From positions 23,622,001 to 23,686,000 of the forward strand of contig CM060733.1 in assembly GCA_030704615.1 (NCBI GenBank): DNA of 64,000 nucleotides, written 5' to 3'. Source of the DNA: Takakia lepidozioides (taxonomy: Eukaryota > Plantae > Bryophyta). Within the stretch, counting starts at the first letter, position 1, and each line of letters opens with the position of its first letter. This document shows, piece after piece, positions 1 to 64,000 of the stretch. The position numbers were made by a program, and so were the translations under genes. The notes under the pieces are model-generated. The model worked only from the letters and a program-made list of their open reading frames with translations, was not told the DNA's origin and made no database searches.

Positions 1-2231
1 GTGAAACGAATGACTGGATATGACTACATCCAAGGTAGCAGGTTTCCAGGGCAAGGCAGCGAATCCGATCGTTGTTACATTTTCAAAATGTCGACGTGTG
101 GGCCTGGGAGTGGAGTCGACTTGGTCACTCGCATGACAACTGGAAACTTGTCGAATGCTTGGGTGATGTTTGATCACATCAAGCGAATTACAAACCATCA
201 GTGGGTGACTATGGGTGCGCATGTTTATGACTATCACTCCAAGAGGCTCATGACGATTGCAATCTGCGAGATGAAAGGGGAGGACACACAGTCCGAGATG
301 CATCTGTGGGAGGGCATAAACGAGCAGATGGCAAGGGCGGGATTGCCAGAGCCCAATTTCAGGGGATTCATGGCAGACAACGCTCAGGCCAACTGGGCAG
401 CGGTGCGGCGTGTGTACGGTGAGGACCCCAATGTTCCAATGGAGGGGAAAGAGAGATCCTGTGGATTCCATTGGATGCAGAGTCTATCCCACTACACTAC
501 CAAATTTGTTGCTAGCTCATTCCAGGCTGAACACCGTGTCCTTTGTACGGCGTGGAAGGATGCACCCACATTTGATGACGCGGAGGTTAAGTTTGCTATC
601 ATCGAGGCTTGGTGGAACACGTCAGGTGCAGTGGAGACAACCAATCTGGGAGCATTGCACAGCTGGTTGGGGTGGTGGCATTTTCGGTATCGACAGTTCG
701 GACAGTACATGCGGGAGGTAGGCTGCTGTCAATTTCGTTCATTTGTCTTTCTGTTACGGACATTTCGATTGGTCCCTCACCGTTGTTTGTGTCCTTCTAG
801 GAGCGGTGCTTGGATTCCGACACGGACATGCCGAACACGAATATGGCAGAATCGGTCCACTCCTCCTGGCGAGCGTCTTCTGCCGCACATCTGGTGGACG
901 TAGTGACGGCCACAACGGAGGACATCGACAGAGCAATCATGCAGCAAGCCACGTACTACAAGTTCCTGAGCGGCAAACAATGGGGCTTTGGGCCGGACAG
1001 GGAGGAATTGTTGGTACGAACAGCTTCGAGGTCCAAGAATCCAGTGAAATGGGCGACAGCATTGCGAGAGAAGATCAAAGGGACGCCTCTGCACCGCAGA
1101 GGTGAACACCTAGAGGGGGACGTCCGGACTCGCCCTGTCAGGCGGAGGATTGAAGAGGAACCCGGGTGCGAAGAGGATTCCTGGAGATCCGACAGGAACA
1201 TTCGGACAGCACCTCGAGGTCCCGTCATGTTGCCGCACAATGTGTCTTCCAGCAGTGGAAGCCCAAGAAATTCCAGATCGCCGTCGCCTTCAACCGGGGA
1301 TTTCGTGCAACAAATTCCCACCGCTCCCTTGCCCCACATTCCGCCCGCTGTTATGCAGTATGGCCAAGCCATTGTGGAGACGACTGTGTCTGCCTCACAG
1401 TGGAGAATTGCTCGCACAAAGCCGTCGTTTCGAGGAAGGTGTTCCGCAATTCGTGTGGATACACGGCAACGTTGTTTAGAGATGATAAGGAGGAATCCAG
1501 ATGGGGCTGTCCCTGCTCCTACTTTTACAGGAAGATTTGTCCATGCAAAGTTTGCGGAGGCGACAACCACCCAGTTCTGGTTCTGCAGGCACGACATTAT
1601 GACTTGCGTGTATGGAAAGCCCAAGTACGGCATACAGACAATGCCAGAGGCTCCCCCGGTGTGGCCGGTGGAACCAGGCTGCGATCTGAGTCAGGTTGAG
1701 GCCGACGCCCTTACCGCCGCAGGATTTCGGATGGTGCAGCGCACTGACGTCCCCAGACAACCATTTCCGCTTCCACAGCCTCCACCACCGACCCCTGTGA
1801 GAGCAAGAACAATGGGACACGACAGCTCTAAGCATCCTACACACCGTTGGGGGAAACCGAAGAGGCGGCGACCTCCCTCAAAAGTGAACGAGACAAGGAT
1901 GGGGAATGCACTTCGGATGAACTGTACAATCCAGAGCTCGACAGAAGTGCCCCCACCAGGATTCGGGCGTGTGTATCAGATGGCCACGGCGGGCTCAGCT
2001 GTTCGCAATGAGGTGTACACCATCACCATTTCAGAATTACCCACCTGCAATTGCACCGACTTCCAGATCATGGCGAACAAGGGGGCATCATACTGCCCTT
2101 GCAAGCATTTGTACTACGTGTACCTAAAGAGACTCCGTTGTAATTCCACAACTCATCACTTCATACATGCACCAGGGTTGAGCCCCCAGGAGGTTCACAC
2201 TCTTCTGAATATGGATCCAGGGGACCAGTGA
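1..2231 (+). CDS. MULE-family DDE transposase with C-terminal SWIM zinc finger (5' partial; exons <1-717 and 801-2231)
   Basis: Motifs MFDH, FMADNAQA..AVRRVYG, CGFH (CxxH) and TNMAES, plus SWIM CNC..CKH. The phase-0 GT-AG intron at 718-800 joins ORFs 1..903 and 810..2231 in frame with no internal stops. Confidence 0.85.
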
Positions 2232-3009
2232 GCTTGGCTTGCGGTCCACATACAATGGTACGCCCATCCTTTTCGGATAGTAGAACTGTACTGCTGCCAG
2301 TACCTCAGACTCTGGCCACACAAAGGTCCGACATATGTCTTGCCTACCAGTAACCTGTTTTGATCGAACTAAGATATTACTATATCGTTCACTTGTTTCC
2401 ACGTGCATGTATTTTTGTATGTTGGAGGGTTCATGTTTTTCTGCTTTCCGAAAACTTGCTCTCCTCATTCGACCTCCGACAAGGAAATGCGGCGCCGAAT
2501 TTCCAAGTATCGTCGTAGGTACCCCCAGAGGCGGCCTTCGCCAACACCAAACCGCTCCGAAATTTCGCACGTGCGAACCCTAATGCGGCACCCTATTTCC
2601 CAGTTCAGTTGCAAACCTTTCCCGCCGAATACCCGAAGAAGACAGAATTGTGAAGTACTGCAGACTGTATTGGTGCAGACTCCATTGGTTCAATCGCGGC
2701 AAAAGGGTCAGCTTCATTCCAATGTTAAGGCATGTAAAACCGCGGAATACTCTATACAGGCCAGTATGCGACGTCCTTTTGCAGTGGAATACTGGATTTC
2801 CCGTTGCACGGTCACTTATTTCCATGAGCGGATCTATAAAACCATGAGCGGACTTGTTACTGACGACATATCTTCGCCGCATTACATGATCTGGAACGTC
2901 CAAAAACGGCAAGGTCAAATAAAAAACTATTATTTTAATACTTGTTTAATCTGCCGCATTTCCCAATTTGGAGGAGTCCGCTCATGAAATCCGCGTATCT
3001 TAGACTTCG

Positions 3010-3082
3010 GCTCACCGCTCATGCGGCTCATGCGGCTCATGGCTCATGGCTCATGGTTTCTGCTCATGAAATAGTAAACCTC
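3010..3082 (+). repeat. Terminal (TIR) region with GCTCATG subterminal repeats
   Basis: Tandem GCTCATG(CG) units followed by GAAATAGTAAACCTC. The reverse complement occurs at 11944 and a related sequence at 22211. Confidence 0.75.
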
Positions 3083-5140
3083 GCCCAACCCACATTAGCA
3101 GATGTGTTTCTGCTGGCTGAGCGGATTGAGCTCAACATAGTGGAGGAGCGAGTTGTTACCATTAGATTTGGCAAAGACATGCCTGCACGAGGCGCAGCTG
3201 CTAGCCCACAGGCACAAGGGACTGCCCAACAGCGTGGTCAGGGGGGCAAGGTTTCCCAACCCAAGTTCAATGGAGCTTACAAGGGACCTCAGGTGCAGAG
3301 GCCCATGGCATCTTTTGCAGGCCAACAACAACCAGGGGTGATATGTTGGACATGTGGAGGACCCCATGTCAAGAGAGATTGCCCAGAGAGTGGCAAAAGG
3401 CCGACACAAGCACAGCCTGCACAGTTGCAGTGTGGGCATTGTGGCAAGTATGGGCATGGAGATGCCCAGTGTTATGACTTGCATCCTGAGTTGCGCCCAA
3501 GCCAGTTCCAAGGGAACAATGGTGGCCGGGGGCGAGGTGGACCAGCCCAGAGAGGACGAGGTGGTCGGGCACGAGGTGCAGGCCAAGGGCAAGCTCAACA
3601 TGGCCAAGGACGCGGAGGTCAGGGTGTTGATCAAGGCATGGCCAACCGGCTTCAGCAGCTAGAGCAGAGGCTTGCTGCCATGGCTATAGCTCAGGCGGTA
3701 CTGGCTCCCAGGCGGGATGGTCCACCTCTTGCTCCTGAGGGAGGAGATATGGGAGACATGGGCTTTATGTGCGGAACAGCACTACCACTAGAGCAGGTGG
3801 AGTCTGCTGCAGCCGTGACTCGAGGAGCAGCACGAGTTCCTGAGCCACGAGGTGCAGAGGTGGAGTTGGATCCACAACGTGGGGAGGCAAGCCGTCAGGC
3901 GAGGCTTCCTCAGTCATTCACATTGGCGGAGACAGTGTCGACGCCATCCATGGCACCTAGTTCTCGCCCGACTGTTACCGAGGCGGAGGTTACTATGCCA
4001 TTGGGGAGAGCTACATGTGCAGCACTGACACCTGCTGCCAAGGCTAGTGCAGCCGGTGTGTTGTTGGGGGCAGCCACCTATGTGTGTCAAGCCCCACTGT
4101 TCTCAACAACCATGATTGCGACGCCGGGGGTAAGACCAGCTGCAGTGTTCAGACTAGCAGCAACACTCTGTGAGAGTGGGGAGGTCACTTCATCTTCTGC
4201 GGAGTTAGTGGAAGGTATAGTGGCAGAGGGATCCTCGGATTTGAGGGTCAAGACTGCCATGGTTGCGCCATGGCAAGCTGCAGCTGCCAGGTTGACGGAG
4301 CTGCCAGCTAGGCCAGCCTTTGAGCGCGCCATGGTGACACCTGGAGTTGTCTTGTTAGACAACCAGAGAGGCATTTTCACTTTGAGTGGACCGGCAGGCA
4401 AGAAGTACCGGCCGCTGCGGGTCTTGTTGGACTCGGGAGCTCAGCCATTGATGTTGGGCAGAGCTACTATTGCAGGTTTGGGCCTCATGGAGGCGGATAT
4501 GGAGCCTTGTCCTTTCCAGATACAGACATCTTTGGGAGGATCAGAGCAGGCTTGGGGCATGACACGGCATCAGTTGGCCATTAGACTGCAGCCGGAACAT
4601 CCTAGAGATGGCTCAGTGATGCGAGCCAAGGCCATTGTGACAGACGCGATCTCTTACGATGTCCTCGTTGGTGGGGCAGTGTTATATCCCATGGGCTTCA
4701 CCCTGGACTTTTGGGAGGAGTCAGCATCGTACAGGCCTGGATGGCAGTCAGGCGATGGTCGCCGTGCAAAACTCCCTGTGACATTCATTGGGGGTATTGC
4801 GGCTGCCCAGCGGGGCAAGATGCCAACATTAGCCGCCTTTACAGCTGCAGTTAGTTGGCCTGGAAAATTGCTGGAAGGCAATGCCCATGCAGAGGATGTG
4901 CCACCTCCAGCAGAGTAGGATGACATGCATGGTACGGCGGAGTTGCCTGCCATGGTTGCTCACACTCCATTATGGGGTACGAGCAAGGATTTGCAGCAGG
5001 CTGCTCATGGACGGGTACAACAAGCCTGGGTAGAGGCATTCGTACCGTCAGGAGAAGAGGAGAGTGCGGTAATTGCACCAGGACCACCTCAGTTGTCGCC
5101 ATTGGACACCACACCTCTTGTGTGGCAGTGCCCGGATGAA

Positions 5141-6200
5141 GGCATATGCCTGCTGGACTTGTGTGGCAGGATCAGCACTGGATTGGCTGTAAAACTGCAG
5201 GCAGGTATACGAGTTTGACGTTACTTGTATGTGGAAAGGGATGAGACTGCACGATGTGTCTCACTGCATCATGTTGCTCAGTTGATACAGCAGTACCCTG
5301 ATTTGTTGCCAGTGTCTGCAGTTCGTGGATACCAACAAGCCTTACCAGCAGACATTTCGTTGCTGGGGGAGCAGGATTTGGAGCAGGTTGGCTCCATTGA
5401 TCTGGTAGTGGCAGGTTGGCCTTGCCAAGGGCATTCATCAGCCGGGCATGACAATGGATTGTGAGACTCAAGGACGGGTCTGTTTTGGGAGATGGTGTGG
5501 GTTTTGCGCCACTTGTAGCTTCATCAGCCGGGCATGACAATGGATTGTGAGACTCAAGGACGGGTCTGTTTTGGGAGATGGTGTGGGTTTTGCGCCACTT
5601 GCAGCTTCATCAAGCTGTATCTCCAACATACATCTTGGAGAATGTGCCACTGATGGGCGATTCTCGGGCCAGGGTGATGGCCAGTGTGCATCAAGTCCGG
5701 TCGTGGCTTGAGTCAGCAGTGTTGCTGGATGCAGCTGCAATGGGGTCACGGGTTCATCGTCCACGGCTATGGTGGACTAACTTGATGCCACCCGCACTGC
5801 TCAAGCGTGCATTTGATGGGGTGCAGCGGCCAGCACACCTCATAGTGGATAGCATTTTGGACACAGGGAGGCAGTCTCAACGTGTCAGACACGATGACCG
5901 TTCGCCTTTGGCAGTGGTCAACAGGGTGGGTCAACCATGAGCAGCATTACCTACACTGCTCAGCTTCCCAGGATCCCATGCTTTTCCGGATGGTGGACCT
6001 GGCCTCCTGTGGGATGCTCAGTTGCAATAGTTGGTGGAGCCTAATGCCGACGAGCGAGAGCGGGCTATGGGATTTTCCACTGGGACCACGGTGGTGCCTT
6101 CTCTTTATGAGGCATCACGTCGTCAGGTGTTGGGGCAAGCAATGGATCTCAATTGCTTGACCTGGATTATCAGCTTGGCTATGGCTGAGCAACGTAGAGT
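5141..6200 (+). pseudogene. DNMT3-like C5-cytosine DNA methyltransferase domain inside pol
   Basis: Motif I LLDLCGRI, II YVERD, IV AGWPCQG (5411), VI LENV (5638), VIII HRPRLWWTN (5755) and X RRQVLGQAM, in canonical order. Confidence 0.88.
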
Positions 6201-9200
6201 GCGGAGTGCACTTCCCTTGACGGTCTCTCTGCCTACCGAGACGGTACAGGCAGCGAGTGGGGGCGAGCCGGTGAGGACCACGGGGTGTAGACATCCATGG
6301 CACACGTGGGAGGTGCTCGAGGTTCAGAGGGAGTTGGCAGCCAAGGCAGCTGTGATGGATGAGGTTGGGGATTCTTCTCGGGATGAGGAGGTTCTCAATG
6401 ATGAGATGATCAGGCAGGATGAGGCCTTGTCATTGACTGAGCAGGAAGGGAGTACTGCTCAAGAGGTTGCAGCATAGCAACCACGGGACGCGTCCTCTAC
6501 CTCTAAGCCCACTGGACTTAAGGTTGCAGTTACGGAGGACAATTGGGAGCCTGACATTGGACCCATTGTCACCAGAGGAGAGAGACGACGTATACGGCGG
6601 TTCCTGAGGGCTTACAGGAATTGCTTTGCCTTTAGTTTGAAGGACTTGGGAGCACTGAAGGGTCAAGAGATCCGTATTGAGTTGGCCACTGACACGCCAA
6701 TCTTTCGGAGACCCTATAGATACAGTGACATGGAGAGGTCTTTGATTCAGATGAGGACTCAAGATCTCTGGGAGGTAGGTTTGGTGGAGCTCACTGGTGG
6801 AGAGTATGCTTCAGCCACAGTGATGCCAGCTAAGAAGGATGTCTATGGCAATTGGACGGAGAGACGTATGTGCGGTGATTACCGGCCTGTAAATCGTCAG
6901 ACCAAGTCCGATAGGTATGCCATGCCGACACCAGAGGAGATCTTTGATGCCATTGGGCATTCCAAGGTCTTTAGCACGTTGGATTTAGGATCCGGATATC
7001 ACCAGTTGCCGATCAAGGAGGCGGATAAGCAAAAGACGGCATTCTGGGGGATCAATGAGCACGGGAAGGATTGCCTATACCAGTGGCGGTTCTTACCATT
7101 TGGGCTTAAAAACGCTCCCGCTGAGTTTCAAAGAGTCATGGACAGGATTCTAGCAGGGGTGGAGTTTGCTCGGTGCTACATAGATGACATCATCATCTTT
7201 AGTGCTACGGTGGAGGAGCATGAGAGACACCTTCAGGGGGTATTTGAGCGCTTGAGGGCGCACGGATTGAAGTTACATCCGGGAAAGTGCAAATTTTTCC
7301 ACAACCAGATTGAGTATCTGGGTCACATGATATATCCTGGAGGATTGGGGGTACAACAGACTAAGGTAGAGTCCATTGCACAGGTTCCACGCCCCACGGA
7401 TGTGAGCCGAGTTCGAGCTTTCATGGGGTTAGCAAACTATTACAGACGGTTTGTTAAGGGATTTAGTGCCATTGCAAAGGCTCTAACCAAGCTGACCAAG
7501 GTGGACCAGGAATGGCAGTGGGAAGATGAGCAAGAACAAGCTTTTCAAGAGCTCAAGGCGAGGTTGACCTCGACGCCCATCTTGAGACGACCTATCAGGG
7601 GGCGTCCTTTTCAGCTGCATACAGATTGGAGCATGCTGGGGCTTGGAGCGGTGCTCACAGAGGTGGATGATGAGGGAAGAGAGTTCGTAGTGGCTTATGC
7701 TAGCCGCTCGAACAATGCTGCAGAGTCTAAGTATAGCTCATATGAGGGAGAATGCTTAGCTGCAGTGTGGGCCGTGGCACACTTCAGGTGCTATCTATAG
7801 GGCAATCTCTTCACCCTTGTCACGGATCACCAACCACTCAAGTGGTGGATGGAGTCAGACAAGCTTACGGGGAAGCTTGCACGGTGGGCGCTCATCCTTC
7901 AAGAGTATGACTTTCAGGTGGTGCATCGACCGGGTTTGGTCAATCGCAATGCAGATGGGTTGAGTCGCAATCCATGCACGAGCCAGCAGGATGACACTGG
8001 AGCTCGGTGGCATGGTGAGACGGACGAGGAGATGGTGCCCGGATGGCATGCATCTGCATTTCTGTGTATCTTGGCAGCGGAAGGCCAGGTTGGACCTGCA
8101 ATAGGGATGACTGTAGATCAAGTGTCTGAGGACCCTGAGGCCAGCAATGAGCAAGGTGGCACCAAAGATATACATGAGGATTCAGTTGTGTTGGACTACC
8201 TCCGCACTGGAGACACTGCAGCCACTGTGACTACCAAGGAGAGGGATCGGATCCTACAACGAGCCAAGAGGTTCAAGTGGGAGGGGACACACCTGCTCCG
8301 AGTGTGGGAGGATGGTCGAGTGAGGATTGTGCCTCACCCAACACAGCGGGCACGGTTAGTGCGGCATGCCCATGAGGAGTTGGGGCATTTTGGGGTGCGA
8401 CGCACTCATAGTCTACTGCAGGGGCAGTATTGGTGGCGTGGTATGCACACAGAGGTGCAACAATTTGTGGCTAGGTGCATGGTGTGTGACAGGGTGCGTG
8501 CTTCATTCAACGCTCCTACTCCACAATTGCACCCTCTTCCGATCATGGGATTGGGCTAGAGGTGGAGTCTTGACTTCGCAGGGCCGTTTCCACTGACCAT
8601 GCGCCACAACAAGTACGTGTTGGTGATGGTGGAGAACTTCTCCAAGTGGATTGAGTTGGTTCCATTGCCTGATAAGGCTAGTGAGGGAGCTGCGTATGCA
8701 TTCTTGGATTGTGTGCTTAGCCGATTCGGTGCTCCAGCTGAGGTACTCACGGACCAAGGGAGAGAGTTCTTGGGGGAGTTTCAGGCTTTGTGTGACAAGG
8801 CCTTGATAGACCACCGCACCACTTCTCGAGATCAACCTGAGGCCGATGGCTTGGCAGAGAGAGTTGTTCAGACAGTAAAGAGGTGTTTGCGCAAGTATGG
8901 CTTGTAGAAGGGACACCTAGGAGATTGGGACCTTCAGTTACCCTGGTTAGCCATGGGCTACAGGTTCAGCAAGCAAGCATCACTTGCCTCCTTCTCACCA
9001 TACTTTCTTCTCTTTGGCCGAGAGCCTGATTTGCCTACATCCATTCGCAGAGAAGCTACTACAGTTCTTAACCTTGACGATCCGAACGTGTGGGCACGTG
9101 CATGTGAGCAGCGTGCAGAGTTGTTCAAGAAAGTCATGCCCATGGCTTTCGAGAACCTTGCCATTGCACAACACCGTGATACGTTGAGGTATGCTACCAT

Positions 9201-9468
9201 ACGTGGTGGGGGCTATCGTCCTGGGGTTTGGAGATTCAACCCTGGTGACTACGTCTATTTGCAGCAGACTGCTCCTACGACCTTGGATGTAATTGCAGGA
9301 CGTGTTATTTTGAGGGTTCGAGAGGTCTTGCTCTCAGGCGTCTTGGTCTTGGAGGGTTGGGATGGCATAACTTGGAAGGACCATGTGCGTAATTGTGCGC
9401 CATGTCACCTTCCGAATGTCGGTGGCAGTATTGACCCAAACCTGGCAGTGGTATCTGCAAGTTTGAGG

Positions 9469-9603
9469 TGCATGTTGTGTGGGTCTGCTAGAGGGGCAGC
9501 CACCATGCTGGTGTGTGATCGATGCTCTAGAGGTTGGCATATGGGATGCTTGACTCCACCTCTTGAGACGGTTCCGGATGGGGATTGGTTATGTCCACAT
9601 TGC
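9469..9603 (+). other. PHD finger at the integrase C-terminus
   Basis: CMLC..MLVCDRCSRGWHMGC..PDGDWLCPHC has the C4HC3 pattern. Confidence 0.92.
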
Positions 9604-9871
9604 ATTGGATAGTGGGAGTGGATACAACCATGGAAGGCTAACAAGCAACGCAAGGCCCAGCTACATGAGACCTTGAATACACGAGGTCCTGGCTCAAGTT
9701 CACAGATTGCAAGACGGCGACTAACGATGGGGCTACTCTTGTACCCGGCCTCTTGGTCAATAGAGTTTGAGTACAATAGGGACAGTGATAGAGGACTTAG
9801 TACGGATGTGGCTATTACATCTTGTAGCTATCTGGAGTTAGAGGGACCTATCCACCAGCTAGGGGGGCGAT

Positions 9872-10400
9872 TGTGGCAGACTACTTTATTGTGCATATAT
9901 GTGTGGTGTGGTTTGGACAGCGATGTAGTTGTGTAGCGATACGTATGCGCACGACAACTGTCAAGTTAAATAAGCACAGTGTGAAACTAACTAGAATAAA
10001 GCTAGTTATTTGTATTTAACACTTGGATTTAGGTCAAGTGTAAAATCAGGTGTCAAGTTTAGTTTGACACCTGAACTGTCTTATCTTCACGAGAGCGTCA
10101 ATCGCGCAGCTCATCTCTCTCGAGTTGAGCCTGCGCGACCGAGCTCCTTCATCGTTTAGAACTGAGTGTACTTATGATGGGAGGATAGGTTAGGTTGTTG
10201 GGGTGGAGTCCCCATAGCTTGGGGTGCCCCTGGCTCGACTATTATCTGAAAGAGTGATGATGAGATGGATTTCATGTTTCTTGTGTTAAGAGTGTGTTTC
10301 TAGTTTTCTATCGATTGTGGCAGACTACTTTATTGTGCATATATGTGTGGTGTGGTTTGGACAGCGATGTAGTTGTGTAGCGATACGTATGCGCACGACA
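9872..10400 (+). repeat. Probable 3' LTR with a 90-bp internal direct repeat
   Basis: Starts TGTGGCAG directly after the PPT and ends ACGACA. 9868-9957 is repeated at 10312-10401. The right boundary is uncertain. Confidence 0.65.
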
Positions 10401-11754
10401 AGGAAGACACACATACCCACGCCCCAAGTGCTCCGACAGGTACGCCCGTTGAGGGAATTACTTCGGGCAATATAGGCAGCTCAAAGTAAAATGACGACGA
10501 TGATGTGGCTGATGACGATGATGTGGCACTATGGCACCCTATGCGCGCTCCACGCTAAATTAGCTCTCGACCTTCCGTCGTCGCTAGAATATATTAAATA
10601 AACGTAAAGAATTTTGGGAAAAAATCCTTTGTATTTTGCGGGGCCTTATACTTGTGAACACCACTCTAGGGTTACGTGCAGGGAGGTTCACGAGTGGAAC
10701 GCACTCGCCAGGCTGTCAGCGACCCCTCCCTTCTTTCCCTCTTCTTTTCAACTTCTTCCCCCAAGCATTAGATGGGGCCCTGGAGTTGAATGCGAGGGAG
10801 CCGGTTCTGCCAGCATGGACCCCCCGCCACCCCATGCCCACCCCCGCCTCCGTCGCCCGCACACCGCGCGGCACGCCTCCCGCTGTGGGGACATGAGACG
10901 TGTCCTCACCCGCATCCCCATCCCGCCTCCCATCCTGGGCATGCCATCGTCGTCCATCCCCCATAGTACATGCTATCCCAAGCATACATGGTATCCTAAG
11001 CATACATTATGCCCTGTTTCAAAATCATTCTGACAGGAATTCAAACACTACAACAGATGAGCATTTTTATGACTGCAAATATGACTATTTTTTCAGTCAT
11101 ATATGCGTTCATGACTACATGACTCTGAAGTGAAAAAACCGGCGTGATAGCGACTAGTCTTTAGGACTGCGTTTTGCAAGTCATAGCCCTGACTGCGTGC
11201 GTGGCACCTGGAGTCATGTAGAAGAGAGTGATGTAGTCACAACTCTATAACTTACATATGACTAACTATATGACTACATTGTCTGCTGAGCGTTGCCTAC
11301 ATGGAGAGGCTTCAGTGGAATGCACCACTGCGCAGGCGACACGTCAGGCATCCGTGAAGGGATCATATGACTATATGTCTGCAGAGCGATGTCTACATGG
11401 AGAGGCGCCGGATGGACACGTGCGCCACTGCGAATTTGACACGTCATTTTAAAATATTTTTGAATAATGTTTTTAATTTTAATAAAATAAATTATAAAAT
11501 TACAACATTTAGATTATTAATTGACTTAAATTCTTCATTATATTTTTGGGAAAATAGAATGGAAGGCCAACGGGGCTTGTACAAGTCCTGCAAATCATAT
11601 TACAAAATTCCAAATTGGACAAGCATCCCCGCGGATGCCTCAAAGTCTAATGCGGAGCAAAAATTAAGCAAACCGACACAAGGGCAGAAGTTTTTTAATA
11701 CTACTACAGTTCTGGTACTACTAGAATGAAGGACTCTATTTACAACTATCGAGT

Positions 11755-11882
11755 GCAATACTCCTTACAACTGCATTTGGCCAACAACTCCGAAACGAAC
11801 TTGGTGGCAGTGTGGCAGTCACCACACACCCGAAGATTCTTCACGAGATGTAGAGACATCCCTGCAGCTCATCAGCCCAAAA
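11755..11882 (-). pseudogene. DYW deaminase domain fragment (PPR editing-factor relic)
   Basis: Manual translation gives LVKNLRVCGDCHTATKFVSELLAKCSCKEYC, which matches the DYW C-terminus with an internal deletion. Confidence 0.8.
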
Positions 11883-12600
11883 CCTCGATTGTCCCACCAT
11901 TGACTGGGGTTAGAAAAGTTCCACAGCTTCTCCTCGTCTCTGTGAGGTTTACTATTTCATGAGCAGAAACCATGAGCCATGAGCCATGAGCCGCATGAGC
12001 CGCATGAGCGGTGAGCCGAAGTCTAAGACACGCGGATTTCATGAGCGGACTCCTCCAAATTTGGAAATGCGGCAGATTAAACAAGTATTAAAATAATAGT
12101 TTTTAATTTGACCTTGCCGTTTTTGGAAGTTACGGATCCTGTAATGCGGCGAAGATATGTCGTCAGTAACAACTCCGCTCATGGTTTTTTAGATCCGCTC
12201 ATGGAAATGAGTGACCGTGCAACGAGAAATCCAGTATACCACGGCAAAAGGACGTCGCATACTGGCCTGTATAGAGTTTCCGCGGTTTTACATGCCTTAA
12301 CATTGGAATGAAGCTGACCCTTTTGCCGCGACTGAACCAATAGAGTCTGCACAATTCTGTCATCTTCCAGTATTCGGCGGGAAAGATTTGCAAGTGAACT
12401 AGGAAATGCGGTGCCGCATTAGGGTTCGCACGTGCGAAATTTCTGGGCAGTTTGGTGTTGGTGAATGCCGCATCTACCAGTACCTACGACGTTACTTGGA
12501 AATGCGGCGCCGCATTTCCTTGCCGGGGGTCGAATGAGGAAAGCAAAGTTTGGGAGAGCAGAAAAACAGGAACCCTCCAACACACAAAAATACATGCATG

Positions 12601-15345
12601 TGGGGGCTCAACCCTGGTGCATGTATGAAGTGACGAGTTGTGGAATTACACCGGAGTCTCTTTAGGTACACGTAGTACAGATGCTTGCAAGGGCAGTATG
12701 ATGCCCCCTTGTTCGCCATGATCTGAAAGTCGGTGCAATTGCAGGTGGGTAATGGTGATGCAGGTGGTGCAATCTGAAATGGTGATGGTGTACACCTCAT
12801 TGCAAACAGCTGAGCCTGCCGTGGCCATCTGATACACACGCCCAAAGCCTGGTGGGGGCACTTCTGTCGAGCTCTGGATTGTACAGTTCATCCGAAGTGC
12901 ATTCCCCATCCTTGTCTCGTTCACTTTTGAGGGAGGTCGCCGCCTCTTCGGTTTCCCCCAACGGTGTGTAGGATGCTTAGAGCTGTCGGGTCCCATTGTT
13001 CTTGCTCTTACAGGGGTCGGTGGTGGAGGCTGTGGAAGCGGAAATGGTTGTCTGGGGACGTCAGTGCGTTGCACCATCCGAAATCCTGCGGCAGTAAGGG
13101 TGTCGGCCTCAACCTGACTCAGATCGCAGCCTGGTTCCACCGGCCACACCGGGGGAGCCTCTGGCATTGTTTGTATGCCGTACTTGGGCTTTCTATACAC
13201 GCAAGTCATAATGTCGTGCCTGCAGAACCAAAACTGGGTGGTTGTCGCCTCCGCAAACTTTGCATGGACAAATCTTCCTGTAAAAGTAGGAGCAGGGACA
13301 GCACCATCTGGATTCCTCCTTATCATCTCTAAACAACGTTGTCGTGTATCCACTCGAATTGCGGAACACCTGCCTCGAAACGACGGCTTTGTGCGAGCAA
13401 TTCTCCACTGTGACGCAGACACAGTCGTCTCCACAATGGCTTGGCCATACTGCATAACAGGGGGCGGAATCTGGGGCAAGCGAGCGGTGGGAATTTCTTG
13501 CACGGAATCCCCGCTTGAAGGCGATGACGATCTGGAATTTCTTGGGCTTCCACTGCTGGAAGTCACATTGTGCGGCAACATGACGGGCCCTCGAGGTGCT
13601 GTCCGAATGTTCCTGTCGGATCTCCAGGAATCCTCTTCGCACCCGGGTTCCTCTTCAATCCTCCGCCTCACAGGGCGAGTACGGACGTCCCCCTCTAGGT
13701 GCTCACCTCTGCGGTGCAGAGGCGTCCCTTTGATCTTCTCTCGCAATGCTGTCGCCCATTTCAGTGGATTCTTCGACCTCGAAGCTGTTCGCACCAACAA
13801 TTCCTCCTTGTCCGGCCCAAAGCCCCATTGTTTCCCGCTCAAGAACTTGTAGTACGTGGCTTGCTGCATGATTGCTCTGTCGATGTCCTCCGTTGTGGCC
13901 GTCACTACGTCCACCAGATGTGCGGCAGAAGACGCTCGCCAGGAGGAGTGCACTGATTCTGCCATATTCGTGTTCGGCATGTCCGTGTTGGAATCCAAGC
14001 ACCGCTCCTACAAGGACACAGACAATGGTGAGGAACCAATGGAAAGGTCCGTAATAGAAAGACAATTGCACGAAAATGACAGCATCATACCTCCCGCATG
14101 TACTGTCCGAACTGTCGATACCGGAAATGCCACCACCCCAACCAGCTGTGCAAGGCTCCCAGATTGGTTGTCTCCACTGCACCTGACGTGTTCCACCAAG
14201 CCTCGATGATAGCAAACTTAACCTCCGCATCATCAAATGTGGGTGCATCCTTCCACGCCATACAAAGGACACGGTGTTCAGCCTGGAATGAGCTAGCAAC
14301 AAATTTGGTAGTGTAATGGGATAGACTCTGCATCCAATGGAATCCACAGGATCTCTCTTTCCCCTCCATTGGCACATTGGGGTCCTCACCGTACACACGC
14401 CGCACCGCTGCCCAGTTGGCCTGAGCGTTGTTTGCCATGAATCCCCTGAAATTGGGCTCTGGCAATCCCGCCCTTGCCATCTGCTCGTTTATGCCCTCCC
14501 ACAGATGCATCTCGGACTGTGTGTCCTCCCCTTTCATCTCGCAGATTGCAATCGTCATAAGCCTCTTGGAGTGATAGTCATAAACATGCGCACCCATAGT
14601 CACCCACTGATGGTTTGTAATTCGCTTGATGTGATCAAACATCACCCAAGCATTCGACAGGTTTCCAGTTGTCATGCGAGTGACCAATTCGACTCCACTC
14701 CCAGGCCCACACGTCGACATTTTAGAAATGTAACAACGATCGGATTCGCTGCCTTGCCCTGGAAACCTGCTACCTTGGATGTAGTCATATCCAGTCATTC
14801 GTTTCACCTCCAGGATTGAGTGCATGTCCGACCCCCGGCCGAACTCCTGCTTGCAAGATACGATGTGATTCCGCACATTCGGACTACAAACGTGCGAGAC
14901 CGACTCCAACAGGTCAAGCATCTCCTCTTCGTTCAAGGGCACTCGGTCTGAACCATCTTCAGACATGATTTTGCCAAGAGCAATCTTGTGGGCTGCCTTC
15001 AGCTGAATCTGCTTTGGTTTGGCTCCGGGGCTCAATTTCACCTCCTCTTTTATGATGTCGTGTGCTTCCTGCACAGCCTCACGCATGTTGCCTCTCGCCA
15101 AGGGGTGGCAGTGGACCCCAACGTGTATACAAGCTCTAGTCAAGTCCGGGAGCAAATGGACAACGTAATATTGCTTGGCTCTGCACATGGACATGCACGT
15201 CGGTGGTTCTTTGCAATGTGCGCACTTGAAAGTACCCGCAGGAGCTTGGCTGGAGACAATGAATGGATGATGCATTGTGCCAGTCCAATCCGTCTCGTTT
15301 CTTTGCCCTCCTTTGGAAAGAAAGTGGAAGCAGGCGGGATTCAGG
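12601..15345 (-). pseudogene. MULE transposase pseudogene (copy B)
   Basis: Same protein as A plus an N-terminal Cys/His region (CAHC..C..HVGVHCHP). Intron at 14008-14090. Catalytic MAD is changed to MAN, there is a frameshifting duplication near 12750-12775, and both ends are deleted. Confidence 0.85.
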
Positions 15346-15605
15346 TTTCCGACATTCCAGCAAAATAAGGCACCGCATTTCCGCCCGGGTGAGACCTTAA
15401 CACTCTCCAGAACGGAAATGCGGTAACGCATTTCCATCCAGCAAGCATGGTATATGAAGGTGGAACGGAAATGCGGTACCGCACTTCCGTTCTGATTGAG
15501 AATCATGAACAAAGGGAACAGAAATGCGGCACCGCATTTCCGTCCGAGTCGCACTTTCCGACATTCCAGAACGGAAATGCGGCACCGCATTTCCGCCCGG
15601 GTGAG
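15346..15605 (-). repeat. Inverted segment of the 53-bp palindrome array
   Basis: Reverse complement of the 212-bp higher-order unit seen at 21447-21817. Confidence 0.85.
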
Positions 15606-18600
15606 AGGTGCCGGTCGGAAAACCGCCCAGCCCACATTGAGGCACTTGTTACAATGCCATCCACACATTATGACATGGCCCTTCAGATGTTGCGAATGAA
15701 AGCATAACGAGAGTTTGCAGAAAAGCATACAACAAGATTCTGCATACCTGTCCCACAGATGAGGTCGAGCACTGTGCCCTCCACGTCAGTGCATGTCTCC
15801 ATAATTGTCTGAATGAAGGCACGGCTCCGAGTGCGTGAATACCACAGGGGTTCAGTTGAAGTGAGGCTATGAGGGAGAAGTTCCGTGGGAACGTTGTTGA
15901 ACAGGACATCGTAATCGATGGGGTCGCAGTTCGGGTCAACCAACAATCCCTCCTTCCGGAAAGCAAAGGTGGAGTTCTCCTTCACAAAGCAGTATGCATC
16001 GAACTACTTCGTCTGCATACAAAGTGGGGGACGATTAGAAATCGAATGCGGCACCGCATTTCAAGACTCCTAAGAAAATGAAAGGACGAGTGCCAAGGTC
16101 GTAATTACCTTCTTCCCTTCCGACCGAAGGCCCAATGTGTTGATGCACGTCCACTTCTTCTTCATAATTGGGACGGCGCTCTTGCGGGTCCACTTCGCAA
16201 TTCCTGTCTGCGTATTTTTGCCTCTGCTCGCCAGGACAACCACACAGCCTCTGTCGTCCAACACCATGCGGGCGAGCCCGAATCCTTTCTTCCAAAAGTC
16301 CTCGGAGTACCTGTTCCAAGATGGCAAAGCTTGAAGTCCTTCCACAGGCTCTCCGTCTGGAATATCCAAGATGATCATATCGCAAGACCAATCGGTGGCA
16401 TTTCCGCCCCTCCTGCAATCCTTGTCTGCACACACCCTCTCAAGGAACAAGACCATCTTCAGAAACCCGGGGGTGTCGGAAGGCTCTTCGGCAGCCGCCT
16501 TCTTTAGTGCTCTGCCCTTCAGACCCTCCATGGTCTTCATGTATGCCAACTTGGTTGCCCGTCCATCCAAAGCCGCCAAGAAACTCTCATTGACACACTG
16601 GACTACTGTATCGGGATCCACTTTCGGCCTCTTCATTTCCACTGGCTCGAAAGGGTGCCCCCCCGGGGGGTTGAAGAGTGTCTTCTTTGCCGAGCCAGTT
16701 CTCGTCCCTCTCGTGACAACGGTGGGCACAGGGGATTTTGGCTCCGTCTCGGGGGGTGGGCTGGTTGCAAAGTCTCCATCGGAGTCCTCTTCCTCACCCT
16801 CTACCTGCACTATCTGTTTCTGCTTCTTCGTTTTCTTGGGTGTCACAACTGCTGCTCCTTGCTGCCGAGTCCGCTTCTTCGACCCCTTCTGTTGAGCCTG
16901 CATAGCTGCATCCACCGTCTTTTGTGCCATTTCAGCTGCCTTTCTGGATTGTTCCAGAGCAGCAGCTTCCTTTGCCGACTTTGGCCGAGCAGGGACACGT
17001 CTTTCCTTTCTCTTCTCTTCTGCTTTCGCGTGCAGATCTTTCTCAGACTCGTCAACAATTCCTCCAGACATGTCCAGGTACCACGGGCATCCAACCAGAT
17101 GCGCAGCATGCCATTGTTTTTGTATCTCGGGTGTGTAGACACAGCTTGGGCCCGCCACGGTCCAAGCCATGAAGAACGGGGGCTCTTGAGCCAGGGCCCC
17201 TGTCTGAAGAAGCACGTATTTCATATACTTGCAGGGCAGTCAGCATGCGTGAGCAAAAGTTGAGACCAACGTACTCGTAGAGTGCAACCGAAAACATAAA
17301 ATGCGAATGCGGTGCCGCATTTCCCAGACAAACCTCATTACCAGGCTTTGCATACAAGGACAGCTGGGCTTCACCTGTAAACAATTCGCATTGCAGCTTT
17401 TCCTGCTCCCTCCTGATGTGTAAACTCCACGCTCATTCTTGCTGTTTGCAGCTCCCTGGCGAAGAGGTTGTCCTTGTAAGCACATCTGAAACGTGTCACG
17501 TAGTCTTCCAATGTCTGTGTTCCATCCCATTTGACGTACAAGCCAAACAAATTTGTATGCATAACGACTTGCTCCTTCGCATTCGTCATTACCTGCGATT
17601 CCCACATGCATTGTCACGTAGCAGTTCAGGGAATTCATTTCAGAAAAGCAAATCTAGGGAAGTACCTTGAATTACCTGGAACCACCAAGTCATGCGGTTG
17701 AGCCACACATCCACTGCAGGGTCGGAAACTTCGAGTGGAAAAGACCACATTGTCCTTATACTCTCCGATGCATTCCAGATCGACAGCCACCATGTCTGCC
17801 ATTTCCGATCCAATGTCAGGAGCAGGAAGAAGAGTGGCTATTGCTAGGAAGGAACTTCAGTGAATTGAAACATCACCTTCTCTTTCGCTTCAACACATGC
17901 CGTTGAGAGGTGATGCAGTTTCTCCAACTGCATGGTCGGCTGCATGGCCCGAGAATAGTGTTTTGCAATCTCGGGGATGAAGTCCTTTCCAAGTGCCGGA
18001 TCTGCAATGGCCACCAGCTTCACAAGCTTTGACTTGTATTTCGTTCTGGACTTGACCCCGGCTTCCTTCAAGTGCTCAATCAATGACTGCAACGTTTTGA
18101 CCTGCCCCTCACTTTCCATGAAGAAGCGTTTGGCATGGGCCAAATCCAGCTTGATGTTTGACTGCCAACAAAAACATGCAGAAGCGTTACATTCGATTCA
18201 TGTGGAAAGATTACCGGAAATTGAGGAAGGATGAGCAGAGGGAAATGGGAGGACGACTTACTTCGTATATGACCTCCACCATTCCATCCATAGTGAGACG
18301 ATACCATGTCCGGTCAGTTTTTGCCACGGCTTTCTGAATGAGCTCGGGCTCCAACATTTCCGCGAACATGTGCGGATCAGTGAGACCAGTTTTCCTCACC
18401 CTGTACAGCATATGTGCCATGTGGGTATGCACGTACGCATTTTCAGTGACCCTGCAAGGCACACTCTTCAGTTCAGTCCACGAAAGCACGGAAACAAAAC
18501 AGATTGGAAACTGAAATGCGGCACCGCATTTCGAACGTGCATGGGAGGGTATGAGTATCTTACGAGTTGAGGTCCGCCATGGCATTCTTGAGCAGGGAGG

Positions 18601-19774
18601 AGTCTGCCGCCTTCACCTTGAGGATGACACACTCCACCATGTAATGCCAGCCAATGTGCTTGGCATGGTTCTGCTTGATGTACTCCCACCAGGCGAGAAG
18701 TCGGTGATTCCCGTCCCACACAAAGAACATTTTACCCGACATATGGCCGAAGTCGGGATCACCCTTCAGTGTTGCCTCGAATTCGTCGTTGCGGGTGTGC
18801 CAGTGGGTATCCCATGTTGACAATTCCTCCGCAGTGGGTCCACGAGATTCGCCGTCCTCATTCTCAAGGGAAACGTAGAAGGCTGGCAAACCTAGACGGT
18901 ACCCTTCTCGAAATGCGAACTTGAGCTTATCCACATCTCCGGGAAGTGCCTGCCTGACGATGGAAAGGGAGACCATGCGACAGAGTGGGATTCGAAGAGT
19001 CCGCTGGAATACCCTGCTGCCCAGAACTCTGCCAATGCTACTATGTGTCTCCTCCAACATTGTATCCGCTGCACTTTGGAATTCCTCCGGAGACATTTCT
19101 GCTGGTGGCGGCAGGGGCTAAGCAGCTTGAGCATCCCCAACTGGAGCTGCACTCTGGGGAATCTTTGCGGACAATTGTGCAATTGCAGAGGCCTCCTCCG
19201 GGCCTTCAGTGGTCAGGTCTTCCTCAACTGTGGTCAGGTCTTGCTGAGAACGTTGAGAGGCAGCACCCTCCTCCGGTACCAGATCTCCGGTTGATCCCAT
19301 TGGCTTCGCTGCAGCAGGTTGGAAATCAAGCAGGAACTGGGCTTTAGCTCGTGGAATCGGTTTTGAAGACTGCTCTGCCCTCCCCCTGATTGCCTTGTGC
19401 TTCCTCATTCTTGCAGGTGAAGGTGTCTGCTGCAATTGAATCTGCTTCATTCGCCTGGGTGGGGGGGAAACGGCCTGGTCCGGTTCAGAAACAAGTTGAA
19501 GGACGGGCTGCTTCTTCTTCGTCTTTGCTGGAGAAGGGCTAGACCCCTGCTGGCGATTCTCCATGACCTTTGAAGGCGAGTCGCTCTCTAGGGCTTTGAA
19601 CTGCAAGGACTTGCCCTTGGAAGCCGCGTCCTTGAAACGCACAGGACTAGGACCGGCAGGAAGACCCGTGCTCGCGGATCGGCTGGGTGTGCGTGCTGCA
19701 GCTAGCTCCACGGACTCTTCGGATTCCTGCGATCCCTCCAGCACGTCCACCTTTCCGGTTAGGCATGCAAACAT
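15606..19774 (-). pseudogene. ParB/Srx-like domain plus beta-class amino-MTase-like gene, copy B (multi-exon, damaged)
   Basis: FFVWDGNHRLLAW at about 18690-18730, DMIILDIPDG at about 16353-16382 and TVLDLICGTG at about 15747-15775. TAG at 19118 where copy C has CAG, acceptor near 15646 mutated to AA, truncated at 15606. Confidence 0.7.
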
Positions 19775-20376
19775 CTTCTGCAGTCAAGTCTCCTAGCATA
19801 CAGTCTAAGAATTGCAGAAGAAAAATGAGGCGGGTTTCGGTGCTCGATCAGCTGGCGAATCCCGATAGCACGGAGCTCTCACTGGTGGTTGGGTTGCCTG
19901 CGTGGCCTGATGCTGCGAGATGGCAATCTCCTCCTGTACACGCATCTGCTTCCTCCCCTTCGGCATTGGCCTACGTCCGAAGTACAATTTTCGGAGCTTG
20001 CGACGATGTCTCTTCTCTGGTGCACGCACTCCCTCCCTCTCAGGTTCGAGCATAAGAAGAACAGAGACAGGGAAAAGGGGCAAAGAGTGCAGATGGAAAG
20101 GGCGCGAGAGGGGTGACTGAGGAGACACGACAAAAGCAGATGAAACGGTGGTGATGCAGCACTTGGGTTCGAAAGGGTTGGAGGAAAGTGTCTCCTCGTG
20201 GACTTTGCATCATTACGAAATTCGAATCGTTCAGGATACGTCTGCCGTCCGAAAAACAAACATCATTATCCAACGGTCAGGCCGCGCCGCCTCATGCCAC
20301 TTCAGTCAGATAGAGTGCAGACACATGCCGCAATTCCGATGCTCCACGTGTTCAAATTTGGAGTTGGAGTGAAAAT

Positions 20377-21817
20377 GCGAATGCGGCGCCGCATTTCCGT
20401 TAAGTACCATCACAGAGCTACACATCCGTGCTTGTTGGAAGAAAATGCGGCACCGCATTTCCGTTCCACCTTCACATACCTTAGTTGTTGAACGGAAATA
20501 CGGTGCCGCATTTCCGTCCCACAGCTCAATGTATGAGATACAAAAGGGAAATGCGGCGCCGCATTTCCGTTCAGGAATGTCGAAACGTGCGATTCGGACG
20601 GAAATGCGGCACAGCAATTCAGTTCCCGTGGTTCATGATTTTCAATCTGAAAGGAAATGCGGTACCGCATTTTTGTTCCAAAGCTCTATGCCTCACATAC
20701 AAAAAGGAAATGCGGCGCCGCATTTCCGTTTTGGAATGTCGGAAGGTGCGACTCCGACGGAATTGCTGTACCGCATTTCAGTTCCGATGTTTCACGATTT
20801 TTCATAATAACGGAAATGCGGTACCGCATTTCCGTTCTGGAGAGTATGAAGGTCTCACCCGGGCGGAAATGCGGTGCCGCATTTCCATTCTAGCTTGTGA
20901 GGGAGGTGCGACTCGGATGGAAATGCGCTGCCGCATTTCAGTTCCGATGGTTCACGATTTACAGTCAGAACGGAAATGCGGTACCGCATTTCCGTTCTGG
21001 AGAGTATGAAGGTCTCACCCTGGCGGAAATGCGGTGCCGCATTTCCGTTCTAGCTTGGGAGGGAGGTGCGACTCGGATGGAAATGCACTGCCGCATTTCA
21101 GTTCCGATGGTTCACGATTTACAGTCAGAACGGAAATGCGGTACCGCATTTCCGTTCTGGATAGTATGAATGTCTGAAGCGGTCGGAATTGCGCTGTCTC
21201 AAGCGATCGGAATTGCACTGGGCTCCATGCATCAGATACAAATCGGAAATGCGGCTCCGCATTTCCGTTCTGGAATGTCGGAAAGTGCCACTCGGACGGA
21301 AATGCGGTGCCGCATTTCTGTTCCCGTTGTTCATAATTCTCAATCAGAACGGAAATGTGGTACCGCATTTCCGTTCCACCTTCACATACCGTGCTTGCTG
21401 GATGGAAATGCGTTACCGCATTCCCGTTCTGGAGAGTATTAAGGTCTCACCCGGGCGGAAATGCGGTGCCGCATTTCCGTTATGGAATGTCGGAAAGTGC
21501 GACTCGGACGGAAATGCGGTGCCGCATTTCTGTTCCCTTTGTTCATGATTCTCAATCAGAACGGAAATGCGGTACCGCATTTCCGTTCCACCTTCACATA
21601 CCGTGCTTGCTGGATGGAAATGCGTTACTGCATTTCCGTTCTGGAGAGTGTTAAGGTCTCACCCGGGCGGAAATGCGGTGCCGCATTTCCGTTCTGGAAT
21701 GTCGGAAAGTGCGACTCGGACGGAAATGCGGTGCCGCATTTCTGTTCCCTTTGTTCATGATTCTCAATCAGAACGGAAATGCGGTACCGCATTTCCGTTC
21801 TGGAGAGTGTTAAGGTC
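20377..21817. repeat. Array of about 27 palindromes GGAAATGCG-N4-CGCATTTCC at a 53-bp period, with 160-bp and 212-bp higher-order units
   Basis: Starts at 20441, 20494, 20547, 20600, 20653, 20706, 20759, 20812, 20865, 20919, 20972, 21025, 21079 and 21132, then every 53 bp from 21245 to 21775. Confidence 0.95.
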
Positions 21818-22210
21818 GGGGGTTGCTATTCCATATGCACAGGTTGCGTGCATGCATGCACAAAATCCCTTATTATATATGCATGTGACAAATTTGTATG
21901 CACACATTGTAGATTGTATGCAGTGGAGTTATATAACATAGAATATGACGTATTTATTGCATATGCAAATGTTACATCATATGTATATAGAAAAAAATAA
22001 AATAAAAATCTTAGCTAACAAAATCAGTAGTCAATGGTCAAAGTTGCATGTGACCACTAACTCCAACTAATGCACCACCTTAAACTGAAGAGAATACAAG
22101 ATCCCTGGCCAAAGTAATAGTTTGCAAACTTGTATTCAAGGAAAACAGTTTCATATTAACCAAAATATGGACTTTTGTACTAACAAATGCATATGTGTCA
22201 TGTTTGGAAC
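21818..22210 (+). mobile_element. AT-rich fragment starting with a related TIR (GGGGGTTGCTATTCCATATG)
   Basis: The first 20 nt align with the termini at 22211 and 11944. Confidence 0.45.
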
Positions 22211-22664
22211 GGGGGCTGCTATTTCATGAGCCATGAGCCATGAGCCATGAGCAGAGTCGTAAGTGTGGAAAAAAACATGAGCAGCACTATTTTCCGGAAA
22301 TGAGTGTCCGCGGGAATAGGGTTTAGGGTGCCACGGTCATAGGGGGAGAAGGACCTCCCGATGAAGGAGGTTCGGCAATGTTATTTAGAATTATATATTG
22401 AAAGGCAATGTTACGCGAATGGTAGGGTGGTACTGCTCTGTACAATGGGGGCCCATTTCAGCCTACCAGCCACTTGCAAAATCCACCCACACACCCAATC
22501 CCAAACAAAATGAGCAATGACGCATTCTGGGAACGATGGACACAGAATAGAATAAAAAGAGGGCACAATGAGGTTTTTATTGATCCACATGAATTGCATT
22601 TGAAGCACGTCTACTGTGCTGATTGTGCCATCAAATCTTGAGCCCTGTGCTTACTGAATACAAG

Positions 22665-23339
22665 TCACGTTGTCAATGGGACTTCGACTGCTCTCAGAAC
22701 TAGCTCATGAGTCATGGGGCTCCTCCATGTAAAGTCGATTGCAGCCGTTGTACCGCCCCTAGTGATGTTCACCACAATGTCCTGCCCTTCAATCATACCA
22801 CCATCGAATATGGAAATCTTCACGTTTTCGTCGTCCACACCAATGCGAATGTCCCCATACAATGGAGAAGAGGAGCGCACTCCTCGAGGAGAATAGGTCT
22901 CTCCGATGGAGTCCACCCACGTCCAGTGGCAGCAGTTCCACCGCAACAGCATAGCAGTGCGCCTTCTTCTGCATGGGTGACCGTCGTAGCTGGGAAATTC
23001 GGAATCGAGGATGCGCAGGAGCCACGGACTCCTCAGACCAAGATCGTCACCCCGCTCGAAGGCGTAGTGGCCTACGATATACTCAAAAGCCACCAATGTT
23101 TCCACAATCGAACCAGTATCTTCTGTGTAATCTGTGTACCAGATAACAATGTCTCCCGATGTGGCCGAATACATTGCATAATCGATGCCTCCAAAGGGGC
23201 AGTCGTCCCGATTCCGGAAGCACGGCATCCTTGCAAAGGAGGACCTGAGGACGACTTGGATGCCGATGACCTTGCGGACAGCTACGAAGCCCTTAGATTT
23301 TGGAAAAGATACGAAGCGGAAGAGCAGTCCGGCCTCCAA
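22665..23339 (-). CDS. Hypothetical transposon cargo protein (224-aa open frame, possibly with an upstream exon)
   Basis: Open frame with globular-protein-like composition. No family recognised; a 244-aa antisense ORF overlaps it. Confidence 0.4.
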   Translation of the reverse strand: MEAGLLFRFVSFPKSKGFVAVRKVIGIQVVLRSSFARMPCFRNRDDCPFGGIDYAMYSATSGDIVIWYTDYTEDTGSIVETLVAFEYIVGHYAFERGDDLGLRSPWLLRILDSEFPSYDGHPCRRRRTAMLLRWNCCHWTWVDSIGETYSPRGVRSSSPLYGDIRIGVDDENVKISIFDGGMIEGQDIVVNITRGGTTAAIDFTWRSPMTHELVLRAVEVPLTT

Positions 23340-23842
23340 AATGGAGCATCTGGGTCACACGTACCCACCGACGGAGGTGGAACGTGTTCATCACGCCAGC
23401 GGTGGATGAACCCATACATCTTTCTCATCAACAAGTTATAGTTTGAGATCTGCCACCGAAGTCCATCCCCCCAGATGGAAATTCGGCGCCGCATTTACAT
23501 CGAAGAGGGGATGGACTTCGTCGTGTCCAGTGGCTATCGGCCCACCTGGCAGTGAGTGCCCATAGTTTGCGCAGCAGGGTAGGAAACTGAAACGGCTACA
23601 TTCATGCAGCAGCCAATCTTCATCGGTCCAGGATCCTGTACGGGGGAAATTTAAATGTGCCCTGGAGTGTGCCCTGGAATGTACCTCACTTCTGTATGAC
23701 TGTGTTTCATTGTGTTGAATAACTCTCGGATTTGGCCCACTGTTTACAAATTGATGTCTCATTTCTACAATTTGTCTGTCCGGTTGAATAAAGCAGAGTA
23801 ACCGGTATGTGAGTCATGTGTCAAGAATATACCAGAGTAACG

Positions 23843-24140
23843 CCATGTCGGACATTGAAATGCGGCACCGCATTTCCATGTCGGCATGGAAATGTGGGGC
23901 CGCATTTCCATGTCGGCTTGGAAATGCGGCGCCGCATTTCCATGTCGGCATCGAAATGCGGCGCCGCATTTCCATGTCAGCATCGAAATGCGGCACAGCA
24001 TTTCCATGTCGGACATCGAAATGCGGCACCGCATTTCCATGTCGGACATCGAAATTCGGCACCGCATTTCCATGTCGGACATCGAAATGCGGCACCGCAT
24101 TTCCATGTCCGACAAGAAAATGCGGTGCCGAATTTCCGTC
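23843..24140. repeat. Nine tandem 32-33-bp units, each containing the family-1 palindrome
   Basis: Unit CATGTCGG(A)CATCGAAATGCGGCACCGCATTTC. Further dispersed palindromes continue to about 24732. Confidence 0.92.
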
Positions 24141-24920
24141 CAGGTACACGAAATACCAACACGGGTCTATAAATTGATCAGAAAACGAGGTTGGCATTGC
24201 AAATGCGGCGACGCATTTCCAGCTTGGCAATGGAAACTTCTTTTTGGACAAGGGAATGCGGTACCGCATTTCCGTCCAACACTTCGAAAAGTGCACCTAT
24301 TTCCGACCAGCGCGATGGAATGCGTTACCGCATTTCCGAGAGAGGGTCTGCAGATGGACAAATTGCGATGTCCGTTCTGGAAATGCGGCACCGCATTTCC
24401 ATGTCCGTCATCGACTTTTTTTTACAATGGAATGCTGTGCCAATTTTTGCTGATGGGTCTGCAGTTCGAACAACGACCATCCCCAATATGGAAATGCGGC
24501 ACCGCATTTTCAATCCCGCCATGTCGGCCTCCTTGTGCGACCTCCTTGTTCGACCTCTGTAAGCGTTGTCGCATCCATGCAATGAGCGGGAGAGGCCAAA
24601 ACTGGCGTGTGGACAAAGGAAATTTTGGAAATGCGGCACCGCATTCCCAATTCAGATTACTTTTTACTATGCCAACATTGAAATGGAAAAATTAGTCCCT
24701 CCCCTGTCTTGGAAATGCGGTGCCGCATTTCCAAAAGAGGTTCTTAGAGTTGCCAAAATTTTGGAAATGCCCTGACCCATTTCTGATTTTGGGAGCGTCC
24801 TGGTTTGGGCGATTGTGTGGCTGGAATGCACACTGGAGAGGGGTCACGAATGTCGGGCAGAATTTTCTTTATATACTCTGGAAGAGAATTTACATTTACA
24901 GAGACTTCATTAAAATTCTA

Positions 24921-27900
24921 TTAATCTTGAAAATCATCCGAATCCTCATCCTGTTCTAGACTGTCCTGCTCCTCCTCCACCCCCTCAGTGCCTCTCTCAT
25001 CTCCAGCGGACTGCTCGTTGGCCAGGCTTTCGAAAATCCCATCTTCCCCTTGCGGAACTGTCCATCTCACCTCCGTTGGGTCGTCTTCCTCCCTGTCTGC
25101 GTCGCTCTCATCCGCTGAATCACATATGTACTTTCGTACCCGTCTACCTGTCTGAGCTGCTGCCAACTCTTTCCTTATCCTTCTGTCCTCCCTAGCCCTC
25201 TCCAAAATCTGCTCTACTTTACTGGGATTCTCACTTCTTCTAATCGCTGTATTTGCGAGTTTAGCTGCATAACTAGGAAGGGAGTAGTCCCTCACCGGGC
25301 TCGTCATGAAGTCGGCCCTCGCAAAGAACGGGACATTCTTCCTGGCAGGAAGTGTAGGCCCTACATGTTTCGACACGGACCCTGCAATCCTGCACATGAC
25401 AATCATCAACGAGACTAATGAGAACCACAGTCGGGAAATTCCTTTGACATAAATGACCCAGAAGGCTTTGCAAACTTACAATGTTTGCACTCACTCGTAT
25501 TCCGGGTTCTCCTCTGCATCAATGTCCACTGTGTCTTCCTCGGACTCCGACGAATCCGAGGAGACTTCCGCTCTGTCGGGAGCCTTCACATTCCGTTGCA
25601 GCCCCTCCAGATGGGATCCCCACACGGATGAATCCTCCTCGTAGGCAAAGAGGTGCCGGTCGGAAAACCGCCCAGCCCACATTGAGGCACCTGTTACAAT
25701 GCCATCCACACATTACCACATGGCGCTTCAGATGTTGCGAACTACATCCTAACGAGAATTTGCAGAACAGCAGAGATCAAGATTCTGCATACCTGTCCCA
25801 CAGATGAGGTCCAGCACTGTGCCCTCCACGTCTGTGCATGTCTCCATAATTGTCTGAATGAAGGCAGGGCTCCGAGTCCGTGAGTACCGCAGGGGTTCCG
25901 TTGAAGTGAGGCTATGAGGGAGAAGTTCCTTGGGAACGTTGTTGAACAGAACGTCGTAATCGAGTGGGTCGCAGTTTGGGTCAACCTTTCCTCCCTCCTT
26001 CCGGAAAGCAAAGGTGGAGTTTTCCTTCACAAAGCAGTATGCATCGAACTGCTTCGTCTGCATACACAGGGGGAAAACGATTAGAAACCGAATGCGGCAC
26101 CGCATTTGAAAGCACCCAAGCAAATGAATGGACGAGTGCCAGTGTCGTAATCACCTTCTTCCCTTCCGACCGAAGGCCCAGTGTGTTGATGCACGTCCAC
26201 TTCTTTTTCAGAATCGGGACGGCGCTCTTGCGGGTCCACTTCGCAATTCCTGTCTGAGTGTTTTTTCCTCTGCTCGCCAGGACAACCACACAGCCTCTGT
26301 CGTCCAACACCATGCGGGCAAGCCCGAATCCTTTCTTCCAAAAGTCCTCCGAGTACCTGTTCCAAGATGGCAAAGCTTGCAGTCCTTCCACAGGCTCTCC
26401 GTCCGGAATATCCAAGATGATCATATCGCAAGACCACTCGGTGGCATTTCCGCCCCTCCTACAATCCTTGTCTGCACACACCCTCTCAAAGAAGGAGACC
26501 ATATTCTGAAATCCTGGGGTGTCGGAAGGCTCTTCGGCAGTCGCCTTCTTCAGTGCTCTGCCCTTCAGACCCTCCATGGTCTTCGTGTATGCCAACTTGG
26601 CTGCCCGTCCATCCAAAGCCGCCAAGAAACTCTCATTTACACACTGGACTACAGTTTCGGGAGCCACTTTCGGCCTCTTCATTTCCACCGGCTCGAAAGG
26701 GTGCCCCCCTGGGGGTTGAAGAGTGCCTTCTTTGCCGAGCCAGTTCTCGTGCCTCTCGTGACAACGGTGGGCACAGGGGAGGCAGCCTGCGTTTGGGGGG
26801 GTGGGCTGGTTGCAAAGTCTCCATCGGAGTCCTCTTCCTCACCCTCTTCCTGAACAGGCTGTTTCTGCTTCTTCGTTTTGGCGGGTGTCACAACAGCTGC
26901 TCCTTGCTGGCGAGTCCTCTTCTTCGACCCCTTCTGTTGGGCCTGCACAGCTGCATCCACCGTCTTTTGTGCCATCTCAGCTGCCTTTCTGGATTCTTCC
27001 AGAGCAGCAGATTCCTTTGCCGACTTTGGCCCAGCAGGGACACGTCTTTCCTTTCTCTTCTCTTCTGCCAAGGCGTGCAGATCTTTCTCAGACTCGTCAA
27101 CAATACCGCCAGACATGTCCAGGTACCACGGGCATCCAACGAGATGCGCGGGATGCCATTGTTTCTGCATCTCGGGTGTGTAGACACAGCTTGGGCCCGC
27201 CACGGTCCAAGCCATGAAGAACGGGGCTCTTGAGCCAGGGCCCCTGTCTGAAGGAGCACGTATTTCATATACCTGCAAGGCAGTCAGCATGCGTGAGCAA
27301 AAGTTGAGACCAACCTACTGGCAGAGTGCCACCGAAAACATAAAATGCGAATGCGGTGCCGCATTTCCGAGACAAACCTCGTAACCAGGCTTCGCATACA
27401 AGGGCAGCTGTGCTTCACCTGTAAACAATTCGCATTGCAGCTTTCCCCGCTCCCTCCTGATGTGTAAACTCCACGCTCCTTCTTGCAGTCTGTAGCTCTC
27501 TGGCGAAAAGGTTGTCCTTGTACGCACATCTGAAACGTGTCACGTAGTCTTCCAATGTCTGTGTTCCATCCCATTTGACGTACAAGCCGAACGAATTTGT
27601 GTGCATTACGACTTGCTCCTTCGCATTCGACATTACCTGCGATTCCCAAATCCATTGTCACGTAGCAGTTCAGGGAATTCATGTCAGAAAAGCAAATCTG
27701 GGGAAGTACCTTGAATTACCTGGAACCACCAAGTCATACGGTTGAGCCACACATCCACTGCAGGGTCGGAAACTTCCAGTGGAAAAGACCACATTGTCCT
27801 TATGCTCTCGGATGCATTCCAGATCGACAGCCACCGTGTCTGCCATTTCCGATCCAATGTCAGTGGCTGGAAGAGAGTGGCTATTGCTAGGAAGGAAATT

Positions 27901-29863
27901 CAGTGCATTGAAACCTCACCTTCTCTTTCGCCTCCACACATGCCGTTGAGAGGTGATGCAGTTTCTCCAATTGCATGGTCGGCTGCATGGCCCGAGAATA
28001 GTGTTTTGCAATCTCGGGGATGAAGTCCTTTCCAAGTGCCGGATCTGCAATTGCCACCAGCTTCACAAGCTTTGACTTGTATTTCGTTCTGGACTTGACA
28101 CCGGCTTCCTTCAAGTGCTCAGTCAATGACTGCAACGTTTTGACCTGCCCCTCACTTTCCATGAAGAAGCGTTTGGCATGGGCCAAATCCAGCTTGATGT
28201 TTGACTGCCAGCAAAAACATGCAGAAGCGTTACATTCGATTCATGTGGAAACATTACTGGAAATTGGGGAAGGATGAGCAGAGGGAAATTGGAGTACGAC
28301 TTACTTCGTATATCACCTCCACCATTCCATCCATAGTGAGACGATACCATGTCCGGTCTGTTTTTTGCAACGGCTTTCTGAATGAGCTCAGGCTCCAGCA
28401 TTTCCGCAAACATCTGCGGATCAGTAAGACCAGTTTTCCTCACCCTGTACAGCATATGTGCCATGTGGGTATGCACGTACGCATTCTCAGTGACCCTGCA
28501 AGGCACACTCTCCAGTTCAGTACACGGAAGCACGGAATCAAACCAGAATGGAAACCGAAATGCGGCACCGCATTTCGAACGTGCTAGGGAGGGTATGAGT
28601 ATCTTACGAGTTGAGGTCCGCCATGGCATTCTTGAGGAGGGAGGAGTCTGCCGCCTTGACCTTGAGGATGACACACTCCACCATGTAATGCCAGCCAATG
28701 TGCTTGGCATGGTTCTGCTTGATGTACTCCCACCAGGCGAGAAGTCGGTGATTCCCGTCCCACACAAAGAACATTTTTCCCGACATATGGCCGAAGTCGG
28801 GATCACCCTTCAGCGTCGCCTCGAATTCGTGGTTGCGAGTGTGCCAGTGGGTATCCCACGTTGACAATTCATCGGCAGTGGGTCCACGGGTTTCGCCGTC
28901 CTCAATTCTCTATGGAAACGTAAAACGCTGCCGATCCCAGACGGTACCCTTCTCGAAATGCGAACTTGAGCTTATCCACATCTCCGGGAAGGGCCTGCCT
29001 GACGATGGGAAGGGAGACCATGCGACAGAGTGGGATTCGAAGAGTCCGCTGGAATACCCTGCTGCCCAGAACTCTGCCAATGCTACTGTGTGTCTCCTCC
29101 AACATTTTATCCGCTGCACTTTTGAAATCCTCCGGAGACATGTCTGTAGGTGCCGGTAGTGGCTGAGCAGGTGGAGCATCCTCAACTGGAGCTGCACTCT
29201 GGGGCCTGTGTGCGGGCAATTCTGCCATTGCAGAGGCCTCCTCCGGGCCTGCTTGCTCATCGGTGGTGAGGTCTGGCTGCGAACGTTCAGCGGCAGCACC
29301 CTCCTCCGGTACCAAATCTCGATCAACGGTCGATCCCATTGCCTTCGCTGCAGCAGAGTCGGCCCCAACATCTGCAGGCGGGAAATCCTCCAGGAACTGA
29401 GCTTCAGCTCGTGGAAGCGGTTTTGCGGGAGATTGTTCGCCCGTCGCCCTGATTGCCTTCTGCTTCCTCATCCTTGCAGGTGAAGGTGTCTGCTGCAATA
29501 GAATCTGTCTTCTACCCTGCTGCTTCATTCGCGTTGGGGGGGTGAATCGGCCTGAGCCGGTTCAGAAGCCAGTAGAGGGACGGGCTGCTTCTTCTTCGAC
29601 TTTGCTGGAGAAGGGCCCGACCCCTGCTGGCGATTCTCCATGATCGAAGAACGCGAGTCGATCTCTGAGACTTTGAACTTGCCCTTCGAAGACGCGTCTT
29701 TGAATCGCAGAGGGCTAGGCCCGGCAGGAGTCCCCGCGCTCGGGGATCGGGTGGGTGTACGTGCTGCAGCTAGCTCCTCGGACTCTTCCTGCGGCTCTTC
29801 GGATTCCTGCGATCCCTCCAGCACGTCCACCTTTCCTGTTAGGCATGCAAACATGTTCTGCAT
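24921..29863 (-). pseudogene. ParB/Srx-like domain plus beta-class amino-MTase-like gene, copy C (full span, several single-base frameshifts)
   Basis: DGNHR at about 28745-28760. Splicing the GT-AG intron 25691-25792 gives TVLDLICGTGASMWAGRFSDRHLFAYEED. Acidic C-terminal tail ends at 24921. The frameshifts may be assembly errors. Confidence 0.7.
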
Positions 29864-30475
29864 TCAAGTCTCCTAGCATTCAGTCTAAGAATTACAGAAG
29901 CAAAATGGGGGGTTCGGTGCTCGATCAGCTGCGCGCAGCCCGATCGCATGGAGCTCTCACTGGTGGCTGGGTTGCCTGAGTGGCCTGCTGCTCGGAGATT
30001 GGCAATCTCCTCCTGTAGACGCATCTGCTTCCTCCCCTTCGGCATTGGCCTACGTCCGAAGTATAATTTCCGGAGCTTGCGACGAGGTCTCCTGTCTGGT
30101 GCACGAACTCCCCCCTCTCAGGTTCGAGCATAAGAAGAACAGAGAGAGGGAAAAGGGGCAAAGAGTGCAGATGGAAAGGGCGCGCGAGAGGGTGACTGAG
30201 GAGACACGACAAAAGTAGATGAAACGCGGTGATGCACCACTTGGGTTCGAAGGTTGGACGAAAGTGTCTCCTCGTGGAGTTTGTCATTACGAAATTCGAA
30301 TCGTTGAGGGTACGCCTGCCGTCCGAAAATCAAACATCATTATCCAACGGTCAGGCCGCGCCGCCTCATGCCCCTTCAGGCAGATAGAGTGCCGACATGT
30401 GCAGCAATTCCGTTGCTCCACGTGTTCACATTTCAAGGCATTTCCGTCCCAGCGTCTGATGAGTTGGAGCGAGAA

Positions 30476-31582
30476 TGCGAATGCGGCGCCGCATTTCCGT
30501 TAAGTACGATCACTCTGCTACACATCCGTACTTGTTGGAAGAAATGCGGCACCGCATTTCCGTTCCACCTTCACATACCTTAGTTGTTGAACGGAAATAC
30601 GGTGCCGCATTTCCGTCCCACAGCTCCATGTATGAGATTCAGAAGGAAATGCGGCGCCGCATTTCCGTTCCCACTTCACATACGTTAGTTGATGAATGGA
30701 AATGCCGTGCCACATTTCCGTTCGGGAAAAGTAGAGAGTCTCACCTGGACAGAAATGCGGTGGCCTGTCGCATTTCCGGTTGGAAAGGTTGAAGGTCTCA
30801 CATGGATGGAAATGCGGCAACACATTTCCGTAGCACAGCTCCAGGCCGAATATACAAACGAAAATGCGGCGCCGCATTTCCGTTCGAGAATGTCGGAAGG
30901 TGCGACTCGAACGGAAATGCGGTGCCGCATTTCTGTACCCGTTGCGCACGATTTTCAGTCAGAATGGAAATGCGGTACCGCATTTCCGTTCTTTACAGTA
31001 TTAACGTCTGACGCTGGCGGAAATGCCTTCCCGCATTTTCGTTCCACAGCTCCATGCCTCACATACAAAACGGAAATGCGGTGCCGCATTTCCGTTTGGA
31101 ATGTCGGATGGTGGACTCCGACGGAAATGCGGTACCGCATTTCAATTCCGATGTTCAGGATATTTCATCAGAACGGAAATGCGGTGCCGCATTTCCCTTT
31201 TAAATCTAACACTCCGTTCTGGAATGTTGGAGGTGCGACTCGGATTGGAAATGCGCTGCCCCATTTCAGTTCCGATGGTTCACGATTTTCAGTCAGAACG
31301 GAAATGCGGTACCGCATTTCCGTTCTGGAATGATGGTAAATGCGACTCGGATGGAAATACTTTGCCGCATTTCAGTTCCGATGGTTCACGATTTTCAGTC
31401 AGAACGGAAATGCGGTGCCGCATTTCCGTTCTGGGATGAAGATGGGTAGGTGCGTGACTCGATGAAAATACGGTGCCCCGCATTCAGTTCAAGATAGTTC
31501 ACGCGATTTCAGTCAGAACGGAAATGCGTGCCGCATTTCCGTTCTGGATAGTGTGAATGTCTCAACCGGTCGGAATTGCGCT
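30476..31582. repeat. Second copy of the 53-bp palindrome array
   Basis: Colinear with 20377-21190, with more small indels toward the contig end. Confidence 0.9.
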
Positions 31583-32082
31583 NNNNNNNNNNNNNNNNNN
31601 NNNNNNNNNNNNNNNNNNNNNNNNNNNNNNNNNNNNNNNNNNNNNNNNNNNNNNNNNNNNNNNNNNNNNNNNNNNNNNNNNNNNNNNNNNNNNNNNNNNN
31701 NNNNNNNNNNNNNNNNNNNNNNNNNNNNNNNNNNNNNNNNNNNNNNNNNNNNNNNNNNNNNNNNNNNNNNNNNNNNNNNNNNNNNNNNNNNNNNNNNNNN
31801 NNNNNNNNNNNNNNNNNNNNNNNNNNNNNNNNNNNNNNNNNNNNNNNNNNNNNNNNNNNNNNNNNNNNNNNNNNNNNNNNNNNNNNNNNNNNNNNNNNNN
31901 NNNNNNNNNNNNNNNNNNNNNNNNNNNNNNNNNNNNNNNNNNNNNNNNNNNNNNNNNNNNNNNNNNNNNNNNNNNNNNNNNNNNNNNNNNNNNNNNNNNN
32001 NNNNNNNNNNNNNNNNNNNNNNNNNNNNNNNNNNNNNNNNNNNNNNNNNNNNNNNNNNNNNNNNNNNNNNNNNNNNNNNNNN
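31583..32082. other. Assembly gap (500 N)
   Basis: Run of N. Confidence 1.
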
Positions 32083-35000
32083 AAGTACACTTCTCTGGAT
32101 TTCAGGCCCAGACCTTCTCATCCTGGCATCTGGCCAGACATAACTCCAATTTATGCAAGTGCTCATTCTTAGAGCTGTACACACTGAAATCATCCAAGAA
32201 CACCTGCATGAAATCATCCAGATACTCATGAAAAGATTCACTTATCACTCTCTAAAAGGTTGCTGGTGCATTACAAAGTCCCAAAGGGCATGACTTTGTA
32301 TGCATAAGCACCCAGTCTGTGATGAAAGCTGTCTTTCCTTGGTTTTCTTCTGCCACTTGCACTTGATTTATAACCACTGAAGCCATCCATGAATGAGTAC
32401 ATCTCATGGCCTGCCACAGTGTCCAATACTACTTCTGTGAATGGCAAGGGAAAGGATCTTTCTTCGTACAAGCATTCAGCTTCTTGTAGTTCACACAAAC
32501 TCTTAGTTTACCATTCTTCTTGGGAACTATCACAATGGGTGACAACCAAGTTGTATACTCTATTGGGTATATAAACTTAGCCTCAGCCAACTTCTTGATC
32601 TCTTCTCCAACCTTCTGTGCGTAGTTGGGATTCATTCTGTACCTTGCCTGCTTGATTGGTACTGACCCTGGTTCCAATTCAATCTTATGCTGACATATTT
32701 CAGGTGGTATCCTTTTAGATCCTCATAGCTCCAAGCAAATACATCTCTGTATTTGATGAACAAACTCTTAGCTTCTTCAAAGAATTCTGGCTCCAAATCA
32801 GCTCCTCCCTTCACCATCCTCGGTTCCTCTTTAGTTCCCACATTCACTTCCCTCACTTGCTCATCAGCTGTGATTGTCCAACCAGTCACCACTTCATCCT
32901 GTAAACTCACAGTGGCTGGTTCCTCTAGGATTTCCATTTCTCCTTCTTTTCTTCATAGAAATGTGATGGGTAACTGCTGGTTTCCTCTTCAATTGGTGTT
33001 GCTGACACTACACCACAGCAGATATCCTTAAACAACTTAGGCCTTCCAGCCGCATCTCTGCAACCTGCTCCACTCTGGGTGTGCAGCAAATAGGGTAGCT
33101 CCTGCTCCTCATCCAGTCCTCCTCTCCAGTCATACTCTCTGACCCCTCGAGGTCTTCTCGTAGCAGGTAATCTACTAGATTTCTTTGTGGTAATTTGTAT
33201 CTCGTGTATCCCATTATGCACGGTTAGTAACTGAGAATTCCAGTCATGGAATACCCTGGCCTGTTTCAGCCACGGACGTCCCAATAATAAGGAGTAAGCC
33301 TCCATGACTTCATCCATCTTCAACACAGTTACTGTGATCATAAAGATCATCTTCTGTATCTGTATCTTAACTCCTCTTATTAATCCCAATGGTTGTACAC
33401 TTCTTTGATCTGCATTGTTACTGTAAATGGGGCTGGTTTCATGTTACTTAGACCAAGCTTCTTTCTTAATTGGTCTGTCATGATATTACTCCTGAGCCTC
33501 CATCTATCAGTACATCAGTTAGTTCTGTGCTTCCAATTCTCAATTGGATTACTGGCATAGAATCATCAAGTCCATGACTGTTTTCTCGCCCTTCCGGCTT
33601 CACATTAAACCGGTCACATTGCTGTTCAGGTCTGTGTTCCTGTCTCCTGGGCAATTCGATTGATTGCTTGATACAGCCTGTGTCTACAATAAGGTGCCAC
33701 AGCCAATAGCTGTCCAATGGTAATCTCTGCTTTGGTCTGGCATATTACTTCAGTCAAAGTCCCTTCATTACTGCATGTCTGCATCTTCTTTCTTCCTTTC
33801 ATCCTCACTCACTTCTTCTTCTCCATCAGAATCAGAGGAATCTGCCACAGGAATATCAGTACTCTTCTGCATTTCCCTTATGGTATCTGCCACTTCCTTG
33901 TGCAGTTCCTTCTCATCTCTCCAAGCCTCATCATCTTCAGGCATATCACTGCCCCTTTCATTATCATCATCTTCCTCAACTACTGGAGGTATTAGTTTGG
34001 CTTTGCTTCTTGTTACTATCATTGTACTTACTTTTGGTACAACACATGGCCTAACCATGTGAGCTGCCACCACTGGCCCCTCATTCACAGGAGCTCTCAT
34101 CTCATTCTGGTGTCTAATCCAGAATGAACAGGCTGCCTTGCGATGTCCTGGCTGATTACAATAGTAACATAGTTCTTCACCATTGGGTCCTCGCCCTTGG
34201 TCTGCTCTTGGATTATTTCTGTAATCCTGATTCCCGGGCTGGTAATTCCCCTTGGATTACCCTGATAGTTGCCTCTGGAATTTCCTTGGTAATTCCCTCT
34301 TGAATTACCTCTCCCTTCCATGCCATTGTTATAACCACCAGACCTACCATAGTGGTCCTGATCATTGTTTCTTCTTGGCTGGGGCTGCACCTGATGCACC
34401 CTTACTTGCCTAGGTTCTCTTGCAACTGTCCTTCTGTTGTAGTAACAATTCTCAGTAGAATGGTTATCCATTTTACAGATAGTACAATGTTTCTCCTTCA
34501 TGTGGCATTTTGTGGTGGTATGGCCTTCATTCTGGCACTTTGCACACCATACACCCTTCCTCCAATGTGTTGCAGCCTCTGTGGCATACTTCTTCAAGAT
34601 TTCTTCCAATCTTTTCTCATAGTTATCCCTCTTCAACTTCTCCTTTCTCTTACTCTTCCTTTTTAGTTCTTGCTCTTCTTCTTCATCTGACTCATCCTCA
34701 GAGTCCTCATCATCCTTTTTCTCTCTCCTGAGCATTCCCAATTGCTCAATTCTGTTTGCAGTTTCAAATGCCTCCTCCACTGTATTATGGGGTAACATAT
34801 CCACTTTCTTTTGCAACTCTGGTCTTAGTCCACTCACAAACCAAGTCTTCTGTAAACATGGTGCTGGTACTGCAGCCAGTTTTTTCATCATCAATTCCAT
34901 CTTTTCCATATATTTCGGAATGCTGTATTCAAGCCATTCCAGGTTAGGAAATGATTATCAGGGAATCTTGCATGCCATTCACTTGCTTTCTTGATAAGTG

Positions 35001-37544
35001 AACAAGGAAACAATCTCATCTTGGCATCATCGCCATTCTCGTTGTTCACTATACACATGTGCTCAAATTGGCTAATGTGTACATCGGGATCCCCTTTTCC
35101 TGAATATATTGGAAAATGTGGTTTAGCCCGTGTTGGTTGTAACGCCATCTGTGGCCCTACCTTCTGCCCACTGACAGGTGCTGGCACCCCTGCTGGTGCT
35201 GGTCCTTCACGACATGTTGTTGTTGTGGTGGATCTTCCACCAAGTGGTGGCCCTTGAGCACTCCCTGCTACTGGCCCCACGATATTCACAGTATTCCCAG
35301 CTTCAGTTGCACTACTTCCCACACTCCGTGTCCCCCAGAGCCAGATCCAGGCAGCCCGCCTGATCCCCCTGAGCCGACACCTTCGTTGGCCTGTGATCCA
35401 AGTGCTCCACTTGATCCAGGTCCAACGGGTTGGGATGTCCTGGTTGTAGTCTCAACCTCAGCTGTTGGGTCTACTTCTTCATACTCTTCCTCTTCCAATT
35501 TCTTCTCTCTGTTTTCATCCTCCAAGTTTTGCCCTTGGGTTTCTTCTTCACTCATGTAACTCAACTGCAATGGTGTTGGAGAGTCTGAACTCTCCGTTGG
35601 CTCTGCCACATCCTCTCCTCCTTCTTCACCTTCCGCTTCAGAAACTGGAGTTCCTTGCTTTTGGTGTTCCATGCCAACTCTTATCAAAGATTTCTGTCAA
35701 ATCTTTTATCCAGGGATGTACCTCAGATCTTTCACCTCGTGATTGATCTTCTTCCCGTACCAATTCCCTTAATCTTTCTTGCAAAGAAAAAGAAGGAGTG
35801 GCATCCAACTCTAGTTCTTCCGGTATGGGTGATGTACTCTCTGATCTTAATGGTGTGAGAGGTCCAGATGATTCCCCTATGTCTATTCCTCTCTCCCAAA
35901 GATATGGATAATTAGCTTTCAGATAGCTTTCTCTTTTTGCTGAATATCTCTGGCGTCTAGCTTCTCTTTCATCACTCATGTCCCATGTCTTTCATTTCTT
36001 TTAATGTGGCAATAACCAAAACTCTCTTCTGTAATATCTCTCGTATATGCCTGGGTTTCTTTCTAGCTTCAATGCACCCTTGGCTATACTAGAAGTCTCC
36101 GTTACCATATAACCATATGGCAAACAAGTCTGGAAAGTTGTTCTTGGTGTGAGTTTGATCCACAAAATATCCTTTGGAATCCAATTCTTTACCAGTACAA
36201 GCTCTTCATGCATATGAGTATAAACATTCACCTTTCTTTCCTCCCAGCCTTCAAACTCTACTCGCTTAATGGATAGCCCACACCAGTGCCTCTCTTCCTC
36301 TACAGGCCACCTGATAAATCTTTATCACTCCTTTCTCCAGACCCCATTCAGGGTCAGCATCATTCACTCTCTTAAGAATGTTTTCTTTACAACCGTCTGG
36401 CAATTCCAAGAACCTCTGAAAGAATCGTTTGGATAATCTTTCCTTCTCAGTTTCACAGGAATTTGATTCACATCAAATTCCTAATTCTCCAACCACCATG
36501 ATCCCACCAGATGCCTGTCACATCTGGTTGTTCATGACCCAGTTCCCCCCAGTATGGTCGCCAAATTCACGCGGCTTTTACTCACCCATCCCTTCGCTAA
36601 TCCGAGCGGACTCCAAGATAGAAGAGTTGGAAATCTCTAAGCACTCAGCCCGCTCAGAACAATCAGTCTGACCTACAGCTAGTGTATCATGGGGTGTTTC
36701 CTATTTGTTTTTCCTTCCCGCATTCATTGTTAGCTAGTTACCTTACTGTTGTTAATTAAGTATCAGTTTGCTTCAGCAATCTATCGGATTCCATCAACTC
36801 ATCCATTCATTCCACAGCTTCACTCAGATCTCTCTACACAGTGTGAGTATGAAGTATGTATCAGATTAATATCTATCGAGTATCAGGCTGAAGCCATGGA
36901 GTCTCTAATCTGCTCTACATTACAACTCTACTGCTTGCATTCATTAAGCATCAACAGATCGTCCTCCTCCTACTCTGTGCTCTCCCTCCTTCCGCTCAGA
37001 GATGCGCTCTCTCCTCCTGGCCTCCCGTGATGTCCGAAGTCCCCCCCAGAAGTGATCCCTCGCCTCATCTCCCAGAATTCCCCAAGAAAAAGTCCCCTTC
37101 TCCCGTCCTCGCTCCTGGCTTTATCTTCCTACCCGTTGTTCTAACCGTTTCCCTCACTAACCGTCATCCGTGTACTAACATGTTCCATTCGCAGATGTTG
37201 TTCCCCACAATCGTTCCCTGTCCTGCTATCCGTTCCCTATGGTCGTGACAGCTGTGTCAAGCTGTGACTGGCTGTGCGACTGTGTTGGGCTGTGTCGACT
37301 GTGTCGAGCTGTGACTGGCTGTGTCTGGCTGTGTCGGCTGTGTCGGACTGTGACGAGCTGTGTTGGCTGTGACGGGCCGTGTCGGACTGTGATGAGCTGT
37401 GTTTGGCTGTGACGGGCTATGTAACCCCCCTCTAAAGTGTGCTGCTGTCACCCCCAAGGCTCCTGTTGGTCTTAGTCTGTGCAAAAATTAAGGGTACCCC
37501 ACAGATCCCGTATAAGTGTCTAAGTCCCAGACAGTCCTCTAACA
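32083..37544 (-). mobile_element. Ty3/Gypsy (non-chromovirus, Tat/Athila-like) element: 5' LTR, PBS, gag, protease and RT, truncated at the gap
   Basis: gag YSGKGDPDVHI..RLFPCSL, knuckles CAKC..H..C and CTIC..H..C, protease LIDGGS, RT WLSPIV / FMDGFSGY / FLDD. PBS TGGCGACCATACTGGGG at 36545-36563. Many frameshifts. Confidence 0.9.
36566..37544 (-). repeat. 5' LTR of the minus-strand Gypsy
   Basis: Starts TGTTAGAGGAC on the minus strand, is followed by the PBS and contains CACAGCC-type microrepeats at 37252-37420. Confidence 0.85.
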
Positions 37545-37687
37545 CCCTCAACCAGTGACAGGACACAGGCTCGCACACGGAGTCCTTCACGAGACTCTAA
37601 CCGTTAGAAGGGTGCTCGCTCACAAAGGGTTACAAATCCCAGACAGTAAACCGTGAGGACACGACTTTTTGAGAAGGGAAGGGGTAA

Positions 37688-38706
37688 TGTTAGAGGACTG
37701 TCTGGGACTTAGGCACTTTTACGGATCTGTGGGGTACCCTTAATTTTTGCACAGACTGAGACCAACAGGAGCCTTAGGGGTGACAGCAGCGCACTTTAGG
37801 GGGGGGGTTACACAGCCTGTCACAGCCAACACAGTCCGTCACAGTCCGACACAACCGACACAGCCCGTCACAGTCCGACACAGCCCGTCACAGCCAACAC
37901 AGCCCGTCACAGTTCGACATAGTCGACACAGCCGCCACAGCCAGACACAGCCGTCACAGCCAATCACAGCCCGACATAGCCCGTCACAGCTCGACACAGC
38001 CGCCACAGCTTCGCACAGCCCTACACAGCCCGACACAGCCTTACACAGCCAGTCACAGCTTCGCACAGCTAGGGAATAGTTATCAATGGCAGGGAACGAC
38101 TGTGAGGGAACGACATCTGCAAAAGGAACGTGTACTACAGGGATGACGGTTAGCCAGGAAAGCGGTTAGAACAGCTTGTAGGGGGATAAAGTCAAGAACG
38201 GGGACTTCTGGGGAATCACTACTGGAAGGACTTTGGGGGGGGGATCACAACTTGGAAATGAAGCAGAGAGCGCATCTCTGAGCAGAAAGAGGGAGAGCAC
38301 GAAGTAGGAGGAGAACGATCTGTTGATACTTACTGAATGCAAGAAGTAGAGTTGTAATGTAGAGCAGAATAGAGACACCATGGCTTCAGCCTGATACTTG
38401 ATAGATATTAATCTGATACATACTTCATACTCACACTGTGTAGAGAGACCTGAGTGAAGCTGTGGAATGAATGGATGGAACTTGATAGATTTCTGAAGCA
38501 AACTGATACTTAATTGCAGATAGTAAGGTAACTCGCTAACATGAATGCGGGAAGGAGTACAAATAGGAAACACCCCCATGATACACTAGTTGTAGGTCAT
38601 GACTGATTGTTCTGAGCGGGCTGAGTGCTTAGAGATTTCCAACTCTTCTATCTTGGAGTTCCCACCTCGGATAGTGAAGGGATGGGTGAGTAAAAGCCTC
38701 GCAACA
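37688..38706 (+). repeat. 3' LTR of a same-family element in the opposite orientation
   Basis: TGTTAGAGGAC...GCAACA, preceded by PPT GAGAAGGGAAGGGG at 37671-37684. Inverted copy of 36566-37544. Confidence 0.85.
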
Positions 38707-38769
38707 CCAATCCATGGTGTTTGTGGACCCGTCTGCACCACATGCAGTGGAGTAGTGGCAGTGACCTTG

Positions 38770-41300
38770 CCATGCTTTAGGGTTCATTCCTTATGATGTA
38801 GAGACAGATTGACTGTGTGCTAATGAAGGCACGGTTGTATGATTCACCTGTTTGTTAGTGCTTCAGAAATGGATTGTCATGTTGTCTTGAACTCAGTTTC
38901 CAGATTTTGATGAGTTCAAATGGCACTTCGTGAGGGTCACCATGCCATGCCCTTGGTGAATGACTTTGGGCCTTGGTGGCAGTACATATGCAATATATCT
39001 TTGTGGGTTCCGTGTCCTCTGATGCTAGCATGGCAGGAGAACTAGTGCGCATGCATTCGAAAATGGATGTGATGCGGATAGTTTTAAGAAATCCATTATG
39101 CCCAATCACAATTTCATAATGTGTCACAAAGCTCCCGAATGGATATTTCTTTGCAGAGGTTGTCACATGCAATCACATTGAAAATAGAAGGGATATGTTC
39201 TCACTACATGGATTAAACTGTTCCTTCTGCATCCTACGTACTGGCTGAGTGGTCATCACGAAGGCTGGCAGACAGGGGCTACTAACACGCATTTCTGCCA
39301 TAGAAAAGGCCAAGTCATCCATGACAGTGCTTTCCTTGGTGTTGGTGTCATGAACAACGTAAACACGCACTGCCGTCATGCCCAAAGACCAAGGGCATTC
39401 CATAGCATCGCGTGTATCCGCAAACTATTTTTTCAAGCGCATCTTGAAAGCTCCCTTGACCAGCAAGCTACTCCCAGCCATTTCCATGCAGTTCTTCATA
39501 TCCGTGATGCGTTGTTTGCAAAAGTGACTATGTGCATCATCCCTATTTGCGTCTGCACCATTCATCCCAACATCTTTCATCCAGTCCCTCGTGCCAACTA
39601 CACTGTTCATGGCCCCAAGAGTCACGTCCTCCTCAGGTGGCAGTTGTGCCCACATCCCTTCTCCCCTCCTCTATGTCACACCGACGCAATAGGCATAGAG
39701 ATTGGGGCCCTGCCCTGCTACTAACCCCTCGGCACAGGTACGGTGACATGCTTCTTGGAGAATGGTTATGTCTACGTCTGCTACATGAGTATATGCTATT
39801 AGGACGTCAACGACAATTACCATTTGGTGCACAATTTACAGAGTTCCATGGTGTTTTTTTGAGCCATGCTGGGGTGAGAGTCTGGATTGTCCTTCCGCAT
39901 GTAAGATGCCCAATTTGCATGCTGCATTATGGAAATCCGAATGGATCGGACCGGACTTCCATCGGTGGACATGTAGAACGTCATCGTGGAAGTTGGTTTT
40001 ATGAACATGTCGAGCTTGATCACATTGTTGATCACCTCATCAATGCTGATGCTGCTGGAACTGCATGATGGCGGTGGAATTGCATATTTGATTCTGTGAG
40101 GGAGGTTCGTGCGACTTCTGAAATCCTTGTCAAATAAGATGAATATCTTCCCCACCCTGTTTTTTCCTCCTGATGAATGGACGCCAGTGAATGTGTACTG
40201 GGAAAAGAGGGTGTATATAGAAAAACTTTGATTTTTGACTACAGTCCGAAAGTGCAAACTTTATTGCAGACTTTACTGTACATGCAAGCAACCTGCATGC
40301 AAGCCTACCCACCTTGGAGACTTACTGCCTTGCTCTCATTTTGATATGTGAATGGTTTTCGTTAAGATAATATTGATAGGGGTCCAGATTGCATTCTGAA
40401 TCATGCATCGTGATTGCCCTTAATCATCAGTGGAGCATGCGAATTGTGCTCACGAGAAACACCTGAATACTGACATCATGGCCACGCGATCTTTGGTCCT
40501 ATGGCCCACAAGGAAACATAAAGGGAATCACACCCTTGGATTCCAACGCACATGCATGCAAGCCTGGCGACCATGCAGATTTGCTACCTCGCTATGGCAT
40601 GCACAAATGTAAAGCCTGGACATAGGGCCTTGCTCTCAAAACCATTCCACGAGGACATATTCCCCATGGGTTGTTCACAGTGAAGTCATTGTAGAGAAAA
40701 AACTGTCATTGTAGAGTTAAAAATGTCATCATACATCACACAATTCCAGAACGTTTTCAAATGTCATAAAGAACTTCCTAAGAGAACCCTCCATCATTCA
40801 ATGGTGCATGAATGAGCATGCAGGTCTTGTGGCGTAGCCATGGAAAACATCGGGGACATCCTCATCGTCCCCAAGACAGTATGGTTCGCCATGGCTTCTT
40901 GTCTGCAATTCCAGCAATACAACATCCCCAATTTCCTTCTTTTTGTTGACAGTCTCATGCAACGGAAACCAATGCTTGTTGAGCTGCAAAAACTTTCCAT
41001 GGTGGATCAGGATCAGAGAAGGGACAACGAACACAATGTCAATAATTGAAACACATACTATGAAAGGCTGGAGATGAACAATTAGAAACGTACCGGGCCT
41101 GCACCTCCAGTCCGTGGATGTACAAATGTTTGAGTCAAGTAAACATCTATGAAATGTGCCGTGAAACAACCACACTCCCAATTAGACTTCTGTTGGGGGA
41201 CACGGGGATACAACCAGAGTGGGGGGTTGTTGCATTCTTCCATTGCAGGCTAGGTGGTTGTAATCCTCTGCAAAGTGCCCAGAAACGTCCTAACAATGGT
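38770..41300 (-). pseudogene. Degenerate coding-like region of unknown family
   Basis: Chained minus-strand ORFs (38855-40257) separated by stops and intron-like gaps. No motif recognised. Confidence 0.25.
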
Positions 41301-41310
41301 TTGAGCATCC

Positions 41311-42861
41311 TGTGAGTGTAGAAGAAGTAGTTAGTCTATACTCAGATTAGGTGTTACTATTAGTTAGTAGCATCTAGGAGGTATGAACAGTTAAGACTCT
41401 TGGTTCTAGATTTGAACAGATAGATCTAAACAGGTGTGTTTGAGATCTCAAGAGGTGAACCTCTTGCACTGTGTAAACTCTGAGCTCGGGGGAGAAGCCA
41501 ATCATCTTGTTCTTGATCATAAGGCTTCTATGGTTGGGAGGAGAGCTCCACTGTCTAATAAAAATTCTCCTTGTTATTTACTATATGGTATCAGAGCCAG
41601 CTTAGATCTGAAGTAGAGAGAGAGATGGTCTTAGGACCAGATGAGTGGAGAGAGAATCCATCTATGTAATTAGTGAGAGTAGGCTCTCATGACATCATCA
41701 CCTCTTTCAGGTTCAGGGAACCATGGATCTAACTTTAACACGTTAGATGCTAGAGTGGAGGATAGATTTGATGGGACTAATTATCATACTTGGAAATTTA
41801 GAATGGATATGATCCTCCTAGACAAGGACTTGTGGTCAGTAGTTGATGGCACTTTAGTGAGGCCAACCACAACCAATGGTCAACCTGCATGGGACAGGAA
41901 AGATCAAAGGGCTAGAACAAGTCTTATAACAAGTCTCAGAGATAATCAAATGCACTTAGTAACTAGTGCTTCCACCGCAATGGCGATCTGGGACAAGTTG
42001 GCCACAATATTTGAGACTAAAGATGTCACGTCAAATGTGTTTGCCACTACTCGTTTTTATAGTCTAAAAATGAGTGAAATAGAGAGTGTAGAGTTACACT
42101 TGAGTTCCTTCAATGTCTTGAGAAGACAACTAGAAGCAGTAGGAACTAAGGTTTCAGATGAGCATGCAACAGTAGTGTTGCTTGGGTCATTACCAGAGTC
42201 TTATGAAGGGTTTGTAGTGTCACTAACAGGGCAAAACAACCTATCGGTGGATAATGTCATAGGGCTATTACTTAAAGAGGAAATAAGAAGAAAATGCCAA
42301 ACATCTACACGAGTAGATAAGGCATTATTCTCTGGAAAGTTTGGTAATAAGAAGAAGTCTTGGAAGTCCCCTCAAAAACAAGAGGTAGGAGAATCTAGTG
42401 AGTCTGGATATAAGAAGAAGTCTAAAATAAAATGCTTTTACTGTAAGCAGCCTGGTCATATGATCAAAGACAGCAGAAAACGAATGGCGGAGGAAAAGCA
42501 AAATGATGAAGTAGGTCATACTCTTGAAGATGAAGAGGAGGATGAAGCTAGTGATGAACAAGTAAGTCCACTTCTGCGAAGGTCACGAAGGGAGAGAAAA
42601 GTTCCCGAGAGGCTTATCATGTCGATGACAGCTGTTGAAGCCGTGAGAGGAGAAAACACTTTTTCACCTGTTGTAAAAATCACTTCAATAAGAGTATTAA
42701 TGGCATTGGCAGCCGAGAATGATTTTGATGTCCATCAAATGGATGTCAAAACAGCGTTTCTCAATGGCTACCTACAAGAGACCATTTACATGGATCAGCC
42801 TCAAGGTTTTATCAAACCAGAGACCAGAGACAAAGTCTGTAAGTTACATAAGACGCTATAA
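41311..42861 (+). mobile_element. Internally deleted Ty1/Copia element (5' LTR about 41311-41585, tRNA-iMet PBS, gag fused to an RT fragment)
   Basis: PBS TGGTATCAGAGC at 41586. ORF 41689-42861 has FDGTNYHTWKFRM, LLGSLPESY and CFYC..GH, then TFSPVVK..QMDVKTAFLNG..YMDQPQGF. No protease or integrase. Confidence 0.9.
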
Positions 42862-44531
42862 ATATATTTGTTTTGCATTTTGTTTGGGTTGGAATTTGAA
42901 TCGGAATTAGGTTAGGCATCATGTAGTTCTATTGCGGACCATACATTTTAAGTAATTCTGATAATTCACAAAGGGTACATTACATTATGTATGTATGGCT
43001 CGTCAACGAACCAAGCCCTTATCTGTTTCTGACCTTTAAACCCATCATAGATCCGAGACAACCTTCTTGGTACGTCCGAACCTACAAAGTTCGGCGAACT
43101 TGCAAGTTTTGAGTATATTCTCATATGTGAATCTAAAGAATTTTGGCCACTCTCACACTCACCAAAGTTCAGTCCTCTTCTCCTAGAGGGAGAAGTGGAT
43201 TATTCTTCACGGAGCTCGATTTCGATGGCTGGGCCCTGGGAACAACTGCTCACGTGAAATATGAGGTCCAAATGTCTCTTATGTTATATCATTATCTTTT
43301 TATTCATTACTATTGTAGGACTTCATTGCTCTAAATGTAGATACAACTCTAAATGGTTGTAGTATATGTTGGTGATAAGTAGGTCACCATGTTAATTATG
43401 AAGAATATTGGTCATTCAAAAGATTGGAGGTTGTCATGAATTCCAAGTGCCAACTCATATGTCAGGTATTTTCGCTCTTGTACTAGGTTTTGCGACTCTA
43501 TCTTATTCCACGGATGCCATGATGATTTTTTTGAAAATTGTTTTGACAATTTTTTTCAGATTAGTGGCAAATATATTATACTAGACGATTGTTTTTATGA
43601 ACTAAGGCGCCCCCAACTTGCACTTATATATGAAAATATGTGTATGGTAAGGTTCCCTTGAGGTAACCTTCTTTGATTTGATCAATCATAAGATTAATGA
43701 GGACATGGCCTGAGGTCTTTAGGGGAAAACCAAAGATAGGCCCGACGAAGGGAACCACGTATATGCCAATGCAATACCCTGTCAGCTCGTCGCCACGTCA
43801 CCCTCAAGCATTGGCACCACAACTATTCTTCTCATCACCGTGGTTGTCTTAACACTATTAATAAAGGTTTAAGACAATAATTGGCTGAATTTTGCTTGGG
43901 GATTGTTCCTAAAAAACAAAGACAAAAACTTGATTAGTCTTAAAAGAGGATGTACAAAAAGGGGTGAAGTTCTTATTCAAGGACGCCTCGCCCTTTGTCA
44001 TGACCTCTAAATCTAGGAAAGTTCAAGGGCAAGAACTTTATCTAGCAAAGCTCAAAAACTTACTATTTAGCCCTATTTTGCCGGATTTTGAGAAGGCCCT
44101 AGCTAAGGATTGTAGTCCATAACCGCTTGGGGCTAAAACAACCTAATGCAAAGACAAATATTGTGATTGGGATGTCACTATATTTACACTTGGAAATTTT
44201 GTGTAGTGCTTTATATTTCACGTCAAAGTAAAGTTGACATGAGAATACTAACAGCCGGCACGGCACGAAATCATGTGCAACAACTATTCTCTATGACCAA
44301 ACAAAACTTGGGTGGCCAAAAATAATGACTCAATGACAACACTTAACTTAGCAATATTCTAGTCTACATCACATTGTTTTGGTCCTCTCACATATTAGCA
44401 ATAAATAAGATTGATCGTCACAACTCACACACATGTCTAGGCACTCCTTACTCATTTTGACTTCCTCTCATTGTTACAATTGTTCTAAAATCCCAAGTTA
44501 AGAAAAAGTTTTAAGGCGGGAATCAGGTGCC

Positions 44532-45493
44532 ATGGCTACACTTTCGTCACTCTTGAGAAGTTTGGCACTGGGACTTGTAATGGCATGCGCTATAGGCAAC
44601 TACATAATGTCGAAAGTTGAGTGCTTCCCACTAGAAAAATTCAATACTATTGGACCATACTATTGGATGGATGTTCTTTTCTATCCCAATCAAACTGATT
44701 TTGTAATAGCAAGGATCAATGGAACGGCAACCCAAGATAACTTTGGAGCATTCCAAATCTTTAACGATCCTCTCAGATTGGGTCCCAATGCAAATGACAC
44801 ACTTCTAGGCCGTACTGAAGGCCACTTAGCACTTGTGAGTGTTTAACTTCCATATATCAATATTACAATGGTCATGTCTATAATGCACAATATGCTTAAT
44901 TTACATGTACCACGACTGTTCATGTGTAGATTTTGCAAAACTTTACAAATTCAGTGTATTCAAGTATTGAAGCTTATAGGTTTTTCTTGTTCCTTGTTTA
45001 TGTAAAATTACAAGCTTACATTTAATTTGCATGCATATATGTCTATCTACTTTTATTGAACCCGTTGGTGGATCACAAATTAACAAACTAATTCAATAGA
45101 TTTGCAAGAGTGTAAAAATAAAAAATAATAATAACTATGTTTCGAGTTAAATATGTAAGATCCAACTTTTGCAACTTTCATAGTACATATTGTTTACAAG
45201 TGAATATTGTAAGACTCACCTATGGGTTTCTGGCTCTAAATTATCTACAGAGCAGCTTCGACGCACTTGATGGACCAATACAATTCACATTTGTATTGAA
45301 CAATGGCACCATCACCTTTGGAGGATACTTGGCGTACCCTTATGACAACCGCTATGGAATCATTACGGGAAGTGGTGCCTACAAGAACATTATTGGGGGC
45401 TACACTGATACGACTTTTAGCTCGTTCGGCCTTGGCTTTGATCAGCTAGTACTCAAGGGCACTGTTTATTACACCACGTCCCATGACTACTAA
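44532..45493 (+). CDS. Dirigent-like secreted protein, 181 aa (exons 44532-44834 and 45251-45493)
   Basis: Signal-peptide-like N-terminus, NFG.F.IFNDPLRLGP...LLGRTEG and GIITGSGAY matching dirigent motifs, and a phase-0 GT-AG intron that gives an intact frame. Confidence 0.8.
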
Positions 45494-47094
45494 ACTCTTG
45501 ATCAGCTTTTGATAAGAGATGCAGTGCACTTTCAATTTTTTTGATGAAGTTGCTTGAAGGTATTGTGATTGAAATTTCATTGTAGTCATGGCTGGAAACA
45601 TATCATCTACTGATTTATGTAGTGATTTGTATGTCTTCACATCCATAAGTTATATGGATATTTAGAAAATAAAATAAAATAAAAGAGGAATAGGGAAAAT
45701 AGGGACATCCATAGCTCTGAGCATTCAGTAGCCTTATAGAAATTAGCATAGTTAATTGCGAAGTCTAGCATGCTGTCTAATCATATTCAGTTGGATTGGA
45801 GATAAACCATCTTTTAGGACATTCTCACAACACTTTTACTTCAAATCCTTGATGCTAGGTTAAAAAATTGGAATCATGGTGTAGTTCCGAGCACCAAGAC
45901 ATTATATTGTAACTTTATGCTGTGCTCACTCAGCATGTCAACCCCATTTTCAACTTGATGAGTAACTAAGTTAGTTTTTCTACATAGAATGATATTTCTT
46001 CCATCAAACCAAAGACTAGTTTCATTGTATCGTAAGTAAGACTCTACTACATCGTACACAATGGACTACATGCAGTCAAATAAATGATTGTACGTTAGTG
46101 ATACATATTGTCATTTGGTTCATGATTCATAAACTCATAAGGTGAAAATAATTGAAATACAAAATAACATGACATGTGCGACACGAAAGTTATGAATGAG
46201 TTGGAAGACTTTTGCCGAAGCAAATGTAATTTATGGTGTCGCTTCACCCCGAATGTTTAATGTCTTCTATTTGAAAGGTGAACAAATCAAATCAACCATG
46301 TTCAATTCTTAAGCGGAGGTTGGTATCGCGTGAACACAAACTGACATGAGCAAGATACCACATCAACACAATCCATGGTTATAAGGGTAATATGTTTGGA
46401 AATGGAATTAGAAATCATACGCAGACATATGGCATAGTATCAATAGGGTTAGTTACATAAATACTAAGGTAGCCTGTGCCATTGGCCCAAGTGTCTGGTG
46501 TCATTTAAGTCCAAGTGCAATCCCCTATGTGTCCAAGTACATCTCCTATGTCGAGGCCCGTGTGTGAAGAATTTGCTATTTTTCACGAATTTCCAGTGCA
46601 ATCTCCAATGTCATTCCAACACTTAATTTTGTAATTTAAACCCTATTTTAACTAATTATGGACTTTTGGCTTAAATCCATACCAAACTTAATATATAGTT
46701 GAATTAAAATTAATTCAAATGTGTGATTGAACTTTGTGAAATTACAGGTGATGTCATACTTGCTTCAAAATGTGACATATAAGATGTCCATTTGACATTG
46801 AAGTGCTTGTGAAGTTGCAGTACTGAACAATTCATTGAACGTCCATTGAGAAGTCGAATGATGTAATATTACATTATGTAATCACGATAAAGAAATGTGT
46901 CGAATCGAACATGGGGTAGACTCCTACTCTACCATACTCGATACAACTTGATAATAATTTTGATTGAATCTTCATGTTGACAAGCACAATATTCAGAGAC
47001 AATGCCATTGGAATGATGTTTTGGGTGTGAGAATGGCAGTAAAATATTAAAATAGCTTGAAACATTAGGAAGATGACCTAATAGGGTAGTAAAA

Positions 47095-48320
47095 TAAGGT
47101 TTGGGGTGTAACTAGATATATTAAGTGCAATAAGGTCCAAGTTTGTGGTGAGGAGAAGGGTTTAGGGTTTGGATTTAGGGTAGAAAGAGAAAAACAAATA
47201 TGAAAGACTCACCTCCGTAGAGTTTAAAAATGTAAGGAGAATTTGATATCCATGTAATCATTCTATCATACGTTATCCAACAAAATTAAAGAAAACATTA
47301 AAAGAGAAGATACATTTACAAGAGGTAACATGGTAGTACAATAAGGTTTGGAGTTTAAGTAGGGTACTACACTAAGGTTTGGTATATGGTAAGAGTAATG
47401 GTTTAGGGTGCTAAGGGTCAAGCTTAAGCTTAGGGTAACAATTAAGGAAAGGGTAAAGGGAAGGGTAAGGGTTTAGGGTTTGGATTTAGGGTAGAAAGGG
47501 ACAAACAAATATGGAAGACTCACACATGGTAGTGTAAGTAGGGTAGTACACTAACTTGGATTTTGGTATATGGTAAGAGTAATGGTTTAGGGTAGTAAGG
47601 GTCAAGCTTAAGCTTAGGGTAAGGATTAAGGCCAAGGTAAAGGGAAGGGTAAGGGTTTAGGGTTTGGATTTAGGGTAGTACACTAAGGTTTTTGGTATAT
47701 GGTAAGAGTAATGGTTTAGCGTACTAAGGGTCCAGCTTAAGCCTAGGGTTAAGGGGTGATGGTAAAGGTACAAATGGACAAACAAATATGGAAGACTCGC
47801 ACTCACTAGAACTTGGTGTGTATGGTAAAAAAATGAAAATAAAAATAGAGAAACGAATATTATGGAAGAGTCATTGAGACGGACAAGTATTTAAATTAAC
47901 GACTCGTCGTTGGAACCTGGTCTTAAGATACATAGAAAGCACACTAGTATGCAAAGGTAAGTGCATGTGAATCCAAAACAAACGAGAAAAGTAGCGCAAA
48001 AAGGAAGGGAGAAGAGATTTGGATTACCATAAGGTCCATAACCATTATTGGTTATGGTATGGATAGTACAATCCTATTTGCAAAAAGAATGGTAAGGGTT
48101 TAGAAAAAAATGCTTAAGGGTCTTTTAGGGTAAAGGGTGTTACTAGGATAAGGGTTTACTAAGGGTTTTGGTTTAAGTTAGAAATCGACAAACAAACATG
48201 GAAGACCACTCGCTAGATATAGACTCGCTTAGAGGAGGAAAATGAGGAGAACATGAGAGGTATAAGTTAAGGAGTGGCAAATTGAAAAGTATGGCAATAA
48301 TGATAGGGTAAGGGTCCTCT
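47095..48320 (+). repeat. Degenerate TTTAGGG/TAAGGG-rich interstitial repeat block
   Basis: Repeated GGGTTTAGGGTTTGGATTTAGGGTAG and AAACAAATATGGAAGACTC modules. Confidence 0.7.
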
Positions 48321-48789
48321 TAGTGGGAGACCTCAGTTGGAGACTTGGCTTTGAGTCAAGTGCAAGCATTGAGAGACGGATTGGAATTGGCACAATGACG
48401 GGACATTGGAAAAAAACATTTAGACCGGATTGGAAAAGAAAGAATCCAGGGGTTGTGCCAGCATTTTTTTTTTTTGGTGCACTGTCTGTTTTGTAAGTCA
48501 GAATCCCTCACACGAATATTTGTAGATGAACAGAATGTACAGCAGTGCAGAGTCCAGCACGCAAAAAAAAAAGATTGAGAACATCCACTGGCCACTCGAG
48601 GTTAAGTGCGACAGAAAAATAAAACAAGAAGGATCCCCAAACGCAAACACGAAGGAAAAAAAACATAAAGAAATTTTTATATCTTAAAACAAAGGACCGG
48701 AAATGACCTCAACATTTAGTCCACGGACGGAAAATGGTTCGCAAGAAGGTAACCTTCAAGTATCTGGCTGAAGGTTAGCCTCATCCAAA

Positions 48790-49950
48790 TTCGCGTACGC
48801 CCTCACTGCTTCCATCGCTGTAATTCTCTTTGTGCTATTTCTTGTCGTATTTTTTCGCGGCATTGTCCACACGACATTGTTCACGTGGATCCATTGAGCA
48901 GGATCTGACGGGTTGTACTCCCAAATTTTTTACCAACAATCCATGTACCTCCAAGTCGGAGGGGTTACCTCATTTCTTCGGTCTCCACCACTCCACCTTC
49001 ACTTTCTTAAAATAAGGATCCTCTCTTTCTCGGATGACATCTGAAATTGCCATTCCCATCCAGATCGGGCAAGTCGTTGGGTCATGAGGGCGAACGAGCA
49101 CAAAAAATCCTTTCTCAATATCCTTGAACGGACTCAAGGGTATCATTGAACGCTCGCACCTAGGGCCATAGAAAGGTTATGGAACTTCATCCTCATCTTC
49201 TATATCATGCAATATCTGTGGCTGGATGCCATCCCTCCGATGGTTTGGGAGATTTGGAGTTTCGTCAGGGTTGGACTTCCACATCTTAACGCTGGAGTTT
49301 TTTTGAAGCCACTCCGAATCAGTAACTGACTTCTTGTACTTCATAACGGGCCAACCATCCGCATCCTTAAAAAATCAAAAGACGTGCATCTCCGAGATCT
49401 CGACCAAAGCCTCATTTCCATCAAGAATACAATCCTTAACAAACTTCTTAAAGTCGGGAACCTCCTGAATAATTTGAGGAATGAATTGCATATTTTAGGA
49501 AATGATGAATGACCTCATCAAATCCGGAAGAATATAGGTGTTGCGTTCCTTTAGGTTCTTCGAGAGATAGCTGAAGAATCCGTCAATATCCTCATGGGTG
49601 TACCCGACCATGAGAACCTAGCTGGATCTCTGCAAAGACATCTTTGGCAGTGAGGAGGGATAGGAAAGCAAGCATCCATTTGTTCTTATTGTCCTTGGCG
49701 GAGTTGTCCATCTGCTAATAAAGTCGTCTAGGAAGTGGTCGAGCACCACATTTATCTTGCGGCCTGCAGGGTTTCAGAGCCTCCAACCATCTCGATTTAC
49801 CTTTCATGAGCGCTTTAAAGAAATCATTTTGAACTGAAGTGTCAAAAATGTTCTTGGATTCCCGGTATGTCGGCTTTTCAAGTTGGCACAGGCACCGAGC
49901 CAACGACCCAATTGTGAAGTTTGAATTTCCCTTCCAGAACTCAAGAAAAA
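48790..49950 (-). pseudogene. DDD/E-type (Sola-like) transposase relic
   Basis: Manual translation PLPRRLY*QMDNSAKDNKNKWMLAFL...LMVGYTHEDIDGFFS, with stops and frameshifts. Confidence 0.7.
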
Positions 49951-50730
49951 ATTGAGCGTGCGGATTATGACCTTCCTATCAAACAACGTCTTCATTGGAA
50001 TTATGTTCCGAGGTAATCCCTTCATTATATGTGCATTCCATTCAGGATGTGGAGTGCTCAAGGGACAATTTCCATTCCGTTCCCCTATGGAATCTGGACA
50101 AAGACAATGACGAAACAATTGCAACTTCTCGACTTTCCGACCCTGCAGTGTTGGCGCAATGTTCTGCACCAAGGAAGCGGCATAGAGCCCCCAAACCATT
50201 TCCATCTCTTATACAAATCGGTTCCACCAGAGAGCAGTCTGTCTTCAAAACAAAGCAGACTCGAGGAAAAAAATGAATACCTCGGACATACCGGGGTCTC
50301 GTCAAAACACGTCCGTTGGGATCCCAAGTCCGTCAGCAAGACATTCTAATAAGGCTACATCGGTATTATTCGATATCATTTCTTTACTTTCTTCTCTTTT
50401 GTGTTTGTTTGGTTCTGCACTAATTAACTCCATCTTTTATCAACAGGCTGGGATGCAACACGATACCTTCGTCAATTTCCCTCCGTACAAGGTACTTTCT
50501 TGAACCTCCACTTGGCAGTCGACGTTCCTCTTCTTCGCAATATTTTCCCTCCTCTCGAAACATTTCAACCCGCAACACGTATAGGTTTTGGCCACTTATT
50601 GCACGTTCGTATTGATGTTCCATACACTAAATCATTCTGGGTCATGGGTATTTTCATGGCAGAAACACTATTGTCAGTGTGTGATTAACTTGCTCAGGAT
50701 AACTTTATCTCTCATCATTTACATGCAACA

Positions 50731-51310
50731 GCGGAGAAGAGGAAACAGATGTTGTTAATTTTGAGTGCCAACGGACTCCTCTGCTATCGGCCACCCCCAA
50801 CCGGCGGTGAACTGTTTAAGGAGAAATTTCGTTTCAGGAATGTGACACTTCAAGTTCCTGACGGACCGTTTGTGGTGCCTCGGCCTGGAGTCTTAGAGTT
50901 TTTGGACCTTGCATTGAAGCATTTTCACGTGGCCATTTGGTCATGCGCTGATAGAGGTGTTCTTTGTAAGATGTTGGAGAGCTTCGTCCCCCGAAAATAA
51001 CGAAGAAGTTTTGCTTCATATGGTCAGCCAAGGATTGCAAGGATACTACCGGTTATATCAGGTCCGGGATGAAATATCCCGTGAAGGATATTTGCAGTGT
51101 TATTGCCAAGTTCATTGGTAGACCGTTTGCTATGCATGGGCAAAAACTTCTTGTAGATGATGAGCCATTAAATGGCCTGCGAAACCCACAAATACTGGAT
51201 TCTTCCCTTTCTCATTCAAGCCATCACCAAACGGCTTGCGTGACTGGGATGATATGACAAAGGTAGTGTGGCCATACATATCGGAGATGGCTGGAGCTTC
51301 AACAGTCGTT
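50731..51310 (+). pseudogene. FCP1/NIF-like HAD phosphatase-domain relic
   Basis: LLILSANGLL..RPGVLEFL..FHVAIWS..LLVDDEP..LRNP. Frameshifted, and the catalytic DxD is absent. Confidence 0.65.
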
Positions 51311-52818
51311 GATTAAATTAGCGATAACCGGGCAAAGTGTTCTCATAAGCTTAAGGTCGAGACCATGCCTGCTGGGCCTGGTATGGAAGATATCTTGATC
51401 CTCGTGTTTGGATCCCACAACAAAAAAACCCTGCTTACCTTGCTAGGCACGTGGATCCCACTATTCTGTTGTTTGTTTAGAATTGGATTTTCCAATTCTT
51501 TTGTATTTGCATTTGCACTCTTACCTAAACAAATGCTCATTATGCAAAACTTCCACTTTGGGCCTAACATTTGTCATTTCCACCGTTTGTCCCCAGTTAC
51601 ATTCAAGGAACGAATTCTAAAAGAGGAAGAAGAGCTGCGTGATTGGGAAGAATGGCGGGCGTATCGGAAGGCTTCAAGGGCATCAAGTAGAGTTGGCAGT
51701 AACATTTCAGATGACAATGTCAGCCGGTTTCACCTTCCTGAAAATATCTCCGTTTCTTTTGGTGCGAAGACCATTGCTAACCGGAGGCGTCTTCGGACAC
51801 ATTGACTGCGAGCCGTTTGGGAGGAGGCTCAGTATTATTAATGAGTTAGTGTAAGCCGTAACAGTTCTATGGCTTCAGAATCTATGGCTTAACAGTTGAC
51901 ATTATTTTTTTTGTTGGTTCATCGCCAATGATACAATCTCAAATAAAATATGTTTGATATCATCAATCAGGTCCCAACCGACTCATTTTTCCATGTTGTC
52001 ATCTTCATCACGTGCCATCATTGTTTCATATTTGGTTCTGCCATTGTTCCATGTTTGTTTGTGTATGTCATTTTGGATATCGGAGCTCTCATCATTGTTT
52101 GATTCATTGCATCTTTCCATTCCTTTTAATGAACGTCAACTTGGCAGTGGATGTTCCTCTAAGACCACAATACATACTTGTATTTCTGTGTAGAATGTGT
52201 GGAGGATTATATAATTCGTTGTTATATAGTGCACAAATAACCAAATAATTATAGATATATCTCTTTATTTATATTATAGATTATGTTTATTCATATATCT
52301 TATATTATTTCTGGACCAAACAAAAGCGCAGAATTCGTTAAAATAATGTTTTTAGCTGAATTTTCAGCGACCAAAATTGTTCATATTTCTATAATTCTCG
52401 ACCCATAGGTCCAAATTTTGTGAAACCAAGTCGGTCCATCCCTACTCATCGAGGGCTTTCCAACGGTACCAAAATTGTGGCCTCTATCTAAGCCCAAGTG
52501 CAACCTCCAGTATCATTCCAACACTTGATTTTGTAATTTAGTTGAATTTTCAGCGACCAAAATTATTTATTATTGCATAAGTCTCGGGCCAATCATTGTT
52601 GAAGTCCACTTTGCTATTTTTCACGAATAATTTCCGGTGACCTAAAGTACTTGAAACTCCACATCTCCCCCACCGTAGGTCCAAAAATCATGAGACCAAG
52701 TTGGTGCACACCTTCTCGTGGAAGGCTTTCCAACGGTACCAAACACCAAGGCTGGGCCCGTAGTTTGGGAGATCTCAATGCTACAAAATAAACAAACTAT
52801 CTTGCTTCATATATTGAC

Positions 52819-54320
52819 TAGGGTAGCCTGTGCCGTTGGCCCAAGTGTCAAGTGTCATCTAAGCCCAAGTGGGTCTCCTATGTATGCAAGTGCGTCTCCT
52901 ATGTCGAGGCCCAAGTGCGACCTCTAGGGTAACCTCTGTCGTTGGCCCAAGGGTCCAATGTCATCTAAGTCCAAATGCATTTTTTTTTCTACAGAGCCTA
53001 CGACCAGATTTGAACTGGAGACCTTTCCCTTGATATCTCTCTCCTCTCGAGGCTCCAACCATTGTCCCAAGAAAGCCCACTTTGCTGTTTTCGGAATTTC
53101 CAGTGACCCAAAGTACTTGAAATTCCACATCTCCCACACCGCAGGTCCAAACATCATGAGACCAAGCTCACCCCTCCTCGTCGAGGGCTTTCCAATGGTA
53201 CCAAGCACCAGGGCTGGGCCTCGCGGTTGGGGACATCTCAAATCTACAAAACAAACAAAACAAAACAAAACAAACGCCTCGCTTCATATATTGATATGAA
53301 GCAAGGTAGTTTGTTTGTTTGTTGGCTCCTCTCTAGAATAAAGAGGAGACTATGCATCAGTGTAAAAATTGCTAAGCCGTTGTTGTGCCTTCCCCAAGTA
53401 TCACCTCATCTCCTTTGTTAAAAACTTCTTCATGCCTCCAGGTAACATCTCCCTCAGATAACATCTCTCTTATTGAACAATTTATGAAAGAATAAATGGA
53501 TGAAGTTTTAAGTTTATTATGGATAAAAGTAGATTTCGCTATCACAAAGAGGAGCCATACGCGACTAGTCACTTGTTTGTTTTGTTTTGTTTGTTTTGTA
53601 GCGTTGAGATTTACTTTTGGTCGTCGGAAATTCGCGAAAAATAGCAAAGTGGGCTTTCTTGGAACAATGATTGGATATATTACTACTCAATAAATTCATG
53701 GAAAAAATAAATTGGTTTGTTCAATATCAAGGTAGTTTGTTTTGTTTTGTTTCGTAACGTTGAGATCTCCCAAACCGCAGGGACCCAGCCCTGGTACTTG
53801 GTACTGTTGGAAAGCCCTTGATGAGGAGGGGTGCGCACAGACTTGGTCTTATAATTTTGGTCTCAGTAGATGAAGCGAGGTACAAAATCAAGTATTTTTT
53901 TCAAATTCTTCACACTTGGGCCTCGACATAGGAGATGCACTTGGGCTTAGATGGGCCTCGACATTATATTAAATATTATTAAAAGACTGCATGTGAAAAA
54001 ATCTGTGAATCAAGGTTGTTTGTTTGTTTTACTTTGTTTCGTTTGTTACATGGAGATCTCCCAAACTGCACAATTTTAGTACTGTTGGAAAGCCCTCGAT
54101 GAGTAGGGGTGCACCGACTTGGTCTCAAAAAATTTGGACCTGCGGTGTGGGAGATATGGAATTTCAAGTACTTTTGGTTGCTGGAAATTCCTGAAAAATA
54201 GGCTTTCCTGCAACAATGCCGTGGAGATCTCCCAAACTGCAGGGTCTCTAGATACATAAGGGATTGCACTTGGACTTAGATGACAAATGGACACTTGGGC
54301 CAACGGCACAGGCTATCCTA
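52819..54320. mobile_element. Non-autonomous foldback/MITE-like element within a larger repeat cluster (about 52300-54320)
   Basis: TAGGGTAGCCTGTGCCGTTGGCCCAAGTGT at 52819 and its inverse ending at 54320. Internal modules of about 170 bp occur in both orientations; a related piece is at about 46467. Confidence 0.55.
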
Positions 54321-54599
54321 ATAGTATATGATGAATATGATAATATTCTTACTTAAAAACATAAACAGATAAAAATCTTTTCTTCGTATATTTTTTCTTC
54401 GTATTATTGGAAGAAGAAAACCCTTATAGTGCCATGATAATATTTTAGTAGTTAAATGATACTTTAACTATATTATAATATCATAAACCACATCCAATTT
54501 GTGCCAACGAAGTATAAGATAACTCGTTCAACAGGGCCTCTTTCCTATCTTCTTGCTCACTTCTAACTCAGCATCTGCCAAGATATATCACATCTATTT

Positions 54600-54793
54600 T
54601 TATAAAAAAAAATACAATTCAGGCCTTGAGGAGGGGGAAAAATTAACCCCCTTTCAGATAAGCCATTAGGCACACAGGTGGGAAATGTCACCACCGGACC
54701 AACCGGTCACGAACGATCCACACACCAGGCAGGGCAGCGGGTTTGAACCCCGAACCACTAGGGCGACACACTGTGCACTTACCAGCTGATGTG
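54600..54793 (-). mobile_element. tRNA-derived SINE
   Basis: A-box-like TCAGCTGGTAAG, B-box GGTTCAAACCC, T-rich tail, and 9-bp TSD CATCTATTT at 54591-54599 and 54794-54802. Confidence 0.7.
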
Positions 54794-56175
54794 CATCTAT
54801 TTGCCTTCTAGAGGGTTTCATTAGCGAAACTAGGGCTTCGCGTTGCTCCGCACTACTAGCGACGAATTCTGAGAACTACGTTCAATTTGCACAAAAGGGG
54901 TGGGTCATTTCCCATGGTGTTGCATCTGTTTATTGTTCAAAGGTAGGCTCCCCACCCTTAGTTTAAATTTCAGTCCACTGCCAACTGTATGTTGGCCCTT
55001 CATATCATCCTTTTAAGGTCTTCATGCTCAACTTCATTTCTGCCTTTCCCGCAAAGCCTGTTTAACATGACGGTCTTCCTTCCAATAAATTATCAGAATT
55101 AGATCAACATCAGTAACCTAGTTTAACCTGGCAAAGGTTCTATTTTTGAGCGGGCATGCCTATTATATTAATCACTGAAGATGGCAAAGGTTGAAATATC
55201 AAAATTACTAGAGACTCTTTCAAAATTGATTTGCCCAGGTGGCATGGTTGCAATGAAAACTCTCGAGATCTCTAATGTTGACACAATATTCCTATGAGTA
55301 TGATTATGATTCGCTAGTGCCTGTAAAGCTAAGAGGGAAGGTTAGTGTATATTTCAGACGTAGCCCAAACGTTATCATTGAAAACTGGCAAAGATGGCCA
55401 ATGATTGAGATTGAGGGTTACGGCGGAGTGCTGCACAGGTCAGTACACATCCCCAGGAAACAATAAAAACTCATTTTGTAGAAAGACCATGCAACAATCA
55501 TTTACATTTTCAAGCAAGAAGTTCAATATGGATATTCACAGGGTAAAGGTCGAAGAGGGAAAGAGAAACATATGATCAGGTGTAGAGGTAATTGGCTGCC
55601 ATCATTAAGTTCCAGCATAATTTTAGGTTCAATATAAAACTCGGTCTGCTTACCATTGCAATGCCAGCAAAATGCAAAGTCAACTCCAGACCTAAATTGG
55701 AAAGTATGAACAAAAGAGCACATGTAAGGAGTGTCACCAAATTTGGACTATCAACATCTTGAAGAGACTTAATTAGTAGCTAGACCTCTTCACTAATTTC
55801 ATTAGCTATTAGGACCAACAAAAGTACTGACAAACTTTCTGAAGAATGGGTGTACTGATCTCTGGAAATCTTACTTCACCTAACTCCATCTCCGTAAAAC
55901 TTCCTGTCACAATTACATGAGGTTCTTGTAGAGAGTTTCCTTCTGGAGAGTATCCTTCTGAGCCGGTTTGCTTTCCTCACTCTCCCTCTTGATACTCTCC
56001 ATTGGCTTACATAAGCTCTAGTTCAGACTGCAGACCCCAACTTACCAGGACAAACCCTCAATATGCTGTTAACTTAAAGAGCAGTGACCATGGGAACTCC
56101 CATTATACTGGGAAGTTGTAGAGCATACATGATAGATTTTGCATGGTTGAACAAACAGGCAAGACACAGACAAAT

Positions 56176-57284
56176 GACAGCATGGATTTCCTTAATTCTG
56201 GGATGCAACTTGTCATCTACAAAAAAGGTGTGCACCCTGTTGCCAACCTCAATGCAGAAGCAACCTGGCTCCCTTCTAACCCCTCTAACCTTCACCATTT
56301 TCTCACCTTTGCAGTATCATCCCACCTACCAGCTGCAGCATAGATGTTTGATATCAACACATAAGTCGCGGCATCCTGTTCATCCCACTTGAGGAAAGAT
56401 GTTGCCGCACGTTCAGCAATCTCCACATTGTCGTGGATTCTGCAGGCACCAAGCAAGGCCTTCCACACCACAACATCTGGATTGATTGGCATTTTATTAA
56501 TCAGGTTCACTGCCTCATCCAGTTGTCCCGCACGTCCAAGAAGGTCCACCATGCAGCCAAAGTGCTTTACTGTCGGAGTAACACCATGATCTTGACTCAG
56601 GGAATCGAAGTAGCGTCTTCCTTCATTCAGTAGGCCAGTGTGGCTGCATGCAGAGAGAACACATATAAAGGCGATATTGTCCGGCTTCAAGCCGTTCTTT
56701 TACATTCCTTCAAATAGTTGCAGGACCTCCCTATGACAACCATGTTGGGCATATCCTGCGATCATCGCATTCCACGACACCACATTTTGTTCAGTCACAT
56801 TGTCAAATATTCCCTTTTCATCCTTAATGCACCCACATTTCGCATACATGTCCACCAGGGCAATGTCCAGAATGATATTTGGTACAATTCCAACTTTGAG
56901 GATGTCACCATGCACCTCTTTGCCCTTTTCCAGGGCTGCCAAGCTTGCACAAGCATTGCAAACTCACACAAATGTGATGTTGTTGCGCTTCACCCCTTCC
57001 CCCATCATTTGCTCATAGGTCTCCAAGTCCTCCCGCCCACGCCCCTGCTGTGCATATCCTGCAAGCATGGCGTTCCATGACACCAAATCTCGTTCAACCA
57101 TATTGTGTAGCACTCCCTCCGCATCCTCAATGCTCCCACATTTGGCATACATGTCCACAAAGGTATTGTCCAGAATCACATCTGGTACAATTCCAGTTTT
57201 GGCGATGCAACCATGCACATCTTTGCCCTTTTCCAGGGCTGCAAGGCTTGCACACGCACTACAAACGCACACAAATACACACAC
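56176..57284 (-). pseudogene. PLS-class PPR protein with E/E+ domain, frameshifted and truncated
   Basis: VDMYAKCG, VSWNAMIAGYAQHG, CMVDLLGRAG, WKALLGACRIH and REPGCFCIEVGNRVHTF spread over different frames. Confidence 0.9.
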
Positions 57285-58894
57285 ACTATATGTCTGCTGC
57301 TGGGAGGCGGGTTTGAAGATCTAACATCAGCGTAAAACATTATCGTACCTTGTAAAAGTCGGTGGGACCGATGCGTGAGAGAAAACTGCCCTCGGGAACA
57401 TGAACCACCATGAATCGTATTTCAAATGCATCAAAAACCTGCCAATCTCCGTTGCTAATGAATTAATTCAAGAGAGCTTACCCTAGGCCGAGTAAACGAG
57501 TACTAAGATCTTTCATTGTATATCAGGAAAGTTGCCATCAAGGATCATATCTCCAGCCAACAACTCAACAGGTGATTGCACGCCAATGGTCGCCAGACCT
57601 ATTCAGTAATTATGGCATTTCAATAGAAACGATGTAAACAAAACTAGTTGCATCTCAACATTCTCCATTACCTGTGCCAAGGGGGTGGCCTGAAGCCTAT
57701 GCGAAGACAGACCCGGGAAAAGAGATGGTCCGGAATCAAAGTGATAGAATAGATTGAATGTCAAAAAAATGTGAGAAGATTCGCCTGCAGTCTCTATCCC
57801 TAGATCATAACGAAACTTCAGCAGGTCTATACACGACTCGTGTGAGCTGTGTCTTTCAGGTTCTCGTGCTTGACATGTAGTTTGTTAGAGCATCTCCACC
57901 GGGGGTACACTAAACACCACTGCACGGTAACCTCCCGCGGCCTCGAACACTCCCCTCCCCCAGCGGCAACTCCATCAAACTACCCTGCACATGTAATTTT
58001 TGATGACGTGCCTTGCTGCGGAGGGACCACTTGGCAGACACCACCTTACAGACAGGCATCTTTGATCTTCGTGCACACGGTACTTGCCCGCTAGAACTGT
58101 CCATTCTCTACGGCTTCCAACCATATCTGGCTCCAATATCACATGCTGTCAACTTTGCCGGAATCATCGTACACTTCTCTTTCAACATGAACAGTTCCAA
58201 CTTCAAGGTTCCAAGCTTCTACAGAGAACGTCCTCCTGCACAACAACGAGACCATTGCCACCCGCAACTTTGCAGAGGGGCCTTGACTGGGGCGCATAGT
58301 AGAATTTTACTATATCCGTAGTACGATCCATTGGACAACTGGGGCAATGCAAATTGTAGTGCAGAGGTTGGAATATGTGCACTGCAAAACCGTGGAGTAC
58401 GAAAGTAGACAATACGAAACTACACGGACAGAATATCTGCTTGAATGATTGGCGGAATATACTGACAAAGATGATGAGGCTCGGCACCGACTGCTGCATG
58501 AAAGTCTCAAAGGGATTGTCATGCCCACTGCCAGTCATGGGCTCTGCAGAGCACCTATTGGCCTAGCTGCAATGGTCAATTTGCCCACTGCAATTTCGGC
58601 GCGTACATACCGTTGGAAAGTACCGTTACATTGAAGACGTCTTCGGGAAGGTATCCAAAGCTCTACATGTGTCGATTTATGCGATACCCGACCTATCAAT
58701 AGTGGACACATGTCATTTCCTCCGCTAGCCTGCAGGGTAGATGAAGATGAGCACACGAAAAATCCAGTAGGCCCTAAGTTGACAATGTAAAGTAGGCGTG
58801 GGCGCGAGTTTTTCATTCATCCCAAAATTCCAATCGCCGCTTCAAGTACACCTTTTGCAAAGAATCGACATTTCAGAGTGACAAACCGTCCAGA

Positions 58895-61806
58895 GTGGCG
58901 AGCAAGCTGGAGGGCTTTAGCACAGACAGGAGTGCGTTCAAGCGTCGCAGAAGGAGGCAGTCTTTGTATTTCACAATTGAGAGACAACGTAGGAAAGCTC
59001 AGGAGAGGATGAAGGAGAAGAGGTTAGGTCGAGAGTTTGAAAGAATGGCAGAGGCATTTAGTAGAGGAGAAGATCGGGAAGAGGGAGAGTTAGTTTTTGT
59101 GGCTGGTGACGAGAATGAGGAAGCGAGCAAGGATAAGGGAACGCAGACGGCGGCCGCAACAGACGCTGAAGCCCAGACTGAGGACAAGCTGGGCAATGAT
59201 GCAGGAACCCTAAGGTTGTTGGTACCCTGCGTTTCTAGTTCTTCTCCACTCCATTCACTGCGAGAAACACAAGAAGAAGCCGTAGCCATCGCGGTGAGCA
59301 GACCTTTACTCCATTTTCCTGCAGTTGAAGCAAAGCTCTTTCATTTGATTCAGGTGTAACCATTCTGCTCGTATGCAGCCTCTCCGAAACCAGGTGGCGG
59401 CGATGGAGAAGGGCAACAGAAGGGATGGATCTGCACCATCAGGCCAAGGCGAGAACCCGACAGAGGTTTGTTAATGCTACTCACATCTGTTTTCGAGTAC
59501 GTTGTCCAAGGTTGTGTCAACGAAACCCTGAAATGCTTTCTCTTTTGCATCATATGTGCTTGCATACAGAAGTAAGAGAGTGCAGGACGCCAGGTTTGAG
59601 AGAGCAACATCAGGCTTGCAGTGACGGAAGCCTGTTTCAGAGGTCTCCAGCGGCTTCACATTTCCCATTTTTCTGAATCACCTTGATTATCTGGACTGAA
59701 GCAAAGGCCCCCTCTCATAATGAAAGTAGCGAAACAATGACGTTTTCAGACCTCTAAACTAGGCTTGCGTTGACGCAAGCGTAAAGTGGAGGCGCGCAGA
59801 ATTAATAGCTTGAGCCACTGAATGGCAGATCTTGTATGGGATTCATGATGTGTGAGAAAGAGAGGAGGAACACTAATGGAGGAGTATGTTTTGAAGTCGA
59901 TACATGCTTGCGTTGACGAAATAATGAAACTCAGAGATTGGTTCTTCCCCATTTAAAAGATTTCCACTCTCGGAATGTGTTGCATATGGGTGCTTGCAAG
60001 ACCTCTATATCAGGCTTGCGTTGACGCAAGCCTGATTTCTGAGGCTGGAAGTAACCCATATTTGAATGGGAGTTCTATGTGTTTCTGTTTTCACCTGTTT
60101 CTTATGTCGAGCAGAAGAAGAGGAGGAAGGGCAAAGAACCTGCAATGGCGTAAGCTGTCCAGACAGAAGTGCAGGACACTGATATGGATTACAAGGGCAT
60201 GGCCATCAAGATCAGATCAGGGTCCAAGGTGAAATCAGGACAAGTAATCCGGTCCATGATGGTTATGGAGGCGGGTATGTGTTTGGAACCCCAGTGTTTT
60301 ATGTTTCAGTAGGTGATTCCAATGGAAACGAGAAAGTGGTTGACGAGGGATCATGGCCAAGTGGGATAACTGGTGGAATGAAGTGAATTTGGAGTTCGAA
60401 CAGTCTCTGCCCAGGAGTCTCGAGTTGCAGGTGTATAGTAACAAGATGTTCTTTGTTTGGGACGGGAACCACCGCCTGCTTGCTTGGATGGAGTACATCG
60501 ACAATATGCATCAAGAAGAGAAAGATTGGCACTACTCAGTTGCACGACATGCGTTTTGGATCCGAATAGGAACTACACCCAGCTGCTAACAGCCATGCAT
60601 GATATAAACAAGCGAGTTCTCTCTACATTCACCAGATTCTACTACGAATTCACATTACACTCATTGTCGTGAGGACTCTGTCTTCCATTTGTTCACACTG
60701 GTTTGATTGTGCAGGCAGAGTCTTCCCATGTTACAACAAACCTGGTGCACACATTATCCAGGATGCAAAAGCTCGGAAGAATGCCCATGTCCAGCTTCAA
60801 GACTATTCTCACCTGAGGCCTTCGAGAAGTGCGAGACCTCCAAAAAGGCAGAGACATGGTACACACTCACCAGGGATGCGTTCCTGGAGTACATGTACAC
60901 GGTAAGTCCTGCATTCGAGAGTTGTTTTCTTTTCATACCAGAACATCTGGTCAGGTTTGCGTTGACGCAAGTTTAATTCACTGTGGAGTTTGGGCTCAGG
61001 TTTTCCAGTACACATTTGGGTGACTGACCTCTCTTTTGACCTTGTCCTTGTGTTGGGTAGCAAGAAATTGCTGATGCGGGTGAGCGGGGGAAAGCGGAGT
61101 ACTACGGAAAGACTCCAGAGAGTGAACGCACTGCCTTCGGAATAGAGACGGCAATGACTTTTCACATGAACGAATTCCGAGGGAAGGTGGTGATAGCGTT
61201 CACCAAACAGCTGCGTATAACTGATCCTGGTCTTGGCTCACAGTTTCAGGAAGAGGTCCGCATTCATTGGAGCAAGAACATGAAGCCTGAAATGACACAG
61301 GAGAAGCTGCACCGGCTTGCTATGGCAATGGTAGAGCCTGCAGTAAAAGTGCGTTGGCTTCAGATTTGGAACTCCGAGCCTGTTATTTGCCAGGCAAAAA
61401 GTTTTCCCATGGGCGAGAGGAACGCCACCACTGGAGTCGTAACCCCTTTTCAGTGACCAAGTGTGGGACATCTGGATACATAAAGCCACATTCTGAGCAC
61501 ATGTAAGAATTTATGTATACAGCTCTTCATTACTTGGACTGAGTGTGTTTGAGCTATACATTAGATTCTAATAGAGTGTTCCACGTGCCAGTTGGAGGAG
61601 AGGGCTCAGGAGGTTATGGAGAAATCACTCACAGACTTCAAGATCGTGGTTGGTACACCAGAAGAGTCATTCGAGACCTGGATAAGGAGGTGGAAAGAAA
61701 CCATGCGTTCTTCCGGGAATTCGCTGTGGAAGGTGGCATAAATCGCTCAAACTTGTTCGATGCGCAGCATAATGGCGAGTAGGCGATGAAACGAGTCATA
61801 TACAGG
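58895..61806 (+). pseudogene. Diverged paralog (D) of the ParB-like transposon gene
   Basis: KMFFVWDGNHRLLAWMEYI at about 60445-60500, then AMHDIN, TWYTLT, ITDPGLG..EKLHRL, WLQIWN and KRVIYR, colinear with the exons of copies B/C and with matching intron positions. The 5' boundary is uncertain. Confidence 0.75.
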
Positions 61807-62124
61807 TTTGTTATTCATGCATTAAAATTTTGGAGTGTTGTATTCGTCCTTTGGAACTGCCTCTATTGAGGATTGTGTTAACGCAAGCCTGCCGATCCTG
61901 GTCATTATGTCTTGCAGTCTCCGGTTACCTTGGGTCAGGGATCAGGCTTGCGTTGATGCAAGCCTGATTTTGGGTGGAATGGAACTTGGTGAATCCAGCC
62001 GAGTGTGTTATAGGGGTCTGTTGTCAGGTTGCGGAGTTCATGGTTGGTGGTTTCAGGGTCCCTCAAGATTGTGAGGAATGTGTCTTTTTCGGGTCTGCAG
62101 CAGGCTTGCGTTAACGTAAGCCTG
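59611..62124. repeat. Dispersed family-2 palindrome CAGGCTTGCGTTRACGCAAGCCTG (8 copies)
   Basis: Copies at about 59611, 59760, 59903, 60011, 60952, 61868, 61943 and 62101, some degenerate. Confidence 0.85.
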
Positions 62125-62719
62125 GTTCATGACAGCCGTCAAAAGCCAAAAGCCAAAAGCCAAAAAATAAAAAACGCCTTCCCGAAGGGTAGCCATTGCT
62201 TTTGTTGAGGTGACAGGGAAAACAACTTCTTGGGTATCAAGGCTCATGTTCCTGACCCGGGATCAGGCATCAAACAAGTGTTTCTGTCTTCTTCTCCATC
62301 GATGGCTCAAATCAAGGTCTGTCTTCAATATCCGGAGATCGATGTCATGGCTCTTCTAAAAGGAGACAGGGCATTTGTTCTGGAAATGCCCACTGGAGAT
62401 AAAGTTCAAGGGAAAGTGGAGAAAAGCTTTGAGCTAGACAGTAATGGTGACTACCTTACACTATACATCAAGGGAGAGACTTTGGAAGGACAGCTTGCCA
62501 CACAAATCACAGCGACAATCATCTACGATGCATATCAGGCTTGTCGTGCGCATACATATCACTACACAACTACATCGCTGTCCAAAACCACACAACACAT
62601 GTGCACATCAAACACTAGTCTATCACTAGTGCACCACTAGGCTGCCACTAGCGACCACTAGTGCAGCCACTAGTCCACTACTGTGTTGGAATCTCGTGGT
62701 CACACCTCTGCCAGGGTTA

Positions 62720-64000
62720 AGTAGGGCGTTCGCCCTCTTTCTTGTTATCCTTCTTCTTTCCACCCTTTTTTTTCGGGCTCGGATTCACAACCGGTTCCTT
62801 TGCTCTCAAAAGCCGGAGATCTTTCAACTGTAGCTACCTATCCGTAAGAGGTGCAAGAGCCTCGGCATTGTCATTCAAGTTCCGAAGGACGTTCTCCGCC
62901 CAGGGTGTGGATTGTTTGGGGCAATCCAGGTACCAGCCACAGTCTTTCAAATGGGACCTGCTCCAGTCCTCCAGAATTCCCGATGTGTACATAGTTGTGT
63001 CCGGATTTGTCTTTGCCCAACTGTCAATGAAGAATGGGTAGGCACTTAGAAACCCCCTTGGAAAAAGCACTCCGTGGATATATCTGTGGTGACAACCAGA
63101 AAAGAAATCAACATATGTACAAGACATACATGATAGCAGGTAACAAACCTTCGTTGCAACTATCTAAATACAGGCTATACCCATTCTTGCGTCCCATGAA
63201 CAACCCGCGTACATTCACTTGTCAATGCCGGATAATATCGATGAGGATTGGGATTGATTGAAGTAGCGGCGACAGTCTTGTGCACCGTAGTGGGGTAGAT
63301 GGCATCATGGGCCATGCACATGACAACTTTTTGTTTTTGCTAATGCGGCGGGATGTGTAGTACATGACTAATTGTTTGCTCGGGGCTAAGCACCAAAGGG
63401 TACCATGCATGCTTGCATTGTGGCGATGATCTTGATGCACATAGCTCCCGCCATCTTCACAAGATGATGTATCCCAACTACCGCAAATTTCTTCCTATAA
63501 CCAGACCAGGTGGTAATGTCTTGTTTTTGCCTAAAGACAGAGATTGGGTGGAGGACTGTTGTGCCCAACTGGATCTTCATGCGAACCGGGATTTTGTCAT
63601 TGCCAAGACATCCTTGCAAGCCATTTTGTGACCTTTTTCAAAACGAATTAGAATTTGGTATCCATCGGGAAAGACCAATGAGGAGGTCAATTTCGGTACC
63701 TTTGGGAATCTGAGTGAAGTGAAGAAATTGCCCTGGCTTGTCATCTGGCCTACGCGAAGGGTAGAGCGACTGAGGAATGTGCGGGAAAGCTTTGGGACTT
63801 GTTATAACAATCTCCCAACATTCTTCTTGTGGGACACCAAGCTGGAGTAACTGGTCGATTGACCGAGTGTCTTCAATAATAGGGGTGTCTAGCGCAATCG
63901 CCAAGCTCTCCATGGTCTGAAAGCCCATCCATAAGTAGTACATCGTGGGTTCCAATGGTGTACGTTGGGGGAGATGTTCACTGCGGCCTCTTTTGTTTGG
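62720..64000 (-). pseudogene. Fourth, highly diverged paralog (E) of the same gene (middle exons)
   Basis: YPFF..W..YT..I..W..HL..C.WYLD (62920-63045) and WSFPM..KWLARMSW (about 63600-63680) match PFF.W..YT..W..HL.GC.WYLD and WSFPL..VWLNRMTW in copy B. Confidence 0.6.

Follow-up and report, generated by a model that had tools for sequence, protein, structure and literature searches.

The window, meaning the whole stretch of 64,000 nucleotides of Takakia lepidozioides DNA that was analysed, carries a minus-strand gene in which a ParB-like domain is fused to a domain with the probable fold of the beta-class amino-methyltransferases, and this gene is likely an accessory gene of a MULE transposon (Table 1). 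The methyltransferase domain, whose catalytic motif is altered, is maintained by purifying selection. Except where copy B is named, the description below refers to copy C of the gene.

Table 1. Coordinates in the window of the ParB-like–methyltransferase gene, its copies and the transposon that likely carries it.
Position	Strand	Feature	Remark
1..3080	+	Second transposase copy (3' part) and element right end	
12601..15345	-	MULE-type transposase (D, D, CxxH, E, SWIM)	Adjacent to copy B through a rearrangement
15604..20370	-	Copy B of the gene	Identity about 93%; gene disrupted and cut off
20377..21800		Palindrome array of copy B	
22211..22260	+	Probable left terminus of the element	Short imperfect inverted repeat common to the transposase-side end, then short subterminal repeats
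23856..24732		Second cluster of the 22-bp palindrome, downstream of the gene	Some copies spaced 32-33 bp apart
25491..25690	-	Terminal exon with a helix, a strand with an acidic end (motif II position), an acidic tail and the stop	
25691..25792	-	Intron, 102 nt, GT..AG, in the last Gly codon of motif I	Equivalent intron in L002
25793..26057	-	Methyltransferase exon 2: R-x-x-S stretch before a helix, most of motif I	
26058..26154	-	Intron, 97 nt, GT..AG	Contains one element palindrome; equivalent intron in L002
26155..27272	-	Long exon in which the middle region ends, followed by a low-complexity linker and the N-terminal methyltransferase half	Methyltransferase half from about 26460 down
26401..26412	-	Motif IV position	DIPD replacing (D/N/S)PP(Y/F/W)
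27419..28495	-	Four middle exons	Modelled as mostly helical in a relative; two introns absent from a contig
28608..29130	-	ParB/Srx-like domain	DGNHR at 28759-28745; 1-nt insertion at 28905
reaching about 30130	-	5' part of the gene	Approximate
30477..31582		Array of 22-bp palindromes with GGYRCC core, upstream of the gene	About 53-bp spacing; runs into the gap 31583-32082

The methyltransferase motifs named in the original prediction are present, all on the minus strand, the motif I-like stretch beginning at 25811, and so is the GT..AG intron proposed to split motif I. A second intron, lying between codons, is also required, and when both are removed 254 open codons run up to the stop at 25491. 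The related locus L002 has GT..AG introns at both equivalent sites together with an intact-looking domain, and the alignment with the relative P0045 breaks at the same two points. Spliced across the last junction, the sequence scores 41 against P0019 (24 when unspliced), above all 500 shuffles (maximum 36), and 36 against P0046 (20 when unspliced), which is below the shuffle maximum of 41. Upstream of the domain, copy C contains four indels of 1 nt (26710, 27222, 28361 and 28905), of which 26710, 27222 and 28361 are absent from contigs of runs X3 and X4 and are therefore copy-specific changes or assembly errors; when the indels are read as X and seven GT..AG introns are removed, one open frame of 897 codons runs from the ParB core up to the stop. 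None of the runs is recorded as RNA; in a contig of X1, whose RNA origin is only guessed, the two middle introns at 27631-27715 and 27839-27920 are exactly absent, suggesting that some copy is likely transcribed and spliced. Removal of either methyltransferase intron was seen in none of the run contigs examined, and one X2 contig retains part of the first of them.

Searched on their own, the window exons match no methyltransferase in Pfam, in the PDB sequences or in PHROGs, so the assignment of this domain rests on relatives. A full HMMER scan with exon 1 returned 19 of them, annotated Adiantum proteins included, and other searches added proteins from Selaginella and Riccia. A ParB-like motif and a motif IV region occur within one annotated protein in a fern (P0019) and in Selaginella (P0005, P0025, P0048 and P0052), which supports the predicted fusion of methyltransferase and ParB-like exons, and the model of the window gene is collinear from the ParB core to the end with P0019 (pairwise E 6e-13) and with P0046 (2e-9). 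An Atlas model of the fern protein P0019 (aa 470-704) matches PF01555 clusters with TM 0.67-0.72, the best two containing ParB_N in 46% and 89% of their members. The modelled domain of Selaginella P0046 (pLDDT 60), the two halves of which are badly packed (rmsd about 16 A), gave 82 Foldseek matches at E<=0.001, with M.BceJIV (7.6e-8), M1.HpyAVI and CcrM at the top and N4CMT also among them, and P0046 also matches PHROG 67, a phage DNA methyltransferase family (E 3.5e-5). The motif order IV...I...II, a circular permutation, is the same in the window, L002, P0046 and P0019, as had been claimed for the domain. Together with the structure matches of P0019 and P0046, this supports, by way of the relatives, the predicted Rossmann fold of a beta-class amino-methyltransferase (PF01555) for the window domain. 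Other searches were less specific: a wide structural search (VIA) recovered the class I fold with the beta class not singled out (best Z 9.2 for aTrm11, 7.0 for MboIIA), and the full-length model of P0019 (pLDDT 51) had no Foldseek match at E<=0.001, its top rows being of the beta class. The Pfam gathering cut-off of PF01555 (26.7 bits) was reached by none of the sequences, P0046 scoring best with 13.8, P0045 scoring 13.7 and the window exons having no match. A word-index search with exon 1 found no match, a profile weighted on this exon found no methyltransferase in the PDB, and tblastn against phages gave weak DNA methylase matches (E 0.04-0.7 among the 20 of 134 matches listed). A match of exon 1 to the Q-beta coat was rejected as chance.

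The N-terminal domain is likely of the ParB type. Its DGNHR stretch, which follows a hydrophobic strand and which we take to be a GxHR-type nucleotide-binding motif, is invariant in all seven aligned ParB-like sequences, and one relative only, P0026, matches PHROG 1033 (ParB-like, E 0.013) and TIGR03187 (DGQHR, E 0.005). The domain has no match in Pfam or the PDB, its profile retrieved no ParB structure from the PDB, and a search of genome contigs found no prokaryotic ParB relative. The matches of this profile to eS25 were rejected, as was the single viral match, L081, which is off-frame and inside a portal gene. In P0001, a relative of this domain, the Atlas features of aa 75-260 adjoin fungal DUF3723 clusters (score 0.96) and unnamed cnidarian clusters. 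DUF3723 is described as a conserved cargo gene of fungal Starships (10.1101/2021.12.13.472469), and there are hints that it is itself ParB-like and lies within a wider family of mobile-element proteins.

The altered motif IV is present as had been claimed, with DIPD identical in copies B and C, but the alteration is family-wide and not peculiar to this copy. Across the 23 family sequences surveyed, the first residue is Asp in 22 and Asn in one, the second is hydrophobic in all 23, the third is Pro in 22, and the fourth is Asp or Glu in ten, Thr, Ser or Asn in nine and Phe in four; the first Pro of the canonical motif occurs in none of them, and an aromatic residue in the four that read DLPF. 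The motif reads DMPD and DLPD in Selaginella, so the acidic fourth residue is old. Motif I, the acidic residue at the motif II position and R-x-x-S are kept in the window, L002, P0046 and P0019. The Asp of an N-terminal GD motif found in several relatives is not evident in the window copy, where the alignment is uncertain. When copies B and C are compared, two exons of the domain have pN/pS values of 0.06 and 0.23 (0.14 combined) and the ParB core one of 0.10; because the D/N-hydrophobic-P-x motif is shared across the family and the domain is under purifying selection, DIPD is not a product of decay. The aromatic residue of the canonical motif IV stacks on the target base, and its loss cripples enzymes of the M.TaqI type. 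As the window reads DIPD where a canonical enzyme has (D/N/S)PP(Y/F/W), the domain, in spite of its beta-class fold, is not to be filed as an active PF01555 enzyme. Locus L002 has an apparently intact methyltransferase region (2768-3756, reading DIPE) with both introns, which is suited to biochemistry.

That the gene is carried by a MULE, as originally predicted, is supported by a divergent transposase in related loci. A metagenome scan for the ParB-like domain was followed up on the best 80 of 199 loci (43 clusters). Among these, 26 loci extend 3.5 kb or more downstream, and 22 of them have a methyltransferase match there on the same strand; no locus has one on the opposite strand. A transposase match occurs in eight of the 21 loci with at least 6 kb upstream, always upstream and on the opposite strand, five of the eight being found with the window's own transposase and three, weaker, with locus-derived queries. 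In the window the transposase residues, including an N-terminal zinc finger, were read by eye (SWIM E 0.063, no MULE Pfam match), and the pattern D, D, CxxH, E plus SWIM is presumably the MULE transposase signature. Copy B has a stop three codons into its second methyltransferase exon and an altered last acceptor, and its gene end is deleted by the junction at 15604, where an inverted match of 260 bp (15346-15604 vs 21445-21708) marks the rearrangement of the transposase arm and copy B, with the break inside the palindrome array. Because the assembly gap at 31583-32082 follows the array of copy C, the window holds no intact element, and none of the run contigs bridges transposase and accessory gene across the array. 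The element ends have a short imperfect inverted repeat in common; an 8-11-bp target duplication, as expected of a MULE, would be readable only in an intact copy. The contigs of run X3 that carry the transposase, the methyltransferase and the left end have depths of 62.5, 63.2 and 61.3; depth is not copy number, and these near-equal values fit co-amplification of the three parts.

Several further sequences accompany the element. In its left arm, a third reading frame of about 230 codons (22665-23813, minus strand), possibly with an upstream piece, has no Pfam match and no counterpart in related loci, and is partly covered by a contig of run X1. A second sequence resembling the left end (21818-22200), possibly a small non-autonomous derivative, directly follows the array of copy B, and a small, very abundant repeat (11792-11945), for which runs X1 and X2 show very high contig depth and numerous loose ends, lies beside the element end. 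Elsewhere, a Gypsy-like LTR retrotransposon with a C-terminal PHD-type finger occupies 2939-9620 on the plus strand, with short frames at about 5550-6480 that, read by eye, resemble a C5 cytosine methyltransferase fragment with an ENV-like motif; C5 cytosine methyltransferases have been reported from some streptophyte retrotransposons. Two LTR-like sequences stand head to head at 36570-38701 and make up a large imperfect inverted repeat that has short tandem repeats.

The 22-bp palindrome occurs in 73 copies in the window, upstream and downstream of the gene and inside three of its introns, and is absent from two flanking stretches outside the elements. Its arms are nearly fixed and its YR centre varies (TG 23, CA 18, TA 17, CG 12, other 3), a variation that may simply be CpG decay of GGCGCC. 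Related loci have palindromes of about 20 bp in which the GGYRCC core is common and the arms are lineage-specific. Palindromic arms were counted around GGYRCC-like cores in 43 related loci: they flank 71 of the 468 cores close to the gene and 15 of the 440 at a distance, while 20 shuffles gave 3-16. Both the definition of the core and the limits of "close" were set after the data were seen, and the loci are related to one another, so that the comparison is not a clean statistical test. With the strict GGYRCC core the count is 24 of 102, thirty other palindromic hexamer classes remaining at or below 7% and one rare class giving 2 of 7; two or more palindromes occur in 15 of the 43 loci. A first, unbiased count was modest (near vs far: GGCGCC 7 vs 0, GGCACC 8 vs 4, TTGCAA 11 vs 6). 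The window has this core in common with the L003 lineage and with a larger group, and identity to the ParB domain of the window does not exceed about 45% in these. Arm types cluster on the ParB tree, a pattern not counted as co-evolution because kin share labels and the arms were assigned by eye.

CpG observed/expected ratios are 0.70-0.75 in the element genes and 1.3-1.4 in the arrays, while two retrotransposons in the window have 0.49 and 0.20. This contrast fits protection from 5mC, although the youth of the element or coding constraint could also give it, and the substitution spectra are mixed (CG-context transition rate vs CHH of 0.033 vs 0.023 between copies B and C, and of 0.025 vs 0.007 between the transposase copies), so that they do not show such protection.

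The reading placed first here, which we give an even chance of being correct, is that the protein binds the GGYRCC palindromes of its own element with little or no methyl transfer and shields the element from 5mC silencing. A constant core with variable arms, an array between divergent genes and a protein in two parts together point to self-recognition. Both beta-class enzymes and ParB proteins dimerise. The protein would do the same, its pair of methyltransferase folds reading the constant 6-bp core and its helical middle region the lineage-specific arms; the bound array between the two genes would keep host 5mC silencing away, and the element could then express its transposase, a role like that of VANC in VANDAL elements. 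Catalytically dead amino-methyltransferases of transposons have a precedent in DIRS1 (PMC4738411). The palindromes could instead be bound by the transposase.

It is possible, if on the unlikely side, that the protein is a working amino-methyltransferase whose active site is a variant one. By marking the element's own palindromes it would block host 5mC or license the element. The motif IV Asp, the second Pro and the SAM-site motifs, kept from Selaginella to the window, are equally expected of such an enzyme, four members have the aromatic residue, and the constant 6-bp palindromic core resembles a restriction-modification target. In CcrM and N4CMT, the ring amine is contacted by the first side chain of the motif and a main-chain carbonyl (PMC10406627), and the hydrophobic residue of the family motif would still supply this carbonyl. 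Against activity, the base-stacking aromatic is missing in 19 of the 23 sequences, the fourth position varies (D, E, T, S, N, F), and the GD-motif Asp, within its uncertain alignment, is not evident. Only G and C are constant in GGYRCC, which would make 4mC the most plausible product of an active enzyme and more likely than 6mA if the core is its target. A fuller version, in which MULEs of non-seed land plants encode an active D-hydrophobic-P-(D/E) enzyme that places 4mC on the GGYRCC core, with the ParB-like half specific for the arms, appears doubtful; if true, it would set a bacterial-style self-marking against plant 5mC silencing and give land plants a second source of 4mC, one borne by transposons.

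Less probable again is a structural helper of transposition instead of an epigenetic factor, a ParB-like clamp on the palindromes that would pair the short-repeat ends or load the transposase in the manner of MURB or TnpA. The short imperfect inverted repeat at the element ends, the presence of palindromes near both ends as well as inside, and the invariant GNHR would suit such a role, which leaves unexplained the selection that keeps a SAM-binding fold and does not account for the densest array lying between two promoters. That the gene is a captured host gene or fragment, passive cargo of the Pack-MULE type, is suggested by its spliceosomal introns and is very improbable, given that loci whose ParB domains are no more than about 40% identical have the divergent layout too, that purifying selection acts in a multi-copy element, and that element palindromes lie inside the introns themselves.

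Binding with shielding, the reading preferred here, can be set beside several known systems. The original prediction knew of no plant MULE carrying such a methyltransferase, and no earlier account from land plants was found, but the design is in print for algal transposons, a red-alga Mutator included, which makes the novelty lower than first thought. Among the literature matches listed, most subscription papers lying outside the search, there was no description of the fusion family in land plants, and no named algal protein was among the relatives from the homolog searches. What is new is that the fusion occurs in land plants, that its catalytic motif is altered and that the GGYRCC core is conserved, the algal fusion design being already known. 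The design is extended to land plants, with named relatives in Selaginella, Adiantum and Riccia; the GGYRCC core with its lineage-specific arms is a candidate target, for which self-binding or self-methylation can be tested with one protein and one oligonucleotide, and the family raises the question of amino-methyltransferase function without a canonical PPY. Related literature includes 10.1101/2021.02.12.428880, PMC6446971, PMC12344493 and 10.64898/2026.08.24.746577.

The closest design is that of Sola1-1_Ec32 from Ectocarpus, in which a single protein of 1104 aa with a ParB-like and an N4C/N6A methyltransferase domain is encoded opposite the transposase and has been proposed to bind and modify its own element; similar proteins in green and red algae are cited in the same paper (PMC12477816). 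The protein described here is of similar size, with 897 aa counted from the ParB core and a further N-terminal region, and the likely carrier is a plant MULE instead of a brown-algal Sola1, the two being compared by description. In red algae, Plavaka transposons encode PAG2 (PF01555 and SET) and PAG3 (ParB-like and 2OG oxygenase), with homologs in Chondrus Mutator elements and tandem inverted repeats beside the ParB gene (bioRxiv 10.1101/2025.02.11.637652). Here too a methylase and a ParB-like domain ride on a DNA transposon, whereas in PAG2 and PAG3 they belong to separate genes with SET and oxygenase partners, of which no family match was found on the pieces scanned here. Likened by architecture, the algal ParB–methyltransferase accessory proteins appear to have the same make-up as the window gene, namely both domains, a position opposite the transposase and inverted-repeat arrays.

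Among enzymes, CcrM, M.BceJIV, M1.HpyAVI, M.MboIIA and the phage ParB_N–methylase fusions share with the domain the IV-before-I order, the fold and an N-terminal ParB-like partner, while the D-hydrophobic-P-x motif, the introns, a long helical and linker insert and scores below the Pfam cut-off set it apart from PF01555 enzymes. DN4MT1 of Marchantia and N4CMT of Adineta likewise have a beta-class fold in a eukaryote, but they are host genes with an intact SPPY and shown activity, and the homolog searches gave no close relationship to them. Methylases fused to ParB-HTH have been described in chlorophytes and chytrids, and land plants are said to have few such enzymes (PMC4738411). Finally, VANC of the Arabidopsis VANDAL MULEs is also an accessory protein of a MULE, whose tandem target repeats are specific to the element and change from one related element to the next; its anti-silencing action has been shown, whereas here such an action is proposed, and no methyltransferase or ParB-like domain is described for it in the available text (PMC5735166). 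If the protein described here lifts silencing, it would constitute, beside VANC, a second anti-silencing system in plant MULEs.

Follow-up and report, generated by a model that had tools for sequence, protein, structure and literature searches.

Gene copies, transposases, and element ends in the window

The window, i.e., the whole 64,000-nucleotide stretch of the Takakia lepidozioides genome that we analyzed (contig CM060733.1, positions 23,622,001–23,686,000 of the forward strand), contains three copies of a gene with a ParB-like exon, designated B, C, and D, together with MULE-like transposase genes, repeat-bearing element ends, and two families of palindromes (Table 1). B and C are multi-exon genes, each comprising a ParB-like exon, helical exons, and methyltransferase-like exons, and they share 87% nucleotide identity over 6 kb. 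The motif WDGNHR is encoded in all three copies (at 18715 in B, 28759 in C, and 60461 in D), and D shared 51% amino acid identity with B and C over a core of 63 residues.

Table 1. Coordinates of genes, palindromes, and element ends in the window
Feature	Position	Strand	Details
MULE-like transposase, second copy	1–2231	+	Second copy of the gene at 12600–15341
Element end	3017–3082		GCTCATG repeats
Element end	11944–12010		Short GCTCATG repeats; inward GAGGTTTA/GGGGGCTG-CTATTTCATGAGC
MULE-like transposase	12600–15341	-	Cys/His-rich N-terminal domain, DDE-like core with CxxH, C-terminal SWIM-like finger
Family-1 palindrome array	15361–15595		Similar to the array at 20377–21800
Copy B	15745–19783	-	ParB–helical–methyltransferase-like gene; family-1 sites in introns at 18512, 17303, and 16042
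Family-1 palindrome array	20377–21800		53-bp unit; upstream of B
Element end	22211–22252		GCTCATG repeats
Array	23843–24137		32/33-bp unit
Copy C	24920–29863	-	B-like gene; intron sites at 28556, 27347, and ~26088
Family-1 palindrome array	30477–31430		Similar to the array at 20377–21800
Five family-2 palindromes (59507, 59611, 59760, 59903, 60011)	59507–60034		Upstream of the D ParB exon
D ParB exon	60264–60607	+	ParB/Srx fold as predicted on the B exon; WDGNHR, a GxxRxxA-type motif; frameshifts near 60345 and 60540
D exon 2	60715–60901	+	Helical region; in-frame stop or frameshift near 60810
D intron	60902–61060	+	GT-AG, 159 nt; family-2 site at 60952–60975; from sequence
D helical-region exon(s)	61061–61420	+	Helical region
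D exon A, conserved part	61708–61806	+	D-specific stop at 61780
Intron after exon A	61808–62124		Three family-2 sites (61868, 61943, 62101)
Exon B, same gene family	62849–63088	-	Inverted relative to D, without its upstream exons

In the window copy of the transposase, CxxHW and an E motif were visible, and we take the DDE/CxxH pattern to be that of a MULE-type transposase. In Pfam, the SWIM finger scored an E-value of 6.8e-5 in one of 19 homologs; for the window copy the value was 0.063, and neither this copy nor the 19 homologs matched a MULE family. The sequence CTATTTCATGAGC, reading inward, was common to three element ends, which include ends on the transposase side as well as on the side of the accessory gene, suggesting that the ends form an imperfect terminal inverted repeat (TIR). 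Long TIRs were not found in eight related loci, and the window contains no intact element with both ends, at which the 8–11-bp target-site duplication of a MULE would be read (the copies are rearranged, and there is an N gap); copy B itself is rearranged relative to the usual layout of transposase, array, and accessory gene. The window also contains PPR/DYW gene fragments and spliceosomal introns, which, like the named relatives of the ParB exon, fit a non-seed land plant.

Copy D is decayed and belongs to a transposon subfamily

D is a pseudogene, with two frameshifts in the ParB exon, in-frame stops, and the next exon inverted (Table 1). Neither a methyltransferase exon nor a transposase exon accompanies it in the window. 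The inverted exon B was considered as a fourth gene copy and rejected, because no upstream exons lie on that strand.

The sequence is multi-copy. In one DNA sequencing run (X1), 442 contigs covered all 30 bins of positions 58000–62130 and were spread across the identity bands (91, 118, 126, and 107 contigs), the summed depth over the D region not being a copy number. Several lesions of D were absent from relatives among these contigs, including the indel near 60540 and the stop at 61780, a position at which C was found in all of the X1 depth. Furthermore, contigs of relatives from two runs guessed to be RNA (less than 90% alike) bridged positions 60898 and 61283 with 225 letters, which equals 384 − 159, i.e., the genomic distance minus the intron at 60902–61060. 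This hints that spliced transcripts come from related copies and not from D; among the runs listed, no RNA run contains D itself, which has no bearing on its expression.

D is therefore a dead copy within a multi-copy MULE-like transposon subfamily of non-seed land plants. The earlier note had called D a diverged paralog and drawn a parallel with ParB/parS versus Noc/NBS; a host partition or Noc-type identity was rejected because the family is multi-copy, pseudogenized, and transposase-linked.

Two palindrome families occupy separate parts of the window

The family-2 palindrome is a 24-mer, CAGGCTTGCG-TTRA-CGCAAGCCTG. When up to six mismatches were tolerated, nine sites were found in the window, against 0.02 expected and a maximum of one in 100 shuffles; stricter scoring retained six. 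All nine fall within 59507–62124, and there are none elsewhere in the window. The eight at 59611–62124 had been recorded in the earlier note and were all found again, together with the ninth (59507), which is more decayed than the others. Four of the nine lie in identified introns and five upstream of the ParB exon; some of the upstream sites have a common short flank (gacctct), which suggests local duplication.

The family-1 palindrome, GGAAATGCG-N4-CGCATTTCC, has 72 sites in the window at up to three mismatches and 75 at up to four. Every one lies left of 31430 and none near D, and the introns of B and C contain family-1 sites, so that the pairing of B and C with family 1 proposed earlier, and the absence of this family around D, are borne out. 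Family-1 sites also occur 3' of the transposase (2483, 12402, and 12498). In both families, the first and last bases of the four-base spacer are complementary to each other (G..C for family 1 and T..A for family 2), which leaves a free center of two nucleotides (YR).

Domains of the encoded protein

A search with the ParB exon yielded 475 clusters at an E-value of ≤1e-3 and 156 at 1e-10. Ten member proteins were looked up: five were from Riccia sorocarpa, two from Adiantum nelumboides, and three were unnamed. All 27 long homologs retrieved with a 1207-amino-acid member were Riccia paralogs, R. sorocarpa carrying at least 27 copies.

The structure model of the ParB exon, made on the exon of copy B, had a pLDDT of 92. 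With VIA, all eight structures at Z ≥5 were of the ParB/Srx fold, the best being KorB (Z 8.0, rmsd 2.4, 89 aligned residues), and Foldseek retrieved Srx, PadC, Noc, and ParB, with a best E-value of 5e-3 and none ≤1e-3. The ParB-like character first noticed from the sequence was thus upheld. The GxxRxxA nucleotide-binding motif is present as DGNHRLLA in B, C, and D; DGNHRxxA was the commonest form in the related loci, and the motif was unreadable in 31 of 83 decayed extracts. In bacterial ParB the consensus is GERR, in place of which the plant family has DGNHR.

Pfam gave no useful match for 14 window ORFs, and for 52 aligned ParB-exon members the best were weak matches to DndB and DUF1015. No ParA ATPase was recognized with Pfam among the longer ORFs, comprising 40 neighboring ORFs of the related loci and 14 of the window. 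Pattern searches for prokaryotic and viral relatives returned 10 viral and six prokaryotic matches, none of which was confirmed; a longer-word search with the ParB exon returned nothing, and PDB sequence searches gave no match.

The 355 residues that follow the ParB exon were all helical (model pLDDT 68), and in this model the fold search recognized generic helices and no helix-turn-helix (HTH). At the C-terminus, PF01555 was matched in two of the four full-length proteins scanned (E-values of 5e-5 and 1e-5), with both scores under the Pfam cut-off (23.7 and 25.9 vs 26.7 bits). The order of motifs is that of beta-class N6A/N4C methyltransferases, with motif IV (D-x-P) before the SAM-binding motif I (IVIDFAGGWG or VLDLICGTG). 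At motif IV, the proteins carry DIPD, DIPE, DLPT, DMPS/T, DVPR, or DFPI in place of the catalytic [DNS]PP[YFW]; PP is lacking everywhere, and an aromatic residue occurs only in one Adiantum protein (DVPF). Because this motif reads D-x-P-x rather than DPPY, a non-catalytic role as a reader or shield is at least as likely as the writing of 6mA or 4mC.

Palindrome type follows protein clade across related loci

Candidate loci were taken from a metagenome scan, in which 256 of 274 were confirmed and the best 80 were analyzed; these formed 41 non-redundant groups, giving 44 rows with B, C, and D. Among these best 80 of 256 loci, a transposase was found upstream on the opposite strand in nine of the 20 groups whose upstream sequence was 6 kb or longer (nine of 41 overall), and the usual layout is therefore transposase, array, and accessory gene in divergent orientation.

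Repeated palindromes of 20–22 bp were recovered de novo from many loci, and the same search was blank for 13 of 15 shuffled controls. When each motif was scored against each locus with tolerance of CpG decay, the matrix was block-like on the protein tree. Motif sites occurred at ≤0.02 per 7 kb in shuffles and were absent from 112 kb of far flank; the sites are thus confined to these genes, as had been proposed. The family-2 palindrome, whose spread was assessed in the window, the best 80 of 256 loci, and the read contigs, had no site in those 80 other loci and was not widespread away from its own gene.

A related clade palindrome (at least two type-I sites) was present in 25 of the 44 rows from B, C, D, and the best 80 of 256 loci. 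The other 19 rows had fewer than two such sites; some are short contigs, and one whole supported clade is among them despite long flanks (L045, L041, L006, L013, and L038). Dense arrays in L013, L014, L038, L064, and L068 were left out of the type-I count. A second palindrome type was found in many loci, and more than one binder may therefore exist.

The eleven motif groups fit a common frame, YKCG-N-YR-N-CGMR, with old copies showing mixtures of C/T and of G/A at its C and G. TGCG occurs in three of the 11 groups (family 1, family 2, and the L042 clade, CATRTGCGT) and corresponds to three changes on the tree, the other eight groups having TTCG or YTCG (e.g., AACTTTCGG, TACTYTCGG, AGCATTCGG, and TRGTTTCGC). 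The shared TGCG-N4-CGCA core of the earlier note therefore applies to these three groups, and the family-wide core is YKCG-N4-CGMR.

Motif type tracked protein clade, as the same note had supposed: motif distance followed protein distance (Mantel rho of 0.74, reached in 0 of 5000 permutations of 25 labeled rows) and motif labels changed 10 times on the tree against a minimum of 13 in 300 shuffles, both numbers being inflated by linkage and by the fitting of motif arms on the same loci that were later labeled. Because the gene and its sites are physically linked and the motifs were self-fitted, these counts alone do not show co-evolution; clade tracking alone is expected when gene and introns are inherited together.

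Position of the sites and the nature of the palindromes

Across 29 loci scanned end to end, 145 sites were mapped. No site lay in coding sequence (0/145), where detected coding sequence amounted to 12% of the central 7 kb and exon detection was partial. Most sites (104 of 145) lay upstream of the ParB exon end at distances of 0.5–2 kb. In the seven site-bearing of eight transposase-bearing loci, neither the transposase nor the region beyond it had a site. In 12 of 22 loci (shuffle p ≤0.015), the intron between exon A and exon B contained a site matching the clade; the other 10 had none. The loci with this site came from five groups (B/C; D; L027/L072; L032/L061; and the L033 group), whose introns did not align with one another (z of −1.3 to 2.7 between groups and 34–55 within them), with the intron bounds of B, C, L053, and L001 set by hand. 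Each intron site was the best or joint-best match for the motif of its own clade.

Unselected mini-repeats, spread by slippage and gene conversion and hitch-hiking with the gene, would also track clades, since linkage alone predicts this. Many sites do lie in tandem units of about 51–53 or 32–33 bp, the sites upstream of D have common short flanks, and 19 of 44 loci are without the motif. Such repeats would not readily explain why isolated single sites recur in the same intron in five unalignable groups with arms of their own clade, why symmetry and the CG-N4-CG core persist while the arms change, or why coding sequence and far flanks are free of sites, and we give this explanation very little credence. 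From clade to clade, the two arms vary in concert although the introns around them cannot be aligned, and the palindromes are therefore probably protein-binding sites under selection, and their length of 20–24 bp with a free center suits a dimeric binder.

The sequence also allows a stem of 9–10 bp with a four-nucleotide loop, and the sites are intronic or 5', as might be expected of RNA or single-stranded DNA hairpins (splicing, small-RNA, or replication signals) or of sites for a host transcription factor. However, each clade conserves the sequence of its arms and not their complementarity alone, with YR as the free center, and a host factor would not yield different arms for two subfamilies of the same genome, as in families 1 and 2 on one contig. 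Such signals are improbable.

A binding protein could also be the transposase, whose Cys/His-rich N-terminal domain would bind the palindromes and activate or synapse cognate copies, with the ParB-fusion gene as a bystander. We take the pattern of this domain to resemble GCM, and the family-1 half-site AATGCGG presumably resembles the GCM site; Pfam gave no GCM match, and the half-sites of most clades (e.g., AACTTTCGG) are unlike that GCM site. The terminal repeats of the transposase side likewise contain ATGCGG, and the main array is flanked by the two divergent genes. In a comparison of whether the motif follows the transposase tree or the ParB tree, the transposase fragments barely overlapped. 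A recent report (10.64898/2026.08.24.746577) describes MULE transposases as able to activate cognate copies in a sequence-specific manner and places the ChIP peaks of the AtMu1 transposase at TIRs; the palindromes, in contrast, lie inside the element, and each of the three element ends bears another repeat, GCTCATG. The sites crowd the 5' end and introns of the ParB gene and avoid the transposase and the region beyond it in seven loci. Binding by the transposase appears rather unlikely, though it is a genuine rival. The ParB-fusion protein is the favored candidate, given the clustering of sites at its own 5' end and introns, the different repeat at the element ends, the reported position of a MULE transposase at TIRs, and the location of red-algal ParB genes beside inverted-repeat arrays, as far as this is described (10.1101/2025.02.11.637652).

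A candidate self-recognition system and its relation to known systems

We consider it somewhat more likely than not that the ParB-fusion family to which D belongs binds the palindromes of its own clade. The accessory protein, with its ParB/Srx fold, helical region, and methyltransferase-like domain, would bind as a dimer, docking at CG-N4-CG palindromes of its own clade in the introns and intergenic arrays of the element, and binding would keep cognate elements unsilenced in the manner of VANC. In Arabidopsis, the family-specific motifs that VANC is reported to bind lie within VANDAL introns as well as in its intergenic DNA and tandem repeats (PMC5735166). Here, too, a clade-specific motif is enriched in the non-coding parts and tandem repeats of the element, and because this distribution mirrors that of VANC targets, self-recognition against silencing is by analogy the likeliest purpose. 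Both systems are MULEs or MULE-like elements with an accessory gene, which in VANDAL is anti-silencing, and in both the motif and the protein diverge together. In contrast, VANC motifs are 8–9 nt and non-palindromic, a term that the paper nowhere uses (PMC5735166), whereas the present palindromes are 20–24 bp and accompany ParB and methyltransferase-like domains. No VANC-associated Pfam family was found in scans of the window ORFs, the locus ORFs, and the ParB-exon members. In the available text, the VANC work leaves open how a short motif lets one protein act over a multi-kilobase element.

A ParB/parS-like transposon system in non-seed land plants could provide such reach, in which a nucleotide-gated clamp would load at clade-specific CG-N4-CG palindromes and slide over kilobases of its own element, and the methyltransferase-fold module would mark or shield the DNA against host silencing. 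We regard this fuller system as possible but doubtful, both the sliding of a clamp and the part played by the methyltransferase-like domain being conjecture. The family resembles ParB/parS, Noc/NBS, and KorB/OB in its N-terminal ParB/Srx fold, GxxRxxA-type motif, similarly sized palindromes, and paralog-specific arms; it differs in being eukaryotic, intron-containing, and transposon-borne, with no HTH recognized in the fold search and no ParA partner seen among the ORFs scanned.

The concept is partly in print already for red-algal Plavaka elements of Bostrychia, in a preprint whose available text describes PAG3 as ParB-N with a putative 2OG oxygenase and PAG2 as a PF01555 methylase with SET, places the PAG3 ParB-domain genes beside inverted-repeat arrays across Plavaka families, and proposes self-binding and self-modification (10.1101/2025.02.11.637652). 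Both are large DNA transposons with an accessory gene for ParB-N and a methylase of the PF01555 type, and tandem arrays of inverted repeats lie close by. In the present family, however, ParB-N and the methylase-like domain form one protein, the host is a land plant, and the partner is a MULE-like transposase; single intron sites and clade-varying motif arms are further differences, PAG2 and PAG3 being compared by description only. In the same text, the red-algal idea stands without a sequence-level test. We found no description in the open-access literature of a ParB-methyltransferase fusion in land plants or of clade-by-clade variation of its motif.

At least 11 motif groups were matched to protein clades here, two of them on one contig (families 1 and 2). 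With such clade-matched pairs, direct tests become feasible of cross-binding, of sensitivity to methylation at the two core CpGs, and of the sliding of a clamp. If the proposal holds, eukaryotic chromatin would be a substrate for ParB clamps, the pairs might be put to use as orthogonal targeting modules, and dozens of natural protein-site pairs would become available for reading the recognition code.

Two other sets of proteins bear comparison. A language-model search with the ParB exon found a look-alike of DUF3723 (PF12520; score 0.95, 170 shared features), this label being carried by 31% of the top look-alike cluster; weaker matches scored 0.84–0.85, and other clusters were partly ParB_N. 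None of the 52 aligned ParB-exon members matched DUF3723 in Pfam, and the kinship is a lead only. DUF3723 is described as an accessory gene of Starship transposons in fungi (10.1101/2021.12.13.472469). With related ParB domains (PAG3 and perhaps DUF3723 of Starships), the proposed mechanism, if true, would be a general self-recognition device of giant eukaryotic transposons. Bacterial-type amino-methyltransferase domains are also found in Marchantia DN4MT1, which has TSPPY and for which ParB goes unmentioned in the available part of the report (10.1101/2021.02.12.428880), and in the chlorophyte-type Dam, described as carrying a ParB-type HTH and not ParB-N (PMC4738411); the ParB-fusion family differs from these proteins of green plants or algae in having D-x-P-x.

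Palindromes in related ParB-gene loci

A second palindrome type, interleaved with the clade-specific palindromes of CG-N4-CG core (type I) and lying approximately 0.7–2.5 kb upstream of the match, occurred in eight related ParB-gene loci from the metagenome scan (L032, L010, L030, L069, L027, L072, L042, and L053). Like type I, it was clade-restricted; its arms (RCCCAAGCT, TTGGAGCTT, TGAAGAACC, GGTTTTCAA, and AAAATCAGA) flank a 2-nt centre, and it may serve as the site for a second protein. In the supported ParB-gene clade of L045, L041, L006, L013, and L038, no type I palindrome was detected, and three members instead had dense, unrelated repeats in their introns.

Similarity to fungal DUF3723

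In a language-model search, window positions 18563–19039 (−) resembled fungal clusters in which part of the members are labelled DUF3723, an accessory family of the fungal Starship elements. This similarity raises the possibility that DUF3723 proteins have a ParB-like domain; no open-access publication naming DUF3723 and ParB together was found.

Element structure and neighbouring sequences

Transposon copy B looks like an element with an internal inversion and a 3′ truncation; the array segments at 15346–15606 and 21445–21708 are 96% identical and mutually inverted. The 229-aa ORF of copy C had no match in a Pfam scan, and no homolog was present among the best 80 of the 256 confirmed related loci.

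Features in the window
Feature	Position	Strand	Remarks
Ty3/Gypsy-like retroelement	2939–9612	+	C-terminal PHD finger (Pfam E 5e−11)
Interrupted gene fragment, presumably PPR/DYW-like	11800–11940	−	Adjoins end of element B; read from sequence
229-aa ORF, intronless	22665–23354	−	Inside element C, between the 33-bp palindrome array and the element end
Interrupted gene fragment, presumably PPR/DYW-like	56292–57290	−	Adjoins upstream region of element D; read from sequence

Between the protease and RT of the Ty3/Gypsy-like element, ORF pieces (5551–6160) without a Pfam match contain an ILENV stretch, which we take to resemble a C5 DNA methyltransferase motif. A short sequence common to 62540–62640, 9859–9957, and 10343–10402 (81–93% identity) represents another repeat family, adjoining both the decayed copy D and the Gypsy element.
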